Shown: positions 1 through 38,732 of the stretch, piece by piece
Numbering within the stretch: position 1 is the stretch's first letter
How the letters are laid out: every line of letters begins with the position of its first letter
Virus record (IMG/VR): IMGVR_UViG_2718218126_000001
From: a virus
Taxonomy: Duplodnaviria > Heunggongvirae > Uroviricota > Caudoviricetes
Length of the DNA stretch: 38,732 nucleotides
Strand: one strand, 5' to 3'
The notes under the pieces: generated by a model
The model's input: the letters and a program-made list of their open reading frames with translations, nothing else
Told to the model about the DNA's origin: nothing
Database searches by the model: none
Position numbers and translations under genes: made by a program

Positions 1-798
1 TTAATGAACATTCGTCGCCGAAAACGAGTCTGTATCATTAGTGCGATGCAGTCTCTGCAAAGGATCTTGTTGATAAAATTGGCAGAAACGTTGCCACAAT
101 GAAGGGAAACGAGGAGCAAAAAGTTCTGGGGCGCTAAAGAAATATTCAGAAAGTACGGCAAAACATTCAGCAGGATCACTGGCAGCATAAGCATCAATGC
201 TCGCCGCATTCTCGCCAACCAATTCGATTTCTTCCTGAATGTTGTTCATTGCAGCATGAAGATCGTGTTCCCAGCCAGCAACCTCACGCAACGGAATAAA
301 GGGAACTCCGCTGGCGCGATCGCCGTTACGGGTGTCCAGCTTATGAGCGACTTCATGAATAATCAGGTTAAAACCAGAAGCATCAAAAGAATCTTGTATA
401 TCCAACCAGTTCAAAACGATAGGCCCTTGCTGCCAGCTCTGACCTGACTGAACAATACGTTGGTTATGCACCAGACCGATATCGTCTTCCCATTCATCAT
501 CGACCACAAATGGCGCAGGATAAATTAAGACTTCATGAAAACCATCCAGCCATTCCAGTCCTAACTCCAGAACGGGTAGGCAAAATAGAAGTGCTATCCG
601 GCAGCTTCTTAATGAATCCAGTTCAAAGCCCTGTAAAGGAACAAGCCGCTTTTGCTGTAAAAAACGTTCGGCAAGAGTGACTAATTTGCTTTGTTCCTGT
701 TCCGTCAGACACGTTAAAAGGGGGATCGATAGTGCTTCCTGCCAGGGAAGGGCAGTTTGATGTGCTGATTCTTGTACTTTCCAGGGCCACTTAATCAT
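1..798 (-). CDS. mtfA: Mlc titration factor MtfA (host gene, complete; stop codon at 1-3)
   Basis: ORF 1..837 matches MtfA/YeeI over its full length ([20 protein letters not shown]..., HEVAHKLD zinc-peptidase-like motif). Start assigned to the internal ATG at 796-798, giving 265 aa. Confidence 0.85.
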
Positions 799-891
799 CG
801 TTTTGCTCGCAAACTCGTCACTTGAACAAAATTGCACGGACAGGGACTGTTAAAATGCCAAATTTCCTGGCATCATGGCAACCATCTGAAC

Positions 892-981
892 GGAGAGATG
901 CCGGAGCGGCTGAACGGACCGGTCTCGAAAACCGGAGTAGGGGCAACTCTACCGGGGGTTCAAATCCCCCTCTCTCCGCCA
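892..981 (+). tRNA. serU: tRNA-Ser (anticodon CGA), 90 nt with long variable arm and encoded CCA
   Basis: GGAGAGATGCCGGAGCGGCTGAACGGACCGGTCTCGAAAACCGGAGTAGGGGCAACTCTACCGGGGGTTCAAATCCCCCTCTCTCCGCCA. Anticodon loop CT-CGA-AA; class II tRNA architecture. Confidence 0.9.
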
Positions 982-1038
982 CTTTATCAATGACTTACGT
1001 CACTCACTTTTCACCGTCGATCCCCCTGTTAGAACGGA

Positions 1039-1061
1039 CTTAGAATATTCACTTAGAATTA
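1039..1061. repeat. Two direct copies of ACTTAGAAT between tRNA and int; possible integrase arm-type sites
   Basis: acttagaatattcacttagaat seen in sequence directly upstream of the int stop. Function is inferred. Confidence 0.25.
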
Positions 1062-1066
1062 GACCG

Positions 1067-2095
1067 TCACGGGTTTCTGCTCAGAACTGTGACATCCAGC
1101 ACCGGAATATCCAGAGTCGGAGAAACTGCAGGTTTGCGATCATACGTCAGCACCTGCGCCTCAGTTTTGTGACCAGAGAACAACTGCTTTTCTTTACTGC
1201 TTCCGTCGTAGTCTGAGATCCCCTTCGCTTTTAAATCGTGAAACGTTCCCGTAATCGGGTAGCCCAGCTTTTCACTTGCCGCCGCCCTGGCTTTACGCCA
1301 GATATCGTTAAATCCGGTATAACTGTATTGCCCGCCATATTTGTTACAGACCACGAAATGTTGTCCTCCCAACGATTTCGCCTGCTCAAGTGCGAACGTC
1401 AGTCGCTCTGAATACTGTTTGATCTGCTTTTTGCCAGTCTTACCCTGTTGGATAAACAAACCCTTACTCATAACCTGATCCCACGTCAGCTTTCGTATAT
1501 CGCCGATCCGCGTGGCGCACAGATAGGCGATCTCCATCGCGCACTGTAAAACGGGAGATGCCTCCTGATAAATTGCGATATATTCCTCGTCCGTGAAATA
1601 GTAGTCGCGGGGCTTGAGGGAAAATTTACTGACGCCCTGGCATGGATTCCCTTTTACGTATCCGCGTTCGTATCCCCAGCGGAATACTCGCGACATACTG
1701 GCTTTTTCATGGTTCGCCTGTGTTTTGCTTTTCAGCCCCCGCTTGTCCATATACAGCCGCACGTGAGCAGGTTTTATGTTGTCGGCTTTCATTTTCCCGA
1801 ACGCGGCGAGTAATTTCTTCTGGTGCTGCAGATAATCCTTTTGTGTACGCTGACCGAGTTCCAGATAGTAGGTGCTGTTGAGAAATTTGTTCCAGAGTTT
1901 ACTGAACGTCATGACATCAATAGCATCATTCAGGATCTCTTCGTATTTCACCCATACCTGAGCAATTGACAGATCATTAATTTTACCCAGCGTAATACAC
2001 TCTCGGGGCGTTGGTTTGAAATAATAGCTGTATTTGTTTTTATAAACGCGGGGTGGCAGCTTATTATCTTCCGCGCTTTTTCGTGTTCTGCTCAT
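1067..2095 (-). CDS. int: Phage integrase, tyrosine recombinase family
   Basis: 342 aa with RIGD, HDLKAKG and C-terminal LTYDRK-type catalytic Tyr region. Adjacent to tRNA; ATGA overlap with upstream gene. Confidence 0.9.
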   Translation of the reverse strand: MSRTRKSAEDNKLPPRVYKNKYSYYFKPTPRECITLGKINDLSIAQVWVKYEEILNDAIDVMTFSKLWNKFLNSTYYLELGQRTQKDYLQHQKKLLAAFGKMKADNIKPAHVRLYMDKRGLKSKTQANHEKASMSRVFRWGYERGYVKGNPCQGVSKFSLKPRDYYFTDEEYIAIYQEASPVLQCAMEIAYLCATRIGDIRKLTWDQVMSKGLFIQQGKTGKKQIKQYSERLTFALEQAKSLGGQHFVVCNKYGGQYSYTGFNDIWRKARAAASEKLGYPITGTFHDLKAKGISDYDGSSKEKQLFSGHKTEAQVLTYDRKPAVSPTLDIPVLDVTVLSRNP

Positions 2096-2310
2096 CAGAT
2101 TGCATCAAAATTTGGTTGTTCTTCTTCGGCAATCTGCACGGACCTTGCTCCGGACAGCGCAGCGTTTACATGCGTCCATGTGACGCGAGGTCGCCCATCG
2201 CGGCGTTTTACATAAGAGATCCCGGCACGGGTCAGGGCGCCGCATTGTTTTGACGGGAACTGGTAGCCGGTCAGTTCAACCAGTTCCTCGTCGTTTAACA
2301 GATCGTTCAT
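2095..2310 (-). CDS. DUF4224-like small protein (excisionase-like position)
   Basis: 71 aa with LVELTGYQFPSKQ motif typical of DUF4224 proteins found beside integrases. RBS GAGGAAAG upstream; stop overlaps int start. Confidence 0.5.
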   Translation of the reverse strand: MNDLLNDEELVELTGYQFPSKQCGALTRAGISYVKRRDGRPRVTWTHVNAALSGARSVQIAEEEQPNFDAI

Positions 2311-2470
2311 GGTCTTTCCTCATTATGTAGCTTATTGCGTCATCTGCCACATGGCAGGCACGGGCAATATCAGACTCGGTCAAGGCCTGTTTCCTGACGC
2401 TGGCCGACAGTCGGCCAATTTTGATATCAAATGCGGAGAGCAGAGTTGCTCCCGGTTGCCATCGCAGCAT
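2276..2470 (-). CDS. Hypothetical small protein (64 aa from internal ATG; possible small DNA-binding or directionality factor)
   Basis: ORF 2276..2500; ATG at 2468-2470 is preceded by AGGAGG at 6-nt spacing. Function unknown. Confidence 0.35.
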   Translation of the reverse strand: MLRWQPGATLLSAFDIKIGRLSASVRKQALTESDIARACHVADDAISYIMRKDHERSVKRRGTG

Positions 2471-2519
2471 TGTGATCCTCCTGTTACTGGTGAATCGCAA
2501 TGCTAGCGATGGTGAGTTT

Positions 2520-2702
2520 TTATTTCTGATTAGGCGTAATCAGTTCTGGTGGGGGGAATGCCGATTTCTCCCGCGTGACCTTAATGTTTTCTGGCAGGTG
2601 TAGCCCAAGTTCGCAGCGACTCCGTGCTTCAATAATGCCATTGGTACCATCGGCAAGTACCAGGTGAACCGCGTCACCACGCTTTAATGTGAGTTTAAGC
2701 AT
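2520..2702 (-). CDS. CsrA/RsmA-like small RNA-binding protein (putative)
   Basis: 60 aa: MLKLTLKRGD...GLHLPENIKVTREKSAF aligns by eye with CsrA MLILTRRVGE...GVNAPKEVSVHREEIY. 1-nt TAATG overlap with upstream gene. Confidence 0.4.
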   Translation of the reverse strand: MLKLTLKRGDAVHLVLADGTNGIIEARSRCELGLHLPENIKVTREKSAFPPPELITPNQK

Positions 2703-3271
2703 TAGCGTACCCTCAGCGAACGTTCGCCGCGTTCCAGATGTGCGCCTGGTACCGGGTTTAATAACTCGGCTGGTGGTGTTTCTCCACGCGCCAGTATTTC
2801 GGCGGCAACCGCCTCCGCAGATTCAATCACTTCTTTAATGGCTCGCTTGTTTGGTGTAATAACCGTTTCTACATCAACAAGTGACACGCCTTCATACTCA
2901 TCCGGGATCTTATCTTTGCTATCGATAATTACCCGGATAGCCCCCTGTGCATCAGTAAATGTGTTTTTTGCGGTTTTTAGTTTATCCAGGCCAGCAGCTT
3001 GCTGGCAGGCGAGCATATGCTTCCGAATTGCTTTTTCCTTGCCTTCAAAGGACGTCTTACGGGTAGCCAGGCGAGACATTTCTTCAGCGCAGGTACTGGC
3101 ATTGCCCTGTAAATTGCGGCAGATGACCATCATGGCGTCCAGTTTGTCTCCCAGTTCTCCTTCCATACCTTCAAGTGTGTCGGCGATCATCTCTGGCGTC
3201 AGTTCGTCGGAGGTTTCCAGCAGGTCAATCAGGCTGGCGTATTCTTTTGCAATAGCGATAGCGGTGCTCAT
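2702..3271 (-). CDS. Phage protein, Siphovirus Gp157-like (putative; recombination-module associated)
   Basis: 189 aa; N-terminal IAKEYASLIDLLETSDE...DTLEGMEGEL pattern recalled from the Gp157 family. RBS AGGAG; translationally coupled to neighbours. Confidence 0.45.
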   Translation of the reverse strand: MSTAIAIAKEYASLIDLLETSDELTPEMIADTLEGMEGELGDKLDAMMVICRNLQGNASTCAEEMSRLATRKTSFEGKEKAIRKHMLACQQAAGLDKLKTAKNTFTDAQGAIRVIIDSKDKIPDEYEGVSLVDVETVITPNKRAIKEVIESAEAVAAEILARGETPPAELLNPVPGAHLERGERSLRVR

Positions 3272-5484
3272 GCTGTTTGCTCCTGTGCGGCGGCGAGAGC
3301 GGCGAGGCGTTCGGTTTTGATGTCGCTGATACGGCGCAGACGTGATCCCAGATACGATGAATATTCTTTATCGCCTTTGGCTTCCGCTGCTTTCCTGTGT
3401 ACATCCACTTCGCGGGCGATGAGGCCAAATACCTTGTTTACTTCGTTGGCGGTTACCGCGGCGGCCAGCGTATTGGCAACGTTGATAAGCTTCTCATCCA
3501 GTTCCTTACGCAGACGGGTAGCATCTTCCGCATTTTCGCTGGCATTCTTGATATCAAACTCAGCTTTATTCCTCTGGCGGTATTCCGGATTGTCGTACAG
3601 GCCCATGAAAATATCGGCGCTGAATCCGAGAGGGGATAGCGCTTTCTTAACAGCATCCGTCCAGGATTTCTTCGGCGCTTCGCCGTCGCTTGTTGGTCCG
3701 TATTTAGTGTCGTAGATATAAGGTGTGCATCCGTAAGCCTCGGACTCACCGCGCACTCCATTCAATATGTACCAGACTCTAACTTTCATGGTGTGGTGCA
3801 TTTCACATAGGTACCCGCCAACACCGTCTTGAATCAGATCCCATTCTATTTTTTCACCAACCTGTTTTTTGCGAACTATCGGTGCGCCTTTATCAAAACG
3901 CTCTTCCACCACCTCTACACCCCAGCCAATACCAAACGGCCCAAATTCGCGAGTCGCTTTCATCGCTATATAAGTGCCGTTGATGGATGTGCCGCCGCCG
4001 TTCTGAGAGAAAGCACTGGTGAAGCGCTCATCGGTTTTGAATACGTTCTTCCACAATGCCAGGTTATCTGTGTCGTCGGAGTCCTTTAACTCCGTTTCGA
4101 TAGCTGAGATTGCATTCTGCCGCTTGTGCTCTTCGGTATGGACCCGCTCAACCAGCGCGTCAACGTTCTGCACCAGATCCTTTACCTGCTCGCTAAGTTT
4201 TTCTTGTGGAGGAGTCTCTTCTGCCAGGGTAATTGCTGCAGGTTCCCTCTGTGATACGGCGTTATTTTCAGGTACGTCATACACATGGCGAGGCGTGACA
4301 AACTGCTCACGCAACTGCTGCAAACTACGTTCTCCAGCATTTGCAGCTTCGCTTTTTTCGCCCTGATTTGAGGGTGTTTCTGACATCATCCCATCAATTG
4401 AGAATCGTCCGCCGCCGTGGTTGGTGACTTTTACATCATCCTTTGGTGCTGCTTCCTTTGGCTTCTCTTCAACAGCATTTGCATCACGCTGCCCGTTAGC
4501 TTGCAGCCAGTTGTCGATGTGACTGCGCAGGGATTGTGGGAAGTGGTACGTGTCTTTTGCGGGGGCGCTCTGAATAACACCGAATACTGATGCACGGTCA
4601 TAGGCAAGGATCTGATCCGTTGTGCGCAAGGCCATTGACCAGCGTTTAAAATCTTCCCTGTCCTGACTGATTATTTCGTCTGCCGCTTTCAGGATGCTGG
4701 GGGTGATTTTTTCCGGGCCAACGGGTAACAGGGCGCAGGCAATTTCACGATCCAGTGTGGCGTGAGTCTGTTGGTAAGGACGTGCGGATGCTGTTTCTGG
4801 TTTTACCTCCGGCAGCATTTCATCGCGTTTACCGGGATTCTCTACCCATTTTTTTATAAATTTGGAGATAGTCCAACTGGTCGGGTTTTGTTCCTGGGTA
4901 TCGCAACTTGCCAAAATTGCATGTACCAGATTATTCAATCCAGCAATATGCATGTACTCGATGGGCTTACACGCCACCATGGCATCAAGAACGATGCGGT
5001 TAAACGCGTCAACCTCATCCTCACTGTCAGTATCACTGTTGTCGAGCATCTCCAGGTATTCACGCGTCTGCGCAAGCAATTCACTGTCGACTTCGTTGGC
5101 ATCGTGGCTGAACAGCAGGACGGCGGCGAAGCGTTCACGAGCAGGCAGTTTCATCAGGTCGCTAACCTGTGAGATATCTGCTGAACTGCAACCTGAATCA
5201 ACAGGAGTGTTAACTACCCATCTCTCGCCATCAAAACTGTGTTCTGTGGCAAACGTCTCATCAAACTCACCGACGCCTGGGCGCGGTTGGCCCGGGGCAT
5301 CTTCCCAGATTTTAGGTTTGAAATAGTTGTCGCCGTGGTCAGGGTAGGCTTCCCACAATTTGCCGATGATGATGTTCTCGGCAACTTTTTTGTTAGGGGC
5401 GTCGATGGCGATGGCCAGCGCCGGGATCGCGCCGTTTTTGAGCGCACCTTTTTTCGCTTCTAACAAGCCGTTAAAAATGGTCAT
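3268..5484 (-). CDS. Large early protein with Rad52/Sak-type single-strand annealing domain and ~450-aa N-terminal extension
   Basis: 738 aa. Residues ~480-640 carry Rad52 signatures (GPFGIGWGVEV, KKSWTDAVKKALSPLGFSADIFMGLYD). RBS GAGGAAAG before the ATG at 5482-5484. Confidence 0.6.
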   Translation of the reverse strand: MTIFNGLLEAKKGALKNGAIPALAIAIDAPNKKVAENIIIGKLWEAYPDHGDNYFKPKIWEDAPGQPRPGVGEFDETFATEHSFDGERWVVNTPVDSGCSSADISQVSDLMKLPARERFAAVLLFSHDANEVDSELLAQTREYLEMLDNSDTDSEDEVDAFNRIVLDAMVACKPIEYMHIAGLNNLVHAILASCDTQEQNPTSWTISKFIKKWVENPGKRDEMLPEVKPETASARPYQQTHATLDREIACALLPVGPEKITPSILKAADEIISQDREDFKRWSMALRTTDQILAYDRASVFGVIQSAPAKDTYHFPQSLRSHIDNWLQANGQRDANAVEEKPKEAAPKDDVKVTNHGGGRFSIDGMMSETPSNQGEKSEAANAGERSLQQLREQFVTPRHVYDVPENNAVSQREPAAITLAEETPPQEKLSEQVKDLVQNVDALVERVHTEEHKRQNAISAIETELKDSDDTDNLALWKNVFKTDERFTSAFSQNGGGTSINGTYIAMKATREFGPFGIGWGVEVVEERFDKGAPIVRKKQVGEKIEWDLIQDGVGGYLCEMHHTMKVRVWYILNGVRGESEAYGCTPYIYDTKYGPTSDGEAPKKSWTDAVKKALSPLGFSADIFMGLYDNPEYRQRNKAEFDIKNASENAEDATRLRKELDEKLINVANTLAAAVTANEVNKVFGLIAREVDVHRKAAEAKGDKEYSSYLGSRLRRISDIKTERLAALAAAQEQTA

Positions 5485-5617
5485 TGGTCTTTCCTCATTA
5501 CAGGTCAGTGGTCTTTAGTAGGGGATTTCAACGGTATCTGGCGTGTATTCGATGCAAAGTAACTGAATCGCCCCGGGAATCCTGGAGACTAAACTCCTTG
5601 AGAGAGAGGTAAACAGG

Positions 5618-5944
5618 ATGACTAAAAATACGCGCTTTTCCCCTGAGGTCCGTCAGCGGGCCGTTCGTATGGTTATCGAAAGCCAGAATGACTATGACTC
5701 GCAGTGGGCGGCCATCAGCTCCATCGCCCCTAAAATCGGCTGTACGCCTGAGACCCTGCGTACCTGGCTGCGTCAGTATGAGCGCGATGCCGGTGCAGGT
5801 GACGGCGGACTGAGCACCACTGAACGTCAGCGTCTGAAGGAACTGGAGCGTGAAAACCGCGAACTGCGCCGCAGCAACGATATCCTGCGCCAGGCTTCCG
5901 CGTATTTTGCGAAGGCGGAGTTCGACCGCCTGTGGAAAAAATAG
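5618..5944 (+). CDS. IS3-family transposase OrfA (HTH)
   Basis: 108 aa [19 protein letters not shown]...[31 protein letters not shown]; leucine-zipper-like C-terminus typical of IS3 OrfA. Confidence 0.9.
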
Positions 5945-6831
5945 CGCCTCTGGTGGATACCCTGCGTGGTGCGCACGGGGTCGGACCGGTATGCCACGAG
6001 CTGGCTGTCGCCCCGTCAACGTATTACCGGCATCGTGCGCATCAACGGCATCCGGATAAACGCAGTCAGCGGGCACAGCGTGATGACCTGCTGAAGCCGG
6101 AGATACAGCGCGTGTACGATGAAAACCACAGCGTGTACGGTGTGCGCAAGGTCTGGCGCCAGTTGTTGCGTGAGGGGGTGACCGTGGCCAGGTGCACAGT
6201 AGAACGGCTGATGAAGGTGATGGGGCTTGCCGGTGTGCGCCGGGGTAAAAAGGTCCGCACCACAGTCAGCCGGAAAGAAGCCGCTGCGGGTGACCGGGTG
6301 AACCGCCAGTTCGTGGCAGAACGCCCCGACCAGCTGTGGGTGGCTGACTTCACGTATGTGAGCACCTGGCAGGGCTTCGCTTACGTGGCGTTCATCATCG
6401 ATGTGTTCGCCGGCGTCATTGTGGGCTGGCGGGTCTCATCGTCGATGAAAACGACGTTCGTGCTGGATGCACTGGAGCAGGCGCTGTGGGCCCGTCGCCC
6501 GTCGGGCACCATCCATCACTCAGATAAGGGGTCACAATATGTGTCGCTGGCATACACTCAGCGGCTTAAGGATGCAGAGTTGCTGGCGTCAACCGGCAGC
6601 ACAGGCGACTCATATGACAACGCGATGGCGGAGAGCATCAACGGACTTTATAAAGCGGAGGTGATACATCGTAAGAGCTGGAAAAACCGCGCCGAAGTGG
6701 AACTGGCCACACTGACGTGGGTGGACTGGTACAATAACCGACGGTTGCTGGAACGACTGGGTCATATCCCGCCGGCAGAAGCGGAAAAGGCATATTACGC
6801 TTCCATCGGAAATGGTGGTCTGGCAGCCTGA
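5932..6831 (+). CDS. IS3-family transposase OrfB (DDE catalytic domain), expressed as OrfAB by -1 frameshift in the A-run at 5936-5941
   Basis: 299 aa in the -1 frame relative to orfA, overlapping at TGGAAAAAATAG. Contains [18 protein letters not shown] and [15 protein letters not shown] motifs of the DDE core. Confidence 0.85.
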
Positions 6832-6873
6832 GTTCACAGATAAAACACTCTCCCGGAAAACCGGGGCGGTTCA

Positions 6874-7128
6874 AACGCGATGGCGGAGAGCATCAACGGA
6901 CTTTATAAAGCGGAGGTGATACATCGTAAGAGCTGGAAAAACCGCGCCGAAGTGGAACTGGCCACACTGACGTGGGTGGACTGGTACAATAACCGACGGT
7001 TGCTGGAACGACTGGGTCATATCCCGCCGGCAGAAGCGGAAAAGGCATATTACGCTTCCATCGGAAATGGTGGTCTGGCAGCCTGAGTTCACAGATAAAA
7101 CACTCTCCCGGAAAACCGGGGCGGTTCA
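6874..7128 (+). repeat. Tandem 255-bp duplicate of the IS right end (copy of 6619..6873), including a second right terminal repeat
   Basis: Exact repeat seen in sequence; ORF 6880..7086 duplicates the last 68 aa of OrfB. Most likely a remnant of a second IS copy after rearrangement. Confidence 0.85.
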
Positions 7129-7184
7129 GAAATGTCCGCTCTCTCATCCTCTGGACAGAATGCGGCGCAGCTCGCCATGCCAAA

Positions 7185-7688
7185 ATGCTGGAAACAGAAC
7201 AGGCCTGGGAAGTTTTCGAAAAGCTGGAAGATTGTTATTTTAGACAGCGTCCAGAGAGGCGGAGTACAACTACCGATGACCGTACTCCCTTACGTGATGC
7301 CGTTAATATGCTGGTCGGTAAGAAAGGCATGATGTATCCCGATGCCTACACCATGATTCATCAACGCTTCGCCGTCTCTCACATAGAACAACTGTCACAG
7401 ACGCAAATGTTAGAGGCGATTGAATACATCCACTGCCTGCTACTCGATGAAAATCAGCCAACCATTCCAGATTTTTCTTTTATCACCACTATCAAAAATG
7501 GAAAAGTGACCAGGATGCGCCATGTTGCCAAAGGCGAACATCTGATGACGTTTGACGCTTTCAAAGAGATCGCTGAGCGGGCAGGGTATCTGGTGATCCA
7601 CAGCGACAACCTGCGAAGTATGACGCTGGATAAATTGATGGTAATGGGGAAAAAGTCGGTTGTATCCGTTGCTGATTCAGCATTTTGA
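7185..7688 (+). CDS. Phage regulatory / antirepressor-like protein, probably 5'-truncated by the IS-associated rearrangement
   Basis: 167 aa from ATG 7185, but the same frame is open back to the IS end at 7129 with no upstream start. Functional assignment weak. Confidence 0.35.
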   Translation: MLETEQAWEVFEKLEDCYFRQRPERRSTTTDDRTPLRDAVNMLVGKKGMMYPDAYTMIHQRFAVSHIEQLSQTQMLEAIEYIHCLLLDENQPTIPDFSFITTIKNGKVTRMRHVAKGEHLMTFDAFKEIAERAGYLVIHSDNLRSMTLDKLMVMGKKSVVSVADSAF

Positions 7689-7720
7689 CAGGTTGAATGT
7701 TTGGCGCGGTTATACTCTAT

Positions 7721-7797
7721 TTGCGCTTAAAAAGGTATTTAGTCACAACCAGCACGAGGCCGAATACTCTGTCAAAGTACCGCCCATGTAAAACTGT
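7721..7797. repeat. Direct repeat copy A (~77 bp, ~93% identical to 11322..11398); decayed copy of the 3' end of the membrane-protein gene
   Basis: ttgcgcttaaaaaggtatttagtcacaaccagcacgaggccgaatac... versus copy B; 4 mismatches and a 1-bp deletion that breaks the reading frame. Confidence 0.8.
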
Positions 7798-7865
7798 TAC
7801 GTATGTACTTGATGACTAAGCTGGCACCAGGTTAACACCAGGCGCCAGCTTGAAGGAAACTTCAG

Positions 7866-8789
7866 TTATTGGTTTCTGAGGAAAGCGATTCTTGAAAGGG
7901 TCATTTGCGTCTGGCAGTCGACCATTTTCTTGACTTCAGCATCTGTTCCCTGCATTGAAACTTTACCGCACATAGCATCCTTAGTTTTGATCCACTGACG
8001 CTGAGAAGGCAGCAACTCTTTTTTCTTCGCCGGCGTTAACCTGCCCCAGACTGTATTCAAATCAGAGTCAGCATTCGCAAATGCCATTCGGGACTGATCA
8101 AGGCTTTCAGCTTTTTGCGGCTGAAGTTGTGCCTGCCTCTCTATTTGCTTCTCCGCCTCATACCTGGCCTGTTCCTGTGCCCTGAGTTGCACCTGTTGTT
8201 CCGCTTCAATTTGACTCTGTTGGGCATCCTTAGCCTGCTGGATTTTCTGCTGCTCAACGATCGGGTTGATAATGGAAAGCGATGTCAGTAAAGCGGCGCC
8301 CACTGATATCGGATTATCAGAAGAGGTTTTTACAAAAACGTTTTTCTGATCGTCGGTCGCCTGCACGGTGTAGGTGATACGTTTTGAAAAGGCGTTTGCG
8401 TTGTTCTCCAAAAACAGATTTTCCATTTGCTTATCGAGATTACGATTAAAATTCTTTCTGTAAGCATCAGAAAGCTGGACGTACTCGTTCGCAGGTAGAG
8501 TCATCGTCACGGTCCCTTCACAAGTTTTCATTGTGCTGCCCGTGTCACTTGATGTTGTGGAGATTTCAGAGACGGCTAGTTTGATCTTGTCCAGTGTGCT
8601 TCGTTTGGTCTGATTAGTGACATCAGGGTATTTATCGACCTGTTCAGAGAGTCCTTCATAAGCAGATTTTTTTAATAAATCCATGAGAGCTGATTGGGTC
8701 ATTTCCGAAGAACAACCGATCTCATCTTTTTTGTTATCACAGCCTGTAAGGGCAATGGCGAGTAAGAGTACTGAGTATTTTAATCTCAT
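7866..8789 (-). CDS. Lipoprotein with C-terminal DUF1311 (LprI-like lysozyme-inhibitor) domain, putative
   Basis: 307 aa; signal peptide plus lipobox LAIALTGC; Gln-rich coiled-coil middle; C-terminal ...DLNTVWGRL...QRQWIKTKDAMC...MVDCQTQMTLSRIAFL resembles DUF1311. Confidence 0.55.
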   Translation of the reverse strand: MRLKYSVLLLAIALTGCDNKKDEIGCSSEMTQSALMDLLKKSAYEGLSEQVDKYPDVTNQTKRSTLDKIKLAVSEISTTSSDTGSTMKTCEGTVTMTLPANEYVQLSDAYRKNFNRNLDKQMENLFLENNANAFSKRITYTVQATDDQKNVFVKTSSDNPISVGAALLTSLSIINPIVEQQKIQQAKDAQQSQIEAEQQVQLRAQEQARYEAEKQIERQAQLQPQKAESLDQSRMAFANADSDLNTVWGRLTPAKKKELLPSQRQWIKTKDAMCGKVSMQGTDAEVKKMVDCQTQMTLSRIAFLRNQ

Positions 8790-9415
8790 GAATTCCCTTT
8801 AGAGTAAGGATTGGTTTTTAAGACGCGGTCTGTAATCAGTTCCGAGAGCTACAGTAAACAACGCTGAGCACTGAACGCATCACAGGCAAGGTAAAAGGTG
8901 ATATCGGCAAAGGCTGTGAAACCTTTAATTCAACAGATGGGAACGGTATGCACAGGATCCTGTAACGACGCTCCCAAAACCGGAAACCTGTAAGGCATGT
9001 TTTCGCTGCTGAACTTAATATACGAACCTGCACTATCATGAACATATTTTATATCGTTATACCCCGAGTGATTGTGCCCGGCAATGGATAGTGTCCTGGA
9101 GGAACTATTTCTACTGTAAAAGGTAGACATTTAATTTCAGTGTGGAATTATTCCCTGCTGTTAATAACCATGGCTCTATATGGCACCGAGCGGACTAGTT
9201 AACTTGCCTGAAAGCCGCTATGAGTGAGGAGCGAATATTGGCACGATAGGATACCTGAACCATTTTTTGGACATGCGCTAAAAGCGAATGATTAGTTTTA
9301 TCGGAATATTTACAGTATACTTACAAGGCAAGCTTGGCGTACCGTCTTGGGCGAGATTGCTTAAATTATTTTGTGGATATATCATTCAAACAAAAGATAA
9401 TAAAATGAGGTTGTT

Positions 9416-9613
9416 ATGTCATATATTCGCGTAGAGAAAGATGGCCTTCAGTATGAAGCAGAATACTTCCGTGAAGAGGATATGGTCACAGTCTTTGGGG
9501 TTAGAGGAGGGCATTCCAGCGTGGTTCTAAATGGAATGACAGAAGTCGCGGCTGCTCGTACTGCGTTACGAAATCTTATTAGAGAAAATCAGGTTGATCC
9601 TCTAACTGATTAA
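9416..9613 (+). CDS. Hypothetical small protein (65 aa)
   Basis: RBS TGAGG 8 nt upstream of the ATG; AT-rich surroundings; no recognisable motif. Confidence 0.4.
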   Translation: MSYIRVEKDGLQYEAEYFREEDMVTVFGVRGGHSSVVLNGMTEVAAARTALRNLIRENQVDPLTD

Positions 9614-9817
9614 AAATAAGCCATCTTAACTGAGAGCATATTTTGATATAATTTAGATTAAATCTATTTTGAAGGTTAGTTTGGGATGAGAAGATTACAT
9701 CAAAACCGTTATTACTAGCAATAAGTTGTGTAAATCAAATAATACATAATCAGGTGGTAATATATACTAAGCGTAGTAAAGTTTTTATATATTCCTGTAA
9801 CTTTGTGAGAAACTTCC

Positions 9818-10483
9818 ATGAAAGCCGACAACTTAAGAATTATAGAGAATGGCAAATATGTTTTCGATATGTTCTTGGATACTGGTGAATTTTACTATAC
9901 AAGTCATGCCTTTGACACGAGAGAAGATGCAAAAAGCTGGATGGAAGAATGGCAGATTTGGGCAAATAATGTATCGAGTGGGAAAGTAAGTAGTATTTAT
10001 TATATTTTACAAGTGCCTGATACTTGGGCCGGTTCTTCAGATAAAAATAACCCTTACTCGGGACTTTATGTGAAAATAGGGCGTTCCAATAATGTGCTAA
10101 AAAGGTTGTCTAACCTGCAGACAGGTGCATTTGGTCAATTAATATTACACGCTTTGGAACCAGGTGGTTCAGAAAAAGAAAACTATCTTCATGAAAAATT
10201 TAGCAACGAAAGACGTCAAGGTGAATGGTTTGTTTGTACTAAGGAACTTACCAAGCATATATTTACAACATGGTTTAAAAACAAAATGCTCCCACCAGAA
10301 CATCAAATAAAAATAATGCAGCTCGCAGAAAGAATAGGTATTTATTCGCATGTTCATACACTAATGGGGGGGAAGCCAGACTTAGTAAACCCATCTATTA
10401 GTGAACCTTGGGAATGCGAAAAATATGTTTTGGTTGATATGATTTATAGCTCTTTAGCAAAGCAAGTTAATCATAAAAAATAA
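9818..10483 (+). CDS. T5orf172 / GIY-YIG-like domain protein (putative nuclease)
   Basis: 221 aa; SSIYYILQV...GLYVKIGRSNNVLKRLSNLQTG...EKENYLHEKFSNERRQGEWF matches the GIY...YIG...R...E pattern of T5orf172/MUG113 domains. Extended -10 TGaTATAAT upstream. Confidence 0.6.
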   Translation: MKADNLRIIENGKYVFDMFLDTGEFYYTSHAFDTREDAKSWMEEWQIWANNVSSGKVSSIYYILQVPDTWAGSSDKNNPYSGLYVKIGRSNNVLKRLSNLQTGAFGQLILHALEPGGSEKENYLHEKFSNERRQGEWFVCTKELTKHIFTTWFKNKMLPPEHQIKIMQLAERIGIYSHVHTLMGGKPDLVNPSISEPWECEKYVLVDMIYSSLAKQVNHKK

Positions 10484-10803
10484 AGTGTTACATTTTAACT
10501 ATACAATTATTGATTCACTAATGAAGAGGTGATTTAGACGTATGAAGTTTTAATAAGCTCCAAGAATATTTTGTCATACATGGGTTAAAGAGTTATATAA
10601 TAATATCTGCTTCTGGAACACAGCAGACAAGCACCTGCAGATAAAGGTCTGCTGAGAGCGAGAAGCGGATCATACGTTGGAAGTTGTTTAGGCAAATACG
10701 TTATAAACGTATTTGATTAAATTTACTTGGATCATAGTCTTCAATAACGCTTTATTATATTGTTTTTCATGCAGCAAACAGGTTCACAGGTAGGTAATAA
10801 GCT

Positions 10804-11208
10804 ATGAGTGGATGGAAAGAGCCTTTTACATTAGCAGAACAGATACAATTAGCATTAAATTTAGGTTATGAGGCTGTACCAGATGAAGAGGCATATACTG
10901 GGGCATACTTCATTAAAGGTGGTAAGAAGTGGATCTTTAACATCATCGGTCTCAAAAAGACATTGAATATATCTTCAGATGATGAACTAAGAGGGCAGGA
11001 TTATGATGTTGATATGTATTTCGAAATTCGCCAAAATTGGGCACAATACCAAGATATGATCTTTGGAAGCGAAGATATCACTCCTTCACCTAAAAATGAA
11101 CTTACTTCAATTTACCATGACCTGCAGGTAACGGATGAACCCAGGGAAATGGTGTATCTTTCTGATGGGATGTGGCTGGATCCCAACGGACGAATTGTAC
11201 AACGATAG
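10804..11208 (+). CDS. Hypothetical protein (134 aa)
   Basis: Own upstream region with palindromes (aaatacgt/acgtattt at ~10694-10715); no recognisable motif. Confidence 0.45.
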   Translation: MSGWKEPFTLAEQIQLALNLGYEAVPDEEAYTGAYFIKGGKKWIFNIIGLKKTLNISSDDELRGQDYDVDMYFEIRQNWAQYQDMIFGSEDITPSPKNELTSIYHDLQVTDEPREMVYLSDGMWLDPNGRIVQR

Positions 11209-11317
11209 CACTCGAACACACTCAGTAATCGTCTATAAGGCCAGCACTTGTTACTTGGTCATTTGGGGTTGCTGGTCTTCTCCATTAAATCGACTAAAGT
11301 CTGTTCCATAGAGAGAG

Positions 11318-11923
11318 TTACTTGCGTTTAAAAAGGTATTTTGTCACGACCAGCACGAGGCCGAATACCTCTGTCAAAGTACCGCCCATGTACAACTGTA
11401 GTGTTAAATCCTCAAATTCCAGCTTACCTGCGCCGTCGGCAATAAATACACCATTCATTATCAGAAGTTGGCAAGCAAGGATAATCAGGAACCATTTCCC
11501 GTATCGTTTTTTTAGAGCGATTTCTGCTTCAAAATCTTTGTTGTTGAGTTGTTTGCGCTCATGCTCGGTATCAAGTGAATTCACCTGTTTCACAGATGTG
11601 AACTCGGTCAAGATTTTACTCTCAGTACGGGTGACTTGTTGAGAGGGTGTAACAGTTGGAATTCTTTTGCTAGACGCAGCTACAGCCATTTTGCGAGCTT
11701 CGGCAGCTCTTTTTCTGGCTATTCCGCGAATACGGACAGCCGTTTTTTTGGGGGCGTGCGAAACCTTTGGCTGAGGTGAAGTTTCGTCAGGAGACTGAAC
11801 CGGGGTTTCATCGTCCCCCGGCTCAACCTCTTCTGCTAACTGACGGTGTAGGTTGAGGGAATCCTTCAGTCGGCGTGCAACTTCCTGTTTGAAACGGCTG
11901 TTAAAATCGTCATCCGATGGCAT
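11318..11923 (-). CDS. Membrane-anchored protein: hydrophilic basic N-terminal region, two predicted C-terminal TM helices
   Basis: 201 aa; WFLIILACQLLIMNGVFIADGAG and TLTEVFGLVLVVTKYLF hydrophobic segments. Starts 9 nt after the peptidase stop; last 25 codons lie inside direct repeat copy B. Confidence 0.55.
   Translation of the reverse strand: MPSDDDFNSRFKQEVARRLKDSLNLHRQLAEEVEPGDDETPVQSPDETSPQPKVSHAPKKTAVRIRGIARKRAAEARKMAVAASSKRIPTVTPSQQVTRTESKILTEFTSVKQVNSLDTEHERKQLNNKDFEAEIALKKRYGKWFLIILACQLLIMNGVFIADGAGKLEFEDLTLQLYMGGTLTEVFGLVLVVTKYLFKRK
11322..11398. repeat. Direct repeat copy B (~77 bp), coding the 3' end of the membrane-protein gene
   Basis: Matches 7721..7797 with 4 mismatches and 1 indel. 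Confidence 0.8.
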
Positions 11924-11932
11924 TCTAAAGCG

Positions 11933-12421
11933 TTACCCCAACCTCAAGTTCTTTAAACGATAAGTCATCGCATCGTCAGATACGCCAAAATAATGCGCCA
12001 TTATATAACTTGGTTGGCCGTCAGCGTGCAGTTTTCTGACCTCATCAACCGGCATCAGAAGTTCTGCTGCGAACTTGTTCGCAAAAATTTCATCAGGATG
12101 CGTTCCGGCGCTTGCGGTTTCGCCACGTAAATCAACGTACTCATATTCATCACTATGCGATGCTTGCCGGGCGATGTAATGCCCCAACTCATGCCCACAT
12201 GAAAAACGTTGACGAACTTTGTTGTCATCACTGTTTAGAAAGATCGCTGGATCTTGATCTTTTTGTTTAATCAGTGCGCCAGAAACTTTCCCAGGAAGAT
12301 CGGTAATAAAAACATCTAATCCCATGTCGTGAGCAATTTTCGCTGGATCAACAGGGAAACCACGCCCGCACCAGAACGTGTCCAGCACTCGCCGGGCGTG
12401 CTCTCTTGGGTTGGTAGCCAT
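11933..12421 (-). CDS. ImmA/IrrE-family (DUF955, M78-like) zinc metallopeptidase
   Basis: 162 aa; HEXXH as CGHELGHY and downstream DEIFANKFAAELLMP, the family signature. RBS GGAGG. No fused HTH domain. Confidence 0.7.
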   Translation of the reverse strand: MATNPREHARRVLDTFWCGRGFPVDPAKIAHDMGLDVFITDLPGKVSGALIKQKDQDPAIFLNSDDNKVRQRFSCGHELGHYIARQASHSDEYEYVDLRGETASAGTHPDEIFANKFAAELLMPVDEVRKLHADGQPSYIMAHYFGVSDDAMTYRLKNLRLG

Positions 12422-12495
12422 AGCTCCTCCAGTTACTGCATTACGATTGTTGGTCGAAATATAGACAACATGTTCCGTACCACTTTCCTGTGAAA

Positions 12496-12510
12496 GTGCA
12501 AATTCTGCAC
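12496..12510. promoter_or_regulatory. Perfect inverted repeat GTGCA-N5-TGCAC upstream of the peptidase operon; candidate operator
   Basis: gtgcaaattctgcac seen in sequence, ~75 bp upstream of the peptidase start on the minus strand. Confidence 0.3.
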
Positions 12511-12750
12511 TTCTGGTACGATATTAACTGTTAGTAGTAAAGTCTTCCAGATAAATCACTTTAAAATCTTGTGAATTGCTTGCTTTTTACGCTGCATTGT
12601 GGATGGCTCAATGTTTCCAGTAAAAACATACATGATAATCATGACATTAGTGGTTTTTTAAGCGTCCATATGTTTCTTAAAAAAATGGATGCCACAAGAG
12701 GCCAGATGAGAACGGAAAGGGAAGGCTATTACATGTGTGATTTATTACAT

Positions 12751-12766
12751 CTGTAAAAAAATACAG
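12751..12766. promoter_or_regulatory. LexA-box-like CTGT-N8-ACAG motif (weaker match)
   Basis: ctgtaaaaaaatacag in the divergent intergenic region. Confidence 0.3.
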
Positions 12767-12855
12767 ATCTAACTTGATCTTTTCATTGAAGTTTTTCTTG
12801 GTCCTGGATAGGATCTGGAGGTTGCGAAGTTTTTAGAGTCGCATCAAAGGGAAAG

Positions 12856-12879
12856 CCCTGACAGCGCCAACTGTCAGGG
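12856..12879. other. Perfect 9-bp stem / 6-nt loop hairpin of unknown function
   Basis: ccctgacag-cgccaa-ctgtcaggg in a 540-bp non-coding region. Confidence 0.3.
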
Positions 12880-12988
12880 CCATACAAAAACATCGGTTAA
12901 TGCTTTCGTTGAGATCTCGGTTTGGGAGATTACCTCAACCGGGATCCCGTGTAAAGCATTCATTACCGAAAATGATATAGGTCAATGA

Positions 12989-13267
12989 ATGAAACACATC
13001 TGTAAAAAGTCACATCGTCACGACAGTATGTTTGATGTTCTTTCTGCAAATCAGGGTAACGTTGGGCGGCACAAGTGTTGTGGATGTGCCTATGATAAAG
13101 GTATGTGGCATGCATTAATCGGCGTTCCGCGTGCGGTTGATGACTCTGTTTTAGGTGATTTACCCGAAAGCCAGGCTGGGCATGTCCGTCATAAAGATGC
13201 TTTTGAAGCATATAATATGGGCTATGACCATGGGATGCATAAAAAAGCCTACGGTATGGCCTCATAA
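12989..13267 (+). CDS. Hypothetical Cys/His-rich small protein (92 aa)
   Basis: Followed immediately by a strong intrinsic terminator, which favours this strand over the overlapping minus-strand ORF. Function unknown. Confidence 0.4.
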   Translation: MKHICKKSHRHDSMFDVLSANQGNVGRHKCCGCAYDKGMWHALIGVPRAVDDSVLGDLPESQAGHVRHKDAFEAYNMGYDHGMHKKAYGMAS

Positions 13268-13288
13268 TCTGGTGCAAATGAATAACTA

Positions 13289-13316
13289 ACCCGCTTCGGC
13301 GGGTTTTCTTTTTTAT
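13289..13316 (+). terminator. Rho-independent terminator
   Basis: acccgc-ttcg-gcgggt stem-loop followed by tttcttttttat. Confidence 0.6.
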
Positions 13317-13385
13317 AGAACCCTGCGATGTGAAAACGAATAATAAATTTTGCAAATAATGCAGTTTTTATTATTCGAGGTAATT

Positions 13386-14027
13386 ATGAAAACCTTCTAT
13401 GAGGACTGGCCTGAAACTTTCGTTAGCCGATTAGATATGTTACGAGCTCTGGATGATCGCGGCTCGACCCGGAGGCTCTATCTTGAGCGGACCGGGGCAA
13501 TATTTGACGCTCTGGCAGAAGAGATACGTACAGCCGTTGCCGGGCATCCTGAAATCGACGTGAGTGAACTTGATATCGGGCCGCTGTATCGCTATTACAA
13601 ACGTGGAGAAAAGGGGAATCCGCTGGCTGACTTACTTATTGAGTTGGCTCCACCAACTTGTGAACGGGTTCGTATATCTCCTGAAGTGTACACAATCCCG
13701 TATCTGTTTTTTGCACTGTTGCTAGCGCAAGGCGCTGACAACGATGCCCGCGATTTTTTCAATATGATGATGCGACCGTTGATCATCGCCTACCGTTTCA
13801 AACAACTGGCGCGCTACCTTGGCACTAAGGGCGGAGGACGACCACAGCACAGATTAAAAAGCGAAGCCATTGAACTGGCTGATCGTTTTTTTACTGAAAA
13901 CCCGACAGCGCCATTATCGCGTGGTGTGCAATACATATCCGGTATTTTTGTGGCGAAATACTCTGACCCACCTGCAGCGTCGACGATTAGAAAATGGTTA
14001 ATTTCAATTTACAGGAGTGATAAATAA
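13386..14027 (+). CDS. Hypothetical protein (213 aa from ATG with GAGG RBS)
   Basis: ORF 13350..14027; preferred start MKTFYEDWPETF at 13386. No recognisable motif. Confidence 0.5.
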   Translation: MKTFYEDWPETFVSRLDMLRALDDRGSTRRLYLERTGAIFDALAEEIRTAVAGHPEIDVSELDIGPLYRYYKRGEKGNPLADLLIELAPPTCERVRISPEVYTIPYLFFALLLAQGADNDARDFFNMMMRPLIIAYRFKQLARYLGTKGGGRPQHRLKSEAIELADRFFTENPTAPLSRGVQYISGIFVAKYSDPPAASTIRKWLISIYRSDK

Positions 14028-14069
14028 TGACCATAAACGGTTTAATCTCCTATAAAACCGTTTAATAAA

Positions 14070-14089
14070 ATTCACGACGTGAATATAAT
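14070..14089 (+). promoter_or_regulatory. Palindrome ATTCAC-GAC-GTGAAT overlapping a perfect TATAAT hexamer; candidate operator/promoter
   Basis: attcacgacgtgaatataat seen in sequence. Confidence 0.3.
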
Positions 14090-14140
14090 TGTTCATTATT
14101 CCCTCATTGTATCTGGCGTTATGACAAATGCCATAAAATA

Positions 14141-14156
14141 CTGTATAAATGTACAG
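14141..14156. promoter_or_regulatory. LexA (SOS) box, strong match to CTGT-N8-ACAG consensus
   Basis: taCTGTataaatgtACAGgt, 22 nt upstream of the ATG at 14179 and overlapping a TGACAA / TATAAA promoter-like pair. Confidence 0.5.
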
Positions 14157-14178
14157 GTAATGGCGTTAGGGGGAAGAC

Positions 14179-14358
14179 ATGAATATTCAAGAATCTATAG
14201 GCGAACTACCGGAAACATGCCGGGCTGTTATCAAGCGTAAGGACGGACACATCGTTGGTGTGCGTGTTCTGACCGATGATGAACGGATTGCCAGCCTGAT
14301 GGCGTTTCTCGAGTTGGCAGAAATAGCTGGATATACTATTACACCCCCTGACGCGTAA
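14179..14358 (+). CDS. Small protein (59 aa), probably SOS-regulated; not in the supplied ORF track
   Basis: ATG with strong RBS AGGGGGAA; translation MNIQESIGELPETCRAVIKRKDGHIVGVRVLTDDERIASLMAFLELAEIAGYTITPPDA; LexA box directly upstream. Confidence 0.45.
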   Translation: MNIQESIGELPETCRAVIKRKDGHIVGVRVLTDDERIASLMAFLELAEIAGYTITPPDA

Positions 14359-14435
14359 AACACGGTATAATATCGGTGCTGGATTGAACACCCGGCACCA
14401 TTTTCTGAACACTGCCGCGCCACCTGGAGTTAAAC

Positions 14436-15032
14436 ATGGCGCAGCATTCATTTATCAGGGTATCCGGCGGTTCGCTAATACCCGCGACACCAGACACGCA
14501 ACGCTGGTTGACTGAACGAGTCAAACCAGGTGCTGTTGTGTATGCAGATTTCAAACAGGCACGTAATCCCGCGTTTCACCGTAAATTTTTCTCACTTCTC
14601 AACCTGGGCTTTGATTACTGGCATCCGTCCGGAGGGGCTATTTCTCCTGCGGAGCGAGAACTGGTCCACGGCTACGTTAAGTTACTGGCGTATTACGGTG
14701 GGCATGGTGATGTCATGGCTGAGCTGGCTGATCAGTATCTTCTCGATGAGTCGGAAAAGCGCGCGGGGAATATCAGTGCGGTGAAGTCGTTCGAGGCGTT
14801 TCGCGCCTGGGCGACTATGGAATCTGGATTTTATGACGTTCATCAGATGCCAGATGGTAGTTTGATGCGTGTACCTCGTTCAATCTCGTTTGCTGCGATG
14901 GACGATCTTGAGTTCGGTCAACTGTATTCAGCCGTTTTAGATGTGCTGTGGAATTATATTTTGTTCCGCACGTTTGCCTCTCAGGAGGCCGCTGAAAATG
15001 CTGCCGCGCAGCTGTTGGATTACACATCATGA
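14436..15032 (+). CDS. nin-region phage protein, DUF1367-like (putative)
   Basis: 198 aa; RBS GGAG; position upstream of Q. Family assignment from memory of lambdoid nin-region proteins. Confidence 0.5.
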   Translation: MAQHSFIRVSGGSLIPATPDTQRWLTERVKPGAVVYADFKQARNPAFHRKFFSLLNLGFDYWHPSGGAISPAERELVHGYVKLLAYYGGHGDVMAELADQYLLDESEKRAGNISAVKSFEAFRAWATMESGFYDVHQMPDGSLMRVPRSISFAAMDDLEFGQLYSAVLDVLWNYILFRTFASQEAAENAAAQLLDYTS

Positions 15033-15322
15033 AAAAAATCGACCTGAGAAAAGCTGCACGTGGTCGCGCTTGTACTGTGCGTATCCCCGGTGTGTGCAAT
15101 CACAATCCTGAAACCAGCGTACTGGCTCATTATCGTCTCGCCGGAACGTGCGGCACAGCCATCAAACCTCACGATATGCAGGGCGCTATCGCCTGCAGTG
15201 CGTGTCACGATGCCATCGACGGACGTACAAAAACGGATTACGAGCACGACTCATTGTTGTTGATGCACGCTGAGGGAGTTTTCAGAACACTGGCTATCTG
15301 GCGCGATGAGGAGTTTATCTGA
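15029..15322 (+). CDS. nin-region protein, DUF1364 / YbcO-like putative nuclease
   Basis: 97 aa; KAARGRACTVRIPGVCNHNPETSVLAHYR...ACSACHD Cys/His pattern recalled from the YbcO family. Overlapping stop/start with neighbours. Confidence 0.55.
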   Translation: MKKIDLRKAARGRACTVRIPGVCNHNPETSVLAHYRLAGTCGTAIKPHDMQGAIACSACHDAIDGRTKTDYEHDSLLLMHAEGVFRTLAIWRDEEFI

Positions 15323-15993
15323 TGAGTAACGAGTATTTATTGGAATATACCCGCATAAAACTGCGCGCTGCATTACGGGATTTGTCTGGTGGTTCTAAGG
15401 GGCAACTGGAAGCATTGTGTGAGCACCCGCCAGCAGATAAAAACGCATACCCACGCAAACATATTCATCGTGTGCAACTGGAGGACCGGACCGTTGATGC
15501 TCTGGTTACGCCAGTTTATGCCCTGGAAAGTTTCAGCAGACGTCGTCCCGCGCCGCCGATGAATGATTATGAATTCGCTGATTCATCGTGGCGCCGCGCC
15601 GTGAATTCGCTCGACGTTAGCCAGCAGGCGTGGTTGCGCTATTGCTACGGTGGTCACCTGGCGTTCAAACACCAAACAGCTATTTGTGAGGCTGTCTGGA
15701 GTCGCTATAAAGGACACATCCCCGCGTCAACTCAGAGAAAAGTAGCTAAGCGTCTGCTTTCGTTGGTGTGGTTGTCCGTGCAGGCGGTTGCAGCAGCAAA
15801 TAAACGCGAGGATTTTAAGGAGATGGCTGGATCTGCGCTAGCTGGAATGTTGTCTGTTTCTCGTTCCACCTGGTGCGAAACATACTCCCCGCACTGGGTA
15901 GGAATGAAAGAGGCGGTGAGAGCACTTGATGAAATGGCACTTCTTGCAACTTTGCATCATTATCAAAACCATTTAGACGACGTTTGCGTATAA
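15322..15993 (+). CDS. Putative late-gene antiterminator (Q-like), assigned by position
   Basis: 223 aa directly upstream of a promoter/terminator-like region and the lysis cassette; sequence-level assignment weak. Confidence 0.45.
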   Translation: MSNEYLLEYTRIKLRAALRDLSGGSKGQLEALCEHPPADKNAYPRKHIHRVQLEDRTVDALVTPVYALESFSRRRPAPPMNDYEFADSSWRRAVNSLDVSQQAWLRYCYGGHLAFKHQTAICEAVWSRYKGHIPASTQRKVAKRLLSLVWLSVQAVAAANKREDFKEMAGSALAGMLSVSRSTWCETYSPHWVGMKEAVRALDEMALLATLHHYQNHLDDVCV

Positions 15994-16090
15994 TGCTTGC
16001 AAAACCGAACAAAACAGGCCATATTAAACGCTAATTTGGTATGTTGCCAAATTTCTAAGAACCTCGCCACGGCGGGGTTTTGTCGTTTCT
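15989..16090 (+). promoter_or_regulatory. Putative late promoter region with short GC hairpin plus T-tract (PR'/tR'-like)
   Basis: Perfect TATAAT at 15989-15994; hairpin cgcc..ggcgggg followed by ttttgtcgtttct at ~16063-16090. Confidence 0.3.
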
Positions 16091-16105
16091 GAATCAGGAA
16101 AAATC

Positions 16106-16489
16106 ATGTCTGAACCTCTAACCGCTGGCGTTGCTGCTGGCTCGGCGGGGGTGACGTTTGCTGCGTTATTTCCTGAGGCAACACCTGCAGTGATGATCTG
16201 TGCGCTGGCTGGCGCAGCTCTCTATGTGTTGTCGTCCGGGCAGCATCGATTCTGGAAGCAGGTTATTTTCGCACTCATTTCGTTTGTTGGCGGTGTGTAT
16301 TGCGCTGAGACAGCGTCAGCCATCATTACCGGTATTCTGAACGCGGTGCTGAGTCACCTGAACCCTCCCGTAACAGTAAAAGTCTCTCCCGCCATTGGTG
16401 CACTGGTTGCATCAGTAATCAGCGTTACATCACTGTTGCGGATCATGTCACAAGCTCGTTTATGGAAATCAGATAAGGGGATGAAATAA
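16106..16489 (+). CDS. Putative holin (multi-TM small membrane protein)
   Basis: 127 aa with three hydrophobic segments; first gene of the lysis cassette; RBS AGGA. Confidence 0.5.
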   Translation: MSEPLTAGVAAGSAGVTFAALFPEATPAVMICALAGAALYVLSSGQHRFWKQVIFALISFVGGVYCAETASAIITGILNAVLSHLNPPVTVKVSPAIGALVASVISVTSLLRIMSQARLWKSDKGMK

Positions 16490-16773
16490 TGACCCTGCAC
16501 TCTGTCCTCATTAATGCCAATGCAATTATCTGTCTGATGCTGGCACTGCGGTTGATGTTTTTTCAAAAAACAGGCCGCTATCGTTTTTTCATCTCACTAA
16601 CTGCTTACCTGGCGATTCTGTCTGCTGCGTGGATAGCCCTACGAATTTTTTACGGGAAATACACGCAGGTTGATCCCGCAGAGTTCTTTCTCAATCTCAC
16701 CATCTGTATTGCTGTCTGGCGGGCACGAGGGAATATTTCAAAAATAACAGGAGACAGGTATGACCGATCCTAA
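16489..16773 (+). CDS. Second small membrane protein of lysis cassette (holin/antiholin-like)
   Basis: 94 aa with two or three hydrophobic segments; start overlaps the previous stop (TAATG). Confidence 0.45.
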   Translation: MTLHSVLINANAIICLMLALRLMFFQKTGRYRFFISLTAYLAILSAAWIALRIFYGKYTQVDPAEFFLNLTICIAVWRARGNISKITGDRYDRS

Positions 16774-17239
16774 ATGGCTAATTGAGGCACGAAAAAATCT
16801 CGGCATTCGGGAAATGAAAGGGAAGCAACATGCTGCAGAAATTGTGCAGTACTGGAAAGATATCAAACGCGGCGGCATTAAGGATGATGAAACCCCGTGG
16901 TGCGCTGCCTTCACCGGAGCAATGCTGGAACGTGTAGGTATTCGCTCAACGCGTTTTGAGTCTGCGAATTCTTATCTCGATTGGGGTAATGAACTGAAGG
17001 AACCCGCCTATGGATGCATTGCTATTCTGTCTCGGTCTGGCGGTGGTCACGTTGGCTTTGTTGTCGGGAAAAATGCCGCCGGGGATTTAATGATTTTGGG
17101 TGGTAACCAGGCAGATGAAGTAAATATCAAAGCTTTTCCTCGTTCCCGCGTAACAGGCTACCGCTGGCCAGCAGGCCAAACTGATGTTCCACAATCACTT
17201 CCATTCGTGAATGCTGAGAAATCTATCTCAGAAGCGTAG
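16760..17239 (+). CDS. Endolysin, cell-wall hydrolase (CHAP/NlpC-P60-like, TIGR02594-type)
   Basis: 159 aa; PWCAAF and GGHVGFVVG motifs; position after the holins; RBS AGGAGA. Confidence 0.6.
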   Translation: MTDPKWLIEARKNLGIREMKGKQHAAEIVQYWKDIKRGGIKDDETPWCAAFTGAMLERVGIRSTRFESANSYLDWGNELKEPAYGCIAILSRSGGGHVGFVVGKNAAGDLMILGGNQADEVNIKAFPRSRVTGYRWPAGQTDVPQSLPFVNAEKSISEA

Positions 17240-17246
17240 GTAAAAC

Positions 17247-17441
17247 GTGAAAAAACTTCTCTTAGCTGTCGCGTTCTTCACGCTGGCAGGCTGCACACAT
17301 TCGACATACACCGAAGCGACTCGCGCTGACGACAGCAGTATTAAACACGTGACGATCGCGCCGGGTACGAAGATTACAACAGCGAACGGTGGTTGTATTG
17401 ATTCAACCGGGGCAGTGGCTTCATGCCCCGTTGGAAAATAG
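17247..17441 (+). CDS. Small lipoprotein, possible outer-membrane spanin component (Rz1-like)
   Basis: 64 aa, GTG start, signal peptide plus lipobox LAGC; no partner inner-membrane spanin recognised. Confidence 0.45.
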   Translation: MKKLLLAVAFFTLAGCTHSTYTEATRADDSSIKHVTIAPGTKITTANGGCIDSTGAVASCPVGK

Positions 17442-17579
17442 GGTAATTTATCTTAATGAATTGACGATTGGTCATTTGGCCCAGGCAACCTGACCACACA
17501 AAGGTGCTAAAGACAGAATCATAAATATGACATATTTTTAAATGCCGATTTAACTGGGTATTTTTTAATAGGAAATTAT

Positions 17580-17858
17580 ATGTCACAGTTTTTGTTCGTT
17601 GGTGGGCCTTTTCACGGTCGTGTTGAAGACATTTATTCTAATTCCGCTATTGAACCCGTAGGTAGCACGGAGTTAAGGGTTTCTGTGGGGGATGAGGTAG
17701 TAATTTATGAACGCTCCGATTTTAGTCGATGGAATGGACCGCATTATCGCGTTGCAGTTGCAAATGGCGCGAGTGAGTTAATTCCTCAGACTATCGACGA
17801 GATGAATTATCACACATCTAAAATTTCTCCTATTTCGAAAGTTACTAGCACTGACTAA
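17580..17858 (+). CDS. Hypothetical protein (92 aa), moron region
   Basis: RBS AGGAAA 7 nt upstream; AT-rich flank. Confidence 0.45.
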   Translation: MSQFLFVGGPFHGRVEDIYSNSAIEPVGSTELRVSVGDEVVIYERSDFSRWNGPHYRVAVANGASELIPQTIDEMNYHTSKISPISKVTSTD

Positions 17859-18196
17859 TAGCCCGGATAGTGACCTTCAAAGATGTGCACGGGATGTTTT
17901 GTACGTGCATATTCAGCAAGGATTTTGTTTGTTAAAGGTGTCTTGAGTGTTGTTGGCTCTTTTAATAGATCGATGGCATCAAGACGCCTTAGTGCATCGC
18001 CCTTCAGATAATTTATCGTAATGGTTGTGATTAAAAAATCACCGCAAAAACCACTGCAATGAATTTTCCAGCACGTATCGTGATTTGTCCATGTGGCATC
18101 AGAGCCGCATACAGGGCAATTTTTTGATTCCTGCATACCAATAACCATAGAGCATTTCTCTTCATTGAATGTTCGAGTTAAAAGCATAGACGACAT
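17855..18196 (-). CDS. Cys-rich zinc-ribbon protein (possibly Lar-like restriction-alleviation type)
   Basis: 113 aa with CPVCG...W...HCSGFC arrangement. Lar assignment is a weak memory-based guess. Confidence 0.4.
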   Translation of the reverse strand: MSSMLLTRTFNEEKCSMVIGMQESKNCPVCGSDATWTNHDTCWKIHCSGFCGDFLITTITINYLKGDALRRLDAIDLLKEPTTLKTPLTNKILAEYARTKHPVHIFEGHYPGY

Positions 18197-18227
18197 CTGG
18201 GCACCATGAGAATACAGTAGGATTTAA

Positions 18228-18398
18228 TTACATGAGCTAACCGGGACTGGGCTTGAGCTTCAGAAGCGATTCCTGTCCGAGTACGTCAAATCATGTGTAT
18301 CACCGAAAGAATGGTGTGACGCGCAGGGACTGAGCTTCGCAACAGCTCGCCGACGTATAAAAAACAACTGCGCAATGTGCCAAAGAGCTGGTGGCTGA
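18228..18398 (+). pseudogene. Remnant of a terminase-small-subunit-like N-terminus (frame-disrupted, no in-frame start)
   Basis: Open frame ...TGLELQKRFLSEYVKSCVSPKEWCDAQGLSFATARRRIK; the ATG at 18232 is out of frame and followed by TAA. Confidence 0.3.
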
Positions 18399-18425
18399 TG
18401 AAAGAGACGCTTTACTTAAACGAGA

Positions 18426-18451
18426 GGCCGCCTTTTTGTTTTAAGGCGGCA
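18426..18451. terminator. GC stem-loop (gccgcc / ggcggc, 12-nt loop); possible terminator for the minus-strand gene upstream
   Basis: gaggccgcctttttgttttaaggcggc; weak T-tract on the minus strand. Confidence 0.25.
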
Positions 18452-18464
18452 CACATTCAACAGG

Positions 18465-18710
18465 TTAAGGTAACCGATTTGACCATTTAGTTGCACGCCA
18501 GTTGTTCTGAATCATAATCTCCTCAAGTATCTCATCTGAAGGCTCTGCTTCGCCGCTTAACCATTCTCTTAAAGTTGGACAATGTAGGTAAGAGGAGTTC
18601 GCACGATAAAAAGATACGATGGCGTCCTCTGATAACTTCTCAGGAAATTTTTTGGGGTCAGCTTCTTTTAATATTACGCTCATTAAGGCTTCGATTTTTT
18701 CTTTGTTCAT
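18465..18710 (-). CDS. Hypothetical protein (81 aa from internal ATG)
   Basis: ORF 18465..19028, but only the C-terminal 81 codons look protein-like; the upstream part crosses AT-rich non-coding-like sequence. Confidence 0.4.
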   Translation of the reverse strand: MNKEKIEALMSVILKEADPKKFPEKLSEDAIVSFYRANSSYLHCPTLREWLSGEAEPSDEILEEIMIQNNWRATKWSNRLP

Positions 18711-18954
18711 TTTTTTTGTGTGCTCATGGTTGTTGCTTTTCTGTAAGAATATCAATAATTTCAAGATATATACACATAGGGAAAACTTTGTTCGGTAGTC
18801 TATCGATACAGCGCAAAAGGATGGCTCGCTGCCAAAGTGAAAGCTTACGCTGATAATGAGATACACAAAGCTGATGTATGCAAACAAGTACGCCGCGAGG
18901 CTACAGTCGAGTTTGATGAACCTGATGCGAGCCCCCGATTCCTGTCCTGAAAGG

Positions 18955-18990
18955 GATATAGCCCCCCTGGTCGCGGGTCCTTTCCGAAAT
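18955..18990. other. Putative cos (cohesive end) region upstream of the Nu1-like gene
   Basis: ccccctggtcgcgggtcctttccg...tttccggtt resembles the lambda cosN/cosB neighbourhood as recalled; exact cut sites not determinable. Confidence 0.25.
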
Positions 18991-19082
18991 TCAAAACACC
19001 GAGGGTCGGTAGACGCGCAAAAACTCACTCATTTTTAGTATTTTTTCATTTTATGTATTTCCGGTTCCGGTGAGGATTTTTA

Positions 19083-19649
19083 ATGGCAAGTCAGGCTGAG
19101 GTCGCAGCACATTTACTGCTATCAGATCGTCGTCTGCGCGATCTCGCAAAACTTCCGGGAGCACCAGTCCCACAAGGACGTGGTGATTGGGAGCTAGACG
19201 CCTGGCGCCATTTCTATATTCATTATCTCCGGAGTAATAGACGCGACACAGTTGGTACTGACGAACCGGAAGTGGGGGACAATTCTCCCGAAAAAAATCG
19301 CGAGCAGTGGCTGAAAAATGAGGAACGACAGGAGCGAATCCTGATGGCTCGCGTGAAACGCCGCATTCTTGCTAAACGCTACGCGCCAATTGAATTAATC
19401 AGCGTCGCTGTATCTCGCGTCGCAGTTGAATTACGTACCCGTGTCGAATCGTGGCCACCACGGTTGAAAAAGGTGTGGCCTGAAATGCCGCAGGAGGCGA
19501 GCAGTGTTTTACGAGAGGAGCTGGCGATAGCCCTGAATGAACTGGCAGACATACGAGTCGACTTCAGCGATTACGATGTCAGCGATATCGAACGCGATCT
19601 CGACAGGGTTGAATCCCTTGCGCGTGACGATACCGATGACGGGGGTTGA
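19083..19649 (+). CDS. Terminase small subunit (Nu1-like), putative
   Basis: 188 aa directly upstream of and overlapping the large terminase gene; weak N-terminal HTH-like similarity. Confidence 0.55.
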   Translation: MASQAEVAAHLLLSDRRLRDLAKLPGAPVPQGRGDWELDAWRHFYIHYLRSNRRDTVGTDEPEVGDNSPEKNREQWLKNEERQERILMARVKRRILAKRYAPIELISVAVSRVAVELRTRVESWPPRLKKVWPEMPQEASSVLREELAIALNELADIRVDFSDYDVSDIERDLDRVESLARDDTDDGG

Positions 19650-21501
19650 GTGGGCTGATAAATATTTTTATCTCCCTGAGGGCTCCAGCCACATCGCTGG
19701 CCACTGGACGACTCAGCCGGTCCAGGTAGTGATGCTCAATATGATGACTAACGACGCGATAAAAATCGTGTCTGTTCGCAAATCAGCTCGTCTCGGTTAT
19801 ACAAAAATACTCGTCGCGGCGCTGCTCTATTTCGCTGAGCACAAAAAACGTAGTGCCGTGGTCTATCAGCCTATCGATGACGAATCGGATGGATTTGTTG
19901 CCGACGAGGTTGACCCCGCTATCGCCGAAATGCCGGTGATTCAGAAAATTTTCCCCGACTGGGATAAAAGCAACGAGCGTAACAATCTCCAGCGTAAAGA
20001 AATGAGCGGCGCGATTATTGATTTTCGCGGCGCGAGTGCACCAGGAAATTTCCGGCGACTAACGAAACAGGTTGTCGAGGGTGACGAAGTTGACGGCTGG
20101 CCGCTGGAAGTTGCCAAAAAAGGCAAAGGCGAGGGCTCGCCCATCGAACTGGCGCTCGTTCGAATTAAAGGGGCAGCGTACCCGAAGGCGATTTTCGGCT
20201 CGACGCCAACCGTCACCGGAAAAAGTCATATTGAAATGCTGGAGGATGCCGCTGACCTGACGTTTCGTTTTTACCTGAAATGTCCGCATTGTGGCGAGGA
20301 GCAGGTCCTGGTATTTGGTTTCGACGGCATCGAATATGGCCTCAAATGGGATAATAGCCTGCAGACAAATGAGGCGAAATCGTCGTCCGCGTATTACCAG
20401 TGCTGCCACTGTCCTGAGCATTTTTACTATCGCGATCTCGAAAAAATGGAGCTCGCGGGGCGCTGGATAGCAGAGGACTGCACCTGGACGCGGGACGGTA
20501 TTCGTTTTTTTGATCACGACGGTGGTGTCGTTCGCGCGCCGAAACACGCGGCGATCGTGATAAACGCCATGTATTCGCTGAATCTCGACGGCTGGGGCGA
20601 GATTGTCAGCGAGTGGCTGAAAGCGAAGGGCGATCCGCTCAAAGAAAAGACGTTTCATAACACGACGCTCGGCGAACTCTGGAGTGACGTAGCCAGCGAG
20701 CAGCTGGAGCACGATATTCTGGTTAATCGCCGGGAAAAATACGCCAGCCAGGTTCCTGACGGTGTTGTTTATCTGACCGGCGGCATCGACTCTCAGACGT
20801 CCGGTCGCTACGAGTGTTACGTGTGGGGCTGGGGAGTGGAGGAGGAGTGCTGGCTGATTGATAAAACAATCGTCCTCGGTCGCTACGACGAGGAGGACAC
20901 GCTGCAGCGCGTCGACGGAGTGATTCGCAAACAATACCGGCGCAGCGACGGGACCACAATCGGCGTCAGTCGCTGGGCGTGGGATACCGGTGGTATAGAT
21001 GCGCAGGTCGTTTATAACCGCTCGCTGAAACTCGGTCCGCTGTGGGTCATTCCAATTAAAGGTGCGAGTTCATACGGTCAGCCAGTCGTAAATATGCCGC
21101 GTACACGTAACGCGAATAAAGTCTATTTGTCGTTAATCGGTACTGATACGGCAAAAGATTTGCTCGCAATGCGCCTGCCGCTGGAACCCGATTCTAAATC
21201 GGCGACACCAAGTGCGATTCATTTTCCCAACGACGACGAAATATTCGGCACGACAGAGGCAAAACAGCTCGTCTCTGAAGTTCTGATCCCGAAACTGATT
21301 AACGGTCGCGTCGTTTATCGCTGGGACAACCAGGGCCGGCGAAATGAGGCGCTCGACTGCTGGGTATACGCGCTGGCAGCGCTACGTATCAGTAAAATTC
21401 GTTTCCAGCTCAATCTCGAGACGCTCGCTGAGCAACGGAAAAAATCACAAAACAAACTGTCTCTCGAGGAGATGGCCAGAATGCTCGGAGGGAGCTCATG
21501 A
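19537..21501 (+). CDS. Terminase large subunit (lambda gpA-like)
   Basis: 654 aa with extensive collinear similarity to lambda A (VEWADKYFYLP, KSARLGYTK, CPHCGEEQ, GIDSQ, WGWG, IPIKGAS, NEALDCWVYALAA). Confidence 0.9.
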   Translation: MNWQTYESTSAITMSAISNAISTGLNPLRVTIPMTGVEWADKYFYLPEGSSHIAGHWTTQPVQVVMLNMMTNDAIKIVSVRKSARLGYTKILVAALLYFAEHKKRSAVVYQPIDDESDGFVADEVDPAIAEMPVIQKIFPDWDKSNERNNLQRKEMSGAIIDFRGASAPGNFRRLTKQVVEGDEVDGWPLEVAKKGKGEGSPIELALVRIKGAAYPKAIFGSTPTVTGKSHIEMLEDAADLTFRFYLKCPHCGEEQVLVFGFDGIEYGLKWDNSLQTNEAKSSSAYYQCCHCPEHFYYRDLEKMELAGRWIAEDCTWTRDGIRFFDHDGGVVRAPKHAAIVINAMYSLNLDGWGEIVSEWLKAKGDPLKEKTFHNTTLGELWSDVASEQLEHDILVNRREKYASQVPDGVVYLTGGIDSQTSGRYECYVWGWGVEEECWLIDKTIVLGRYDEEDTLQRVDGVIRKQYRRSDGTTIGVSRWAWDTGGIDAQVVYNRSLKLGPLWVIPIKGASSYGQPVVNMPRTRNANKVYLSLIGTDTAKDLLAMRLPLEPDSKSATPSAIHFPNDDEIFGTTEAKQLVSEVLIPKLINGRVVYRWDNQGRRNEALDCWVYALAALRISKIRFQLNLETLAEQRKKSQNKLSLEEMARMLGGSS

Positions 21502-21731
21502 TGTCGCGCGAGGTTTTAACAGAACGGCTGCTGGAAGCTGAAATTGCCCTGCACAAATTATTAACGGGTAGATCGACTGTATCGCTGTCTCACGGCGATT
21601 CAGCGGGAAATAACCGGAGCTATCAATACTCACAGGCGAGTATTGAACAGCTCCGAACGTACATTATCGAGCTGAAATCACAGCTCGGTCTGAGTACGGG
21701 ACGCCGCCGTCCCGTGGGAGTTCGATTATGA
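21498..21731 (+). CDS. Head-tail joining protein (lambda gpW-like)
   Basis: 77 aa; EAEIALHKLLTG...IEQLRTYIIELKSQLG resembles lambda W; sits between terminase and portal. Confidence 0.7.
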   Translation: MMSREVLTERLLEAEIALHKLLTGRSTVSLSHGDSAGNNRSYQYSQASIEQLRTYIIELKSQLGLSTGRRRPVGVRL

Positions 21732-23299
21732 CTGCTCAGCAGTTGCTCGGGCCTGACGGTAAAACGCCACTACGCCGTTACGCGGGGTATAACGGCGGCG
21801 GTCCCGGCTTCGGTGGCCAGCTGATTGACTGGAATGCACCACAGCAAAGCGCCGATGCGGCACTGCTGCCTAATTTTTATCGCGGTAACGCGCGAGCAGA
21901 CGATCTCGTTCGTAATAACGGCGTCGCGTCGAACGCCGTGCAGCTGCATCAGGATCATATCGTCGGCAATCTGTTTAAGTTGAGTTATCGCCCTAACTGG
22001 CGTTACATCGGGATATCTCGCGAGGACGCCAGGGCGCTGGCGCGTGACGTTGAGGTCGCGTGGACTGAATACGCCGAGGACCCTCACTGCACGATTGATA
22101 TCGAGCGGAAACGGACGTTCACAATGATGATTCGCGAAGGCGTGGCCACTCACGCGTTCAACGGTGAAACCTGCGTACAACCGGTGTGGGAGAGCTGCGC
22201 CGGCAGCGTTTTTCGGACGCGATTCAAAATGGTCTCACCGAAACGAATTCGAAATCCTGGCTACGCAGCTGACACTCAATTTCGCCGCGCCGGTGTTGAT
22301 ATCGATAAAAACGGGGCCGCGGTTGGGTACTGGATAGCCGAGGATACCTATCCCCTCGGCGGAGTTGGTAAATGCCGGCGCATACCAGCAAAACTCAGCA
22401 GCGGCAGACACGCATTCATTCACATATTCGAGCCGCTCGAGGACGGACAAACCCGCGGAGATAACATTTTTTACAGCGTAATGGAGCGGCTGAAAATGCT
22501 CGATACGCTGCAGCAAACACAGCTGCAGAGCGCCATCGTGAAGGCGATGTACGCCGCCACAATCGAATCAGAGCTCGACAGCCAGCAGGCGTTTGAATAT
22601 ATCGCCGGCGCGGGTACTGATATCGACTCGAACCCGCTGAGTTCGTTTATTCAGAGTTACGTGACGTACTACAACGGCGCAAATATCAAGCTCGGTGGTG
22701 TGAAAGTTCCCCACCTGCATCCCGGCGACAAACTCAGTTTACAGACCGCTCAGAATGCTGATGCTGGTTTCAGTTCGCTGGAAAAATCACTCCTGCGTTA
22801 CGTTGCCGCTGGCGTCGGCGCGTCATATGAGGAACTGAGTCGGGACTACAGCCAGGTCAGTTACTCCAGCGCGCGGGCCAGCGCAAACGTGAGCTGGCGT
22901 TTTTTCATGGGCCGTCGACGTTTTATCGCCGCACGACAGGCGTCACTGATGTTCTGCTGCTGGTTTGAGGAAGCTCTGGCGCGCGGAGTTATCACCCTGC
23001 CACGCTCAGCGGTCCGGTCGTTTTATGAAGCGCGGAACTCCTGGACGAACGCGCTCTGGATCGGCGCTGGTCGCATGGCGATTGATGGGCTGAAAGAGGT
23101 TCAGGAGAGCGCCATGCGCATCACGACTGGCCTCAGCACGTATCAGAACGAACTCGCGCTGCAGGGGCAGGACTACGAGGAGGTCATGGAACAACAGGAA
23201 TACGAAATTCAGCGCCGGCGCGAAATGGAGCTGAGCGAACCATCCTGGTCAGTATCTCACCCCTCAAATACCAACGATAACGGCTGGGGAGGTAACTGA
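21728..23299 (+). CDS. Portal protein (lambda gpB-like)
   Basis: 523 aa; position and size match lambda B; overlapping stop/start with neighbours. Confidence 0.85.
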   Translation: MTAQQLLGPDGKTPLRRYAGYNGGGPGFGGQLIDWNAPQQSADAALLPNFYRGNARADDLVRNNGVASNAVQLHQDHIVGNLFKLSYRPNWRYIGISREDARALARDVEVAWTEYAEDPHCTIDIERKRTFTMMIREGVATHAFNGETCVQPVWESCAGSVFRTRFKMVSPKRIRNPGYAADTQFRRAGVDIDKNGAAVGYWIAEDTYPLGGVGKCRRIPAKLSSGRHAFIHIFEPLEDGQTRGDNIFYSVMERLKMLDTLQQTQLQSAIVKAMYAATIESELDSQQAFEYIAGAGTDIDSNPLSSFIQSYVTYYNGANIKLGGVKVPHLHPGDKLSLQTAQNADAGFSSLEKSLLRYVAAGVGASYEELSRDYSQVSYSSARASANVSWRFFMGRRRFIAARQASLMFCCWFEEALARGVITLPRSAVRSFYEARNSWTNALWIGAGRMAIDGLKEVQESAMRITTGLSTYQNELALQGQDYEEVMEQQEYEIQRRREMELSEPSWSVSHPSNTNDNGWGGN

Positions 23300-24609
23300 T
23301 GCCGTGGAACAATTTTCCGCACCTCGCCGCTAGGGCGTTCAATCAACCGCTTTTGCTGGAGCCCGCCTACGCGCGGGTATTTTTTTCTGCGCTGAGCGAC
23401 CGGTTCGGTACCGGGCGACTGATTGATACAGCGTCAGGAGAGGTAATGAACAGCGACGAAATGAACGCGCTCGCGATGGGGTGGGACAGCAGCGAGCGAA
23501 CACGCCAGAAATCGTATCGCGTGGAGCGTGGTATAGCCGTTCTGCCGGTTACCGGGACGCTGGTTCATAAATTGGGTTATATCAATCCGGTCAGCGGGAT
23601 GAGTGGTTACGACGGAATCGCAAAACGCCTGCAGCAGGCGATTTCTGATCCCGATGTTAAGGGGATCCTGCTGGATATTGATTCCCCTGGCGGTGAGGTC
23701 GCCGGCGCGTTTGATACCGCTGATTTAATCGCCCGGGCGCGAGAGCAAAAACCGGTGTGGGCGCTGGCCAGCGATACGGCCTGCAGCGCCGCATATTTGC
23801 TGGCGTCAGCGTGTTCGCGCCGGCTGATAACGCAGACCGGCACGGTTGGTTCAATCGGTGTCCTGATGGCTCACCGCTGCGTCGAAAAGGCGCTGGAGAT
23901 TGCCGGCGTTGACGTGACGCTGATTTACGCCGGCGCGCACAAAGTCGACGGGAACCCGTATTCCCAGCTGCCCGACGACGTTCGCGACGAATTCCAGCTG
24001 AGTATTAACAGCACACGCGAGCAGTTCGCGCAAAAAGTCTCGGATTATACCGGGCTGAAAAAATCCAGGGTGCTGGCCACAGAGGCCGCAGTATTTATCG
24101 GCGCGGACGCGATTAAATCTGGTCTCGCTGATCAACTCGTTAATTACGCGGACGCTATCGCAGTGATGGCCGACGCACTGAAACCAAAAACGGAGCGATT
24201 TATGCCAGGTACAACAGAAACCACGGCGGAGACCACGACCACAGAACAAACCGCGGCTACGACTACGGTCGCGCCGGTTGAGTCCAACGCGGAGCAGATT
24301 CGCGCGGACGCCGCATCGAGCGAACTGGCACGCGTGATGGCCATCATCAACTGTCCCGAAGCTGTTGGGCGCGAGGCGCAGGCAAAAGCGCTCGCTGCCG
24401 TCCCCGGGATGACGGTCGGGCAGGCGCAGGCTGTCCTCGCGGCAGCACCGCAAACAGCGCAGGCGCGGACAGAAACGGCGCTCGATACACTCATGAGCAC
24501 TGAATCACCGGAAACTATTCAGGATGCCGGCAGCACCACGGCAACAGGAACAACCGCAAACGTCTCGATGCTGGTCGCGGCAGGGCGTTCAATTTTAGGG
24601 GATGAATAA
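23299..24609 (+). CDS. Head maturation protease / scaffold (lambda gpC-like, S49 ClpP-like peptidase)
   Basis: 436 aa; S49-type core (GILLDIDSPGGEV, SAAYLLASAC); Thr/Ala-rich C-terminal region where a nested Nu3-like scaffold would lie. Confidence 0.8.
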   Translation: MPWNNFPHLAARAFNQPLLLEPAYARVFFSALSDRFGTGRLIDTASGEVMNSDEMNALAMGWDSSERTRQKSYRVERGIAVLPVTGTLVHKLGYINPVSGMSGYDGIAKRLQQAISDPDVKGILLDIDSPGGEVAGAFDTADLIARAREQKPVWALASDTACSAAYLLASACSRRLITQTGTVGSIGVLMAHRCVEKALEIAGVDVTLIYAGAHKVDGNPYSQLPDDVRDEFQLSINSTREQFAQKVSDYTGLKKSRVLATEAAVFIGADAIKSGLADQLVNYADAIAVMADALKPKTERFMPGTTETTAETTTTEQTAATTTVAPVESNAEQIRADAASSELARVMAIINCPEAVGREAQAKALAAVPGMTVGQAQAVLAAAPQTAQARTETALDTLMSTESPETIQDAGSTTATGTTANVSMLVAAGRSILGDE

Positions 24610-24938
24610 TGACCACAGAAACGTATAGCCCGGATGATTTTATTCTGGGACCCGATCTTGTTGTGACGACCGTCGGTCATTTTCAGGGCGGGATCAACGT
24701 ACCCCGGCTGACACCGATTATGCTCGACGCTACTGCCGGGACGTTTAAAGTCTGGGACGGCTCAATTGGTAAGGCGGTTGGTCTCACAGCCACAGCAGTT
24801 AATACAGGCTCCAGTTCTGCAGACTGCTCGTACTACAAATCAGGATCGTTTCGTTATACGGCGATTAACTGGGGTACGGTTACTGACGTCGCTAAACGCA
24901 AATCAGCGTTTGCTGGTACGCCAGTCAGCGTTGGCTGA
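24609..24938 (+). CDS. Head decoration protein (lambda gpD-like)
   Basis: 109 aa; YKSGSFRY...KRKSAFAGTPVSVG resembles the lambda D C-terminus. Confidence 0.8.
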   Translation: MTTETYSPDDFILGPDLVVTTVGHFQGGINVPRLTPIMLDATAGTFKVWDGSIGKAVGLTATAVNTGSSSADCSYYKSGSFRYTAINWGTVTDVAKRKSAFAGTPVSVG

Positions 24939-24962
24939 TAGCAAAAAAAAAACTCAAAACAA

Positions 24963-24984
24963 GCCGCCTCCGGGCGGTTTTTTT
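24963..24984 (+). terminator. Intrinsic terminator-like hairpin plus T7 run between D and E
   Basis: gccgcctccgggcgg followed by ttttttt. Confidence 0.5.
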
Positions 24985-24999
24985 ATACAGGATATATAA

Positions 25000-26034
25000 A
25001 TGAGCGATTCGTTTACTACGTCAGAACTGATTACCGCAACGCAGCAGGTATTTAAGTTCAATCCGTTGTTTTTAAGATTGTTTTTCCGTGAGACCTACAC
25101 GTTTACGAGCGAAGAGGTTTTTCTGGATAAAATCCCGGGCAAAGTCAATATGGCGGTATATTGCGCGCCGATGATCACCGGCAAAGTTGACCGCACTCGC
25201 GGCTATTCAACGAACCATTTCAAACCGGGTTACACGAAGCCGAAACACACGATCAATCCGAATATGAGCATTAAGCGCGCCGCCGGTGAGCAAATTGGTC
25301 AGCCGGAAACGCCGGTCGAACGTCGTGCAAAAATCATCATGCAGAACCTGCTCGACGAGGAACTCAGCATCAGTCAGCTCGAAGAGTTCCAGGCAGTGCA
25401 GGCGGTTCTGTACGGTAAATACACAGTCTCCGGCAGCAATATCGAGACCTATGAGATCGATATGAGCCGCAGCGCGACGAATAACGTCACTCAGTCCGGT
25501 TCGACAGCCTGGTCTACTCAGGACGCGGAAACGTATGACCCGAGCGACGATATCGAATCCTATGCAGACCTCGCCTCCGGTGCTGTTAACGTGATCATCA
25601 TGGACGGTAAAGCCTGGAAGCAGTTGAAGCGCTTTAAAAAATTCTGGACGGCACTGGATACGCGCCGTGGCTCAAACAGCCAGCTCGAAGTCGCGCTGAA
25701 AAACCTGGGCGATGTCGTTAGCTTTAAGGGCTATTACGGCGACACGGCGCTGTTCGTTTACAAGGGGCAATATATTGACCCTGTAACAGGCATTGAAACG
25801 CGTTATATGCCGGATAACACGATGATCCTGGGCAACACAAAAAATCGCGGACTCCGCACGTATGGCGCGATTCAGGACGAAGACGCGCTGAAAGAGGGGA
25901 TCTGCGAGGCCACGCGCTATCCAAAAGTCTGGACGACGACCGGTGATCCGGCAGTGACGCAGACAATGACTCAATCCGCGCCAGCAATGGTGCTCACGGA
26001 CGCTGATGCATTCGTCGTCGTAAAAATCGCGTAA
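25000..26034 (+). CDS. Major capsid protein (lambda gpE-like)
   Basis: 344 aa collinear with lambda E (FKFNPLFLRLFFRE, PGYTKPKH, LDTRRGSNS, LPDNTMILGNT, RTYGAIQD). Confidence 0.9.
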   Translation: MSDSFTTSELITATQQVFKFNPLFLRLFFRETYTFTSEEVFLDKIPGKVNMAVYCAPMITGKVDRTRGYSTNHFKPGYTKPKHTINPNMSIKRAAGEQIGQPETPVERRAKIIMQNLLDEELSISQLEEFQAVQAVLYGKYTVSGSNIETYEIDMSRSATNNVTQSGSTAWSTQDAETYDPSDDIESYADLASGAVNVIIMDGKAWKQLKRFKKFWTALDTRRGSNSQLEVALKNLGDVVSFKGYYGDTALFVYKGQYIDPVTGIETRYMPDNTMILGNTKNRGLRTYGAIQDEDALKEGICEATRYPKVWTTTGDPAVTQTMTQSAPAMVLTDADAFVVVKIA

Positions 26035-26053
26035 GAGCCGAAAGGCTCTTTTT
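26034..26053 (+). terminator. Rho-independent terminator after the capsid gene
   Basis: agagcc-gaaa-ggctct followed by tttt. Confidence 0.55.
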
Positions 26054-26064
26054 AAGGAATCAAC

Positions 26065-26472
26065 ATGAGCACAAAAACAGAATTGCTGGCGCGCATCGAT
26101 GATCTGAGCGCCCAGCTTGGTCGCGAATTACCGCGTAGCGGGACTATTGCGGAACTGGAATCAATCGTCGCCGGCGCTGAGTCAGAGCTCGATATTCTGA
26201 ACGAGCAATCCGGCGACGAGAGTGATGCCGACACTAATGCAAGCGCATCAGATGATGGTGACGGTGCCGAACAACCGTCAATCGCGAGCACGACGTCACA
26301 ACCAGAACTGTCCCCCGCCACGCGCCGCGTCAGACTGCGTAACACGCTGGACGTTTATCACTACGTGAACGGGCGTCGCGTTCGCGAGATTGTTGCTGCT
26401 GGCCGGGAAATTGTTGTTGATTCACCGGAGGTTGCAGACCTCATCGCAGCTGATCACGTTTACGCGCTATGA
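26065..26472 (+). CDS. DNA-packaging protein FI-like (putative)
   Basis: 135 aa; N-terminal MSTKTELLARIDDLSAQL resembles the lambda FI start; acidic linker. Confidence 0.5.
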   Translation: MSTKTELLARIDDLSAQLGRELPRSGTIAELESIVAGAESELDILNEQSGDESDADTNASASDDGDGAEQPSIASTTSQPELSPATRRVRLRNTLDVYHYVNGRRVREIVAAGREIVVDSPEVADLIAADHVYAL

Positions 26473-26849
26473 GCTACTACGATGACCTCCGGGCTGGCGA
26501 CGAGGAGATGATCCGTGAGTGGGGATGGCCCGTTAAATTACGCGGTAAAACCGACCCTATTATCGCTATTTTCAACGAGCCTTACGCGCGCGTTGACGTT
26601 CCTCACGCTGGTTTTATTACCGGTACAGTAACGAGCCTGACAGCGCTTTCAGACGACGTCGCTGGCGTTGTTGCGCGTGACGTTGTCCAGGTCCCAAAGC
26701 AGCGCAGTATCGCTGCTGACGGCTCTGTTACCTGGTCTGACTGGACCGATTACGTGGTTAAAGAGCCTCAACCGGATGGCATCGGTCTCACGAATATTTT
26801 TTTAGAGCCTCACACGTCCAGCGAAAACAGCGAGTATTCAAAATACTAA
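26469..26849 (+). CDS. Head completion / head-tail adaptor protein (putative)
   Basis: 126 aa, assigned by position; followed by an 18-bp perfect palindrome GTGGGACCGCGGTCCCAC at 26852..26869. Confidence 0.4.
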   Translation: MSYYDDLRAGDEEMIREWGWPVKLRGKTDPIIAIFNEPYARVDVPHAGFITGTVTSLTALSDDVAGVVARDVVQVPKQRSIAADGSVTWSDWTDYVVKEPQPDGIGLTNIFLEPHTSSENSEYSKY

Positions 26850-26880
26850 GTGGGACCGCGGTCCCACTTAAGGGGGAACC

Positions 26881-27561
26881 GTGGCCGATTTACGTAGTAA
26901 CGCGCAGATGTTCGATATCGATGTTTCGGCGCTGGAGCAGCTCAGAGTCGAAATCAGCGCGACGCAACATCAGATGCTGATGGCATACAACAGAGCGCTG
27001 AACCGAACTGCAAAGCATATGCACCGAATTTCAGCAGGAATGATTTTGACTGCACTGGCAGCTAAAAATCATAAGGCCGTAAATAAACGAATCAAACCGT
27101 TCATTAAGCGCCGCAATTTTACAAAAGAAGGGGCAGGAGATCTGAGTAGCGTAAAACTCTGGTACGGCCTGAACGATTTCCGTGTATCTGAGCTAAAGGG
27201 GCAATTACAAAATCCCAGGAAGCAGAAGCAGCCTCGCAATCCAGAGACCGGTCAATTTTTGAAAACAAAAAAAGGCGCTCGAGGGGCAACTTTTACGCCC
27301 AAAAGTGCAGGGCTGGCGATGATTAGTTGGCCAGATTCATTCGTAGCGAAACGCTACGGTGCGAAAAGCGTCTGGATTCGACTGGCTCGCGGAGGAATCG
27401 AAGAGGCTCGCGTACCTGTGCACGACGCGCTTGAGGATGCTATCGATGATTATATTTTTGAAAACATTGGCCCTGTTTTCATGGGCTTTTTTGAGAAAGA
27501 TTTGCGCGGTCGAGTGAAAGGACGCGTTCACGTAGACCCTAAAACAGGTAAACGATTATGA
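26881..27561 (+). CDS. Putative virion morphogenesis / tail completion protein
   Basis: 226 aa, GTG start with RBS AGGGGGAA; position equals P2 R/S-like genes ahead of the baseplate genes. Confidence 0.4.
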   Translation: MADLRSNAQMFDIDVSALEQLRVEISATQHQMLMAYNRALNRTAKHMHRISAGMILTALAAKNHKAVNKRIKPFIKRRNFTKEGAGDLSSVKLWYGLNDFRVSELKGQLQNPRKQKQPRNPETGQFLKTKKGARGATFTPKSAGLAMISWPDSFVAKRYGAKSVWIRLARGGIEEARVPVHDALEDAIDDYIFENIGPVFMGFFEKDLRGRVKGRVHVDPKTGKRL

Positions 27562-28094
27562 GCGGACTGGATGCATTTGACGAATATCTTGATCGCGTTA
27601 AAGGCGCGGTTTTACAAATACCGTTCATCAAAACATTCGGAATTTATCCAGAAATTCCGGCAGGATTTGAAACGCCAGCTCTGTTCCTGGAAATCAGCAA
27701 CTGGTCACAGAGTGACGAATCGGTTCCAGGCTCAATTCAGTCAGTCGAGCTGTCGTGTAATTTGTATTTGCTGCGTGAGTTTGCTGCGGATCGGTACGGA
27801 CTGAAATCGCAGAATGCAGCGCTCTATATGACGAGCTGGATTGATGGGCGAATGTTCGGTCCCGGAACTAAACCGGCAAAATTCAGCGACGCGGAACCGT
27901 GTGACTGGATTAAAAACGGGCAGTCAGTCGGTTCGCATTCAGTTCAGTGCGTGTCGTTCACGCAGGTTGTCGGCGTTGGTCCCGATATTTTCGATTACCC
28001 ATCACAGGGAACCCTGAAAAATTTATATGTCGGAATAGCGCCAGATATCGGCGCAGAACATGAGGGCGACTACTATGGCCCAATCGGACGATGA
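27558..28094 (+). CDS. Putative tail completion protein
   Basis: 178 aa, overlapping start/stop with neighbours; assigned by position. Confidence 0.4.
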   Translation: MSGLDAFDEYLDRVKGAVLQIPFIKTFGIYPEIPAGFETPALFLEISNWSQSDESVPGSIQSVELSCNLYLLREFAADRYGLKSQNAALYMTSWIDGRMFGPGTKPAKFSDAEPCDWIKNGQSVGSHSVQCVSFTQVVGVGPDIFDYPSQGTLKNLYVGIAPDIGAEHEGDYYGPIGR

Positions 28095-28977
28095 ATATGC
28101 TGCAGCGGAGAACGCGCGCCGGCTGCGTGACGCAGTTAAACGCGGCACGATAGCTGCAGTTAAAATGAATCCTCCTCGCTGCCGCGTCTCATTTGGCGGC
28201 GAGCACCAGTCAGGCTGGCTGCAGTGGTTCACGCACGCGACATCGGAACGAGTGGATTGGAGCGCTCCATCAGTGGGTGATCCCGTTACCGTTGTTTCTG
28301 AGGGCGGGGACACGCGGAACGGCGTAGTTATGCTCGGGCTGCACATTGACAACAAAGCTCCGCCCAGTAATGACCCCCATGATCATGTCACTGCATACTG
28401 TGACGGGGCTACGATGACGTATAACACAAAAAATCACACTCTGACATGGCAGGGCGTACCGGACGGCGTAGTAAAAATACTCGGTGAGTCTGAAATAGAA
28501 ATATTCGGACGTGCAGACGTTACTATTAATAGCGAAAACGTTGTCAATATTCATGGTGGAAAATTAATTAACGCAGACGCTGACATTATTAATGTGACAG
28601 CAACTGACACAATTAACGCACATGCTGATTTAGTGAACGTTATAGCAACGAGTTCTGTTAGTGTTACTGCTGCGAACAGAATATCGCTGACAGCTCAAAC
28701 AATCAGTGCGTGGGCTCCGGGTGGGATAACACTAGCTGGTCCAACGCATATCACCGAGACATTAATTGTAGATAAATTAGCGACATTCCGTAACGATATT
28801 TCTGTCACTGGAGATAACGGTGGAACAGGTAATATCACAACTCGCGGTAGTGTGTTAGCAGGACAAGAGGTGCAGGATCGACAAGGCACAATAACTGAAG
28901 TCCGCACAACGTATAACGGACACACTCATACATGCCCGGACGGGGAAACACAACAACCGAACCAACCAATGGCGTAA
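28075..28977 (+). CDS. Baseplate spike / assembly protein V (P2 gpV-like)
   Basis: ATG 28075 preferred (RBS GAGGG); ORF opens at 28060. Repetitive beta-helix-like segment and C-terminal TYNGHTHTCPDG motif. Confidence 0.8.
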   Translation: MAQSDDEYAAAENARRLRDAVKRGTIAAVKMNPPRCRVSFGGEHQSGWLQWFTHATSERVDWSAPSVGDPVTVVSEGGDTRNGVVMLGLHIDNKAPPSNDPHDHVTAYCDGATMTYNTKNHTLTWQGVPDGVVKILGESEIEIFGRADVTINSENVVNIHGGKLINADADIINVTATDTINAHADLVNVIATSSVSVTAANRISLTAQTISAWAPGGITLAGPTHITETLIVDKLATFRNDISVTGDNGGTGNITTRGSVLAGQEVQDRQGTITEVRTTYNGHTHTCPDGETQQPNQPMA

Positions 28978-28979
28978 AT

Positions 28980-29321
28980 ATGCTTGGAATGGACCGTAAC
29001 ACTGGTAAACCTTTATCCGGGGTTGACCACATTTGTCAGTCTATCGTTGATATTTTAACGACCCCGCTGGGAACCCGTGTAATGCTGCCGGAATATGGGA
29101 GCAAATTATTTGACCTCGTTGATAATCCCACAGATCCATCACTGGCTATACGGATAATCATGGAAAGTGCTGGCGCAATAGCACGCTGGGAACCACGCGT
29201 CAGAATTGACAGAATAAATGTGTTAGCAGTGGATATCGGGAAAATAACAATATTAATTATCGCAACAGATATCGAAACACAACAGCGATTAGAGTTTAAT
29301 AATATGGAGCTGATATTTTGA
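28980..29321 (+). CDS. Baseplate protein W (P2 gpW / gp25-like)
   Basis: ATG at 28980 just after the V stop; MLGMDRNTGKPLSG...LPEYGS...RWEPRV typical of gpW. Confidence 0.8.
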   Translation: MLGMDRNTGKPLSGVDHICQSIVDILTTPLGTRVMLPEYGSKLFDLVDNPTDPSLAIRIIMESAGAIARWEPRVRIDRINVLAVDIGKITILIIATDIETQQRLEFNNMELIF

Positions 29322-30238
29322 TAACATCAACAGTTCAGAACTCGATAGTGAAAACTATTGATATGAGTCTGCTGCCGCCGCCAGCATTCGTTAAAACCCC
29401 GTTATTTTCAGATGTTAAATCTAATCTACTGTCAGAGCTGCAGATATTATATCCACAATTTAACGCACTCCTGGAGTCAGACCCGGCAGTTAAACTGCTG
29501 GAAATAGTTGCATACAGAGAAATCATTATTACAGCTCGGGTAAATCAGGGGATGCTCGCTGTATTGCTCGCGTTTGCAAAAGGGACTGACCTCGACCAGA
29601 TTGGCGCTAATTTTGACTGCCTGCGGCTGTTGATAACGCCAGCTAATCCCGACTCAGTCCCCCCGACTGAAGCGGTTTACGAGAGTGACGACGAGTATCG
29701 TCATCGCATACAACTATCATGGTACGCGCGTAATACTGCCGGCAGTACAAACGCGTATAACTATTTCGCGCTATCGAGTGATCCCGATGTTCTGTCAGCG
29801 CAGGCATACGGCCCGCCTGTGACTCAGCCAGGGTACGTCGATATGTACGTTTTGTCCCGGACAGGCGACGGTGTACCCCCGCAATCACTACTGAATACAG
29901 TGAATGCGGCCCTGTCTCCTGACGACACTCGGCCACTAACTGATTTCGTGACCGTAAAACCTGCGTCGAACCTGAATTACCGGGTTGAGGCCGTTATCGT
30001 AGCGGGGCTCGGTCCCGACCAGAACGTATTACTCAACGGCGCGCAGAGCGACCTGGCGGTCTACGTGACCACGCAACATAAAATCGGGGCAACAGCAGCC
30101 CTGTCGGGAATTTACGACGCAATACATCGTGACGGCACCGAACGTGTGATTCTGATATCGCCGACAGAGGACGTCATTGCAGGTGTCGGACAGGCACCAT
30201 ATTGCACCGAAATTAAACTCAGCGTACAGATGGGGTGA
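29318..30238 (+). CDS. Baseplate protein J (P2 gpJ-like)
   Basis: 306 aa collinear with P2 J; TTG start with GGAG RBS (alternative ATG at 29363). Confidence 0.8.
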   Translation: MITSTVQNSIVKTIDMSLLPPPAFVKTPLFSDVKSNLLSELQILYPQFNALLESDPAVKLLEIVAYREIIITARVNQGMLAVLLAFAKGTDLDQIGANFDCLRLLITPANPDSVPPTEAVYESDDEYRHRIQLSWYARNTAGSTNAYNYFALSSDPDVLSAQAYGPPVTQPGYVDMYVLSRTGDGVPPQSLLNTVNAALSPDDTRPLTDFVTVKPASNLNYRVEAVIVAGLGPDQNVLLNGAQSDLAVYVTTQHKIGATAALSGIYDAIHRDGTERVILISPTEDVIAGVGQAPYCTEIKLSVQMG

Positions 30239-30240
30239 CA

Positions 30241-30867
30241 ATGACGAGCCAGAGTGTACTGCCTCCTAACGCAGTAACACCAGAAAGAGCGCTGGAAGCC
30301 GTTTTATCTCACGTCGGCGATCTGCCTGGCGATATTCGAATTATTAAGAATCCCGATTTGTGTCCTGCAAATCTGTTGCCGTGGCTTGCGTGGGAATACG
30401 CCGTCACCTACTGGAACCCCGACTGGAGCGAGCAGCAAAAACGCGAAATTATTAAAGCAGCTGCGTGGCAGAACAAGCACCGCGGAACGCGTGGAGCTGT
30501 TGAACGAGCGTTATTAACAGTTGGATTTGAGAGCAAAATGAGAGAGTGGTTCGAAGCCGCGCCCAGGGACGACCCGTATACATTCGCAATTAAAATATAT
30601 CTGCTAAAAAATATGGGGTTAGATTTAGAGCTATTGAATACATTTATTGCACAAATATTTGATGCAAAAAATTGTCGCTCTTTATTAAAAGAAATAAATT
30701 TCGAAACAGGTGTGGAAGGGGAATTTTTTATAGCTGGAACTCCTTACACAAAAATAGGCGTAAATATACCGGCAGATGGTGATGGTGGCGTGAAATTAAA
30801 TGGCGGATTATATATATCAGGCTCGCCAATCGTGAGTCTGTTAGTGGAGATTGGACCCAATGGCTAA
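30241..30867 (+). CDS. Baseplate/tail protein I (P2 gpI-like)
   Basis: ATG 30241; NPDLCPANLLPWLAWEYAV matches the P2 I motif. Confidence 0.8.
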   Translation: MTSQSVLPPNAVTPERALEAVLSHVGDLPGDIRIIKNPDLCPANLLPWLAWEYAVTYWNPDWSEQQKREIIKAAAWQNKHRGTRGAVERALLTVGFESKMREWFEAAPRDDPYTFAIKIYLLKNMGLDLELLNTFIAQIFDAKNCRSLLKEINFETGVEGEFFIAGTPYTKIGVNIPADGDGGVKLNGGLYISGSPIVSLLVEIGPNG

Positions 30868-31813
30868 ATTAAAATCAAATCTGAAAGCTAACGCGAGCCA
30901 AGTTTATGCGGTGCTGACAGACCGTGGCGCGCAATTAGAAGCTGCGGCGCTGGCGTCAGGCGTGCCGGTAGTGCTAAATAAATTCGTTATTGGTGACGCG
31001 AACGGAAATGACGACGTAACACCAGACCCGGCCAGAACGGCATTAATTCACGAGACGTATCGCGGAGATATTAAATCGTCAGAAAATAGCGGTAATCAGG
31101 TCATTTTTACACTGTACGTACCGCCGGAAACCGGCGGTTATACCATCCGCGAGGTGGGGATATTAACAGATAAAGGGGAACTGTACTCAGTTGCACGTTC
31201 ACCGGATATTTTAAAACCTACGGACAGCAACGGCGCGCTGATTTCAATCACGTATAAATACACTCTCGCGGTGTCCAGCACGTCTACTGTTAACGTTGTT
31301 ATTGATAACAGTAGCGGAATGAGCCAGGCAGATGCCGATAAACGATATTTGCAGATAGGTAAAAATTTATCTGAAATTAAAGATAAAGGCACGGTGGCGC
31401 AAAAAACGGCGCGAGAAAATATCGGCGTAAATCTTGATAATTATTACACCAAAGAAGACGTTGATGATTTAATTGATGCTAACGATGACCCTGCACCGGC
31501 GGTGCCTGCGTTTGCAGCTGTCGGCTCAGTTGTTTATGCTGGATTTACATTCGATAACTCTACTGTAATGCACTATAAACCTGGTGATCAGTTACAAGGT
31601 TCGATAATTTCCCCTGCATGCATTCAATGGAAATATACCGGAGGTGTCGGCTCTATGAGCGAAGCCACGCTTACGCTAACTTTTGGAAGTGAGCCATTGC
31701 CTGGTATTTGGCAATTGTGCGGACTGATCCCCCAGAGCTATGAGCCATCTTCCGGGGCTGGTGAAGATATCTATACTGGCAAATTTGCAACTAATTTCAC
31801 GAGGATAGCGTAA
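30860..31813 (+). CDS. Tail fibre protein with P2 gpH-like N-terminal domain
   Basis: 317 aa; N-terminal ~150 aa resemble the P2 H fibre N-terminus (ALIHETYRGDI, VPPETGGYTIREVGIL). Confidence 0.65.
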   Translation: MAKLKSNLKANASQVYAVLTDRGAQLEAAALASGVPVVLNKFVIGDANGNDDVTPDPARTALIHETYRGDIKSSENSGNQVIFTLYVPPETGGYTIREVGILTDKGELYSVARSPDILKPTDSNGALISITYKYTLAVSSTSTVNVVIDNSSGMSQADADKRYLQIGKNLSEIKDKGTVAQKTARENIGVNLDNYYTKEDVDDLIDANDDPAPAVPAFAAVGSVVYAGFTFDNSTVMHYKPGDQLQGSIISPACIQWKYTGGVGSMSEATLTLTFGSEPLPGIWQLCGLIPQSYEPSSGAGEDIYTGKFATNFTRIA

Positions 31814-31818
31814 AACAA

Positions 31819-32052
31819 ATGATAACAATTGATAACTTTTCAAATATAAAAACACAGCGCTATTCCAGCGCATCGAATAACAGTATTGATATTGTCTGTG
31901 ACATACAAGGGATCGGTAATGCTATTTTATTTACTGCATCTAAGACAGACTCCACATTATATGGCCGAGAGTTATACGAGCGCGCCGCTTGCGGTGAATT
32001 TGGTGATGTTGCTGAATATGTGGCTCCAATTATAATCGAATCAGGAGAGTAA
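31819..32052 (+). CDS. Small protein after the fibre gene (possible fibre assembly chaperone)
   Basis: 77 aa; positional inference only. Confidence 0.35.
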   Translation: MITIDNFSNIKTQRYSSASNNSIDIVCDIQGIGNAILFTASKTDSTLYGRELYERAACGEFGDVAEYVAPIIIESGE

Positions 32053-32057
32053 AATTA

Positions 32058-33551
32058 ATGAGCACTAATTTTTTGCACGGCCCCCGCACGCTTGAATACG
32101 ACGACGGCACAAAAGAGATCAGCGCGGTAGATATTTCGGTTATCGGGATTGTTGGTACTGCACCGGATGTTGGGCTGGGAGGAAGAGCTTCATTAACATG
32201 GGGGTCACCCTTGTCAGATAATGTGGTGACATTTCTCCCGGTTTATTCAGGGAGTTACGGAAATAAATTTGCAGTTGAAATTATTAAGAAGGGCATTTCT
32301 GGAATTAAATACGGATATAGCACGTTACCGGACGGGACAATAAAATTAACGCTCGGAACAGATAGTACAACAACGCCAGAGGTGCTGTCACAAGACGTTC
32401 TGACTCACAATGAGGGACGGAACGCGGAGGATTATATTTTTGTAGCGTTGGATGAGGCCAGTAAAAATGATGGAATTGTTTATCAGATGCCCGTCACGAG
32501 CCTGACGGGCGGTTCTGACGCTCCATTTCCAGTCAACATACCCACACTAATTGCAGGTAGTCAGAAAAAAGCGGCGCTCCTGGGTGCAGCAGGCACTCTC
32601 CCCGCAGCCATCACTGATATTTTAAATCAGACAGATGCGCTAATTGTTGTTGTTCGCGTAGACGAAAACACAGACGCGACAAAAGAGCGTGAGAACGTAA
32701 TCAACGGCATTAACGCTATGTTAACATCGGGACAGATAAACCAGGTGACTCCACGAATTTTGATTGCACCTGATTACAGTGCTAATGACGACGTCGCTGC
32801 CGCGCTGGAGGTAGTCACAAATAAATTACGTGGAGTCGGCTATATTGATTCTCCACGCACGGCATCGCCCGCAGACGTCGTTAACCGCCGCCATAAATAT
32901 AGCGCGCGCATGGAAATACTACGCCCGCGTGTGTTTTCAGCTGGCGATCTCAGTGATCTGTCGCGTCCATATTCAGCTATCGCCGCTGGTTTACGAGCCA
33001 GAATTGATAATGAAAAAGGGTTTTGGTGGAGTAAGTCGAATCAAAATATTTATGGAATAACAGGGCTTGAACAAATCGACGATTTTATTATTGGTGAGAC
33101 AAACTGCACAGCGAACCTACTGAACGCCAGCCAGGTCAGCACCATTATTCGCTACGATGGATTCCGGCACTGGGGTAACTATCTGTGCAGTCTGGATCCA
33201 CAATGGTCGTTTGAATGCGTTCGTCGGACAGCTGACGTAATTGAAGATTCTATAGCCCGGGCAATGATGACAGATTTTATTGATCGCCCGATAGACCTGC
33301 ATCTCGGAACAGACGTTGTCGAGTCGATAAACGCATATCTGCACAAATTAGAGGAGCAGGGTGCGATTAACGGAGGGCGTGCGTGGTTAGACGGTGAGCT
33401 GAATACAAAAGAAAGTCTGGCCGCTGGCAATCTTTATATTAATGTTGATTTTGGTCCGAAATCTCCGGCACAAACAATTACGTTAATGTACTGTATTAAT
33501 AATGACTATACAGTTGAGGCACTGGCCTCCCTTTTTAAAGAAACAGCCTGA
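32058..33551 (+). CDS. Contractile tail sheath protein
   Basis: 497 aa, RBS AGGAGAG; size and position (before tube, chaperone, tape measure) typical of P2 FI / Mu L sheath proteins. Confidence 0.8.
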   Translation: MSTNFLHGPRTLEYDDGTKEISAVDISVIGIVGTAPDVGLGGRASLTWGSPLSDNVVTFLPVYSGSYGNKFAVEIIKKGISGIKYGYSTLPDGTIKLTLGTDSTTTPEVLSQDVLTHNEGRNAEDYIFVALDEASKNDGIVYQMPVTSLTGGSDAPFPVNIPTLIAGSQKKAALLGAAGTLPAAITDILNQTDALIVVVRVDENTDATKERENVINGINAMLTSGQINQVTPRILIAPDYSANDDVAAALEVVTNKLRGVGYIDSPRTASPADVVNRRHKYSARMEILRPRVFSAGDLSDLSRPYSAIAAGLRARIDNEKGFWWSKSNQNIYGITGLEQIDDFIIGETNCTANLLNASQVSTIIRYDGFRHWGNYLCSLDPQWSFECVRRTADVIEDSIARAMMTDFIDRPIDLHLGTDVVESINAYLHKLEEQGAINGGRAWLDGELNTKESLAAGNLYINVDFGPKSPAQTITLMYCINNDYTVEALASLFKETA

Positions 33552-33568
33552 TAATTTGGAGATTAAAT

Positions 33569-34081
33569 ATGTCAGACAGCAACGCTTACCGCGCGTTTGC
33601 GCTATTCGTGCAGGGCGAACGGGTTTTAAATTGTACTGAATATACTCCAGTAGATATGAAAATAATCGAAGACGAGTTTAAAACAGGCGCGATGGATACA
33701 GCTATCACTCTGGATGGGGGGATGGAGAAAATGTCAGCCAGTTTTAAAGTTTCAGGTTCTGATTCTGCTGTTATGAGCTATTTCGGGTTAATACCGGGAG
33801 TGAAGACGCGGTTTGAAATTCGTAGTGCGTACACAGACTCTTACGGAATAAACTTTGAGCGCATTGATACCTATGAGGGGCTTATTACAGCAATCACTGA
33901 TGATGCCCAGGGGACTGATTCTAAATCGTCAGTGGGGCAATCAGTAACGATTGCGCCGAGCTATTATAAACGAGTTCAAAATGGACGAATTATTTACGAA
34001 ATTCATCCTGCAAAAATGAAACGCGTTATCAATGGTGTTGATGTTCTTGCGGGCGTCGCTCGAATCCTTCATGTATATTAA
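33569..34081 (+). CDS. Tail tube protein (P2 FII-like)
   Basis: 170 aa; C-terminal IHPAKMKRVINGVDVLAGVARILHVY resembles the P2 FII end; RBS GGAG. Confidence 0.8.
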   Translation: MSDSNAYRAFALFVQGERVLNCTEYTPVDMKIIEDEFKTGAMDTAITLDGGMEKMSASFKVSGSDSAVMSYFGLIPGVKTRFEIRSAYTDSYGINFERIDTYEGLITAITDDAQGTDSKSSVGQSVTIAPSYYKRVQNGRIIYEIHPAKMKRVINGVDVLAGVARILHVY

Positions 34082-34093
34082 AAGGTAAGTAAG

Positions 34094-34375
34094 ATGGAAT
34101 CATTATTAGACAGTATGACTATTACGCTCTCTCGACCATTTATTATTAAGGGCGAGAGCTGCGATACAATTACTATTCGCGAACCAAAATTACGCGACCG
34201 CATTATGTTCAGTAACGATAAAAGCGGTCTTGAAGAGCGGACAGCGACAATGCTGGCGCGCCTGGCAAATCTGGAGAGAGAGGATTTATATGCGCTCCCC
34301 GCGTGCGATTACGATCAACTGGAGGCCGCGTTTAACGAACTGGTAAAGCACCCGAAAGACCGACATCAGATATAG
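34094..34375 (+). CDS. Tail assembly chaperone (P2 gpE-like)
   Basis: 93 aa; position between tube and tape measure. A -1 frame stays open from 34336 to 34503, consistent with an E' frameshift extension. Confidence 0.7.
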   Translation: MESLLDSMTITLSRPFIIKGESCDTITIREPKLRDRIMFSNDKSGLEERTATMLARLANLEREDLYALPACDYDQLEAAFNELVKHPKDRHQI

Positions 34376-34483
34376 TAATTCTGATTCCGTTTATTGCGAA
34401 AAAACTTGCCATCCCGCCCGATACGCAAATGGACCTGCCGTATCGGGTTTTTAATTTCTATGTAAACGAGGTCATGAAAACCG

Positions 34484-36124
34484 ATGGCTATTTCTCAAAA
34501 CTTTAAAACGCAGGTTGTATTTGGGGGGAGAATAGACCCGTCGTTTCGGCGCGGTACAACAGAACTCAACGATGCAATTCGGCAGACGTCGTCTACTGTC
34601 GGAAAATTAACGAAAAGCCAGGATAAATTAAAAGACAAAATCGCAGCAATGAAACTGGCGGGTAAAGACGTTTCTGATTTATCTGCTCAGTATCAAAAGC
34701 TGGACCGTCGGATAAAAGCGACAACACAGGACCAGGAAGCTCTGAATACTCAGCTCGCCAAAAAACAGCGGCTGGAGAAGTGGACGGGGCGCGCAAAAGG
34801 TGCTGCAAAATGGGGAGGGCGAGCCGCCGCAGGTGCGGTGAGGGCCACGGGACGGGGTATCAAATGGGGGACGCTGGGGGCCGTGGGTCTGCTCGGCGGC
34901 GCGGCTGCTGGCGCGTTGGCAATGAATGCAGAGACGTCAGAAAAACTCGGTCTGGCGAAGTCCTACGGTGTTGGCATCGAAAAATACGCTGCGTGGGAAA
35001 ATATTGGTAAAGCTGCAGGGCTGAATGGCGAAAACGTAGGAGATCTGTCGGAGGAGTTGACTAATAAAATCGGGGAGGTTGGAAACGAAAAAAACCTGAA
35101 CCCCATGTTGTTTCAAATTGGCCTGACAAAAAAACGGATGGCTAAATGGGATCGAGAAAAACAGTTCAATGAAGTTATGCGGCGTATCTCTGAAATGAAG
35201 GATGATCAACAGGCGGCGAGTCTGGCTGATCAGCTCATGGGGGGGGAAGCTAATAAAATAATGACTTATATGCGGGCGACTGGTAAAAGCTGGGAGCAGA
35301 CTCTGTCGGACGCTCAAAAATCAAACCTGCTAACGAAAGAAGGGGCTGAGGGTGCAGCGCGCGCGCACGTATCCGTCACGAATCTGTGGGGGGCAATCAC
35401 ATCGGGGCTGGCAGATACTCTCGGGAAAATCGGAGGGGAACTCGCGCCGACGTTTGACGCTATGCGAGACGGGCTGGCATCCTGGTTTAAAGAGAATCAA
35501 GGGGGGGTTGTTGATAGTATTAAAGAATGGGTTAAGCCAGAAAATATGAAAAAAATGTGGGAGGGGATAGTCAGTTTTGGCGAGGCGTGCGTTAAATTCG
35601 GAAAAATAATTTGGGCAGTCGTAAAAAAACTGGAGTGGTTAATACCAGACGAGAAAACAGACGAGGAACAGCGCGTATATAACGAAGAATATAATAAAGC
35701 GTATCAGGAATTCATGGATAGTGGTGGTAAATATTCACCGAACCCAGGACTGGCAGCAGATAATGTAGCAAAAGCAAAAGCCGACGAAGCCGTCGATAAT
35801 ATGCGGCACCCTGAACGTCTTGCTCGTGCAAAATCACAGGCTGAATCAATGCTCTCGTTTGCTAACCCGTTTACTGGATTAATAAATAAAGACTCAACGC
35901 CTGAATCACAAAACTCAGCAACGTTGAATATTGACGCGCTGAGACAGGCAGTCGCAACTCCAGCGCCAGAGCAAAACAATAAAATTGAAATCAATATTAT
36001 CGGAGCGGCAGATCCACAATCAACACAGCAGGCTGCTGCATCGGGTGTGCTCGACGGGCTGAGACAAGTTGCGAGTTCGTACAACCGTGGTGCAATGTTT
36101 GATAAACCAGCGGCGGCGGGGTGA
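34484..36124 (+). CDS. Tail tape measure protein
   Basis: 546 aa, coiled-coil and Gly-rich segments; position after the chaperone. Confidence 0.85.
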   Translation: MAISQNFKTQVVFGGRIDPSFRRGTTELNDAIRQTSSTVGKLTKSQDKLKDKIAAMKLAGKDVSDLSAQYQKLDRRIKATTQDQEALNTQLAKKQRLEKWTGRAKGAAKWGGRAAAGAVRATGRGIKWGTLGAVGLLGGAAAGALAMNAETSEKLGLAKSYGVGIEKYAAWENIGKAAGLNGENVGDLSEELTNKIGEVGNEKNLNPMLFQIGLTKKRMAKWDREKQFNEVMRRISEMKDDQQAASLADQLMGGEANKIMTYMRATGKSWEQTLSDAQKSNLLTKEGAEGAARAHVSVTNLWGAITSGLADTLGKIGGELAPTFDAMRDGLASWFKENQGGVVDSIKEWVKPENMKKMWEGIVSFGEACVKFGKIIWAVVKKLEWLIPDEKTDEEQRVYNEEYNKAYQEFMDSGGKYSPNPGLAADNVAKAKADEAVDNMRHPERLARAKSQAESMLSFANPFTGLINKDSTPESQNSATLNIDALRQAVATPAPEQNNKIEINIIGAADPQSTQQAAASGVLDGLRQVASSYNRGAMFDKPAAAG

Positions 36125-36126
36125 CA

Positions 36127-36549
36127 ATGAGTGATGCAACAAACGGTGCTGAGGACATTATGCTCGGCCTGGGTGATTTCATTTTTGCTATATCAACAAT
36201 AGCGTACAACAAACTGCAACGTAGTGACGCCTGGCGCTGGGCTCAGCAAACACGGTTCGGAAAAAACGACGCATTGCAGATAACCGGACGACCGAACCCC
36301 ACAATCACGATCGATGGGAAAATAAATGCCTTATTCCTTGATGGGTGCGGCATTGGCTTGTTAACAGATTTGCGGGCACTGGGGAACTCGGGAGAACCCC
36401 AGCAACTGGTGCTGGGGACCGGGGAGGTGAAGGGGTACTGGGTTATCAGGGAGTTAACAGAAACGCAAAACAGTTTTCTGAAAGGAGGGACCCCAAAATC
36501 GCAGGACTTTTCACTCACGCTCGAATATTACGGAGCTTCGCTGGATTGA
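36127..36549 (+). CDS. Tail protein U (P2 gpU-like)
   Basis: LGLGDFIFAISTIAYNKLQRSDAWRWA resembles the P2 U N-terminus. Confidence 0.8.
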   Translation: MSDATNGAEDIMLGLGDFIFAISTIAYNKLQRSDAWRWAQQTRFGKNDALQITGRPNPTITIDGKINALFLDGCGIGLLTDLRALGNSGEPQQLVLGTGEVKGYWVIRELTETQNSFLKGGTPKSQDFSLTLEYYGASLD

Positions 36550-36770
36550 ACTTCTTTCGGTTTTTTATCACCGAGAGCGGACCACAGCAACAGAATGATC
36601 CACATCAAAAATATCCATCCGAATAATATATTCAGAATAACGACCATTGCGCAGCTTTTATGTCCCCTTATTAGAGCAATTACTAACGGTATTACGTATA
36701 AAATGATGGATATTAACGGGTTCGCCATTAACCATATATACAGAGCGATAACCCACGCAAATAATTCCAT
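36528..36770 (-). CDS. Small two-TM membrane protein, superinfection-immunity (Imm)-like, antisense within the tail operon
   Basis: 80 aa from the ATG with GAGG RBS (ORF reaches 36788). IRGHKSCAMVVILNILFGWIFLMWIILLLWSAL resembles the Imm_superinfect pattern; local AT-richness. Confidence 0.5.
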   Translation of the reverse strand: MELFAWVIALYIWLMANPLISIILYVIPLVIALIRGHKSCAMVVILNILFGWIFLMWIILLLWSALGDKKPKEVQSSEAP

Positions 36771-36786
36771 TTGAGGCCTCATAATC

Positions 36787-36999
36787 ATGATTACATATAC
36801 GACGCGGGACGGTGACCGTCTCGATCAAATCTGCTTTGCGGTCTACGGGAGAGCGTCAAAAACGACAGAGACTGTTTTATATCAGGTTTCGAATTACGGC
36901 GTAACTGATATGTGTGCCGTGTTTCGTGCTGGAGAAAAAATTGTTTTACCAGAAATCGAACCAGAACCGGTTAAAAAAGAAACGCAATTATGGGATTGA
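36787..36999 (+). CDS. Tail protein X (P2 gpX-like)
   Basis: 70 aa; RDGDRLDQICFAVYGR...ETVLYQ resembles the P2 X pattern. Confidence 0.8.
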   Translation: MITYTTRDGDRLDQICFAVYGRASKTTETVLYQVSNYGVTDMCAVFRAGEKIVLPEIEPEPVKKETQLWD

Positions 37000-37002
37000 T
37001 GA

Positions 37003-38046
37003 ATGGGTGATTACGTAAATACTGGCGTGGAGGCGTGGAAACCTAATTTTTATATATCTGCTGATAATAAAAACATCACGGATAAAATAAGAAAAGGGCT
37101 GATCAATATCACGCTGACTGATTATGGCGGCTCCAGTAAACAGACAGACGAACTCCGCGTAGCAATAGTTTCTGAAACTCTGAAAATTCCGGCCCGTGGA
37201 GTGAAAATTAGCATTGGGCTCGGTTTTGGTAATCAGATAATCGATAAAGGTATATACATCGTCGACGGGGCGAGCAGTGGCGGTGAACCTCGGGTAGTTG
37301 ATTTCACAGCAAAAGCGGCTCCGATGAACGCGTCAAAGGGCTCTCCGACAGTTCAGAGCAAAAAGACGCGCTCATGGAGCGACGTCACCGTCAGCGATAT
37401 CGTTGCGACAATAGCGAGTGATAACGGGCTAAAACCACGCGTATCAAAGCGGTTTGCAAACAATGTTATCACGCAACTCGATCAGGTCGGCGAGTCAGAT
37501 ATGCACCTGATGTCGCGGCTCGCAACGAGATTCGATGCGGTGAGTAAACCCGCGGGCGGGTACTGGATATTCCTGCCGCGCGGCGCGGGCGAATCTGTTA
37601 GCGGAGCACCGCTTCAGCACTACACGCTCACGCGTCGTGATAACTCCAGCTGGGGTTATTCGAGAAATGGACAAAACGGCGATAGTGGCGGAGGTGGCGA
37701 AAATGCGGAACCAACATATCTGATCAAATATCACGATACAGCAACGGGGCAGATCAAAGAATTGCGTACGGGCAGTGGCGGCGATCCTGTAATCGAGTGG
37801 CCGGCAGTGGAGCCGTCGCTTGATGCAGCGAAAGAAGCTGCGCCAGGACTCAAGGGCGGTGCGGCTAAAAAAGAGTTTTCCATGACGTACACAACGCCAG
37901 CAACGCTCGATTTAGTATCGCTGACTGCAGAATGCAAAGTCACAACACAAGGGTTCGGGACAGAGGAGGACCGAGACTGGACAATCAATACGTTGACGCT
38001 GACGCTGGCTGAAAACGGATTCTCTGCGCGACTGTCGCTGGAGTAA
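37003..38046 (+). CDS. Tail protein D (P2 gpD-like, late control D family)
   Basis: 347 aa; position after U and X as in P2-like and R-pyocin tail clusters. Confidence 0.8.
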   Translation: MGDYVNTGVEAWKPNFYISADNKNITDKIRKGLINITLTDYGGSSKQTDELRVAIVSETLKIPARGVKISIGLGFGNQIIDKGIYIVDGASSGGEPRVVDFTAKAAPMNASKGSPTVQSKKTRSWSDVTVSDIVATIASDNGLKPRVSKRFANNVITQLDQVGESDMHLMSRLATRFDAVSKPAGGYWIFLPRGAGESVSGAPLQHYTLTRRDNSSWGYSRNGQNGDSGGGGENAEPTYLIKYHDTATGQIKELRTGSGGDPVIEWPAVEPSLDAAKEAAPGLKGGAAKKEFSMTYTTPATLDLVSLTAECKVTTQGFGTEEDRDWTINTLTLTLAENGFSARLSLE

Positions 38047-38051
38047 ATGAA

Positions 38052-38732
38052 ATGGCAATAATATCGGGTGCATACGCAAATGGGGTCGGCGAGCCCGTTG
38101 TCGGCGTTCAGTTAGTATTAACAGCACGGGTCACGAGTTCACGCGTAGTAATGACCACTGTTGTAGAGCAAGAAACAGGCGCGGCGGGTGAGTACAAATT
38201 TGATATGAATCCCGGAGTTTACGTTGTCACTGCTAGTGCGGCATATCTCGGCGTGATTAACGTTAACCCGGACAGTGTTGACGGCACGTTAAACGACTAT
38301 TTGACTAATTTTAGCGCAGACGAACTGACGCCAGCTGCGTTGGCGGAGATTCAAGAGCTAGTATCGGCTGCGAAAAATGCTGCAGCAGCAGCAGACGCCA
38401 GCGCCAGTGCGGCGCACACATCTGAAACTAACAGCGCGAACAGCGCAGCAGCAGCAGCAGCGGCAGCCGCCAGTCTTGACTCGTCAAAATTCGCAAAACT
38501 CGATAAGGAAAATGAATTTCTGGAAAAAAACAAATTCAAAAAATTGGCGACATTTTTGTTGGGTGCCACGTTTGACTCACCGGCGACATTTAATAACAAT
38601 ATCCAGATAGGGAAAAATTCAGCAGGCAACACAAATACAGCATCATGCTATACTGACTTTGATTTATACTTCGGTCGTTCTGTCCGAATTTATTCCACTA
38701 CAGTTGACGGGGTCAAAAAAACGGTCAATTAG
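38052..38732 (+). CDS. Tail fibre protein with lambda Stf-like N-terminal domain; stop codon is the last 3 nt of the window
   Basis: N-terminal ~100 aa (GVINVNPDSVDGTLNDYL...) resemble the lambda side-tail-fibre N-terminus; Ala-rich low-complexity middle. Confidence 0.6.
   Translation: MAIISGAYANGVGEPVVGVQLVLTARVTSSRVVMTTVVEQETGAAGEYKFDMNPGVYVVTASAAYLGVINVNPDSVDGTLNDYLTNFSADELTPAALAEIQELVSAAKNAAAAADASASAAHTSETNSANSAAAAAAAAASLDSSKFAKLDKENEFLEKNKFKKLATFLLGATFDSPATFNNNIQIGKNSAGNTNTASCYTDFDLYFGRSVRIYSTTVDGVKKTVN

Follow-up and report, generated by a model that had tools for sequence, protein, structure and literature searches.

CsrA is a global post-transcriptional regulator that acts on carbon metabolism, motility, biofilm formation and virulence, as well as on CRISPR-Cas defence in certain bacteria, and is an obligate strand-swapped dimer. 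It recognises GGA motifs in RNA and is titrated by sRNAs of the CsrB/RsmZ type; its chain of ~60 residues has five beta-strands, with an amphipathic alpha-helix after beta5. We take the structures of CsrA, RsmA and RsmE deposited as PDB 1Y00, 1VPZ, 2BTI and 2JPP to be the canonical ones, and the residues that contact RNA according to mutagenesis and NMR to be, presumably, L2, L4, R6, R7, V40, V42, R44 and I47. Canonical CsrA genes also occur in phages, where we counted 88 records. Such phage-encoded homologues, and plasmid-borne ones too, have already been catalogued (PMC7366521; PMC8450108): a PSI-BLAST survey run to convergence reported CsrA homologues in 30 phages (PMC7366521), and a second survey covered GenBank and IMG/VR with the Pfam CsrA HMM (E ≤ 1e-4) combined with a phage-CsrA HMM (PMC8450108). 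The phage CsrAs have been proposed to manipulate host functions under Rsm/Csr control, including CRISPR-Cas (PMC8450108; PMC7366521). Comparable by position to the gene described below are the small genes of the lambda exo-xis region, which laboratory growth does not require and which affect lysogenisation and induction (PMC3824215, PMC6213356, PMC8614690).

Here we describe a gene in a 38,732-nt stretch of caudoviricete DNA (IMG/VR record IMGVR_UViG_2718218126_000001, hereafter the window), the product of which is probably, judging from profile comparisons, a very distant and highly diverged member of the CsrA/RsmA superfamily. The ORF of 60 aa (2520..2702, minus strand, ATG start) encodes the protein MLKLTLKRGDAVHLVLADGTNGIIEARSRCELGLHLPENIKVTREKSAFPPPELITPNQK and belongs to PHROG 2482 (E 5e-35). 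In a 100%-identical stretch of E. coli E62 the ORF appears as WP_000916333.1, 'hypothetical protein'. In fact, every source that names the protein (PGAP included) calls it hypothetical, and PHROG 2482 is without assigned function.

The upstream partner of this gene is a Sipho_Gp157 gene (2702..3271, minus; Pfam E 8e-27; PHROG 253 'Mu Gam-like end protection', E 9e-45). The two genes meet in a TAATG stop/start overlap (2700..2704, minus, read 2704-2700), so that the TAA of Gp157 and the ATG of the CsrA-like gene have one base in common, and a Shine-Dalgarno-like GAGGG run (2710..2714, minus) is located within the Gp157 coding region, 7 nt 5' of the ATG. Both the coordinates and the TAATG coupling to an upstream Gp157-like gene were correctly given in an earlier reading of this DNA (the sequence-only reading). 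Given this coupling of stop and start, the CsrA-like protein is probably translated together with Gp157. Further upstream, the first gene of a conserved trio (3268..5484, minus) encodes a YdfE_N/YdfE_C-type protein of 738 aa with a match to PHROG 2489 'exonuclease' and a short RecE-like segment; its homologues in related loci bear PF27430/PF27432 (YdfE_N, YdfE_C). On the other side, a 64-aa ORF (2276..2470, minus; PHROG 27062, function unassigned, E 7e-34 over residues 11-74 of the listed ORF), which is without annotation in E. coli E62, separates the CsrA-like gene from xis, a DUF4224 excisionase-type gene (2095..2310, minus; Pfam and PHROG). It is followed by a tyrosine integrase gene (1067..2095, minus; Pfam) and by a tRNA-Ser(CGA) (892..981, plus; RNA search and comparison with E. 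coli E62), the probable attachment site, which adjoins mtfA (1-837, minus).

In intact relatives of this prophage the cI-type repressor gene is followed by one to three small genes and then by the YdfE-like gene, Gp157, the CsrA-like gene, in some cases another small gene, an excisionase gene, the integrase gene and the attachment site, placing the CsrA-like gene at the far end of a leftward early block that starts beside the repressor. The coding strand of the block has no internal promoter-like or terminator-like site beyond chance expectation, which is compatible with, without proving, read-through transcription from the repressor side. The assignment of the gene to an early left operon, made in the sequence-only reading, fits the intact relatives; in the window itself, however, an IS3-family insertion of ~1.57 kb (approximately 5561..7128, plus) lies immediately upstream of the YdfE-like gene and separates the block from the rest of the prophage. 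The element contains an ALIL frameshift pseudoknot (5899-6015) and an exact 255-bp tandem duplication. In E. coli E62 the arrangement is uninterrupted. Beyond the element the genes (an LprI-domain lipoprotein, a T5orf172 protein, an M78 peptidase, DUF1367 and a Q antiterminator) differ from those of the intact relatives. The insertion thus cuts the block off from the region that holds the repressor and the presumed early promoter in intact relatives, and the block may be poorly expressed in this particular prophage.

With merely 60 codons, annotated as hypothetical by every source, the ORF might have been suspected to be a chance reading frame in the spacer between Gp157 and xis. The conservation pattern refutes this view and leaves its probability practically nil. 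A comparison of 37 distinct 60-codon alleles (459 allele pairs) gave a dN/dS of ~0.07 (mean dN 0.086, mean dS 1.15), and the variable sites fall mostly at third codon positions (23/10/51 at positions 1/2/3). None of 81 related loci, taken from IMG/VR prophage contigs, phage ZF40 and phage BUCT708, has a broken reading frame, and within the family the frame stays intact from 100% down to ~37% identity across prophages of Enterobacterales. The coupled start is also conserved, with a Gp157 homologue (50-99% identity) directly upstream in all 81 loci and a spacing between the Gp157 stop and the ATG of -1, +1 or +2 nt in 80 of them; the existence of a PHROG family of its own (2482) points the same way. 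The ORF is a real gene under strong purifying selection. The trio of YdfE-like, Gp157 and CsrA-like genes is kept even with the most divergent family members, and it persists across changes of excisionase type (DUF4224, Exc, HTH_17), integrase and integration site.

The family is small and narrowly distributed, being restricted to ZF40-like temperate phages and prophages of Enterobacterales. It comprises ~31 close clusters in 5.8 billion proteins, and 167 IMG/VR stretches carry relatives. The 1-kb region around the gene is present in 457 of 5426 complete E. coli genomes (~8%). A scan of GTDB genomes yielded five true loci, all in Enterobacterales (Escherichia, Citrobacter, Rosenbergiella, Enterobacter and Raoultella); a sixth match, in Rhodoferax, was discarded as an antisense chance match within ppk. 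Family members are found in prophages of Salmonella, Klebsiella, Citrobacter, Enterobacter and Pectobacterium, and among named phages in Pectobacterium phage ZF40 (gp05, 43% identity to the window protein) and in 'Stenotrophomonas' phage BUCT708 (67% identity).

The relationship of this family to CsrA is at the edge of what standard searches can detect. For the window protein, Pfam CsrA (PF02599) is the only Pfam match, with residues 1-45 aligned to model positions 1-45; it scores 13 bits (E 0.1) and is below the gathering threshold of 27 bits, so that the suggested search against PF02599 returned the expected family at a score short of its cutoff. Among 20 diverse family members, 10 match Pfam CsrA as the only or the top hit (best E 9e-4) and the other 10 do not match it; these matches are not independent of each other and in some members cover residues 1-14 only. 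The seven most divergent members, ZF40 gp05 among them, have no Pfam CsrA match. NCBIfam gave no match for the window protein, and searches of the PDB by sequence and by family profile retrieved no CsrA chain, only designed TIM barrels at E ~0.5. None of the 20 members matches the PHROG CsrA families (phrog_9500, 5527, 31572 and 8397), which canonical CsrA sequences used as a control do match; all 20 fall into phrog_2482, with additional weak hits to unrelated PHROG families. An HMM search with the family profile against 1.84 billion representative proteins produced 17 matches, all of them either small family-like proteins and fragments or one of several long proteins matched at many short repeated stretches, and no protein with a Pfam-annotated CsrA domain; HMMER alone is therefore unable to bridge the distance to CsrA. 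Two other candidate folds were dropped: an SH3-like small beta-barrel (Pfam SH3_2 in 4 of 20 members, best E 0.04; the fold search returned no SH3 or Sm structure) and an AbrB/SpoVT-like fold, which the pattern L-x-L-x-x-G-D-x-V-x-L-x-x-x-D-G resembles by eye and for which Pfam gave no support at E ≤ 10.

Profile-profile comparison (hhalign) gave a much clearer signal, provided that CsrA was sampled broadly. A search with E. coli CsrA had given only sequences at least 88% identical, and the CsrA loci of IMG/VR are mostly at least 67% identical. Against such proteobacterial-type CsrA only, the family reached a probability of 6-7% (P 5e-3 to 7e-3), and 1 of 200 column shuffles attained the observed score. 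A relaxed tblastn search with E. coli CsrA led to divergent phage and metagenomic CsrA-like genes, of which six were extracted; the five scanned against Pfam all exceeded the CsrA threshold (32-61 bits). The signal was clear only once such divergent, Pfam-positive sequences had joined the alignment. The family HMM scores positive for all 83 canonical and all 6 divergent CsrA sequences, its best CsrA being an ORF of MT837633 (Pfam CsrA 57.9 bits; per-sequence P 1e-5). The subfamily of this ORF consists of proteins of 81-95 aa that, where named, are called 'carbon storage regulator' and are assigned to Lachnospiraceae/Eubacterium. Against this subfamily, hhalign gave 94-95% (P 4e-8 to 1e-7, score 42, columns 1-46 on 1-46), and against a combined diverse CsrA alignment 94% (P 1.5e-7).

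Two caveats apply to these values, namely that the best-scoring subfamily was picked after screening six divergent CsrA sequences and that the N-terminal nine residues supply much of the score. Removal of the Met1 column left 82-88% (P 3e-6 to 1e-5), and the seven divergent members without MLKLTLK, taken alone, gave 74-79% (P ~2e-5). In 200 column shuffles every score stayed below those observed (null maxima 20.6 and 24.7), and shuffling with Met1 held fixed produced a maximum of 21.2 versus the 42 observed. Three control families from the same locus (xis, the 64-aa ORF and Gp157) stayed at or below 1.4% (P ≥ 0.036) against the same CsrA alignments. Three segments (residues 1-9, 10-60 and 28-48) also give a score when taken separately, and they follow one another identically in the two proteins. 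The best alignment contains two compensating 6-residue gaps in the middle of the protein, with G9-D10 of the family on G15-D16 of CsrA, and the register between residues 10 and 30 is therefore uncertain.

P37 and R44 of the family match CsrA P37 and R44 in all alignments, R44 inside V40-x-V42-x-R44-E45, and the N-terminal M1-L2-x-L4 is common to the family and CsrA; in the hhalign alignment CsrA L2, L4, P37, V40, V42 and R44 all have family counterparts. Conservation among 41 unique family proteins is high at these positions: L2 in 40, P37 in all 41, R44 in 39, L/M/I at position 4 in 38, K/R at position 7 in 35, V/I at position 40 in 39 and V/I/L/F at position 42 in all 41. The arginine that the sequence-only reading had equated with CsrA R44 is indeed the one that aligns with it. 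At position 6, where CsrA has Arg, 36 of the 41 have Leu, as does the Lachnospiraceae subfamily. An equivalent of I47 is absent, as is, from all family members, the E-E-I-Y-x-x-I helix motif that follows R44 in CsrA. It is replaced by a tail, (L)I-x-x-NQK, that has no CsrA counterpart and is as conserved as the protein core (L54 in 38, I55 in 41, N58 in 40 and Q59 in 40 of the 41). The window protein is basic, with a pI of 9.0.

A monomer model is a poor test of the CsrA fold because CsrA is an obligate strand-swapped dimer, and it is in this light that the absence of any match to the monomer AF2 models in the PDB or BFVD should be read. AF2 places strands at residues 2-6, 11-15, 21-25 and 30-34 of the window protein and none in the beta5 region (40-44); residues 46-60, which contain proline, show just a three-residue helical turn at pLDDT 54-66. 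A control AF2 monomer of a bona fide Lachnospiraceae CsrA, which was modelled less confidently than the window protein (pLDDT 67.8), has strands at 2-6, 11-13, 19-26, 29-35 and 43-45. The first four strands are thus at nearly the same positions in the two models.

How far, then, does this resemblance extend? Of the CsrA/RsmA-like identity put forward in the sequence-only reading, the remote homology (hhalign ~94%) has held up; on the other side, the protein scores below the Pfam threshold, matches none of the CsrA PHROGs and has no post-R44 helix. By the criterion of that reading, a missing profile match together with an unrelated fold, the idea stands unrefuted. The resemblance first seen by eye is beyond chance, given P values down to 1e-7 and scores that no shuffle out of 200 equalled. 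Based on these comparisons, we consider common ancestry and a common fold with CsrA to be likely. It is improbable that the likeness is convergent or accidental and that the gene encodes an unrelated small beta protein with some other host-directed activity, being one of the many dispensable accessory genes that lambdoid phages carry from their recombination genes to xis. Such a view would accommodate the sub-threshold Pfam score and the divergent members without any match, PHROGs that have not been merged with the CsrA families, the monomer models without structural match and the weak SH3_2 matches of four members (short alternating beta-strand patterns can inflate profile scores), as well as the location of the gene at the lambda exo-xis position, where small genes affect lysogenisation and induction (PMC3824215, PMC8614690). 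It is hard to reconcile, however, with an hhalign probability of 94-95% that remains at 74-88% in the stricter variants, with the outcome of the shuffles and of the three independent control families, with three segments that match in the same order, with P37 and R44 at identical residue numbers, and with the agreement in overall length and strand positions.

With regard to function, our best explanation is that the gene is a diverged CsrA/RsmA member carried by ZF40-like temperate phages and prophages of Enterobacterales. Its product would form the CsrA-type intertwined beta-sandwich homodimer, in which beta1 (M-L-K-L-T-L-K) and beta5 of the other subunit (V-K-V-T-R44-E) would make two basic sites. 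Through these it would recognise GGA-type motifs in single-stranded RNA, at or close to ribosome-binding sites, and would thereby alter how phage and/or host mRNAs are translated in the course of infection or induction, and the tail (L)I-x-x-N-Q-K probably confers a partner or specificity of its own. That the protein dimerises and binds RNA, what it targets, and that its gene is transcribed together with those upstream are all points that we infer. Taken as a whole we favour this explanation by a narrow measure, and its functional core, translational regulation through RNA binding, we put forward tentatively. The operon transcript contains 25 ANGGA motifs where base composition predicts 27, and so shows no enrichment, and Rfam detected no Csr/Rsm-type sRNA in the window.

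The invariable linkage to a recombination module suggests that the protein possibly has a role other than host post-transcriptional control. Small accessory recombination proteins are familiar from temperate phages (Arf, Abc1 and Abc2 of P22), and by analogy with these the CsrA-like protein, whether of CsrA-like descent or not, might be an accessory component of the module that regulates no RNA. Its partner would instead be Gp157, the YdfE-like protein, a host nuclease or single-stranded DNA, with the tail as contact motif. This would explain why Gp157 stands directly upstream at every locus with hardly any variation in spacing (-1 to +2 nt in 80 of 81), why divergent members keep the trio despite differing excisionases, integrases and attachment sites, why I55, N58 and Q59 of the tail are conserved like the core with no CsrA counterpart, and why the operon shows no ANGGA enrichment; moreover, the constant linkage is to recombination genes and not to any regulatory gene. 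Yet a gene order shared within a single phage lineage says little about physical interaction, no relationship was detectable other than that with an RNA-binding family, and the RNA-contact positions L2, L4, V40, V42 and R44 are conserved. The location beside recombination genes is, besides, compatible with a true CsrA, as canonical CsrA genes of VvAW1 and phi297 also lie beside nuclease or RecT genes. We regard a purely recombinational role as rather unlikely. A further reading, which we rate as quite unlikely, is that a CsrA-fold protein was recruited as a dedicated third subunit or regulator of the YdfE-like/Gp157 module. In that role it might attach to single-stranded nucleic acid in recombination intermediates; alternatively, it might govern translation of the early-left operon, or poison host CsrA by forming heterodimers with it via the strand-swapped interface by means of the family tail. 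Such a function, if true, is not known from any CsrA relative.

If the protein binds RNA, mobile CsrA-like regulators are more numerous in enteric bacteria than thought, and ZF40, which is grown in the laboratory, would be a convenient system for studying what a phage gains from a CsrA-like gene. In the opposite case, the strict coupling to a Gp157/YdfE-type recombination module would suggest that the CsrA fold has been put to a new use. The gain that is independent of this alternative is modest, namely a better-founded annotation, 'CsrA-like, divergent', for PHROG 2482 and WP_000916333.1. The family would have been missed by the earlier surveys due to their Pfam-level or PSI-BLAST cutoffs; in the HMM survey in particular, an E value of 0.1 fails the limit of 1e-4 (PMC8450108). 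ZF40 is not named in the main text of the PSI-BLAST survey (PMC7366521), and the ZF40 genome paper does not mention gp05.

Compared with canonical CsrA, the phage protein is alike in its length of ~60 aa, its M-L-x-L-T start, the predicted positions of beta1-beta4, the invariant Pro at 37, the beta5-like V-x-V-x-R44-E and its overall basic character (pI 9.0 versus 8.2 for CsrA). It differs in an identity of only ~24% (hhalign, proteobacterial CsrA) and a score of 13 bits against the Pfam cutoff of 27, in Leu for Arg6, in a G-x-x-G-N-Q turn that is not conserved, and in the Pro-containing tail ending in (L)I-x-x-N-Q-K in place of the E-E-I-Y-x-x-I helix. The closest profile match is the Lachnospiraceae-type CsrA (e.g. 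P0219, 'carbon storage regulator [Eubacterium sp.]'), with which the family shares a nearly identical N-terminus (MLKLTLKPG[DE] versus MLKLTLKRGD in the phage family), Leu6, Pro37, Arg44 and the lack of a helix directly after R44. In contrast to the phage family, these proteins have 81-95 aa, come mostly from metagenome assemblies, possess a distal C-terminal helix (64-83, modelled) and an invariant F-S-G-G-S-A-N-N-I-H motif that the phage family does not contain, and are offset from it by a 6-residue deletion and a 6-residue insertion in the middle of the alignment.

As for genomic position, the lambda exo-xis genes (orf60a, orf63, orf61, ea22 and ea8.5) likewise lie between recombination genes and xis-int in the leftward early region; the likeness is positional only, without a Pfam or PHROG match to any of them. 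The known phage CsrAs include the RsmM-type proteins of Pseudomonas phages F116, phi297 and D3-like phages, those of Vibrio phage VvAW1, Bcep22 (gp54) and E. coli phage PTXU04 (gp28). Several of them resemble the present case in one respect or another: F116 and phi297 have a canonical CsrA gene in the repressor-side gene block, the CsrA gene of VvAW1 overlaps a DEDD exonuclease gene at the latter's end, in phi297 a PD-(D/E)XK nuclease gene and a RecT-like gene are situated ~1.2 kb downstream of the CsrA gene, and the Pfam-positive Bcep22 gp54 and PTXU04 gp28 are also without the canonical helix motif after R44. The known phage CsrAs, unlike the family described here, score above the Pfam CsrA threshold (32-61 bits) and are annotated as such, whereas the tail motif and the fixed link to Gp157 belong to this family. 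Overall, it is a divergent, so far unrecognised branch of a known kind of phage gene rather than a new system.

The 738-aa YdfE-like protein of the gene block (3268-5484, minus strand) carries the label 'exonuclease' in PHROGs, and a scan of it against the Pfam copy used here returned no match. Its homologues are assigned to two newer Pfam families, YdfE_N and YdfE_C, with an additional weak match to Exonuc_VIII. The likeness of the 738-aa protein to RecE is limited to residues 232-336, and the part of RecE that these residues resemble is not known to be catalytic. The protein may act as an exonuclease, an annealase or both.

The translation-initiation regions of xis and of this gene have in common an identical 16-nt stretch, TAATGAGGAAAGACC(A)ATG, on the minus strand (2310-2325 and 5485-5501), the two copies differing solely by one inserted A. 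By a rough estimate, the chance of a 16-mer recurring within 4.5 kb is low (∼2e-3). The stretch might be a site at which one translational regulator recognizes both genes. The CsrA-like gene is separated from xis by a 64-aa ORF (2276-2470, minus strand) that matches PHROG 27062 (E 7e-34), a family of unknown function; in the E. coli E62 prophage this ORF is left without annotation within a stretch of 100% identity. The 49-nt spacer preceding it holds a hairpin with a 5-bp stem (ATCGC-N7-GCGAT, 2494-2510).

Directly upstream of the YdfE-like gene, in the place that a 106-aa gene and then cI and cro occupy in the intact relatives, the window contains an IS3-family insertion sequence (5561-7128) with orfA (5618-5944), orfB (5932-6831) and an ALIL frameshift pseudoknot (5899-6015). 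The 3' part of this element is present twice in tandem as an exact 255-bp duplication (6619-6873 and 6874-7128), which could be either real or an artefact of assembly. Past the element, the gene content of 7185-15993 is unlike that of the ZF40-like relatives. It includes a 307-aa lipoprotein with an LprI (lysozyme-inhibitor) domain (7866-8789, minus strand), a T5orf172/MUG113 protein (9818-10483), an M78/IrrE-type peptidase (11933-12421, minus strand) adjoining a 201-aa ORF, DUF1367 (14436-15032) and a Q antiterminator (15322-15993). Two prophage lineages may have been joined at the insertion sequence, which would make the window a mosaic.

A copy of the small CsrA-like gene with 67% identity is found in the record of 'Stenotrophomonas phage vB_SmeS_BUCT708' (OM816834.1), where it sits in a complete module of the enterobacterial type (YdfE-like gene, Gp157, small gene, DUF4224 xis and integrase). 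Such a module is unexpected in a phage of Stenotrophomonas. Either the assignment of BUCT708 to that host or the isolate's purity may be questionable. In the genome collection a single match fell outside Enterobacterales, in a Rhodoferax MAG (L179, 3357-3500). This match ('LKRGDAIH') is due to chance, lies antisense within a gene for polyphosphate kinase and was rejected as a family member. Weak matches to phrog_31631 (function unknown) were obtained with 6 of the 20 family members in the alignment (best E 0.012), and on these profile matches phrog_31631 might be a further distant relative of the family.

Nuclease or recombination genes also adjoin canonical phage CsrA genes, i.e. those recognized at the Pfam level. 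In the locus from Vibrio phage VvAW1 (L003, 2403-3213) a DEDD exonuclease gene overlaps at its 3' end with the CsrA gene, and in that from Pseudomonas phage phi297 (L005, 3001-6153) genes for a PD-(D/E)XK nuclease and a RecT-like protein lie ∼1.2 kb downstream of CsrA. The link between CsrA and recombination modules may be a recurrent one in phages.

Follow-up and report, generated by a model that had tools for sequence, protein, structure and literature searches.

A fused YdfE_N and Rad52-type protein paired with Gp157 as the probable strand-annealing recombinase of a lambdoid prophage

The locus and its genes

The window analyzed here is the whole 38,732-nt stretch of the viral record IMGVR_UViG_2718218126_000001, in which a 738-aa open reading frame (ORF) from a lambdoid prophage of E. 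coli is followed by a gene of the Gp157 family and a 60-aa ORF (Table 1). The 738-aa ORF lies where the recombination (Rec) module canonically stands in the early-left operon, with the immunity region on one side and xis-int on the other, and a candidate Shine-Dalgarno sequence, GAGGAAAG, lies 6 nt 5' of its ATG. The upstream regulatory region has been lost to an IS element in this window, and this copy of the gene may therefore be silent. At the other end of the cluster, the place of the 60-aa ORF is held by a DUF1317 ORF in two Yersinia loci.

Table 1. Positions of the genes, domains and motif in the window
Feature	Positions	Strand	Remarks
60-aa ORF	2520-2702	-	phrog_2482; overlaps the Gp157 stop by 1 nt
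Gp157-family gene, 189 aa	2702-3271	-	start overlaps the stop of the putative annealase gene by 4 bp
738-aa ORF	3268-5484	-	YdfE_N-type N-terminal region, linker, Rad52-fold putative annealase and helical tail
C-terminal three-helix tail	3268-3588	-	residues 633-738; also in standalone homologs
Rad52-fold core, predicted single-strand annealing	3589-4074	-	residues 471-632
Linker	4075-4488	-	residues 333-470; acidic, net charge -11
Conserved linker motif NHGGGRFSIDGMM	4384-4422	-	residues 355-367
Domain B	4489-4767	-	residues 240-332; helical, common to the RecE N-terminal region (~261-370)
Domain M	4810-5163	-	residues 108-225; acidic, helical, net charge -11
Domain A	5200-5484	-	residues 1-95; small alpha/beta, highly conserved; E. 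coli K-12 YdfE has a homologous N-terminus

The 738-aa ORF is an intact gene, neither a chance frame nor a mis-joined gene pair. Unbroken fused ORFs of 584-739 aa were found in 27 species-level genomes and in phage ZF40, which disposes of the alternative, raised in an earlier note on this DNA, that the frame represents two separate genes. Among 5426 complete E. coli genomes, 620 (about one in nine) carried DNA of the gene at an identity of at least 90%, 449 of the 620 with a coverage of at least 80%, and the gene also occurs in very many Salmonella genomes in addition to phage ZF40. Comparison with two close relatives gave dN/dS values of 0.07-0.18 over residues 1-332 and 0.15-0.17 over the C-terminal tail. 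The Rad52 core, for which only one of the two relatives yielded a value, gave 0.13, and the linker about 1.0 (one comparison with few substitutions). Regarding internal starts for a free Rad52 domain, no Met was present at the boundary (residues 461-480), and no convincing Shine-Dalgarno sequence was found for M366/M367.

The Rad52-type core and its tail

Both Rad52 signatures that had been noticed at residues ~480-640 were confirmed: GPFGIGWGVEV spans residues 515-525, and KKSWTDAVKKALSPLGFSADIFMGLYD spans residues 605-631. The predicted structure of the core adopts the fold of the RAD52 N-terminal domain, with a beta-hairpin, a three-stranded sheet and a long basic helix. The approximately 100 additional C-terminal residues, previously left without a function, correspond to the three-helix tail. 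At the sequence level, the full-length protein matched no Pfam family at E ≤ 1, and a PDB sequence search with the whole protein returned nothing but noise. The isolated Rad52 domain scored 13.7 bits against PF04098 (Rad52_Rad22; E 0.06), below the cut-off of 20.3 bits. The proposed Rad52/Sak-type domain is upheld by the fold and by family-level matches to PF04098 (35 of 42 homologs at E ≤ 0.1, best 2.5e-6, and precomputed matches on two homologs), but not by the protein's own score. The Rad52 profile signal emerged only after domain isolation and family collection.

We take the inner ssDNA-binding groove of human RAD52 to include K152 and R153, and also R55, Y65 and R156. In a profile alignment with an E value of only ~0.85, K613 and K614 align with K152 and R153, Y65 and R156 are both replaced by Ser, and R55 lies beyond the aligned stretch. 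Among the 42 homologs, K613 is nearly invariant and K614 invariant. RAD52, Sak and Mgm101 oligomerize, bind ssDNA and anneal complementary strands; because of the shared Rad52 fold, we assign annealing activity to this protein, and by analogy residues ~471-632 would oligomerize, bind ssDNA and anneal complementary strands in the same manner. Judging from the predicted structure and the family profiles, the 738-aa protein is a genuine annealase of the Rad52 type and a fusion variant that is new.

The Gp157 partner

The adjoining gene had been described as Gp157-like, and this was borne out by a match of its 189-aa product to PF05565 (Sipho_Gp157) with an E value of 8.3e-27 and 94.6 bits (cut-off 28.6). 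When 77 Rad52-like loci were collected (one genome per species), Gp157 lay directly downstream of the Rad52-like gene in 72 of them and overlapped it by 4 bp in 60, and all 18 diverse Gp157 partners examined matched PF05565. YdfE_N is present on 27 of the 77 Rad52-like proteins, these 27 belonging to Enterobacterales with one exception; the others are standalone proteins of ~240-290 aa. The 4-bp start/stop overlap suggests translational coupling of the annealase with Gp157, and the two genes constitute a conserved cassette. Since the standalone homologs retain both the tail and Gp157, Gp157 most likely acts with the Rad52 core or tail rather than with the N-terminus. A profile search found no relative of Gp157 in the PDB. 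The 'Mu Gam-like' PHROG label of Gp157 found no support at the sequence level either, as none of the 18 partners matched a Mu Gam family at E ≤ 1.

No cognate exonuclease gene adjoins the annealase gene, that position being taken by Gp157. Because the module encodes no nuclease, the cassette appears to replace the usual exonuclease-annealase pair, and resection would need host nucleases unless the system works on ssDNA at replication forks, possibly in the style of P22-type systems. The absence of a cognate exonuclease and the strict coupling to the coiled-coil Gp157 protein would also suit a Rad52-like domain that serves replication restart or initiation, or ssDNA protection together with Gp157, with recombination being incidental; Sak-type annealases are reported to be needed for phage replication in Staphylococcus (PMC5499656). 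We consider such a role unlikely, because the gene sits in the Rec-module position, the RAD52 groove lysines are kept (in the alignment with E ~0.85), and nuclease-less annealase modules that promote recombination, such as the P22 type, are known (PMC12315714).

The N-terminal region and linker

The long N-terminal extension is real and comprises ~470 residues, namely YdfE_N and the linker. It had been described as acidic and devoid of an obvious motif. The acidity was confirmed, with residues 1-332 being uniformly acidic (net charge -17) and this character being kept across the family, but a recognizable family does exist, consisting of YdfE_N with a domain shared with RecE. PF27430 (YdfE_N) has precomputed matches on a 98%-identical cluster (P0080) and on all listed N-terminal homologs, through which the 738-aa protein is assigned to the family indirectly, and BLASTP aligned the N-terminal region with K-12 YdfE at an E value of 1e-8. 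Residues 1-332 make up three acidic, folded domains of the YdfE_N type under purifying selection. Domain M is missing in the Xenorhabdus/Photorhabdus versions and doubled in another protein (P0090). Domain B (pLDDT 93-97) matched phrog_607 with an E value of 2.5e-24, and residues 232-336 matched NF007259 (exodeoxyribonuclease VIII) with an E value of 2.5e-12, far below the whole-protein cut-off of 1269 bits of this equivalog model. Since the BLASTP match to K-12 RecE residues 263-332 was weak (E 0.011), the link to RecE rests on the profile matches. Structure searches with the N-terminal region found no informative match.

The linker is predicted to be a flexible tether (pLDDT < 60 at residues 341-365, its modeled start, with residues 366-460 outside the model) and appears to evolve near-neutrally on the single dN/dS comparison given above. 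Its motif NHGGGRFSIDGMM is shared with YdfE, RecE-nuclease and other Rad52 fusions, and N355, G359, F361, S362 and M367 are invariant in A2; this spread over many architectures was seen with a local HMM built from the YdfE linker and C-terminal region. Our literature searches found nothing on PF27430, PF27432 or PF06630 and no functional study of YdfE.

The earlier note had proposed a fusion with a nuclease or an anti-host domain. The nuclease part did not survive, as neither profile nor structure searches detected a nuclease family or fold in residues 1-332. Database labels nevertheless describe such proteins as exonucleases (phrog_2489 'exonuclease', and in some RefSeq entries 'exonuclease family protein' or 'phage-associated endonuclease'), and residues 232-336 are truly homologous to the NF007259 model. 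However, the homologous segment of RecE (positions 261-370) belongs to its N-terminal, non-catalytic part, the Rad52 fold sits where RecE has its nuclease domain, and no nuclease family or fold was found anywhere in the 738-aa protein, so that an exonuclease is highly improbable. The labels look like annotation spill-over: a standalone 273-aa Rad52-like protein (P0011) also matches the 'exonuclease' PHROGs, which points to spread by annotation transfer.

As for an anti-host function, the acidic N-terminal region might imitate DNA or serve as a decoy, blocking a host nuclease (for example RecBCD) or shielding the annealase from defence systems that recognize annealing proteins, and a fusion in cis would let this protection travel with the recombinase. 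The acidity of residues 1-332, and of Domain M in particular, is conserved in the family, the fusions are confined to Enterobacterales with the one exception, the module is without a recognized Gam or Abc2 inhibitor, and several defence systems reportedly recognize annealing proteins of phages (PMC13581612). On the other hand, structure searches showed no resemblance of the N-terminal region to DNA mimics or Gam proteins, nothing points directly to a host target, and the N-module extends beyond annealases to nucleases and YdfE_C; we therefore regard an anti-host role as rather unlikely.

Module swapping and overall interpretation

In other prophage proteins of Enterobacterales, the same N-module is fused to RecE-type PD-(D/E)XK nucleases (P0230 carries the complete module), DEDD 3'-5' exonucleases, YdfE_C and RecT. 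The RecT fusion is a single member according to Pfam, and phmmer with K-12 RecE/RecT did not identify it. On the basis of exclusion and of this domain swapping, the N-module is most likely a non-catalytic adaptor, that is, a protein-interaction or targeting unit that would deliver the attached DNA-end- or ssDNA-processing effector, and its role in the 738-aa protein is most likely the same as that of the N-terminal region in full-length RecE.

Taking these results together, the gene can with reasonable confidence be read, from its sequence and structural model, as coding for a lambdoid prophage's strand-annealing recombinase, built from a Rad52 core and a YdfE_N module within a Gp157 cassette. 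The Rad52-type domain, the extension and the Gp157 neighbor of the earlier note are retained in this reading and the nuclease fusion is not. More tentatively, YdfE_N might be a portable targeting module in lambdoid phages of Enterobacterales that brings interchangeable effectors for DNA ends or ssDNA (a RecT or Rad52-type annealase, a 5'-3' or 3'-5' exonuclease, or YdfE_C) to a single common site or partner and supplies the proficiency in linear-linear recombination of full-length RecE, which the nuclease domain alone is without. Separately, the Rad52-like protein and Gp157 might, in the same tentative proposal, form a distinct nuclease-free two-component recombinase with Gp157 as the counterpart of an exonuclease or end-protection partner.

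A gene labelled 'hypothetical' or 'exonuclease' is now read as the prophage's annealase, and counts of lambdoid recombination modules would shift, because an annealase would have to be added for some phages that are now counted without one. What the ~600 N-terminal residues of RecE do has, to our knowledge, been asked since the 1990s; with some of them now assigned to a module that recurs on both nucleases and annealases, natural domain-swap variants are available for testing it. The compact Rad52-Gp157 cassette, which has no exonuclease of its own, could possibly serve as a recombineering tool.

Comparison with known systems

Compared with the Rad52/Sak family (human RAD52, yeast Mgm101, Sak of Staphylococcus phage 80alpha and Sak of Lactococcus phage ul36), to which its identity is a marginal 17%, the 738-aa protein adds the ~470-residue N-terminal extension and a distinct three-helix tail, and its obligate partner is Gp157 instead of an exonuclease or SSB. 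RecE of the Rac prophage shares more of the arrangement: it has the same position in the lambdoid early-left operon, its residues ~261-370 share the helical domain with residues 232-336 here, and both proteins consist of a long N-terminal region, a linker and a C-terminal effector. The effector differs, with the PD-(D/E)XK nuclease (residues 564-866 of RecE; PMC11611040) replaced by a Rad52-fold annealase and RecT replaced by Gp157 as the partner. K-12 RecE matched PF12684 at 615-850 (E 4e-28) and, in its N-terminal part, PF06630 (Exonuc_VIII; E 6e-98), neither of which matched the 738-aa protein.

YdfE of the Qin prophage (YdfE_N and YdfE_C) has the same three-domain PF27430 module and the same linker motif and likewise sits directly upstream of xis-int in its operon, whereas it carries YdfE_C in place of the Rad52-like domain and the examined YdfE loci are without Gp157. 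In our view, YdfE probably corresponds to the nuclease-less 'RecE-2' proteins of PMC12315714. The inducible Pectobacterium phage ZF40 shows an identical architecture and gene order, although its gp07 is only 35% identical to the 738-aa protein: gp07 consists of YdfE_N (1-330, E 2.7e-103) and the Rad52-like region (450-718, E 1e-84), and gp06 is a Gp157 that overlaps it by 4 bp and is followed by xis-int. The pair is labelled 'exonuclease' and 'Mu Gam-like end protection' in databases, and Table 1 of PMC12315714 lists ZF40 with an anti-RecBCD function and without annealase or nuclease, an entry that would change on the present analysis. Finally, lambda Red (Exo-Beta-Gam) and other two-component recombinases are likewise early-left-operon recombination modules centered on a Rad52/Beta/Erf/RecT-superfamily annealase, and the annealase of the lambda Red type has a helical C-terminal domain, as does the protein described here.

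A predicted Rad52-type annealase encoded by a single gene

The subject protein of 738 aa comprises an N-module (residues 1-332), a linker (333-470), a Rad52 core (471-632) and a tail (633-738). The motifs cited in the earlier note as signatures of a Rad52/Sak protein are located at residues 515-525 and 605-631, and searches with residues 461-738 recovered 79 homologs, among which standalone proteins of 240-275 aa are numerous. A Pfam search with the full-length protein gave no match and the window protein reached only E 0.06 against PF04098 (Rad52_Rad22), whereas 35 of the 42 sequences in an alignment of C-terminal half homologs (A1) matched this family at E ≤ 0.1, the best at 2.5e-6. The C-terminal half aligned coherently to RAD52 residues 56-159, with the conserved groove lysines K613/K614 opposite K152/R153, and AlphaFold2 with A1 predicted a Rad52 fold with a pLDDT of 92. 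The Rad52/Sak reading was right, and the fold assignment is well supported by the predicted structure and weakly by sequence. The tail (~633-738) was modeled as three long helices, whose structural matches were limited to generic helical bundles, and is retained in standalone homologs.

Features of the window and domains of the 738-aa protein
Feature	Position	Strand	Remarks
mtfA	1-837	-	
tRNA-Ser	892-981		
Integrase	1067-2095	-	
DUF4224 protein	2095-2310	-	Position of the excisionase gene in related phage ZF40
60-aa ORF	2520-2702	-	phrog_2482; 1-nt overlap with Gp157 stop
Gp157-family gene, 189 aa	2702-3271	-	PF05565 Sipho_Gp157, E 8.3e-27
738-aa ORF	3268-5484	-	Good ribosome-binding site
IS3-family element	about 5566-7128		orfA 5618-5944, orfB 5932-6831
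Domain A	residues 1-95		alpha/beta
Domain M	residues 108-225		Helical, net charge -11
Domain B	residues 240-332		Helical

The alternative that the ORF represents two separate genes is contradicted by uninterrupted fused ORFs of 584-739 aa in 27 species-level genomes, in many Salmonella clusters (746-757 aa) and in phage ZF40; three more loci carry frameshifted, split versions. The 738-aa ORF is a genuine single gene.

The N-terminal half is a RecE-like module without a nuclease

All homologs of residues 1-460 carried a precomputed match to PF27430, which a database look-up gave as YdfE_N (PF27432 being YdfE_C). Domain A was 33% identical over 72 residues (E 1e-8) to the product of the IS-truncated K-12 pseudogene ydfE, and residues 232-336 matched positions 261-370 of the exodeoxyribonuclease VIII model NF007259 (E 2.5e-12), phrog_607 and, weakly, residues 263-332 of K-12 RecE. 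This stretch lies in the N-terminal region of RecE, whereas the RecE nuclease occupies residues 564-866 (PMC11611040); PF12684 matched K-12 RecE at 615-850. The idea of a nuclease fusion is wrong; the likeness to RecE lies apart from its nuclease.

AlphaFold2 with a diverse 31-sequence alignment of the N-terminal region (A4) gave a pLDDT of 86 and a pTM of 0.45, a pattern that indicates three confidently predicted domains whose mutual positions are not fixed by the model; confidence was low beyond residue ~340. Domain M is missing in Xenorhabdus and Photorhabdus fusions of 584-614 aa (loci L022, L024, L026, L027, L029 and L033) and doubled in an 804-aa Salmonella protein (P0090), and domains A, M and B thus behave as separable units. 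The dN/dS over residues 1-332 was 0.07-0.18 against two close relatives, comparable to that of the Rad52 core (0.13, measurable against one relative only) and of the tail (0.15-0.17, two close relatives), while the linker gave ~1.0 in one comparison with few substitutions. The N-terminal region is folded, under selection and not a nuclease. Its acidity, pointed out in the earlier note, amounts to a net charge of -17 over residues 1-332, is kept family-wide and argues against direct DNA binding.

Within the fast-evolving, low-confidence linker stands the conserved motif NHGGGRFSIDGMM (residues 355-367, window 4384-4422; consensus G-x-G-x-F-S-[VI]-[DE]-x-[LM]), which is found again in YdfE, ZF40 gp07 and the RecE-nuclease fusions and may be a linear interaction motif.

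The N-module is exchanged among effectors

An exhaustive phmmer search of 1.84 billion cluster representatives with residues 1-345 found 138 proteins, 26 of which carried a Rad52-like domain (local HMM). A Pfam effector scan of the 65 others that were at least 400 aa long detected Exonuc_VIII in 30, a RecE-type PDDEXK domain in 13, an Rv2179c-like DEDD 3'-5' exonuclease in 11, RNase_T in two and RecT in one, and a local HMM built from the YdfE linker and C-terminal region detected YdfE_C in ~20 proteins. For example, a 921-aa protein (P0230) joins domains A through B of the subject protein (residues 17-326) to a RecE-type nuclease, and P0258 joins domain B to a DEDD exonuclease. The N-module is therefore exchanged among effectors.

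Full-length YdfE (YdfE_N plus YdfE_C, ~620 aa), named 'exodeoxyribonuclease VIII' by NCBI, was found in Enterobacter prophages (L006/L007, 5001-6860), where it is the sole Rec-like gene ahead of xis-int and nearby annealase, nuclease and Gp157 genes are absent. YdfE_C of this protein had no match among local Pfam models.

The Rad52-Gp157 cassette and its distribution

The 738-aa and 189-aa ORFs share a 4-bp overlap, and the Pfam match of the latter bears out the Gp157-like neighbor. When one genome was scanned for each species, 77 of the 80 loci returned had an intact Rad52-like ORF, with a Gp157-family gene directly downstream in 72 and the same 4-bp overlap in 60. YdfE_N fusions accounted for 27 of the 77 and came from Escherichia, Serratia, Pectobacterium, Yersinia, Xenorhabdus, Photorhabdus, Providencia, Rouxiella, Izhakiella, Enterobacter and one record labeled Martelella; the rest were standalone (241-292 aa), mostly from Pseudomonas, with Hahella, Stutzerimonas and several MAGs, and isolated phages, Pseudomonas phage F116 for one, encode standalone versions as well. 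Gp157 accompanies the Rad52 core and tail with or without the N-module, and YdfE loci and Rac RecE have the N-module but no Gp157; because each occurs without the other, they are independent accessories. DUF1317 occupies the position of the 60-aa ORF in two Yersinia loci, and the cassette may therefore have a conserved third small member.

All of 18 diverse Gp157 partners matched PF05565 and none matched a Mu Gam family, so 'Mu Gam-like end protection', as PHROG labels this gene, lacks sequence support. In Firmicutes phages, Gp157, Mu Gam, DUF2483 and DUF1351 genes take the equivalent position beside erf and sak4, from which analogous functions were inferred (PMC8093625).

In the Martelella alba record (L014; an alphaproteobacterium), a 12-kb scaffold carries a fusion of YdfE_N with a Rad52-like domain that shares 62% identity with the E. 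coli protein and could reflect contamination or recent transfer. Among isolated phages, the full-length homolog nearest to the E. coli protein (52.5% identity at 98% coverage) was in vB_SmeS_BUCT708 and BUCT709 (H54/H55), whose recorded host, Stenotrophomonas, is outside the Enterobacterales range of other fusions.

Prophage setting

The window is an E. coli lambdoid prophage inserted at tRNA-Ser(cga), adjoining mtfA, and the 738-aa ORF and Gp157 gene are the final two large genes of its early-left operon. Of 5426 complete E. coli genomes, 620 contain DNA at least 90% identical. An IS3-family element stands in place of ~7.4 kb that E. coli strains whose flanks are 100% identical possess; in one relative this stretch holds repressor, cro-like, YdfT/YdaT-type, RepO and DnaB genes; the prophage is therefore probably defective. 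The 738-aa gene is intact, with its native upstream region lost. The 3' end of the element carries an exact 255-bp tandem duplication (6619-6873 = 6874-7128), which could be genuine or an assembly artifact.

Proposed role and comparison with known systems

The results establish the fold, the conservation of the groove lysines, the coupling to Gp157, the lack of a nuclease and the modular spread of the N-region. Beyond these, we propose that the Rad52-type protein would oligomerize and anneal ssDNA with Gp157 as its working partner, and that resection would be left to the host or the system would act at replication forks. More tentatively, the acidic N-module might serve protein interaction or targeting, as a counterpart of the RecE part that enhances linear-linear recombination. 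The N-module might instead act against the host, as the earlier note had suggested. The fusion offers a handle on the unexplained N-terminal region of RecE.

The fusion also exposes widespread mis-annotation. The 'exonuclease' label (phrog_2489, phrog_7838 and several RefSeq and GenBank records) is attached to proteins that have no nuclease domain, among them P0011 and about 100 Vibrio phage records, which are standalone and Rad52-like (~240-275 aa); it probably spread by annotation transfer through the RecE-like segment of the fusions.

Rad52-type annealases are established in phages, lambdoid ones included, (PMC2896510, PMC12315714), and the latter gives ZF40 an anti-RecBCD function, no annealase and no nuclease. 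Yet ZF40 gp07, like the subject protein, combines YdfE_N (E 2.7e-103) with a domain of the Rad52-like type (E 1e-84); its neighbor gp06, like the 189-aa gene product, is a Gp157. Because ZF40 is entered there without an annealase, the fusion appears to have been overlooked as one so far, the supplementary tables of PMC12315714 aside. The protein is of a known kind, and what is new here is its architecture.

Follow-up and report, generated by a model that had tools for sequence, protein, structure and literature searches.

A complete IS3-family insertion sequence and a tandem copy of its right end stand in place of the annotated immunity and replication region of a lambdoid prophage

Organization of the locus and the insertion sequence

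The window, a stretch of 38,732 nucleotides, begins at tRNA-Ser(CGA) and is colinear with the prophage situated beside mtfA in E. coli SE11. The region studied here possesses, from left to right, the remnant of an early-left gene on the minus strand (5515..5563), a complete insertion sequence (IS) on the plus strand (5564..6873), a second copy of the right end of the same element (6874..7128) and the 3' part of an ORF6N-domain gene on the plus strand (7129..7688). The insertion sequence is an IS3-family element related to IS629, with a length of 1310 bp (TGAATC...GGTTCA). Its left inverted repeat (IRL) is found at 5564..5588 (plus strand) and starts with TGAATCGCCCCGG, and the inner right inverted repeat (IRR) at 6849..6873 (plus strand) terminates with ...GGGGCGGTTCA. 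The terminal inverted repeats are imperfect and of the TG...CA type, TGAATCGCCCCGG and TGAACCGCCCCGG matching at 12 of the first 13 positions.

Two overlapping frames were found in the element. orfA (5618..5944, plus strand) encodes 108 aa with an HTH_Tnp_1 domain, the orfB frame (5941..6831, plus strand) encodes the DDE/rve catalytic domain, and the OrfAB fusion has 404 aa. Pfam scanning of the transposase identified HTH_Tnp_1, HTH_21, rve and rve_3, representing an N-terminal HTH and a C-terminal DDE domain, and the 404-aa OrfAB scored 367.8 bits against the NCBIfam model transpos_IS3, which has a cut-off of 160. An A6 slippery run for a programmed -1 frameshift is present at 5936..5941 (plus strand, TGG AAA AAA TAG), along with an ALIL frameshift-stimulating pseudoknot at 5899..6015 (plus strand, Rfam RF01497, 95.3 bits with a gathering score of 50, E 1.6e-23). 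RefSeq labels identical copies of the IS with 'programmed frameshift' and names them only as 'IS3 family transposase'. All the features tested for membership in the IS3 family, namely the domains, the frameshift layout, the TG...CA repeats and a target duplication of 3-4 bp, were found. The description of a 1310-bp IS with terminal inverted repeats and an A6 frameshift site, which had been given in an earlier, sequence-only reading of this DNA, was therefore confirmed.

The element shares many features with IS629 (IS1203/IS3411 group; EHEC, Shigella), including the length of 1310 bp, the orfA/orfB layout, the A-run frameshift, the ALIL pseudoknot, the TG...CA ends and target duplications of 3 bp (occasionally 4 bp). 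Alignment with the annotated IS629 of phage BP-4795 was gapless over the whole 1310 bp, but only 1098 of the 1310 positions were identical (83.8%), and the identity was 89% for OrfA and 87% for OrfB. According to the ISfinder convention, elements with less than 95% amino acid or less than 90% nucleotide identity are different ISs. IS629 proper, for which about 90% nucleotide and 95% amino acid identity would be needed, was ruled out on these values, and the element in the window would count as an IS distinct from IS629 by the usual convention. The designation IS629-like in the sequence-only reading thus holds for length and organization but not for identity, and the element should not be labelled IS629 in annotation.

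Full-length copies with 100% identity to the element were found in 6 complete E. coli genomes and in further assemblies. The assembly collection lists the exact OrfB sequence in 383 of its blocks, and the bulk of the thousands of E. coli matches to the IS fall in the identity band of 80-90%. The identical IS showed perfect 3-bp target duplications at 8 independent sites (GAT, ATA, ATG, AAC, CAA, CTG, TAA and GAA, the last one belonging to the precursor copy described below), indicating that the boundaries assigned to the IS are right and that the element is active.

The tandem right end and its boundaries

Repeat search of the window identified 6619..6873 and 6874..7128 (both plus strand) as direct head-to-tail copies of 255 nt with 100% identity, each representing IS positions 1056-1310. 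TRF reported the same repeat with a period of 255, 2.0 copies, 100% matches and a score of 1020. BLAST of the IS against the window placed IS positions 1-1310 at 5564-6873 and positions 1056-1310 at 6874-7128, and no other matches were obtained. The exact 255-bp repeat seen earlier in the letters is thus borne out by all of these searches. The second copy carries a second IRR (7104-7128) and an ORF of 68 aa (6880..7086, plus strand), which is a C-terminal OrfB fragment and not a functional transposase. A short imperfect tandem repeat of another kind, with a period of 22, 2.3 copies and 75% matches, is situated at 24896-24945 of the window.

At the junction 6873|6874 the terminal A of the IS is joined to the internal IS position 1056. 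The tandem join reads GGTTCA|AACGCG (GGTTCA|AACGCGATGG; spanning sequence GGAAAACCGGGGCGGTTCAAACGCGATGGCGGAGAGC). Two junctions are specific to the window, the one between the left flank and IRL (GTAAC|TGAATC) and the one between the inner IRR and IS position 1056. The uninterrupted left site reads GTAAC|TGCTGG in SE11 and in L013, a contig described below. All three novel junctions are positioned at exact IS termini (TG... or ...CA), and no bases are shared at the tandem join. Joins at exact termini with no overlap at the tandem are the signature of transposase strand transfer and not of slippage.

The AAC triplet which adjoins the left IS end (5561..5563) is identical to the triplet that follows the inner right end (6874-6876, IS positions 1056-1058). 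The inner 1310-bp unit is thus flanked by AAC on both sides, and the chance of such a match is 1 in 64. AAC was also found as a used target triplet at another site of the same IS (L011/L030) and for an IS629-type element of a related prophage (L003). As AAC is used as a target elsewhere, the AAC/AAC flanks of the 1310-bp unit fit two bona fide transposase targets. The outer boundaries differ, with AAC on the left and GAA on the right, and show no target duplication, which is expected after a rearrangement. The earlier statement that no clean target duplication is visible is therefore correct for the outer boundaries but not for the inner 1310-bp unit.

The same triplets could also be read as partners in a transposase-independent duplication, by slippage or unequal exchange on the 3-bp AAC microhomology, with the deletion following or accompanying it. 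In that case the AAC target duplication after a left-site copy would have paired with the AAC found inside the IS at 1056. Since both partners carry AAC, the join allows a reading with 3 bp of microhomology, but AAC is frequent within 1.3 kb, and few end points taken at random would fall on an IS terminus plus its 3-bp duplication. Short homologies are used in IEE/MMEJ-type joins at IS ends; however, 3 bp is a minimal homology and IEE is not known to be present. This origin is regarded as very improbable. A scenario in which the IS inserted anew at the precise junction of an older deletion (L-AAC-IS1059...), which would make AAC/AAC one target duplication, was rejected because one specific triplet would have to be hit after the only known source of transposase had been destroyed.

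Prophage setting and the deleted block

Window positions 1-5565 showed 99.0% identity with SE11, and positions 7127-9190 showed 98.5%. Between these two blocks SE11 possesses 7,452 bp, which is replaced in the window by the IS structure, and 7,454 bp separate the left flank from the IS in L013. Comparison with related prophages, which had been suggested along with the sequence-only reading, thus found 7.45 kb between the flanks in SE11, E62 and L013. In all three, the block contains the greater part of a 106-aa gene followed by two small genes, and then the CI-like HTH repressor, the P22_Cro-type gene and YdaT. It also contains genes of 74 aa and 354 aa, the gene of a DnaB-type helicase, another five small genes and the first 79 codons of the ORF6N gene. 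The domain scan of L013 gave HTH_3/HTH_19 (131 aa), P22_Cro, YdaT_toxin and DnaB/DnaB_C, along with the 354-aa gene, and the intact gene order common to SE11 and E62 is repressor, Cro, YdaT, O-like gene, DnaB and others. The deleted DNA therefore has the composition of a lambdoid immunity and replication module in L013, a divergent CI-like repressor and Cro ahead of replication initiator and helicase genes, with the RefSeq annotations of E62 and SE11 in agreement and function assigned by annotation only.

The window has lost the immunity region together with the replication module and both early promoter regions, and the integrase, the 738-aa gene, Q, the holins and lysis genes and the structural genes are kept. 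A loss of part of the immunity region had been suspected earlier. The comparison extends this to the whole region with the CI-like repressor and Cro, and to YdaT and the replication genes. Among 23 contigs read for the 738-aa neighbour gene, with 4 representative places inspected, only intact immunity regions were found.

Genes are cut on both sides of the IS structure. The 106-aa early-left gene retains its last 15 codons and the stop (5515..5563, minus strand) and is cut by the left end of the IS. Translation of the remnant, LLCIEYTPDTVEIPY*, is the C-terminus of the 106-aa gene of L013, and the gene is intact in SE11 and L013. The ORF6N-domain gene retains residues 80-264 of 264 aa (7129..7688, plus strand) and lacks the N-terminal ORF6N domain. 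The downstream ORF is open from 6993, inside the IS, to 7688, and its sole in-frame start is the ATG at 7185 (167 aa). The full-length 264-aa ORF6N gene is annotated in E62 and SE11, and the N-terminal 88-aa fragment in L013 carries PF10543 ORF6N. The proposed truncation of the downstream gene is thus verified, with residues 1-79 of the 264-aa protein missing.

A few other features of the prophage were also recorded. In SE11 (L002/L006) the CI-like repressor gene (L002 11071-11479) is annotated as a frameshifted pseudogene in an otherwise intact prophage, so that the same immunity region has decayed there in another, independent way. The 738-aa early-left gene (3268-5484, minus strand) had no matches in the Pfam scan, and PF27430 YdfE_N is present in the precomputed annotation. 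Its residues 232-336 showed a weak match to NCBIfam exodeoxyribonuclease VIII (E 2.5e-12), which is far under the cut-off, and its upstream promoter region was removed by the deletion. Window positions 9190-13195 and 17407-18232 could not be aligned with the SE11 prophage and represent variable cargo between the LprI gene and Q/lysis. As per the annotation of L013 and E62, a nuclease gene of the GIY-YIG/T5orf172 type belongs to this cargo, as does an ImmA/IrrE (Peptidase_M78) gene accompanied by a 201-aa partner.

Precursor state in related prophages

Exact-protein look-up with the 167-aa remnant of the ORF6N gene identified the Logan contig ERR12340327_68 (L013) along with a short contig. L013 positions 1-1182 are 100% identical to window 4384-5565, positions 8635-9944 represent the same IS with 0 mismatches, and positions 9690-20504 are 100% identical to window 6874-17688 (10,815 bp, composed of the last 255 bp of the IS and about 10.6 kb of right flank). 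L013 possesses a simple IS insertion in the ORF6N gene, CGCCAGAA[IS]GAAATG. GAA is duplicated, the tandem piece is absent and the 7.45 kb are intact. GAA at 7129..7131 of the window is the right-hand copy of the 3-bp duplication from this first insertion into the ORF6N gene, so an ordinary insertion is the source from which the window inherited its right junction. The state of L013 fits a precursor of the window.

The junction IRR|GAAATG in the ORF6N gene was also found in a second sample, L014 (Logan ERR15835067, 1,088-bp contig), and both L013 and L014 thus show an earlier state with the IS already at one break point. The window keeps the exact IS end, has no shared target duplication and has relatives which hold the missing DNA, as in IS-associated deletions. 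From the state of L013, at least two further IS-driven steps are needed to obtain the window. The IS of L014 differs by one base, at IS position 1255, and has the same variant base there as the IS copy of pSE11-3.

BCE-1, ETEC1738 and HCP5S3_I2 were considered as precursors and rejected, as they possess IS629-type elements (83% identity) at other positions. In these prophages (L003, L004 and L005) three sites are occupied by the IS629-type elements, one downstream of the LprI gene, one close to the ORF6N position and one within the homologue of the 738-aa gene, with the target duplications AAC, ACT and TACC. The prophage family is a repeated target of IS3-family elements.

Searches for the junctions in other genomes

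The tandem junction was searched with an 80-nt sequence and with a 37-nt exact pattern, for which the expected chance count is 0.00. It was absent from 5,426 complete E. coli genomes, PLSDB plasmids, GenBank phages, GTDB species representatives, IMG/VR and JGI metagenomes. Matches to the tandem query with 'full coverage' came from normal IS copies, in which the two halves are separated by 242-258 bp. The left junction (flank|IRL) was absent from complete E. coli genomes, IMG/VR, JGI metagenomes and GTDB representatives, and the right junction (IRR|flank) from complete E. coli genomes and IMG/VR. None of the searched collections (5,426 complete E. coli genomes, plasmids, phages, GTDB, IMG/VR and JGI) yielded a genome with the IS at the left site.

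Exact-protein look-up gave no record of a 73-aa antisense ORF specific to the tandem junction, and the sole match to the 68-aa ORF was a 212-bp contig. This contig (L015; GCA_037978935.1, contig ABRORN010000143.1) is exactly IS positions 1062-1273 and stands alone, and neither of its ends falls on a known variant SNP of the IS. The 68-aa ORF is annotated in 4 NCBI draft contigs (E. coli P0304777.2, 199900.1; the longest with 58,257 bp). L015 and the ORFs in the draft contigs could represent further right-end remnants or contig-edge effects.

An assembly artefact would account for the restriction of the tandem junction to a single assembly among those searched. The true structure would then be left flank-[one IS]-right flank, and the 255-bp tandem would come from two contigs, one that stops at the IS end and one that begins 255 bp within the IS, placed end to end with the overlap left untrimmed. 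A single adjacent deletion, or recombination of two copies, could have turned the precursor into such a structure, which, at one step from L013, would be the most parsimonious biology. The two repeat copies are exactly identical and the duplication stops at the repeat boundary, where assemblers break. However, the L013 contig, assembled at k=31, continues across the IS, a sign that the IS is single-copy in that strain, and with a single copy the assembler would have no reason to break. If the IS was multicopy and still spanned by one contig, long reads must have been used, and these would also span 255 bp. The length of 255 is plausible for a k-mer or read-length overlap, and draft assemblies do hold short contigs and ORF calls which start about 250 bp from the IS right end, but the 38.7-kb window contains no Ns and no other tandem artefact, and the rest of it is base-perfect compared with L013. 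The AAC/AAC flanks and the exact join at the CA end are, moreover, what is expected of transposase chemistry. An artefact is considered unlikely on this evidence. The 7.45-kb deletion is independent of the artefact question, unless two unrelated contigs were joined.

Origin of the structure

We favor the view that the structure is a real scar of IS activity in a lambdoid prophage at tRNA-Ser(CGA)/mtfA, formed through a state with two copies of the IS, and put its probability at about 55%. The first step, seen in L013, is the insertion of the 1310-bp IS in the ORF6N gene with duplication of GAA, a state that survives in another strain. In the second step, another copy would have inserted in the same orientation 7.45 kb to the left, at GTAAC|TGC with AAC as the target. 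With the 7.45 kb still present, that state would possess the junctions GTAAC|TGAATCGCC and GGTTCA|AACTGCTGG. In the third step, the right end of the left copy would have been joined to position 1056 of the right copy, which would remove the immunity and replication block and the first 1055 bp of the right copy in one step. As no genome with a left-site copy or with the tandem junction was found, we infer the second and third steps. Two IS copies followed by an IS-mediated deletion had also been proposed in the sequence-only reading; the deletion stands, as the relatives hold the 7.45 kb, and the second copy at the left site is plausible, the ORF6N-gene copy of L013 being the only one documented.

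The third step could have taken place by different routes. In route (a), the two copies would form a tandem IS dimer, whose reactive IRR-IRL junction integrates into the neighbouring copy. In route (b), the right end of the left copy would attack directly, as an adjacent deletion ending inside the other copy; deletions of this kind are known for IS3-family elements (PMC11708052, PMC8860574). In route (c), the AAC at 1056-1058 of the right copy would receive a third copy, and homologous recombination would then join the left copy with this third one. The product of all these routes would be alike, L-AAC-[IS 1-1310]-[1056-1310]-GAA-R, and the window sequence has no polymorphism which separates them from each other or from the single-copy route described below. 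Tandem dimers, sometimes formed from distant copies, are reported for copy-out-paste-in ISs including IS2, IS3, IS150 and IS911, and the IR-IR junction of such dimers drives intramolecular deletions (PMC9333248). Against a two-copy origin, with a single copy suggested by the L013 contig, several IS events would be needed within a lineage which shows no base differences over about 12 kb, and the tandem is known from one assembly.

A route with a single copy was also considered, in which the copy in the ORF6N gene would have gained the tandem right end first and a later IRL-adjacent deletion would have removed 7.45 kb up to GTAAC. The tandem could have been formed by an IS circle or dimer junction integrating into the IS itself at 1056-1058, or by self-insertion (intermediate junction ATGACAAC|TGAATCGCC) and recombination between the two left parts. 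Before the deletion, this tandem state would show GGTTCA|AACGCGATGG together with CGCCAGAA|TGAATCGCC. Such a route makes use of the only documented copy, but it requires two separate rare events, each with its own intermediate, and these intermediates were not found in the tandem-, left- and right-junction searches of complete E. coli genomes. Adjacent deletions without target duplications in which the IS is retained are common for IS3-family elements such as IS150 and IS3 (PMC11708052, PMC8860574), dimer junctions attack nearby DNA (PMC9333248), and the same IS shows a candidate adjacent deletion at a TnsD/TniQ locus. The match of AAC with AAC would, however, be a coincidence or at best reflect a target preference. 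The single-copy route is thus held to be less probable, with a low likelihood of its own, and the two-copy route is preferred.

At the TnsD/TniQ (Tn7-like) locus, 1,016 bp are located between IRR and GTCATCGACG in L023/L029 (and L010; positions 3943-4958), and in L021/L027 the IRR of the identical IS directly adjoins GTCATCGACG. A target duplication is absent in both states, with AGG on the left. The difference of 1,016 bp probably represents an IRR-adjacent deletion with the IS retained, and it counts in favor of the two-copy route as well as of the single-copy route.

Within the two-copy route, the tandem right end might be a relic left in nature by the tandem-dimer pathway of an IS629-group element, but this is a doubtful suggestion. 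Here two copies separated by 7.45 kb would have given an (IS)2 junction, and its integration into its own second copy would be an 'abortive' adjacent deletion halted 1055 bp into the neighbouring IS. If this is true, the result would be a 1565-bp unit with two usable right ends, which might move as a longer variant.

Relation to known systems and consequences for the prophage

The gene content predicts that the prophage can neither be induced nor confer immunity. One small element took the repressor, cro, both early promoters and the replication genes and left the integrase, Q, the lysis genes and the structural genes, and this grounding of a prophage by an IS is represented at base resolution in its states before and after. 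It belongs to the known class of IS-associated deletions which ground prophages, and is ordinary IS-driven decay with a slightly unusual scar; the structure in the window is a new allele within that class. Annotation by gene count would make the prophage look nearly complete, though it is predicted to be non-inducible and without immunity. The tandem right end is a minor curiosity which, if confirmed, is evidence from a natural isolate for a side reaction of IS3-family transposition.

The structure resembles the adjacent deletions of IS150 in the Lenski long-term lines and of IS3 on plasmids, in which the IS is kept with an exact end, a precursor has the IS in place, no target duplication is present across the element and kilobases of neighbouring DNA are lost (PMC11708052, PMC8860574). 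It differs from them in that a further copy of this IS contains the end point of the deletion, or else the site of a separate event, and for this reason a 255-bp second right end was left behind. The tandem dimers (IS)2 of IS30, IS911, IS2, IS3 and IS150 likewise have copies in direct order and a reactive junction leading to intramolecular deletions, and they can arise from distant copies with loss of the intervening DNA (PMC9333248). In a dimer, however, IRR adjoins IRL with 2-4 bp between them, whereas the IRR ending at 6873 in the window is followed by IS position 1056, so the structure can at most be a decay product of a dimer and not a dimer.

A short right-end fragment retained in the chromosome near other IS activity is also known from IS30B of E. 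coli K-12, which is composed of the last 184 bp of IS30 (PMC9333248); the remnant in the window differs in lying directly behind a complete copy of the same IS. IEE-promoted excision and deletions of IS629 in EHEC are similar in being transposase-dependent deletions from IS3-family ends with joins at 0-6 bp of homology. IEE typically removes the IS, whereas the IS is retained in the window.

Follow-up and report, generated by a model that had tools for sequence, protein, structure and literature searches.

A truncated gene end as a probable homology patch for cargo exchange in a lambdoid prophage of Escherichia coli

Results

A membrane-protein gene end present twice in one prophage

The 3′ end of a membrane-protein gene occurs twice in the window, the stretch of 38,732 nucleotides analysed here, once in the intact gene and once as a fragment ~3.6 kb away, which raises the question of where the fragment comes from and what it does for the genes lying between the two copies. 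A tRNA-Ser(CGA) gene (892-981), which we take to be serU, and an adjoining integrase confirm that the window contains a prophage at a tRNA gene; the prophage's own integrase (1067-2095) is the sole one. The immunity and replication genes of this prophage copy have been lost, the 738-aa early gene has no Pfam match, and the window yielded no recombinase of the Red, RecT or Erf type. The locus lies in the slot of a lambdoid prophage between the replication genes and Q (nin-like region).

The original prediction placed two imperfect direct repeats of ~77 bp at 7721-7797 and 11322-11398. Using MAFFT alignment and a repeat search, we found both copies with coordinates shifted by at most 3 nt: copy A (7718-7797, minus strand, 80 nt) and copy B (11319-11399, minus strand, 81 nt) are identical in 75 of 81 aligned columns (92.6%), the alignment showing 5 substitutions and a single 1-bp gap. 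With up to two mismatches allowed, a 31-nt piece of the repeat matches twice in the window and not once in any of 100 shuffles. As predicted, copy B overlaps the 3′ end of a minus-strand ORF, the membrane-protein gene (11318-11923, 201 aa, phrog_5346), of which it covers two stop-codon bases and the last 26 codons. Copy A is a truncated piece carrying the stop codon and last ~26 codons with a 1-bp deletion, and both the alignment and a codon comparison support its assignment as a relic of the same gene's 3′ end. Promoter-like and terminator-like sites are absent from both copies, copy A shows no secondary structure (fold z 0.22), the repeat has no Rfam match, and the repeat search detected no inverted repeats across the window. 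The repeat is coding sequence and not a regulatory unit of promoter and stem-loop.

To the left of copy A lies the 3′ part of an ORF6N/anti-repressor-like gene (7185-7688, plus strand, 167 aa; phrog_4792 anti-repressor, E 7e-103), the conserved left neighbour of the block. Its 5′ end is truncated by an IS in the window, while the intact form in E. coli E62 has 264 aa and carries the ORF6N domain (PF10543). The spacer from its stop codon to copy A (7689-7717), which we call flank A, is the left flank of the ORF6N-side configuration and is found left of copy A in the window, ST131, E24377A and L26 types, as well as left of the single copy in GPEC172. Flank B (11296-11318) is the sequence natively following the 3′ end of the intact membrane-protein gene and is common to other variants; similarity to the ST131 type starts again at 11296.

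The C-terminal 28 residues of the membrane protein are almost invariant in 16 homologues from ~10 enterobacterial genera, although the same homologues are only 47-66% identical overall to the window protein. No other part of this gene family is as conserved as the last 26-28 codons, which explains why the homology spans ~80 nt. The upstream operon partner is an ImmA/IrrE-type M78 metallopeptidase gene (11933-12421, minus strand, 162 aa, HELGH motif; PF06114, E 8e-18; PADLOC capP, E 2e-25), and the pair is kept in Klebsiella, Salmonella and E. coli. An M78 domain with a HEXXH motif is present as in ImmR/ImmA and CapH/CapP, but a helix-turn-helix repressor, the type of substrate in those systems, was not found beside the M78 gene; its conserved partner has two hydrophobic segments and no Pfam domain.

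Copy A derives from a second allele

Copy A had been described as having lost its frame through a deletion and substitutions. The 1-bp deletion does shift the frame, but the substitutions do not destroy it, since five of six are silent relative to copy B (GTC>GTT, ACA>ACT, AAA>AAG, AAG>AAA and TAA>TAG), and the non-silent changes are one L>F and the deletion. Assuming that roughly one random substitution in four is silent, we calculate a probability of ~0.005 for at least five silent changes in six. The ST131-type copy A stays in frame and reads LFYMGGTLTEVFGLVLVVVKYLFKRK*. Two distinct alleles of copy A occur in different lineages, and copies A and B diverge by 6-11%, compared with ~2-3% between the backbones of window-type and ST131-type prophages. 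The silent pattern indicates that copy A was derived from a second, once-functional allele. Judged by its codons, copy A is thus the remnant of a different, formerly functional allele of the membrane-protein gene, and not the decayed in-place duplicate assumed before. We found no genome carrying a full-length source allele, and the founding event itself was not seen.

A fixed lipoprotein module and a variable cassette

The gene calls between the repeats were borne out. The first gene encodes an LprI/DUF1311-family lipoprotein (7866-8789, minus strand, 307 aa; PF07007, E 5e-8; phrog_5094, E 5e-184; lipobox LTGC). Directly 3′ of its stop codon, in the junction that invariably follows copy A, is a stem-loop (7819-7850, minus strand; -28.2 kcal/mol, z -5.06) that none of 200 shuffles folds as well; it lacks a T-run, so that the terminator scan missed it, and is probably the LprI terminator. 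Upstream of the lipoprotein gene follows a conserved non-coding stretch (8790-9190), delimited by BLAST breakpoints and alignment, and then the variable AT-rich cassette (9191-11295, plus strand). The cassette holds a 65-aa ORF (9416-9613), a T5orf172/MUG113 GIY-YIG gene (9818-10483; PF13455 MUG113, E 6e-10; PF10544 T5orf172, E 4e-7) and a 134-aa ORF (10804-11208); the two short ORFs have no family match.

The whole 3.5 kb had been described as AT-rich. Window-based GC content is clearly low in the right half (0.31-0.42 at ~9200-11200, against ~0.45-0.50 on the flanks) but not in the LprI part (0.41-0.49 at 7800-8800). Nor is the 3.5 kb a single insertion. Copy A, the LprI gene and ~400 nt upstream of it (7718 to ~9190) are 95-99% identical in every LprI-bearing lineage, including the ST131, E24377A, HCP5S3_I2 and E. 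whittamii variants, and only 9191-11295 is swapped, with the swapped part extending to ~13195-13296 in some lineages. Similarity among cargo variants fades raggedly at ~9185-9235 (BLAST breakpoints at 9185-9233 in four variants), and the breakpoints of the most frequent exchanges between relatives, ~9190 and 11296, fall outside the repeat.

As had been expected of related prophages, different cargo occupies the same position. At least eight alternative cargo sets lie between the ORF6N/LprI genes and the membrane-protein/ImmA genes or the next conserved gene. They include PD-T4-3 (E 6e-138), which fills the slot in E24377A-type relatives, PDC-M25 A/B (E 9e-157 and 4e-96), a GmrSD_N/NsnA-like protein (E 5e-41) and a set with SMEK and a methyltransferase; PD-T4-3 was reportedly described in the study of Vassallo and colleagues. 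No cargo protein of the eight sets contains a recombinase domain. We also looked for relatives with a single repeat copy in which the cargo genes are conserved as core phage genes, and found none. The window cassette itself was found in only 17 of 5,426 E. coli genomes, each time in this context and as a single copy at a single site, and its 65-aa ORF and T5orf172 pair shares 86% DNA identity over 1,392 nt with a different island on an Enterobacter-type contig. Its PADLOC matches are only borderline (E ~0.004), and we infer that it is a defence or accessory cassette.

Hybrid repeat copies in natural recombinants

Two related arrangements bear on the prediction that the cargo moved by recombination at the gene end, and both agree with it. 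In GPEC172, the ORF6N gene adjoins the membrane-protein gene with a single repeat copy between them, and this copy is a hybrid with ST131 copy-A variants on the left and copy-B variants on the right. Aligned to the ST131 type, its two flanks show 99.945% and 99.857% identity, and the overlap between the two alignments is exactly the 78-nt repeat. The arrangement is unique among the 5,426 E. coli genomes. We read this empty site as a secondary deletion rather than as the ancestral state; the sequence pattern by itself would fit either direction, and that from full to empty is favoured only by parsimony, with one such genome nested in the ST131 lineage. The reciprocal hybrid is found in E. whittamii: the copy left of LprI has flank B on its left side together with copy-B variants, its right part shows copy-A variants (the deletion among them), and an extra PDC-M25 A/B cassette is stacked upstream of this copy.

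The predicted parental arrangement of this stack is represented by E. coli GF131, which has, in order, ORF6N′, PDC-M25, flank B, one repeat copy, the membrane-protein gene and ImmA, and no LprI. GF131 appears to be of the parent type and not the actual parent, because the E. whittamii left arm is only 95.2% identical to it. All four combinations of left and right flanks exist: flank A with the gene body in GPEC172, flank A with the LprI junction at the window's copy A, flank B with the gene body at the window's copy B, and flank B with the LprI junction in E. whittamii, HCP5S3_I2 and the metagenome contig L058. The crossover interval was mapped in only two products, lying at repeat positions ~43-70 in the GPEC172 deletion and ~11-25 in the E. 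whittamii hybrid, and the two intervals do not overlap.

Discussion

What has to be explained is a relic of functional-allele origin, hybrid repeat copies, varied cargo and crossover points that differ. We consider it likely that copy A is a truncated second allele and that the repeats act as a homology patch for general recombination of a two-layer cargo block. On joining to an LprI-bearing DNA segment, a second membrane-protein allele would have been cut at ~26 codons from its stop codon, probably by an illegitimate or unequal crossover between two related lambdoid phages, with the incoming arm supplying its own intact peptidase and membrane-protein pair. Through the conservation of the last 26-28 codons, the relic has stayed ~90% identical to the intact gene end, and this similarity would let the copies, and their counterparts in co-resident relatives, act as a short patch for general homologous (homeologous) recombination, presumably via RecA or a phage recombinase. 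Crossovers in the patch could lead to loss of the block, to stacking of a further cassette or to new pairings of left and right flanks. The inner layer of the block is the fixed LprI lipoprotein module, and the outer layer a variable slot that in relatives holds known or candidate anti-phage systems.

A simpler origin would be duplication in place, in which the cargo inserted at the gene end, duplicated a target of ~80 bp and left copy A to decay neutrally. Direct repeats do bound the block and the window's copy A is frameshifted, as this would predict, but five silent changes in six and the in-frame ST131-type copy A point to purifying selection before truncation. A divergence of 6-11% between copies against only ~2-3% between backbones, two distinct copy-A alleles across lineages, and a block with neither flanking inverted repeats nor a transposase gene argue further against it, and we regard this origin as improbable. 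Even less probable, in our view, is a site-specific integrative cassette moved by a dedicated recombinase, with the 80-bp repeats as att-like attL and attR. Such an element would account for the four flank combinations, which match attB, attP, attL and attR, and for the one copy that rebuilds the gene end. Yet the eight cargo sets carry no integrase or recombinase gene, the repeat is unstructured and unmatched in Rfam, the two mapped events share no fixed core, and the commonest exchanges break outside the repeat.

We give equally little credence to homing, whereby the T5orf172 GIY-YIG endonuclease would cut cassette-free prophages near the gene end and break repair would copy the cassette in, with the rearranged gene end as its trace. 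The protein does contain a GIY-YIG-superfamily domain, and its homologues occur in variable regions of several mobile-element types (beside PARIS in Enterobacter, within an integron-like Vibrio array, and in a YfjJ/YfjT/DUF932 island). But copy A and its junction are also found in lineages with other cargos and without the T5orf172 gene, the cassette's rarity and restriction to one site speak against an actively homing element, and break repair alone does not generate a direct repeat. Two other kinds of element do not fit: an integron cassette (attC), as there are no inverted repeats, structure or Rfam match at the repeat and no IntI gene, and a transposon or IS insertion, as inverted repeats are lacking, the copies differ and no transposase gene lies in 7798-11318.

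Returning to the truncated allele and its homology patch, the locus is a clear example of known phage mosaicism, an accessory and defence hotspot with homology-mediated exchange, and not a new mechanism. It documents well, in nature, the way in which related prophages can shed, acquire and pile up accessory cassettes by means of a short stretch of conserved gene end; the parental-type and both product-type arrangements are found in public genomes. The slot belongs to a widespread E. coli prophage family that includes the prophage of most ST131 genomes sampled. Validated and candidate defence genes alternate in it with uncharacterised ones, and it would be reasonable to test the latter for anti-phage activity. 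A bolder reading, to which we give tentative and minority weight, is that the nearly invariant membrane-protein gene 3′ end, beyond leaving a passive relic, might be a recurrent cassette-capture anchor, a coding counterpart of the T4 PeSLs (discussed below), in a previously undescribed lambdoid defence slot, and that the uncharacterised cargos might be new anti-phage systems. The candidate cargos in that case are the 65-aa ORF and T5orf172 pair, the ST131 232-aa membrane protein and the peptidase/membrane-protein pair. A literature search that was not exhaustive found no earlier description of the locus.

Comparison with known systems

The closest parallel in logic is the modular shuffling driven in T4-type phages by promoter and stem-loop repeats, the PeSLs (Arbiol et al. 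2010, PMC2839356). There too, short repeats at cassette boundaries in a variable region are substrates for homologous recombination, by which non-essential genes are gained, lost or exchanged and circles can be looped out, matching the deletion and stacking seen here. PeSLs are non-coding and present in many copies per genome, whereas the repeat described here is coding sequence from the 3′ end of a single gene and reaches no more than two copies in a prophage. Integrative elements that enter the 3′ end of a tRNA or protein gene and bring along a substitute end (attL/attR) likewise have direct repeats as bounds, one copy completing the gene and the other non-functional, but the present block has no integrase, its crossover positions vary and its copies differ by 6-11%.

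Defence-gene hotspots are established in prophages and satellites, for P2/P4 by Rousset et al. 2022 (PMC9122126), and by Vassallo et al. 2022 (bioRxiv 10.1101/2022.05.12.491691). The present slot resembles them in its fixed position between conserved phage genes and in the different anti-phage systems it holds in related prophages; it differs from the P2/P4 hotspots in lying in the nin-like region of a lambdoid prophage at a tRNA-Ser gene. As for the exchange itself, lambda Red efficiently recombines sequences differing by 22% (Martinsohn, Radman & Petit 2008, PMC2327257), and homeologous mosaicism in lambdoid phages (PMC2327257; De Paepe et al. 2014, PMC3945230) shares with this locus both exchange despite several per cent divergence and hybrid junctions in short conserved stretches with unrelated DNA around them. 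Those studies are experimental or general genome scans, while here reactant-type and product-type arrangements of one locus are found in nature.

The repeat and its setting

We aligned the two copies of the repeat, copy A (7718-7797) and copy B (11319-11399). They agree at 75 positions and differ by five substitutions and a 1-base gap, and similarity ends abruptly at both edges of either copy. A 31-nt piece of the repeat has two matches in the window at ≤2 mismatches and none in 100 shuffles. The ~77-bp imperfect direct repeats of the original prediction, as well as the block between them, are thus confirmed. Copy B consists of the stop codon and final 26 codons (25 had been predicted) of a minus-strand ORF of 201 aa (11318-11923), bearing out its assignment to the end of a membrane-protein gene. 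Copy A is located 30 nt past the stop of an ORF6N-type gene and 68 nt ahead of the stop codon of LprI (7866-8789, minus strand), a lipoprotein gene with a C-terminal DUF1311 domain. The block had been called AT-rich; in the GC profile this holds for its right half (~9200-11200, GC 0.31-0.42), while the rest is not so low.

The lambdoid prophage adjoins a tRNA-Ser(CGA) gene (integrase gene, 1067-2095). In intact relatives, the block is flanked by replicative helicase genes on one side and DUF1367/DUF1364/Q genes on the other, and its position corresponds to the lambda nin region. The prophage of E. coli E62 is 100% identical to the window from 7127 on. An IS3-family element of ~1.3 kb within 5566-7128 (orfA, 5618-5944; orfB, 5932-6831; rve domain) truncates the ORF6N gene in the window and is followed by a perfect tandem copy of its own 255-nt right end (6619-6873 repeated at 6874-7128), which may be genuine or an error of assembly. 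Compared with E62 and L26, ~8 kb of immunity and replication genes (cI-like, cro, YdaT, RepO, helicase and others) are absent, and the loss of this whole region indicates that the window's prophage copy is defective. Searches of a phage collection gave one DNA match, confined to the M78 peptidase gene ImmA (11933-12421, minus strand), no protein match for the membrane protein, and for the T5orf172 protein of the block only distant matches covering part of the protein.

The coding strand of the repeat holds GCTGGTCG at 11346-11353 (minus strand), and copy A holds GCTGGTTG at 7745-7752; these agree with the Chi octamer GCTGGTGG at 7/8 positions. E. coli type I-E CRISPR arrays carry spacers against this region (11336-11367, 7735-7766, 12182-12213 and 8757-8788). 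One spacer, shared by JX21CE8 and 23CRST031, is a perfect match to copy B (PAM AAG) and has two mismatches to copy A; in JX21CE8 the spacer beside it is a perfect match to the ImmA gene (PAM ATG). A spacer of strain 222 matches the first codons of LprI at 32/32 positions by eye and is preceded by ATG; by difference of counts, we estimate this LprI spacer in roughly a hundred genomes among the matches listed.

Origin of copy A

Read in the gene frame, copy A differs from copy B by GTC>GTT, ACA>ACT, AAA>AAG, AAG>AAA and TAA>TAG, all silent, and further by one L>F change and one 1-bp deletion. Translation in this frame supports the prediction that copy A is a relic of the same gene end. The deletion and substitutions had also been taken to destroy its frame; only the deletion shifts it, and five of the six substitutions are silent. 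In ST131-type prophages, copy A has no deletion and translates as LFYMGGTLTEVFGLVLVVVKYLFKRK*; directly 5' of this stretch there is a stop codon. The excess of silent changes indicates that both copies diverged while parts of working genes. Judged by these codons, copy A did not decay from a local duplicate but is the truncated end of a second membrane-protein allele.

Homologues from Klebsiella, Enterobacter, Salmonella, Cronobacter, Serratia and others are only 47-66% identical overall to the window's membrane protein, yet hardly vary in their C-terminal 28 residues; this near-invariance across the family explains why the homology extends over ~80 nt. The membrane-protein gene comes after a 162-aa M78 peptidase gene in every context examined, and the usual helix-turn-helix partner of the peptidase is replaced here by a protein with two hydrophobic segments. 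Elsewhere, in Klebsiella, Salmonella and another type of E. coli prophage (L034-L041), the pair lies at the extreme end of a prophage or remnant, convergent with the integrase gene, adjoining chromosomal genes and outside the nin-like region; its presence at other prophage positions suggests that the pair is itself a mobile two-gene module. A small second variable segment lies just past ImmA (12684-13287), with similarity back at 13288; the window carries there a 92-aa ORF (phrog_3941, 12989-13267), and the ST131 type an unrelated 77-aa (234-nt) minus-strand ORF.

Two layers of cargo at one position

Comparison with ST131-type prophages divides the block in two. From 7136 to 9190 (3' part of ORF6N, copy A, LprI and 400 nt upstream) identity to the window is 96.7%, whereas 9191-11295 is unrelated, and identity returns at 97.8% from 11296, 23 nt before copy B. 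The left breakpoint (~9185-9233) recurs in the E24377A, HCP5S3_I2 and TUM11352 types. The original reading of the 3.5 kb as one insertion or swap therefore stands for 9191-11295, which is replaced in relatives, but not for the stretch from copy A through LprI to 9190, which the ST131 type retains. Among 5,426 complete E. coli genomes, only 17 carry the window's cassette (9191-11295), every time at the same position.

As had been anticipated, relatives carry different cargo here. The ST131 type, which makes up most of the 411 genomes with flank B (11296-11318) and copy B 95-99% identical to the window's (95.2% in every match listed among them), has a 232-aa membrane protein. The E24377A/L26 type has a 186-aa ORF, an HNH protein, PD-T4-3 and a 459-aa ORF, which also replace the membrane-protein and ImmA genes; HCP5S3_I2 has a 196-aa ORF and a GmrSD_N protein, GF131 and E. 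whittamii have PDC-M25 A/B, and TUM11352 has a rearranged set. One IMG/VR contig without LprI carries a DUF6650 protein and PD-T4-3, and another a 450-aa ORF, a SMEK protein, a methyltransferase and a membrane protein. This variety at one position marks it as a hotspot of accessory and defence genes, with LprI, on the compared loci, as its stable inner layer. No recombinase gene is present in any cargo set examined.

Homologues of the cassette's T5orf172/MUG113 protein adjoin a PARIS-like pair in Enterobacter cloacae and lie in an integron-like array in Vibrio; an Enterobacter-type contig has an island in which one is paired with a homologue of the 65-aa ORF (86% DNA identity over 1,392 nt). 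These variable-region contexts would fit, rather than prove, an accessory or defence role. PADLOC matches in the cassette are borderline (E about 0.004), and a PDB sequence search gave no significant match for the T5orf172 protein, LprI or the 134-aa ORF.

Further 3'-end relics lie at cassette junctions (L002, 6930-7001; L018, 8620-8740; L058, 1396-1700; L014, 13040-13125), indicating that junction scars are common in this region. Flank B of the ST131, GF131 and E. whittamii types contains a GC-rich hairpin and the terminal ~60-90 nt of an ORF (85 aa) that is intact in HCP5S3_I2 and the metagenome contig L058. In one viral contig, LprI is reduced to its final ~15 nt, which follow copy A. In E. 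whittamii and GF131, the C-terminal end of ORF6N gives way to a ~220-nt fragment (L009 reverse complement, ~1711-1930; L044, 5052-5231) corresponding to the end of InsQ/TnpB (IS200/IS605-family) elements, which ~4,900 E. coli genomes carry; the left junction of the PDC-M25 cassette is therefore an IS-end fragment. In FXCREC028 (L007, 7940-8780), IS1 joins DNA upstream of LprI straight to tail genes, a large deletion, and in Z0117EC0036 (H2) IS1 sits inside a window-type cassette.

Recombination between the repeat copies

Counting at most two repeat places per genome, 431 E. coli genomes have two and 22 have one (884 places in 453 matching genomes). In GPEC172, alone among 5,426 genomes, ORF6N directly adjoins the membrane-protein gene, and within its single repeat copy the left part shows the variants of ST131 copy A, the right part those of copy B. 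Identity of GPEC172 to the ST131 type is 99.945% over 3,656 nt on the left and 99.857% over 4,182 nt on the right, and the stretch common to both alignments is precisely the 78-nt repeat. GPEC172 might be read as an ancestral empty site, but three features speak for a deletion: its repeat copy is a hybrid, its flanks are nearly identical to those of the ST131 type, and no other genome of the set shares the arrangement. GPEC172 is most simply the product of a copy A x copy B crossover. Pattern scans of viral and metagenome contigs found no such configuration.

The E. whittamii copy left of LprI has the copy-B flank and variants on its left side and copy-A variants, including the 1-bp deletion, on its right, and the PDC-M25 cassette lies upstream of this hybrid. 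Stacking of cargo in this way would call for a parent that lacks LprI, has the repeat once and carries PDC-M25 directly downstream of an intact membrane-protein gene, and E. coli GF131 shows exactly this arrangement. The claim that cargo moved by recombination at this gene end is borne out by both cases. Genomes, viral contigs and metagenome contigs between them supply all four possible pairings of flanks: the left one is either the ORF6N side or flank B, and with each of these the right one can be the gene body or the LprI junction. The window-type cassette also adjoins divergent membrane-protein alleles (91.5% and 94% protein identity).

Site-specific, integron-like and transposon readings are rejected, as the block has no recombinase or transposase gene and no inverted repeats were found in the window. 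Neither is the repeat a structured recombination site: it has no secondary structure (fold z 0.22), an Rfam search found no family there (one sub-threshold chance match falls inside LprI), and the crossover intervals mapped in the two recombinants are separate. A regulatory element is likewise rejected, since promoter- and terminator-like sites are not commoner than in shuffles and none lies within the repeat; the sRNA svsR, considered as a possible non-coding counterpart in prophages, proved unrelated, being located in cI.

Discussion

Known processes account for the structure: it is an accessory/defence hotspot of prophages whose cassettes are exchanged through homology. Repeat, relic and cargo exchange survive from the original prediction; the single insertion and the decayed duplicate do not. 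We infer a founding event in which an LprI-bearing arm was joined to the membrane-protein gene ~26 codons before its stop; the simplest route would be an illegitimate or unequal crossover of two phages with collinear genomes. Exchange at the repeat fits general homologous (homeologous) recombination over a short, conserved part of the coding sequence. The value of the locus lies in a complete natural series of recombinants and a pointer to untested cargo genes. Homeologous recombination has been shown experimentally for lambda Red (PMC2327257), and PeSL-mediated shuffling in T4-type phages (PMC2839356) has an outcome analogous to that of exchange at the present repeat.

Follow-up and report, generated by a model that had tools for sequence, protein, structure and literature searches.

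Do adjacent small genes in the variable region of a prophage work together, and what does a nuclease-like protein encoded among them do for the phage or its host? Both questions are raised by a short AT-rich stretch of IMG/VR record IMGVR_UViG_2718218126_000001, a sequence of 38,732 nucleotides that is called the window here. The initial annotation had described a cargo island in which a 221-aa protein with a GIY-YIG-like core lies between a 65-aa and a 134-aa ORF, and had proposed an anti-phage or nuclease effector encoded by a single gene or a small operon. The explanation that we favor, tentatively and with somewhat less than even confidence, is that the region is a mosaic of separately mobile cassettes and that the 221-aa protein would be an autonomous conflict nuclease, with defense of the lysogen as its most likely role.

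The window is a lambdoid prophage of E. coli located at tRNA-Ser/mtfA, and the stretches compared with E. coli RM10042 are about 99.9-100% identical. The three ORFs lie on the + strand at 9416..9613 (65 aa), 9818..10483 (221 aa) and 10804..11208 (134 aa), exactly as first annotated, and all three are real genes under purifying selection (dN/dS 0.11-0.28). They fill a variable cargo slot (9191..11295, no strand assigned) between the replication and Q-antiterminator modules, a place in which related prophages carry other cargo, so that the description of a prophage accessory locus is borne out. Flanking DNA up to position 9190 is 96.7-97.8% identical by blastn to E. coli SK1144 and to a second IMG/VR locus (L095), and blastn identity with SK1144 picks up again from 11296. 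The present cargo was found in 17 of 5426 complete E. coli genomes, and an alternative cargo encoding a 232-aa protein in 413-429 of the same 5426. The AT-richness noted at the outset is also clear, with a GC fraction of 0.34-0.35 at 9500-11000 compared to about 0.45-0.55 in the DNA around. The genes on either side belong to the conserved backbone and are all on the - strand: an LprI-family lipoprotein gene on the left (7866..8789; Pfam LprI 5.4e-8; phrog_5094; also annotated as such in RefSeq) and, on the right, genes for a 201-aa protein with a hydrophobic-looking C-terminal region (11318-11923) and an ImmA/IrrE metalloprotease (11933-12421; Pfam Peptidase_M78 7.7e-18; PADLOC capP 2.4e-25; phrog_5346). 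Both of these right-flank genes are also present in the prophages with alternative cargo.

Comparison with other genera divides the slot into two cassettes, whose limits match exactly the blocks of shared DNA homology. Cassette 1, from about 9217 to 10669, contains the 65-aa and 221-aa genes between two copies of a hairpin repeat. Cassette 2 (10698..11296, + strand) is a separate moron, about 600 bp long, in which an upstream region and the 134-aa gene are followed, past the stop codon, by a conserved stem-loop (11241-11275) that has no clear U-tract. In loci from Proteus (L024-26) and Citrobacter (L027-29), DNA identity of 82-84% extends over exactly the span of cassette 2, and in both genera the 134-aa gene is found alone at prophage ends; it occurs together with the 65-aa and 221-aa genes in Escherichia only.

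The hairpin repeat, about 70 nt long and strand-specific, occurs in the window exactly twice. Copy E1 (9162..9244, + strand), at the left edge of both the slot and cassette 1, was scored by covariance model R1 at 25.5 bits (E 1e-4; whole window, filters off) and has the 3'-arm motif GCTATGAGTGAGGAGCGAA at 9217-9235. Homology breaks off inside E1 at 9190 for the alternative-cargo prophages and at 9217 for an Enterobacter locus (L005). Copy E2 (10598..10678, + strand), at the right end of cassette 1, contains an inverted repeat at 10605-10670 and scores 91.2 bits under R1 on the + strand versus 29.4 bits on the - strand; homology with the same Enterobacter locus and with a Citrobacter locus (L004) stops inside it, at 10669. 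At the joint of the two cassettes lies a second hairpin (10687..10721, + strand), with 16-nt arms that are 88% complementary and a 3-nt loop, which appears terminator-like by scan and has a left arm specific to the window. Homology to other loci with the 134-aa gene begins inside this second hairpin, at 10698-10706, and folding of the sequence from 10596 to 10730 gave a z-score of -5.5. Across 28 distinct copies of the repeat the hairpin is conserved, 92.7% of pair cells being paired. In other islands of enterobacteria, related copies flank cassettes of one to three genes (17 repeat-bracketed spans of 0.4-2.9 kb), and homology ends inside the repeat in six locus comparisons.

Because its copies bracket cassettes in several islands and homology breakpoints fall within it, the repeat suggests an integron-like site of cassette shuffling. 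It was rejected as a canonical attC, since the core sites RYYYAAC...GTTRRRY are absent from the repeat consensus, and the annotation examined, which covered stretches around the window and related loci, includes no intI-like gene. Lacking an integron integrase and canonical attC sites, the repeat would need to be acted upon in trans or by single-strand-specific machinery. None of 4227 Rfam covariance models matches positions 8700-13000 at E values up to 1, and a literature search on the repeat motif returned unrelated primer sequences only. An identity as ERIC or as a Tn3-type inverted repeat, considered for an apparently shared 11-mer, was dropped, as no tool supported it. The repeat is previously undescribed. 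A broader proposal, which we consider rather unlikely, is that it marks an unrecognized integron-like exchange system for which the 221-aa gene (a YegP-T5orf172 gene by the domain assignments below) is one cargo, encoding a new single-gene anti-phage nuclease. Such a hairpin system would shuffle one- to three-gene cassettes, many of them of defense type, among Enterobacterales prophages, P4-like satellites and chromosomal islands. If the repeat is a true recombination site, it would explain how small accessory genes can be swapped without integrons between unrelated mobile elements of Enterobacterales, and it might provide a computational flag for new cargo genes.

Signals for expression are putative. 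The 221-aa gene had been credited with its own extended -10 promoter, and a perfect extended -10-like motif, TGATATAAT, is indeed present on the + strand at 9644..9652, 165 bp upstream of the start codon, but relatives keep it only in part (TGATATATT, TGAGATATT). Promoter-like sites are not enriched, with 8 found compared to 8.2 expected in shuffled sequence, and the combined scan for promoters and terminators likewise gave no enrichment over shuffled sequence. Palindromes had been noted upstream of both flanking genes; the region before the 134-aa gene does contain two strong hairpins, but the region before the 65-aa gene has only a trivial 8-bp palindrome, GATATATC, at 9376-9383.

The 134-aa protein is acidic (pI 4.4), and its gene has a dN/dS of 0.13-0.19. 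Searching by profile brought up 93 small relatives; among 1.84 billion library proteins, the family profile matches (E 9.4e-5) a protein of 1641 aa that contains nine Pfam AP2 domains. Positions 27-70 of the 134-aa family align to each of the AP2 repeats, with the pattern YTG...KKW...YD. The Pfam AP2 model (PF00847) is matched by none of 42 family members at E values up to 1, and a profile search found no relatives in the PDB. These alignments tentatively suggest an AP2-like DNA-binding domain, and the product is probably a small DNA-binding protein.

Pfam matches, predicted fold and conservation together identify the 221-aa product as a stand-alone T5orf172/MUG113 (GIY-YIG-like) protein. The motifs on which the GIY-YIG-like core had been proposed (SSIYYILQV, GLYVKIGRS, VLKRL and GEWF) are present in the translation, and the original assignment to T5orf172 proved correct. 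Both relevant Pfam models match aa 74-152 above their cut-offs, MUG113 with an E value of 6.4e-10 and 39.9 bits (cut-off 22.3) and T5orf172 with 4.4e-7 and 30.8 bits (cut-off 20), and both are matched by 29 of 29 family members. Residues Y61, Y62, K86, I87, G88, R96, E136, W137 and F138 do not vary among 29 homologues, which come from several phyla, and a GIY-YIG-type alpha/beta core fold is predicted for residues about 58-152. By analogy (PMC10448857), Y61/Y62, R96 and E136 would be the catalytic residues. The position of the YIG tyrosine is occupied by lysine (KIG), as in other T5orf172 proteins, and the chemistry of the 221-aa protein is thus extrapolated.

The extensions on both sides of the core, to which no function had been assigned, are conserved. 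Residues 1-55 are predicted to adopt a UPF0339 fold of three strands and a helix, resembling YegP/DUF1508, and residues from about 153 to 221 are predicted to form a helical C-terminus specific to this family. The pattern GxYxF...GE..(F/Y)xTS...A in the N-terminal domain aligns with YegP repeat 1; the Pfam model for DUF1508 (PF07411) is matched by none of the 29 members at E values up to 10, and it is predicted structure and a weak profile match that point to a YegP-like domain. Sequence searches found no relatives of solved structure. The protein has only two cysteines, neither in an invariant or nearly invariant column, and Pfam detects no CapR, DUF723, DUF4397 or other recognized sequence-specific DNA-binding module. 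No model in PADLOC-DB 2.0 gives a significant defense match for the 221-aa protein, the best being a sub-threshold match of the core alone to PDC-S57 (E 0.0037, 14.9 bits), and the 65-aa and 134-aa proteins have no matches at all. A 548-aa ORF in Dehalococcoidia that appeared to be a fusion partner of the family was discarded as an artifact, a long open frame in high-GC DNA.

Full-length members of the 221-aa family occur in 21 species, drawn from Gammaproteobacteria, Cyanobacteria, Acidobacteria, Dehalococcoidia and Flavobacterium. No neighboring gene is conserved across these species, and the homologue in Vibrio vulnificus is a one-gene integron cassette between two attC-like repeats, findings which agree with the single-gene form of the original proposal. 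Known defense genes are found beside enterobacterial homologues in two genera. PARIS genes AriA (7e-38) and AriB (2e-22) adjoin the one in Enterobacter, and in Citrobacter the Shango genes SngB (1e-186) and SngC (8e-279) lie directly upstream of the paired 65-aa and 221-aa genes, with a Mokosh-like MkoC (1e-64) downstream. The distant loci (n=17) give a mixed picture that includes housekeeping genes, and some of them contain an RM system, Cas10, CARF-HEPN or AAA_15/21 genes. A literature search found no T5orf172 or MUG113 protein described as a defense gene or as a validated integron defense cassette.

Our best guess is that the 221-aa protein would serve as an anti-phage or anti-MGE nuclease. 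As the functional core of its locus it would act alone, with the YegP-like N-terminal domain providing dimerization and/or binding of single-stranded nucleic acid; single DUF1508 domains are known to form homodimers (bioRxiv 10.1101/2024.11.21.623966). The T5orf172 core would then cut DNA by means of the invariant Tyr61/Tyr62, Arg96 and Glu136, most likely protecting the lysogen by attacking the DNA of phages or other mobile elements that enter it. T5orf172 is a subfamily of GIY-YIG, and the nuclease activity of at least one T5orf172 protein requires the glutamate that was inferred from GIY-YIG alignments (PMC10448857). Integron cassettes, moreover, are a known store of single-gene nuclease defenses (bioRxiv 10.1101/2024.07.02.601686). 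What the sequences show is the identity of the domain, its predicted fold, the conserved residues, autonomy as a one-gene cassette and a place in some defense islands; nuclease activity, target, triggering and protective phenotype are what we infer only.

The main rival to lysogen defense, which we judge unlikely, is that the 221-aa gene encodes a free-standing endonuclease of the homing type. Such a selfish enzyme would cut alleles that lack its gene, in phages or islands related to its own, and would spread through recombinational repair while the host gained nothing. The T5orf172 genes of ICP1, T5-like and other lytic phages have been read as homing genes at boundaries of genetic exchange (PMC10448857), and the 221-aa gene similarly lies at a recombination boundary, has no conserved partner gene, and belongs to a mobile cassette, about 84-90% identical across the unrelated contexts between which it has moved. 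However, CapR, DUF723 or DUF4397 zinc fingers occur in 87% of phage T5orf172 homing endonucleases (PMC10448857), and there are none here; full-length homologues number zero among 50,697 phage records; and each locus has one copy of the gene, away from essential phage genes. The slot in its alternative allele is not an empty target site but is occupied by another cargo, and homing makes little sense for the members in integron cassettes and chromosomal islands. A service to the phage itself, which seems still more doubtful, would make the protein either a lytic-cycle nuclease (for host DNA degradation, or as a recombination or replication helper in a nin-like region) or, as with the CapR of PLE, a regulator that binds DNA and has been catalytically domesticated. 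A domesticated T5orf172 relative that acts as a repressor is known in CapR (PMC10448857), and the 221-aa gene lies between the replication genes and Q, co-oriented with the early-right lytic operon, so that its expression could belong to the lytic cycle and not to the lysogen. Among about 440 related E. coli prophages, however, only 17 have the gene, which indicates that the phage can do without it; most members of the family are located outside prophages, many in other chromosomal contexts; and the invariance of the catalytic-type residues across phyla argues against lost catalysis.

Two further explanations give the neighboring genes a part in the function. The 65-aa protein (acidic, pI 4.8, with a four-strand sheet and one helix) is encoded by a portable small gene, 204 bp upstream of the 221-aa gene and in the same orientation, and could be pictured as the antitoxin to a nuclease toxin in an addiction pair. 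The two genes travel jointly through at least five different contexts, and further nuclease-like genes likewise have the 65-aa gene in front of them, among them genes for MBL-fold and FRG/PDC-S15 proteins and for a 441-aa protein that has an RxxxxxxH motif. Yet the gap between the two genes has its own promoter-like motif, and the pairing is found in close enterobacterial relatives only: no 65-aa gene accompanies the 76%-identical Enterobacter cloacae homologue or any distant homologue, including the integron cassette. The 65-aa gene also keeps company with many other neighbors, its downstream neighbor is convergent in several loci, and in both loci examined (L050, L054) it is a pseudogene upstream of an intact MBL-fold gene. 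These absences and the pseudogenes led us to reject an obligate partner or antitoxin, and we regard a toxin-antitoxin pair as very improbable. Least credible of all is the small-operon form of the original proposal, in which the three genes would act as one operon or multi-gene defense system. They are adjacent and co-oriented, and the trio recurs in 17 E. coli genomes and in Escherichia whittamii. It is nevertheless confined to a single prophage lineage at 99% identity or more, and the co-occurrence in other genomes that the initial annotation had looked to does not extend beyond Escherichia. The 134-aa gene lies within cassette limits of its own, is found without the other two in Proteus, Citrobacter and other genera, and is separated from the 221-aa gene by a 320-bp spacer with two strong hairpins. 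On distribution and cassette limits we reject a three-gene operon, and the genes for the 65-aa and 134-aa proteins most likely travel as passengers in their own right.

What appeared to be a three-gene island is then a stack of independent cassettes, which calls for caution in predictions based on guilt by adjacency. If the 221-aa protein is a defense nuclease, it would represent a compact single-gene system, with a family that occurs in enterobacterial prophages and as far afield as Vibrio integrons and cyanobacteria, and it would offer a handle on what YegP/DUF1508 domains sense. Should these readings hold, this would be the first reported fusion of a YegP-like domain to a T5orf172 core.

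The closest parallels are with the T5orf172 homing genes of ICP1 (including Odn), T5-like and other lytic phages, which share with the 221-aa gene the Pfam domain, the conserved glutamate in EWF, a free-standing organization and a position at recombination boundaries of mobile genomes. The 221-aa protein differs in having a predicted YegP-like N-terminal domain and helical C-terminus rather than zinc fingers, and its family is absent from sequenced phage isolates. The homing genes are often multi-copy and near essential genes, whereas the 221-aa gene is single-copy and occupies prophage slots, chromosomal islands and an integron. PDC-S57, a single-gene candidate in PADLOC, is similar in size (about 212-221 profile positions) and matches aa 83-157 of the 221-aa protein, a weak match far below the level of membership. 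That match starts near the N-terminus of the profile, so that the architectures differ and PDC-S57 has no YegP-like N-terminal domain. In comparison with the canonical GIY-YIG nucleases (I-TevI/Seg, the UvrC N-domain and SLX1), the YIG tyrosine is replaced by lysine and the flanking domains are different.

The junction repeat resembles attC in being an imperfect, strand-specific hairpin with a variable loop, in having one orientation, in separating one- to three-gene cassettes, and in containing the breakpoints within the hairpin; unlike attC, its stem is strongly conserved in sequence. The cassettes themselves differ from those of integrons in that no integrase or attI is nearby, the genes are found in either orientation, and the crossover positions are not fixed. 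The unit with the 134-aa gene is similar to the morons of lambdoid phages, being a compact block of about 600 bp between backbone genes with a putative promoter and terminator, although the stem-loop has no clear U-tract. Finally, the predicted fold of residues 1-55 of the 221-aa protein is like that of YegP/DUF1508 (UPF0339) proteins, including the proposed sensor domains of Menshen NsnA, and in the 221-aa protein this domain would be present as a single copy, fused to a nuclease-like core.

The window is an Escherichia coli lambdoid prophage integrated at tRNA-Ser, beside mtfA, and is identical to E. coli O43 RM10042 over 9000-11400 (100%) and nearly so over 7127-13500 (99.9%). The three genes reported by the initial annotation at 9416-9613 (65 aa), 9818-10483 (221 aa) and 10804-11208 (134 aa), all on the plus strand, were confirmed, as was the AT-richness of their DNA (GC content 0.34-0.35 over 9500-11000, versus roughly 0.45-0.55 in the surroundings). 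They lie in a slot within a nin-like region, with replication genes (DnaB-type helicase) on one side and the Q antiterminator on the other, and the genes flanking the slot are backbone genes on the strand opposite to the cargo. The flanks of a related prophage in E. coli SK1144 (L002) match the window at 96.7-97.8% up to 9190 and then from 11296 onward, and between these points that prophage carries a different AT-rich cargo (L002 9475-11400) encoding a 232-aa protein. Among 5426 complete E. coli genomes, the flanks were found in about 440, the window cargo in 17 and the alternative cargo in 413-429, largely ST131-type strains. A third allele of the slot is present in an IMG/VR contig (L095), where homology likewise stops at 9190. 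The 232-aa protein belongs to phrog_5606 and weakly matches the PADLOC model for RTasTM, an RT-associated transmembrane protein (E 1.8e-5).

The left neighbor of the slot is an LprI-family lipoprotein gene (7866-8789, minus strand), and the right neighbors (11318-12421, minus strand) encode an ImmA/IrrE protease and a protein of 201 aa. The metalloprotease matches the PADLOC capP model (2.4e-25), the 201-aa protein (phrog_5346) comes after it on the same strand, and no HTH partner is apparent adjoining the pair; the two are conserved backbone beside a variable slot and might be a regulator or sensor of something. An 81-bp stretch at the 3' end of the 201-aa gene (11319-11399) recurs at 92.6% identity immediately downstream of the LprI gene (7718-7797), so that the LprI gene and the cargo slot are bracketed by direct repeats, which are also present in the SK1144 prophage. 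Between the LprI gene and the slot are two short overlapping minus-strand ORFs (8836-9130), one of which contains ...IAGHNHSGYN... and looks like the remnant of a metallophosphoesterase-type gene; together they may represent a decayed nin-region gene.

DNA homology of the cargo to other genera splits into separate blocks, and the AT-rich island is therefore a stack of cassettes rather than a single unit. The block containing the 65-aa and 221-aa genes (9217-10669) is 84% identical to Enterobacter DNA from end to end, and the corresponding Citrobacter match starts at 9320, with an IS insertion interposed. The block around the 134-aa gene (10698/10703-11291), which extends some 100 bp before the gene and 85 bp beyond it, matches Proteus and Citrobacter at 82-84%. 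In P4-like satellite hotspots the homology (80-84%) covers the 65-aa gene by itself, plus 10-60 bp of flanking DNA. Purifying selection acts on each of the three genes (dN/dS 0.11-0.28 in comparisons with several diverged copies). A near-perfect hairpin (10687-10721) lies exactly where the first cassette joins the second. Its right arm belongs to the 134-aa cassette, within the 5' end conserved there, and its left arm, an inverted copy found in this window only, is possibly the footprint of the joining event.

The 221-aa protein matches MUG113 (39.9 bits) and T5orf172 (30.8 bits) at residues 74-152, above the curated Pfam cut-offs, and the GIY-YIG-like motifs first read from the sequence are all present, with key residues invariant in 29 homologues. 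T5orf172 has been classed as a GIY-YIG subfamily, and the nuclease activity of at least one T5orf172 protein needs a glutamate inferred from GIY-YIG alignments (PMC10448857). The domain family is already known, and RefSeq labels the gene "GIY-YIG nuclease family protein". The extensions, noted earlier as being of unknown function, proved to be conserved along with the core from end to end. The 36 invariant positions include Y61, Y62, K86, G88, R96, E121, H125, R132, R133 and E136-W137-F138, among others. An AlphaFold model from the family alignment is confident (pLDDT 90.5, pTM 0.86) and predicts a YegP-like N-domain of three strands and a helix (residues 1-55), a GIY-YIG-type core (59-139), and a C-terminus (142-219) of two long helices, a conserved extended segment (PDxVNPS...W...D) and a short terminal helix. 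As for the extended -10 promoter proposed for the gene, a perfect match, TGATATAAT, occurs at 9644-9652; relatives keep only part of the motif, and promoter-like sites show no enrichment over shuffled sequence.

Full-length relatives of the 221-aa protein form 34 clusters of about 215-235 aa in the protein search, and when one genome per species was scanned, 21 species proved to carry the family. The gammaproteobacterial carriers are Enterobacterales, Vibrio, Moritella, Pseudoalteromonas, Colwellia and Thiohalophilus, and the others are several cyanobacteria, Acidobacteria, one Dehalococcoidia MAG and Flavobacterium. In Vibrio vulnificus, the gene is flanked by two copies of a repeat of about 120 nt. 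This repeat separates the members of an array of small ORFs on one strand, BrnT and ParE toxin genes among them, and the gene is therefore a chromosomal-integron cassette of a single gene. The Enterobacter cloacae complex has a homologue with 76% identity that adjoins PARIS (AriA 7e-38, AriB 2e-22) and has no 65-aa gene beside it. A Colwellia homologue lies close to smpB, at the end of a filamentous prophage, and in Citrobacter, Shango SngB/SngC (1e-186, 8e-279) is followed by the 65-aa and 221-aa pair and then by a Mokosh-like helicase. Seventeen distant loci have mixed neighbors, among them an Eco29kI restriction-modification pair, Cas10, CARF-HEPN and AAA_15/21 ATPases, as well as nitrogenase and other housekeeping genes. 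The evidence that the 221-aa gene is a stand-alone cassette gene of defense islands and an integron is new, and it upholds the single-gene part of the original suggestion of a single gene or small operon; a three-gene unit is at odds with the separate homology blocks.

The 65-aa protein is acidic (pI 4.8), with a predicted fold of a four-strand sheet and a helix (pLDDT 94.8) and no confident match in family or structure searches; its named homologues (34 clusters) are confined to Enterobacterales. Of the 5426 E. coli genomes 109 have the gene, Nissle 1917 and ATCC 25922 among them; there the setting is a P4-type island at tRNA-Sec with, in this order, an ABC-three-component system, the 65-aa gene and a 441-aa protein (Nissle locus L049, 54953-60236 of NZ_CP171242.1). 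Across 33 loci the downstream neighbor varies among the T5orf172 gene, the 441-aa protein, an FRG/PDC-S15 protein, an MBL-fold protein next to an anti-phage dGTPase, an AAA_13 ATPase and convergent genes. In both loci upstream of the MBL-fold gene (L050 6019-6214; L054 about 4992-5190), the 65-aa gene is broken by stop codons or a frameshift and the 408-aa MBL-fold gene is intact. The gene is therefore a frequent inhabitant of defense hotspots and the obligate partner of nothing. In E. coli and Xenorhabdus (L049, L030-L035) it begins 39-47 bp past the third ABC-three-component gene (CTD6, MC2, 608-aa protein), the E. coli examples being P4-type islands. Most E. coli copies precede the 441-aa protein, which has an RxxxxxxH (HEPN-like) motif and no match in Pfam or PADLOC. 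The MBL-fold protein has an LmuA-like C-terminus (PADLOC 2.9e-12), and the L050 pair lies inside a lambdoid prophage, beside the dGTPase.

The 134-aa protein is also acidic (pI 4.4), with close relatives in Proteus, Providencia, Serratia, Citrobacter and Yersinia. In Proteus its gene lies just past a prophage integrase, and the next genes encode a 371-aa protein and then an ApeA/HEPN protein. The Citrobacter braakii copy has a host gene on one side and the ogr/gpD genes of a P2-like prophage on the other. The DNA block of about 600 bp is identical in extent across contexts and ends in a conserved stem-loop (11241-11275), which is the pattern of a moron. A profile search of 1.84 billion representatives returned 93 relatives, mostly 70-160 aa, which have in common a core of some 65 residues at the N-terminus and the motif VYLSDGxWL at the C-terminus. 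One match was a protein of 1641 aa in which Pfam recognizes nine AP2 domains, and residues 27-70 align to each of these; since the Pfam AP2 model has no match in the family and no PDB relatives were found, an AP2-like DNA-binding domain is a tentative reading. The small-protein family (P0093-P0184) matches no Pfam or PHROG model, and in a few members the core is at the C-terminus of a longer protein, one with an IF2_N domain. In Proteus (L024/L025 5747-8689), the 371-aa protein, which has no family match, is flanked by two copies of the junction repeat described below, and the protein after it is ApeA_NTD1/HEPN_Apea.

The junction repeat is another new and unexpected finding, and the part of the analysis most deserving of further study. 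A 19-nt motif, GCTNWGAGYGAGRARCRRA, is common to both ends (9217 and 10669) of the Enterobacter-matching block and occurs at no other site in the window. A chance estimate for this motif is circular because the pattern was derived from those two sites; its agreement with the BLAST limits of the block, obtained independently, is not. At the right end, the motif makes up the 3' arm of a strong hairpin (10605-10670; folding z-score -5.5 for 10596-10730). The whole repeat is a strand-specific imperfect hairpin of about 70 nt with 3' arm GGTCTGCTNNGAGCGAGGAGCGGAC. Ten copies from different loci align to one shape: an outer helix (9+2 pairs), then an internal loop, an inner helix (7 pairs) and a loop of 18 nt that varies. 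The ten were used to build a covariance model (R1), which, run with filters off, finds exactly two copies in the 38.7-kb window, E1 (9162-9244, 25.5 bits, E 1e-4) and E2 (10598-10678, 91 bits), around the first cassette. Several positions are G·U pairs, and for this reason the plus strand scores far above the minus strand. Of the pair cells in 28 distinct copies, 92.7% are paired, and a single pair alternates cleanly between G-C (13 copies) and A-U (9 copies). The covariation score is higher than that of 498 out of 500 shuffles; since the stems are conserved in sequence as well, covariation lends modest support to the proposed paired structure.

Further R1 copies occur in Proteus, Citrobacter, Enterobacter and E. 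coli loci, and a pattern scan of IMG/VR gave 29 stretches, with R1 copies in all 25 that were searched; the loci with the repeat outside the window are L004, L005, L024, L050, L053, L060, L070-L072 and L073-L099. Loci with at least two copies have them in a single shared orientation, and the 17 bracketed spans listed are 0.4-2.9 kb long with one to three ORFs in either orientation. E2-like copies occur once per genome in 85 of the 5426 E. coli genomes, in accessory islands, for example between a DJ-1 gene and variable content or between an FRG gene and a helicase. In six independent comparisons homology stops inside the repeat: window versus L005 (9217 and 10669), window versus L002 and L095 (9190), L070 versus L072 (5069), L050 versus L054 (5828), L060 versus L004 (1857 and 3349) and L060 versus L005 (1858 and 3362). 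The crossover point varies, falling within the 5' arm for the prophage slot and where the loop meets the 3' arm for other loci. These junctions may reflect plain homologous recombination between dispersed repeats, or they may reflect a site-specific, strand-specific mechanism. The repeat has no Rfam match and, unlike integron sites, no integron core sites, and no integron integrase is annotated in the examined annotation stretches of the repeat loci. In relatives, the 65-aa gene and the 221-aa gene have a degenerate 3'-arm motif between them, a hint that these two were once separate cassettes.

For the 221-aa protein we lean, tentatively, toward an autonomous nuclease effector of the genetic-conflict kind, and we infer both the activity and all that lies beyond it. 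The gene would travel as cargo of prophages, islands and integrons, the YegP-like domain would serve in dimerization and/or single-strand recognition, and the T5orf172 core would perform the cutting step; the most plausible role would be protection of the host from incoming phage or other mobile DNA. Single DUF1508 domains are known to form homodimers (bioRxiv 10.1101/2024.11.21.623966). The three adjacent genes had been presented as one locus, and a system requiring them all is scarcely credible for an island that divides into separate blocks. An all-against-all comparison of neighbors within 4 kb showed no conserved partner of the 221-aa family apart from the 65-aa gene, in four enterobacterial loci; a toxin-antitoxin pair would suit that recurrence, and is very improbable for a 221-aa gene that adjoins PARIS alone and a 65-aa gene of such varied company. 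We consider a phage-lifecycle or domesticated DNA-binding role improbable. No full-length homologue was found among 50,697 deposited phage genomes, five of which match the core alone, at 41-43% identity. T5orf172 genes of lytic phages have been interpreted as homing endonucleases, 87% of them with zinc-finger DNA-binding domains (PMC10448857). A selfish homing-type nuclease is the rival nearest to such precedents, and is unlikely. Compared with those enzymes, the 221-aa protein has no zinc finger, and its YegP-like domain stands where the binding or sensing module would be; the predicted combination of this domain with a T5orf172 core and a conserved C-terminus is new.

Follow-up and report, generated by a model that had tools for sequence, protein, structure and literature searches.

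Two adjacent genes of an Escherichia coli prophage probably form a toxin-antitoxin and anti-phage module of the RosmerTA kind, of the HTH-less subtype that was first validated in Gordonia phage Kita (RmrA_D25 and RmrT_D5). They occupy positions 11318-12421 of the window, by which we mean the whole analysed stretch of 38,732 nucleotides, an E. coli S42 prophage sequence that is defective. The first-pass annotation had seen in them a peptidase with a small membrane effector of the toxin or abortive-infection kind, not an ImmR/ImmA switch, and this part of the reading is borne out.

Gene pair and encoded proteins

The open reading frame coordinates and the junction sequence (TAA CGC TTT AGA ATG) confirmed two minus-strand genes 9 nt apart, as previously described. 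The rmrA-like gene (11933-12421, minus strand), the putative antitoxin gene, codes for a stand-alone ImmA/IrrE (M78) zinc peptidase of 162 aa. It is followed by the rmrT-like gene for the putative pore-forming toxin (11318-11923, minus strand), a membrane protein of 201 aa. The short spacer from the peptidase stop to the toxin start (11924-11932, minus strand) is consistent with an operon and with translational coupling. The corresponding distance at 20 other loci lies between −35 and +9 nt. A read-through fusion of the two proteins was considered and rejected: the frames match here, but the junctions of the other loci keep no consistent frame.

The peptidase carries the motifs CGHELGHY and NKFAAELLMP. 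Its sole Pfam domain is Peptidase_M78 (PF06114, 7.7e-18), the match that had been predicted for a profile search. Pfam detected no HTH domain in the protein and no HTH match among the neighbouring reading frames of the window, so that the earlier description as an ImmA/IrrE-type peptidase with neither a fused nor an adjacent HTH partner stands. PADLOC, also proposed earlier as a check, recognised the peptidase but not the membrane protein. The peptidase matched capP (2.4e-25), over positions 3-151 of 242 only, and in part the RmrA profiles, in which the matches were confined to about positions 145-291 of models with 357-400 positions, that is to the catalytic domain. The AF2 model (mean pLDDT 91) found its best Foldseek matches in CapP (7t5t; TMq 0.66, TMt 0.41) and IrrE (3dte), aligned to their peptidase domain only; the chain stops after this domain and has no second one. 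Residues H77, E78, H81 and E111 were kept in 98-99% of 138 peptidase homologues.

The membrane protein consists of three parts. Residues 4-32 (11828-11914, minus strand) form an N-terminal helix, predicted to be cytoplasmic, in the AF2 model (block pLDDT up to 87) and in the alignment, where L19, L23 and R27 are invariant among enterobacterial members. Residues 34-118 (11570-11824, minus strand) constitute a basic, low-complexity linker that AF2, net charge and alignments indicate to be disordered: pLDDT is below 50 across residues 34-68 and 85-118, and the acidic residues 1-40 give way to a basic stretch at residues 41-110 with a net charge of +9. Among homologues the length of this linker varies from almost nothing to ~100 aa. 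Residues 119-199 (11327-11569, minus strand) are the conserved core, delimited by hydropathy, AF2 and a cross-phyla alignment. From N to C terminus, a juxtamembrane helix (LKKxY) leads into TM1 (~142-164), which a short acidic loop connects to TM2 (~173-199); AF2 places the helices of the core at 119-164 and 173-199. G164, E185, L197 and F198 are invariant across phyla, Q152 and N157 nearly so. The basic low-complexity region and the two C-terminal membrane helices noted at first reading were thus both recovered.

The only annotation match of this protein was phrog_5346, a PHROG of unknown function. Neither Pfam nor NCBIfam gave a match, and PADLOC gave none at E<=0.1. With a family profile, 680 cluster representatives were collected at E<=1e-3. 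Pfam, NCBIfam and PHROG linked the protein to no known family of lysis or structural proteins, a link that had been named as an argument against an effector. The prophage's own holins and endolysin sit downstream of Q.

Homology with the Kita pair

Over 157 aa the peptidase shares 43% identity with Kita gp32 (RmrA_D25; BLASTP, E 1e-41), and gp32 scored 178 bits against an HMM of the peptidases that are paired with the two-TM family. For the toxins the similarity is remote, with 24% identity over 78 profile columns. The alignment of the membrane family matched Kita gp33 (RmrT_D5) in hhalign (94.8%, E 5e-8, 78 columns), gp33 scored 33.3 bits against the family profile in hmmsearch, and a Rhodococcus member of the family matched Kita gene 33 at 2e-3 in tblastn. 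The E. coli toxin itself gave no match in tblastn against phage genomes; the link to the Kita toxin is visible only via the Rhodococcus member and the profiles. Synteny supports this remote homology.

Ernits et al. (2023, PNAS, PMC10440598) reported that Kita RmrT_D5 is toxic to E. coli, whose cells it quickly depolarises and permeabilises, that RmrA partly neutralises it, and that the pair protects E. coli against the BASEL phages Bas54 and Bas59. The Kita complex could not be modelled by AlphaFold in that study.

Transposon data and proposed mode of action

The pair is also present in the ST131 strain EC958, with the same peptidase accession as in the window (WP_000224749.1) and a membrane protein 98% identical to the window copy. 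A second ST131 strain, NCTC13441, carries the identical peptidase as well. EC958_2158, a COG2856 Zn peptidase, is listed among the 315 essential genes of EC958 (Phan et al., Table S3), and its neighbour EC958_2159 has transposon insertions; EC958_2158 was mapped to the RefSeq gene by annotation and gene order, not by coordinates. In a TraDIS reanalysis, where a score <=0 means essential, the peptidase gene came out as essential, just at the threshold (−0.084 in EC958, −0.072 in NCTC13441) and the membrane gene as non-essential (+2.72 and +3.71, respectively). The peptidase scores may in part reflect transcription that runs out of the transposon into the toxin gene. An essential peptidase gene together with a freely disruptable membrane gene is the signature of an antitoxin and its toxin. 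Since the peptidase gene scores as essential and the membrane gene as dispensable, the peptidase most likely restrains rather than activates the toxin. The direction proposed at first, a toxin-activating peptidase, is therefore probably reversed, also in view of the Kita toxin, which is toxic alone and counteracted by its peptidase. An antitoxin role would moreover explain why a prophage 'Zn peptidase' has stood on the essential-gene list of EC958 since 2013. A dependence on ClpP or Lon, as in HTH-type Rosmer systems, was considered and not seen in ST131: in the strains with the pair clpP scored +3.16 and +2.92, and both clpP and lon were dispensable.

We propose that the cassette has a promoter of its own, runs antisense to the early-right operon of the prophage and would be expressed in the lysogen. 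The downstream gene would yield a small inner-membrane protein with both termini in the cytoplasm, whose two-helix hairpin bears the polar residues Q152, N157 and E185. By analogy with the Kita homologue, this protein may oligomerise into a pore and depolarise the cell. From the upstream gene would come a catalytically competent M78 zinc peptidase, located in the cytoplasm, which prevents the toxin from doing harm, most likely by cleaving or binding its cytoplasmic N-terminal or juxtamembrane part. An infecting phage would disturb this balance and the toxin would act, so that the infected cell dies or stops growing and the lysogen population is protected. The same toxin-antitoxin logic would make the cassette hard to lose, which fits its survival in a prophage without immunity and replication genes.

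A more specific version of this scheme is conceivable, but we hold it only tentatively. The HTH-less peptidase might be a catalytic antitoxin that continuously clips the cytoplasmic N-terminal or juxtamembrane segment of the toxin without ClpP or Lon, and inhibition or titration of the peptidase by a phage would free the pore. If true, this would represent protease-based neutralisation, a mechanism yet to be demonstrated in a toxin-antitoxin system, and in pandemic ST131 E. coli the peptidase would become a lethal drug target.

The opposite polarity, an infection-sensing peptidase that cuts the N-terminal region off an inactive pro-form and thereby opens the pore, like protease-activated bacterial gasdermins, appears unlikely. 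The conserved N-terminal helix and the long disordered linker could indeed be a removable pro-region, the catalytic residues of the peptidase are conserved, and its relatives CapP and IrrE are signal-activated proteases. However, in TraDIS it is loss of the peptidase that is selected against and not loss of the membrane gene, and the full-length Kita homologue is toxic alone and partly rescued by its peptidase (PMC10440598). The putative pro-region is, moreover, almost absent in many family members of 100-120 aa, and the peptidase has no counterpart of the second domain with which CapP builds its ssDNA-sensing groove.

Distribution and neighbourhoods

Of 23 loci of the membrane gene, 21 have an M78 peptidase reading frame immediately upstream in the same orientation; the loci come from six phyla and represent Gammaproteobacteria, Nitrospirota, Cyanobacteria, Bacillota, Desulfuromonas and Actinomycetota. 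The reverse search, started from the peptidase, found the membrane partner downstream in two of three distant homologues. Among the 122 neighbouring reading frames of the 23 loci, Pfam and PADLOC revealed no conserved third gene or HTH partner; the only families that recurred were those of two near-duplicate loci. Defence genes were at most weakly enriched in these neighbourhoods, as single matches only (mad3, mad8, PycC-like, Csa3 and AriA-like). The surroundings consist mostly of housekeeping genes and are not defence islands.

Within E. coli the pair is carried by 431 of 5,426 complete genomes, among them those of the ST131 reference strains EC958 and NCTC13441. The pair is a self-contained cassette, and a mobile one: its sites across the genomes compared include the region upstream of Q, an att-int junction, a P4-like element, an arsenic/T6SS island and plain chromosomal positions. 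A literature search by protein accession found nothing on the pair.

The pair might alternatively be purely an addiction or stabilisation module, which would keep the prophage or island from being lost but would play no part against phages. The antitoxin signature in TraDIS, the retention of the pair in a defective prophage without immunity and replication genes, and the mostly housekeeping neighbourhoods would all suit such a module. Against this, the homologous pair of Kita shields E. coli from two phages of the BASEL collection (PMC10440598), other RosmerTA systems are defensive, and the cassette occupies accessory-cargo positions in prophages and in the P4-like element. We consider a role restricted to retention improbable, and favour a defensive RosmerTA-like module.

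Position in the prophage and upstream region

The first-pass annotation had placed the pair at the locus where lambdoid phages carry cI and rex. Comparison with the intact relatives RM10042 and EC958 did not bear this out, as the repressor lies ~9.5 kb from the pair in both. The apparent cI/rex position is an artefact of an IS3 element and an associated deletion, through which this defective prophage lost its cI-like HTH gene, cro, ydaT and the replication genes, along with the 5' end of ORF6N. In RM10042 and EC958 the pair is flanked by ORF6N/LprI on one side and DUF1367/DUF1364/Q on the other, and its native location is thus the variable region that separates the replication genes from Q. 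In other prophages it lies between att and int. The pair is no substitute for the repressor region of the phage.

The 3' end of the membrane gene had been described as a repeat, correctly so: positions 11319-11399 recur at 7718-7797 (blastn, 81 bp, 92.6% identity, E 4.5e-28). The second copy (7718-7797, minus strand) is a remnant of the last ~80 bp of a toxin gene, and the two direct repeats bracket the LprI-to-GIY-YIG cargo segment. In strain FXCREC073 a corresponding stretch of 78 bp, 89.7% identical, separates ORF6N from LprI, and a second match place is present in most pair-carrying genomes.

Upstream of the peptidase gene, a block from 12422 to ~12677 (minus strand) travels with the pair in E. 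coli prophages, as seen from alignment with the ST131 copy. Near-identity to that copy ends at ~12677, i.e. ~255 bp upstream of the peptidase gene. The block contains a weak sigma-70-like match at 12661-12632 and presumably the cassette's own promoter. The control elements that had been assigned to the pair, a CTGT-N8-ACAG palindrome (12751-12766) and a GC-rich hairpin (12855-12880), do exist but do not travel with it. Control of the pair by LexA was dropped as a hypothesis, since the LexA-like palindrome falls outside the shared block, only half of it is present in ST131, and the upstream DNA of the Klebsiella and Leclercia copies is unrelated.

A much better LexA box precedes a separate gene of 59 aa at 14179, which is the more likely candidate for an SOS-linked induction factor.

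Taken together, the first reading of the locus was right about the genes, their domains, the toxin or abortive-infection character, the missing HTH partner, the 3' repeat and the existence of the palindrome and hairpin, but not about the cI/rex location or the control region, and probably not about the activation of the toxin.

That the peptidase is instead an induction switch of the ImmA/ImmR, IrrE/DdrO or CapP/CapH type, which cleaves an HTH repressor encoded elsewhere, e.g. the short cI-like one, with the membrane protein as an accessory, is very unlikely. In favour of such a switch, CapP and IrrE are the top matches of the peptidase in profile and fold searches, and the repressor of the intact relatives is a 130-aa HTH protein whose record annotates no self-cleaving peptidase domain. 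Against it, an HTH gene is adjacent in none of the 23 loci, and the pair also occurs outside prophages and persists in the window, from which the repressor gene has been lost. An anti-repressor should moreover be lost without harm, yet the peptidase gene scores as essential, and the 59-aa gene with its better LexA box is the likelier induction factor.

Implications and comparison with known systems

The RosmerTA reading would give a putative function to a pair of 'hypothetical proteins' in 431 of 5,426 complete E. coli genomes. It further suggests that Kita-type RosmerTA is not an actinophage oddity, as the family would span at least 680 sequence clusters across many phyla, and that it escapes the defence-finder models now in use (PADLOC v2). 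The family may also offer a simple system to study how an M78 peptidase controls a pore-forming toxin without HTH or sensor domains.

The closest known system is Kita RosmerTA, which is likewise phage-borne and has the same gene order and a similarly tight junction (a 4-nt overlap in Kita, a 9-nt gap in E. coli), with a stand-alone M78 peptidase of ~160-180 aa first and a small protein with a C-terminal membrane region second. The E. coli and Kita toxins share N157, E185, G188, L197 and F198, and in PADLOC the Kita pair behaves alike: capP is the best match of its peptidase, and its toxin is unrecognised. The systems differ in host phylum and phage type, Kita being a Gordonia phage, and in toxin length. 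The E. coli toxin has 201 aa compared with 119 aa in Kita, owing to a longer N-terminal helix and a basic linker of ~85 aa.

Canonical RosmerTA systems (Millman et al. 2022), including S. pneumoniae spr1629/spr1630 and E. coli E101, also combine a Zn-peptidase antitoxin with a variable toxin. Their antitoxin gene is essential in transposon screens, and a defensive role has been reported for them. Canonical RmrA (PADLOC models of ~360-400 aa), however, has an N-terminal Xre HTH, which the E. coli peptidase lacks; in this comparison its similarity to the RmrA profiles spans just their positions ~166-266. ClpX or ClpP was reported as essential in hosts of the HTH-type systems, whereas clpP is dispensable in the ST131 strains that carry the present pair.

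CapP/CapH, which regulate CBASS and other defence operons, and IrrE(PprI)/DdrO of Deinococcus share the peptidase fold and active site, and gave the best matches in PADLOC, in PDB sequence searches and in Foldseek. These proteases, however, have a second domain, and CapP binds ssDNA in the groove between its two domains, whereas the E. coli peptidase is a single domain. CapP and IrrE both cleave an adjacent HTH repressor; the E. coli pair has neither an HTH partner nor a regulated operon. ImmA/ImmR of ICEBs1 and phage repressor/anti-repressor pairs are similar in that an M78 family protein resides on a mobile element. In contrast to these, the E. coli pair has no adjacent repressor, lies outside the immunity region and has a membrane protein as conserved partner, and loss of its peptidase gene is counter-selected. 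Toxins of the PanT_D11 type (Ernits et al. 2023) resemble the membrane protein by description, with a C-terminal membrane region, an unstructured N-terminal region, a short helix and membrane depolarisation, but their antitoxin is a Panacea-domain protein and not a peptidase. From these comparisons, the pair appears to be the E. coli prophage copy of an already known kind of system, RosmerTA, rather than one that is new in kind.

The two genes and their pairing

The two coupled minus-strand genes noticed in the first-pass annotation are real: a peptidase gene at 11933-12421 (-, 162 aa; rmrA-like, putative antitoxin) is followed after a 9-nt spacer (TAA CGC TTT AGA ATG) by a membrane-protein gene at 11318-11923 (-, 201 aa; rmrT-like, putative toxin). 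In the peptidase, Peptidase_M78 (IrrE N-terminal-like; residues 32-157, 7.7e-18) was the sole domain found by Pfam, and HTH and sensor domains were absent. The AlphaFold2 model was confident (mean pLDDT 91.1). Its closest solved structures were CapP (7t5t, E 2e-6), IrrE (3dte) and PprI (8sln), of which it spans just the N-terminal peptidase domain, with a TM-score of ~0.6-0.66 when query-normalised and ~0.41 when target-normalised. The zinc-binding and catalytic residues H77, E78, H81 and E111 were conserved in 98-99% of 138 homologues.

For the membrane protein, Pfam, PADLOC and NCBIfam gave no match, and the sole match was to a PHROG of unknown function. Hydropathy and AlphaFold2 were concordant on its layout: residues 4-32 form a helix at the N terminus and 34-118 a disordered linker of basic character, after which one long helix (119-164) comprises the juxtamembrane part and TM1 and is joined to TM2 (173-199) by a short acidic loop. 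The basic region and the two C-terminal TM helices seen in the first pass were thereby borne out. Because LKKRYGK precedes TM1 and KYLFKRK follows TM2, the positive-inside rule predicts a cytoplasmic location for both termini. Of 1.84 billion cluster representatives, 680 matched the family profile at E<=1e-3. Most of these have 100-170 aa, and they have in common the two-helix hairpin and a juxtamembrane motif, LKKxY; G164, E185, L197 and F198 are invariant, Q152 and N157 nearly so.

With one genome scanned for each species, 23 related loci emerged in Gammaproteobacteria, Nitrospirota, Cyanobacteria, Bacillota, Desulfuromonas and Actinomycetota. A same-strand ORF lay directly upstream of the membrane gene (-35 to +9 nt) in 21 of them. 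Twenty of these ORFs contained HExxH and measured 160-194 aa (one over-extended ORF, 306 aa); the remaining one, at locus L026, lacked HExxH yet matched Peptidase_M78, as did every one of the seven upstream ORFs sampled, L026's included. In the reverse direction, of three distant homologues of the peptidase, 52-56% identical, two had the membrane partner downstream. Among 122 neighbouring ORFs no family recurred, except those common to two near-duplicate cyanobacterial loci, no HTH partner was seen, and the handful of defence-model matches were each single. The pair is a conserved, self-contained unit, strictly paired across phyla, and the peptidase indeed stands alone, as first read.

A separate observation concerned CRISPR immunity. 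A 32-nt type I-E spacer of E. coli GCM39-10-2-9-3-1, in an array adjoining queE, matches the peptidase gene exactly (window 12327-12358; locus L010 1502-1533). Ahead of the protospacer stands ATG, which is functional as a type I-E PAM. Immunity to elements bearing the peptidase gene has therefore been acquired by some strains of E. coli.

Essentiality in ST131 and proposed mechanism

The ST131 strain EC958 encodes a peptidase of the same accession as that of E. coli S42 (WP_000224749.1) and a membrane protein 98% identical. TraDIS of EC958, with 502,068 insertion sites or one per 10 bp, placed EC958_2158 (COG2856 predicted Zn peptidase, PF06114) in the list of 315 essential genes, with insertions present in EC958_2159 and EC958_2157 (Phan et al. 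2013). We matched the old EC958 tags to RefSeq genes via annotation and gene order, by which EC958_2173 (HTH_XRE, essential too) falls on the prophage repressor. In an independent TraDIS reanalysis that included a second ST131 library, of strain NCTC13441 (essentiality score <=0 taken as essential), the peptidase gene (EC958_2158/NCTC13441_01940) scored -0.084 in EC958 and -0.072 in NCTC13441, and the membrane-protein gene (EC958_2159/NCTC13441_01939) +2.72 and +3.71. This pattern is the usual antitoxin/toxin signature, and it demonstrates expression of the cassette in the lysogen. In Pectobacteriaceae the rmrA essentiality pattern is reported to be alike, with ClpX essential as well. In EC958 and NCTC13441, clpP (+3.16, +2.92) and lon (+3.41, +2.41) were dispensable; putative neutralisation in ST131 therefore does not appear to need either protease.

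The membrane protein may form a depolarising pore through its polar-lined hairpin, and the peptidase would neutralise it, probably by catalysis at its cytoplasmic segment, either N-terminal or juxtamembrane. Infection by a phage would disturb this control and lead to abortive infection, and the toxin-antitoxin logic may additionally stabilise the element. The first pass had correctly proposed a toxin module, but the role of activator that it gave to the peptidase is probably reversed. A peptidase that switches the membrane effector on is unlikely, since it is peptidase loss and not toxin loss that is counter-selected in TraDIS, the toxin of Gordonia phage Kita is toxic alone, and the presumed 'pro-region' is nearly absent in many family members. 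We regard a role purely in addiction as about equally improbable. The pair is of value for annotation, for its link to an ST131 essential gene and for asking how a putative toxin of this kind is controlled by its peptidase.

Prophage context

An S42 prophage integrated at tRNA-Ser beside mtfA is identical to the window. In it an IS3-family element occupies the expected place of the immunity and replication genes, and the adjacent ORF6N gene lacks its 5' end. At ~5500-7185 this element, whose transposase is made by programmed frameshifting, stands together with a second transposase fragment in place of ~5.5 kb. In the intact relative in strain RM10042 the replaced interval holds a 130-aa HTH repressor, a cro-like gene, ydaT, replication genes and a DnaB helicase, and in intact relatives it also includes the start of the ORF6N gene; ST131 prophages hold the same repressor-to-DnaB interval. 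The window's prophage is defective. In intact relatives the pair is oriented against early-right transcription within a variable segment, with ORF6N/LprI on one side and DUF1367/DUF1364/Q on the other, ~9.5 kb from the repressor. Its apparent position at cI/rex, proposed in the first-pass annotation, is therefore an artefact of the deletion.

Homologous pairs lie between the tRNA-Ser attachment site and the integrase gene in other K. oxytoca and E. coli prophages, in a Leclercia island that also encodes arsenic resistance and T6SS immunity, beside a P4-type primase gene in Pectobacterium, and between thiamine and glycosyltransferase genes in Endozoicomonas. A repressor-cleaving switch of the ImmA/ImmR or CapP/CapH kind is highly improbable, given no HTH neighbour at the 23 loci scanned, occurrence of the pair outside prophages, its persistence after repressor deletion and the fitness cost of peptidase loss.

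The CTGT-N8-ACAG palindrome (12751-12766) and the GC-rich hairpin (12855-12880) ascribed to a control region both exist. They are not part of the module: ahead of the peptidase start codon the window and the ST131 copy have just ~255 bp in common, the palindrome falls beyond this block and is but half present in ST131, and the Klebsiella and Leclercia copies have unrelated upstream DNA, except for the ribosome-binding site. The recombination footprint suspected at the 3' end of the membrane gene was confirmed. A copy of its last 81 bp (11319-11399), 92.6% identical, stands at 7718-7797, with the truncated ORF6N gene on one side and the LprI gene on the other; in strain FXCREC073 a matching copy occupies the corresponding position. 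This repeat is a true scar of recombination and flanks a 3.5-kb cargo, in which genes of the LprI family, of GIY-YIG/T5orf172 type and for small hypothetical proteins lie.

The cassette has a mosaic flank on either side. Prophage variants differ in the gene divergent from that of the peptidase: in the window it encodes a 92-aa Cys/His-rich protein (12989-13267, +; phrog_3941), and in ST131 and in phage vB_EcoM-705R4 its place is taken by a gene for a 77-aa protein on the other strand (phrog_5550; 10503-10736 in related locus L009). On the other side, ST131 prophages carry, convergent with the toxin gene, EC958_2160 (5694-6392 in related locus L040), a 232-aa 'putative lysogenic protein' (phrog_5606); in the window ORF 10804-11208 occupies its place. 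EC958_2160 scored essential in EC958 (-0.60) and not in NCTC13441 (+1.73), and may be a further immunity or antitoxin-like gene. A 221-aa protein with T5orf172/MUG113 (GIY-YIG-like) domains (9818-10483, +), encoded in the variable cargo beside the pair, gave weak PADLOC matches to PDC-S57 (E 0.004) and could be another accessory or defence gene.

A strong candidate LexA box, TACTGTATAAATGTACAGGT (14139-14158; 16/20 consensus matches), exact in RM10042 and S42, lies ~20 nt upstream of a 59-aa gene (14179-14358, +; phrog_340, function unassigned). The record annotates no self-cleaving peptidase domain in the short HTH repressor of intact relatives, and the 59-aa gene is therefore a candidate SOS-controlled anti-repressor.

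Relation to RosmerTA

In RosmerTA systems the antitoxin is a Zn-peptidase and the toxins vary (Millman et al.). The pair of phage Kita, RmrA_D25 (YP_009301393) and RmrT_D5 (YP_009301394), has been validated: RmrT_D5, with a C-terminal region predicted to be membrane-localised, rapidly depolarised and permeabilised E. coli upon expression, its toxicity was just partly neutralised by RmrA_D25, and the pair conferred protection from the BASEL phages Bas54 and Bas59; AlphaFold was unable to model the complex (Ernits et al. 2023, PMC10440598).

By tblastn, an actinobacterial member of the membrane family matched Kita gene 33, at a locus where a 178-aa 'metallo-protease' gene overlaps a 119-aa gene by 4 nt. 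Kita gp32 shares 43% identity with the window peptidase over 157 residues (E 1e-41) and scored 178 bits against an HMM of the peptidases that partner the membrane family. Kita gp33 aligned with the membrane-family profile (hhalign probability 94.8%, E 5e-8) and retains the residues aligned with N157, E185, G188, L197 and F198. PADLOC treated both pairs alike, with capP as best match, partial RmrA matches and no match for the toxin. By the homology of both proteins and the like PADLOC behaviour, the window pair belongs to the Kita-type, HTH-less RosmerTA family. The family itself is known and has been validated by experiment, and this E. coli member had gone unannotated.

Follow-up and report, generated by a model that had tools for sequence, protein, structure and literature searches.

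How SOS induction could be delivered in a prophage that has no recognisable cI-like repressor is the question raised by a short segment of the DNA analysed here, a viral record of 38,732 nt (IMG/VR IMGVR_UViG_2718218126_000001), which at its full length is referred to as the window. The window is an E. coli prophage located beside mtfA; its head genes are lambda-like and its tail genes P2-like. A preliminary description made from the letters had placed a LexA (SOS) box in front of a 59-aa ORF and had proposed that this ORF is a LexA-controlled small antirepressor gene. This proposal is supported by family homology, synteny with irsA, conservation of the box, and the repressor type of the relatives, and the locus is likely to be a Gifsy-type module in which an antirepressor is under SOS control.

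A LexA box overlaps the promoter of the 59-aa gene

The signals named in the preliminary description were all found in the sequence (Table 1). The SOS box, TACTGTATAAATGTACAGGT, which had been called near-consensus, is placed 22 nt before the ATG (14179), and its CTGT-N8-ACAG core (14141-14156) recurs just once elsewhere in the window. The promoter-like hexamers said to overlap it are a -35 ATGACA (14121-14126) and, after a 17-nt spacer, a -10 TATAAA (14144-14149) that lies entirely inside the box. The ribosome-binding site described as strong is an AGGGGG, and the palindrome described as fused to a TATAAT is a perfect 15-bp repeat, ATTCACGACGTGAAT, about 55 bp upstream. Since the -10 hexamer ends in A, the ATGACA/TATAAA pair is absent from the output of the program's promoter scan, which demands T at position 6 of the -10. 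Because the box covers the -10 hexamer, binding of LexA would block transcription.

Table 1. Coordinates, in the window, of the features discussed in the text.
Feature	Position	Strand	Remarks	Basis
IS3-family element	5566-7126	+	orfA 5618-5941, orfB 5932-6831	Pfam HTH_Tnp_1 and rve
Upstream promoter-like TTAATA-16-TATAAT	14062-14089	+		Promoter scan and sequence
Perfect 15-bp palindrome (ATTCACG-A-CGTGAAT)	14070-14084		Abuts TATAAT 14084-14089	Sequence
Sigma-70-type promoter	14121-14149	+	10 of 12 consensus matches	Read from sequence
LexA (SOS) box	14139-14158	+	Overlaps the -10 hexamer	Sequence and matrix score
Shine-Dalgarno AGGGGG	14168-14173	+	5 nt before the ATG	Sequence
59-aa gene, candidate small antirepressor of the GfoA/GftA/FsoA/Rem family	14179-14358	+	RefSeq WP_001025459.1	ORF list
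Hairpin GGTGCTGG / CCGGCACC, then ATTTTCT	14375-14406	+	Weak terminator-like; between the 59-aa and irsA-like genes	
DUF1367 gene, homologue of Gifsy-2 STM1020 (IrsA)	14436-15032	+		Pfam DUF1367, E 1e-78
YbcO/DUF1364 nuclease-like gene	15029-15322	+		Pfam
Antiterminator Q gene	15322-15993	+	nin/late-control context	Pfam

Every 20-mer of the window was scored with a LexA heterology index (HI) built from 31 E. coli sites, a matrix that is approximate and is not the published one. On this approximate matrix the box had an HI of 4.6, the best value in the window (the runner-up had 8.7), and since the recA site had 5.1, a value of 4.6 falls inside the range of bona fide sites.

A score of 4.6 was also reached in one of 30 shuffles of the 38.7-kb window, which would fit a LexA-like palindrome that is a chance match in AT-rich DNA and is not bound by LexA. 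By score alone the site is only moderately unlikely to have arisen by chance, and it is position and conservation that make the case. The site lies exactly over the -10 hexamer, upstream of a gene with LexA-controlled relatives. In the aligned upstream regions of diverged alleles, the -35 hexamer and the CTGT and ACAG tetranucleotides were invariant, whereas differences were seen in the stretches that separate the box from the -35 hexamer and from the Shine-Dalgarno sequence; the GGGG core of the latter was kept. The box variants among the alleles were TGCTGTATAAATACACAGGA, TACTGTATATATATACAG(T/G)G with an HI of 0.9-2.0, and TACTGTATAAATATACAGGT, so that some alleles (HI 0.9) are nearer to the LexA consensus than the window box. 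The preliminary description had pointed to homologues beside LexA boxes in other prophages as a further check, and a LexA box at -40 was found in all nine of the IMG/VR relatives with upstream DNA (HI 0.9-6.4). A chance match is, on these grounds, very improbable.

Altered boxes were seen in some relatives. In the prophages L005 and L008, a 2-bp deletion in the TA run (about 5965) changes CTGT-N8-ACAG to an N6 spacing; the large terminase is truncated in both, and the deletion may represent loss of LexA control in decaying prophages. In E. coli S103EC (L094), the LexA box is interrupted by an ISEc53 element (ISL3-like; 1100-3010) that carries a ClbS/DfsB-family gene; the insertion is accompanied by an 8-bp target duplication, ATAAATAT, and parts the -35 hexamer and the left half-site from the -10 hexamer, the right half-site and the gene. 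The same split match was obtained with NR301 (H108), apparently owing to the same ISEc53 insertion, the junctions having been read only in S103EC.

The other CTGT-N8-ACAG palindrome of the window, ATCTGTAAAAAAATACAGAT (12749-12768; core 12751-12766), is located in a 570-bp gap between an ImmA/IrrE gene on the minus strand and a 92-aa ORF (12989-13267). This candidate was rejected as a LexA site: its score was weak (HI 11.3), and its surroundings are 99% identical in all relatives, which makes conservation uninformative. A hairpin of the form CCCTGACAG-N6-CTGTCAGGG (12856-12880) has the loop CGCCAA in the window and TTGGAG, nearly the reverse complement, in the relative L002, as if the loop had been flipped. 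As for the palindrome upstream of the SOS promoter, its 6-bp arms (ATTCAC/GTGAAT) were kept in all aligned alleles and its centre varied; together with the TATAAT, it may form an operator for some regulator or a second promoter.

The 59-aa ORF is conserved as a coding sequence

The ORF had been called unannotated, which is true of the supplied track, from which it is missing, but not of RefSeq, where it is entered as a 'hypothetical protein'. In the literature, WP_001025459 is mentioned in no paper. Escherichia holds three ORF alleles that are 73-76% identical to the window allele. Between the latter and the others there were 19-21 synonymous and 15 non-synonymous differences (dN/dS 0.16-0.17), showing that the ORF is under purifying selection, as would be expected if it were conserved as coding in related phages. 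The N-terminal half of the protein has diverged among the alleles, and the C-terminal half is almost identical.

Of 5,426 complete E. coli genomes, 443 contain the 261 bp with the promoter and the ORF. In 418 of the 443, ST131 strains such as JJ1887 included, the identity over the 261 bp was 95-99%, and the majority of the 443 share a single allele, which is the one present in these ST131 strains.

The 59-aa protein resembles small antirepressors of Gifsy prophages and Qin

The 59-aa protein had no match in Pfam (a copy without PF27490), NCBIfam or PADLOC; PF27490 is precomputed on the Rem-like matches. It matched phrog_340 (PHROG 340) with an E value of 1.6e-20, and Rem of the K-12 prophage Qin matched the same family with 4.4e-21. 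Because BLASTP gave no alignment between the 59-aa protein and Rem, the link between these two proteins needs profiles. In profile comparisons with hhalign, the subfamily of the window protein was aligned with the FsoA subfamily (probability 97.7%, E 2e-12, 46 columns, 39% identity), with the GfoA-like protein gp55 of SEN34 (94.3%, E 1e-7, 49 columns) and with Rem (58%, E 1e-4, 40 columns), and the FsoA subfamily was aligned with GftA (88%, E 2.8e-6, 39 columns).

Weak tblastn matches to the 59-aa protein were obtained in Fels-1, SEN34 and mEp237. The match in Fels-1 is STM0898.2n, that is, FsoA, whose N- and C-termini are encoded by the primers le154/le162 of Lemire et al. Primer pp890 gives the C-terminus of GfoA as ...RRLGYRVTPPSDI (...LGYRVTPPSDI), and the window protein ends in ...AGYTITPPDA. 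The GfoA primer pattern had no exact match in IMG/VR, and blastn with the GfoA primer DNA gave matches in phages SEN34, SW-37 and mEp237. In SEN34, the gene for gp55, where the pp890 DNA matches, is flanked on one side by dinI, which has a LexA box, and on the other by an irsA homologue. The core common to the family is LP...R.V(I/L)....G.V...R.L.DDE.(I/V).(S/A)L..F(L/I)E.A...G(Y). As judged from these profile and motif comparisons, the 59-aa protein is a member of the GfoA/GftA/FsoA/Rem family of small antirepressors.

An exhaustive profile search returned 131 clusters at 50% identity, most of them consisting of proteins of 55-90 aa. In some longer proteins (P0149, P0233, P0241 and P0140), the phrog_340 domain forms a C-terminal module, and the N-terminal modules match 'anti-repressor Ant', Bro-N or Rha-type PHROGs and, in one case, are primase-like. 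This arrangement suggests that the phrog_340 antirepressor domain is a portable repressor-binding module. The AF2 model of the 59-aa protein (pLDDT 77) is compact, with a beta-hairpin (15-31) preceded by a short helix and followed by another (40-49), in keeping with the small single-domain proteins (about 60-85 aa) of the family. When the PDB was searched with this model by Foldseek, no match below E = 1 was obtained, so that structure speaks neither for nor against the assignment.

The window has lost the repressor that its intact relatives retain

The absence of a cI-like repressor noted in the preliminary description is true of the window, but it is a secondary loss. In a comparison with the prophage of strain E62 (L001), window positions 4786-5565 correspond to L001 1-780 (100% identity) and positions 7127-29500 to L001 8228-30601 (99.996%), while the intervening 7.4 kb (L001 781-8227) is absent from the window and 1.56 kb of an IS3-family element stands in its place. 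The last 255 bp of this element are tandemly duplicated (6619-6873 and 6874-7128). The missing stretch of E62 encodes a 135-aa HTH repressor, a Cro/CI-family protein, a YdaT-family protein, a replication initiator candidate and a DnaB-type helicase. Thus, the window is without a repressor because the IS3-family element replaces the 7.4 kb of immunity and replication genes; the prophage did not evolve repressor-free, and its repressor was lost in an IS-associated deletion. In no genome of the 5,426 did a single place match 80% or more of window positions 1-12000, so the IS arrangement was not found among them.

The repressors of the intact relatives are short. That of E62 (135 aa) is 52% identical to DicA, and that of JJ1887 and ETEC1738 (130 aa) is 33% identical to GtgR. 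Both consist of an HTH domain only, and a Peptidase_S24 domain is absent from both; they are 32% identical to each other and have a common C-terminal motif, L(L/F)..LPE(S/A)EK. By these sequence features, E62, JJ1887 and ETEC1738 carry repressors of the DicA/GfoR type without a self-cleavage domain. No co-variation was detected when antirepressor alleles were compared with repressor alleles: the repressor WP_000853106.1 accompanies two antirepressor alleles, and one antirepressor allele accompanies two repressors that are just 32% identical to each other. Since GfoA is reported to be cross-reactive, acting on GfoR and GfhR, the lack of co-variation is compatible with the Gifsy precedent, yet it gives no positive support.

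This lack of co-variation and the absence of a target from the window would also fit a family member with some other role, such as an SOS-induced toxin, an inhibitor of division or a protein that binds some other HTH protein, or a functionless remnant in this decayed prophage. The fusion of the domain to unrelated N-terminal modules, the primase-like one for example, points the same way, as does the report that three putative DUF905 antirepressors of K-12 failed to derepress dicBp (PMC10448788). However, every characterised member (GfoA, GfhA, GftA, FsoA and Rem) is an antirepressor of DicA/GfoR-type repressors (PMC3121763, PMC10448788), and a 100% identical protein is encoded in intact prophages with repressors of the DicA/GtgR type. 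A different role or a remnant is, therefore, distinctly unlikely, and an antirepressor remains the preferred assignment.

Gene order and transcription downstream of the SOS promoter

The LexA box is followed, in the window, by the 59-aa gene, the irsA-like gene, ybcO and Q. The product of the irsA-like gene is 56% identical to STM1020 (E 4e-83). The SOS operon of the Gifsy prophages consists of a LexA box, dinI, the antirepressor gene, irsA, and then nin genes and Q (PMC3121763). The operon does not begin with a dinI homologue, there being no ORF between the LexA box and the 59-aa gene. In Gifsy prophages, the small antirepressor gene alone suffices for induction, and non-polar deletion of the dinI or irsA homologues has no significant effect on induction (PMC3121763). 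Because dinI is dispensable there, its absence was treated as a variant feature of a Gifsy-type operon rather than a defining one. The 59-aa gene fills the gfoA/gftA slot, minus dinI.

The same gene order leaves room for a promoter that serves mainly to transcribe the irsA-like gene, ybcO and Q, by which SOS would lead directly to late genes and lysis, with the small ORF as a minor passenger. All of these genes are co-oriented, and upstream of Q no recognisable promoter lies nearer than the LexA promoter. The U-tract of the hairpin that separates the 59-aa gene from the irsA-like gene is weak, and the fold was no more stable than those of shuffled sequences (z -0.56), so that transcripts may read through it into the irsA-like gene; in addition, the early-right promoter region is deleted in this copy. 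Driving of Q could, in fact, matter most in such a deleted prophage, where pR is gone. On the other hand, the stem of the hairpin is kept across the alleles (a G-T pair being replaced by A-T in L002), the small ORF shows purifying selection and is a member of an antirepressor family, and its Gifsy equivalent is sufficient without its neighbours. We consider a promoter serving mainly Q unlikely, and transcription of Q would be compatible with an antirepressor role of the 59-aa protein in any case. No RNA family of Rfam was found in 12300-14600.

The gene upstream of the module (13386-14027) encodes a protein of 213 aa that falls in phrog_5215 and for which Pfam, NCBIfam and PADLOC gave no match. 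It always precedes the antirepressor module in the relatives, and the genes farther upstream vary (an ImmA module, GmrSD/DUF262, SMEK_N). In the window, the minus strand of 11318-12421 encodes an ImmA/IrrE metallopeptidase (162 aa), which matches CapP of PADLOC (E 2e-25), and after it a 201-aa protein of no family (phrog_5346). CapP is a DNA-damage-responsive protease of CBASS regulation, and the two proteins, encoded in the moron region, may act as a pair that senses damage, in regulation or in defence.

Proposed mechanism and its implications

The Gifsy-type antirepressor module would function as follows. In the undamaged cell, LexA bound to its box would cover the -10 hexamer and keep the 59-aa gene silent. 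Upon DNA damage, RecA-stimulated self-cleavage of LexA would free the promoter, and the 59-aa protein would be made. By analogy with GfoA, GftA, FsoA and Rem, this protein would bind a short, non-cleavable repressor of the DicA/GfoR type and take it off its operators, and removal of the repressor would allow lytic development to start. On this model, the prophage is predicted to be induced via LexA and an antirepressor, not via repressor cleavage.

In the window itself, the presumed target repressor has been deleted and the antirepressor module is therefore orphaned; it is left either to act in trans, on related repressors that belong to other prophages, or not to act at all. It is conceivable, though unlikely, that the orphan is an SOS sensor that couples other (cryptic) prophages of the DicA/RacR type, for example Qin-like dicBF, to DNA damage, and/or that its LexA promoter drives Q and the late lysis and virion genes. 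If this were true, a repressor-less remnant would constitute an SOS-triggered lysis or particle cassette.

The assignment offers a functional name for a 'hypothetical protein' of 443 complete E. coli genomes, and the predicted route of induction matters for how prophages respond to antibiotics that trigger the SOS response, fluoroquinolones for example. Besides, the window and its relatives provide natural variants with which LexA control could be studied: one box is close to consensus, another has its spacing disrupted, a third is split by an IS, and one copy of the module is an orphan.

Comparison with known systems

Among the closest precedents are the antirepressors under LexA control in Salmonella Gifsy-1, -3 and -2, namely GfoA, GfhA and GftA, respectively (Lemire et al. 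2011, PMC3121763). As in these systems, the protein is small and has the core R.(V/L)I....G.V...R.L.DDE....F......GY.(V/I)TPP; the gene belongs to the nin region and not to the immunity region, is followed directly by an irsA/DUF1367 homologue and precedes Q by a few genes; the LexA box overlaps the promoter, as read in the window from the DNA; and the host phages have short DicA/GfoR-type repressors without a cleavage domain. Unlike the Gifsy operons, the window has no dinI, and the antirepressor gene is the first behind the LexA box. Its product is shorter (59 aa versus about 73-77 aa in GfoA, GfhA and GftA) and about 35% identical to the GfoA-like protein of SEN34, and the gene starts with ATG preceded by a strong Shine-Dalgarno sequence, whereas the Gifsy genes are reported to have GUG or other non-canonical starts. 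The backbone of the prophage, with its lambda-like head and P2-like tail next to mtfA, and the deletion of the repressor in this copy are further differences.

By profile comparison, the closest characterised relative is FsoA of the Salmonella phage Fels-1. The fsoA gene belongs to the left operon of its phage, whose CI-type (S24) repressor is cleavable, and it is controlled by that repressor, not by LexA; FsoA-like relatives from Klebsiella likewise lie in the left operons of phages with S24 repressors. The family has, therefore, two modes of deployment, and the window gene is in the LexA mode.

Rem of the E. coli K-12 prophage Qin, which derepresses the DicA-controlled dicB promoter (PMC10448788), shares with the 59-aa protein its membership of PHROG 340 and a location in the nin region, rem being two genes upstream of Q, and its target, DicA, is the protein to which the repressor of the intact E62-type relative is 52% identical. 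It differs from the window protein in its length (83 aa) and in an internal insertion, and direct similarity is weak. No LexA box was found upstream of rem in K-12. The same logic, a LexA-controlled antirepressor that inactivates a non-cleavable repressor, is followed by Tum of phage 186 and AntC of N15. These two proteins presumably belong to families different from that of the 59-aa protein.

The SOS-antirepressor module of the Gifsy type is, thus, already known, and what is new is its dinI-less E. coli version, by which the Gifsy paradigm is extended to an E. coli prophage type with a simpler operon.
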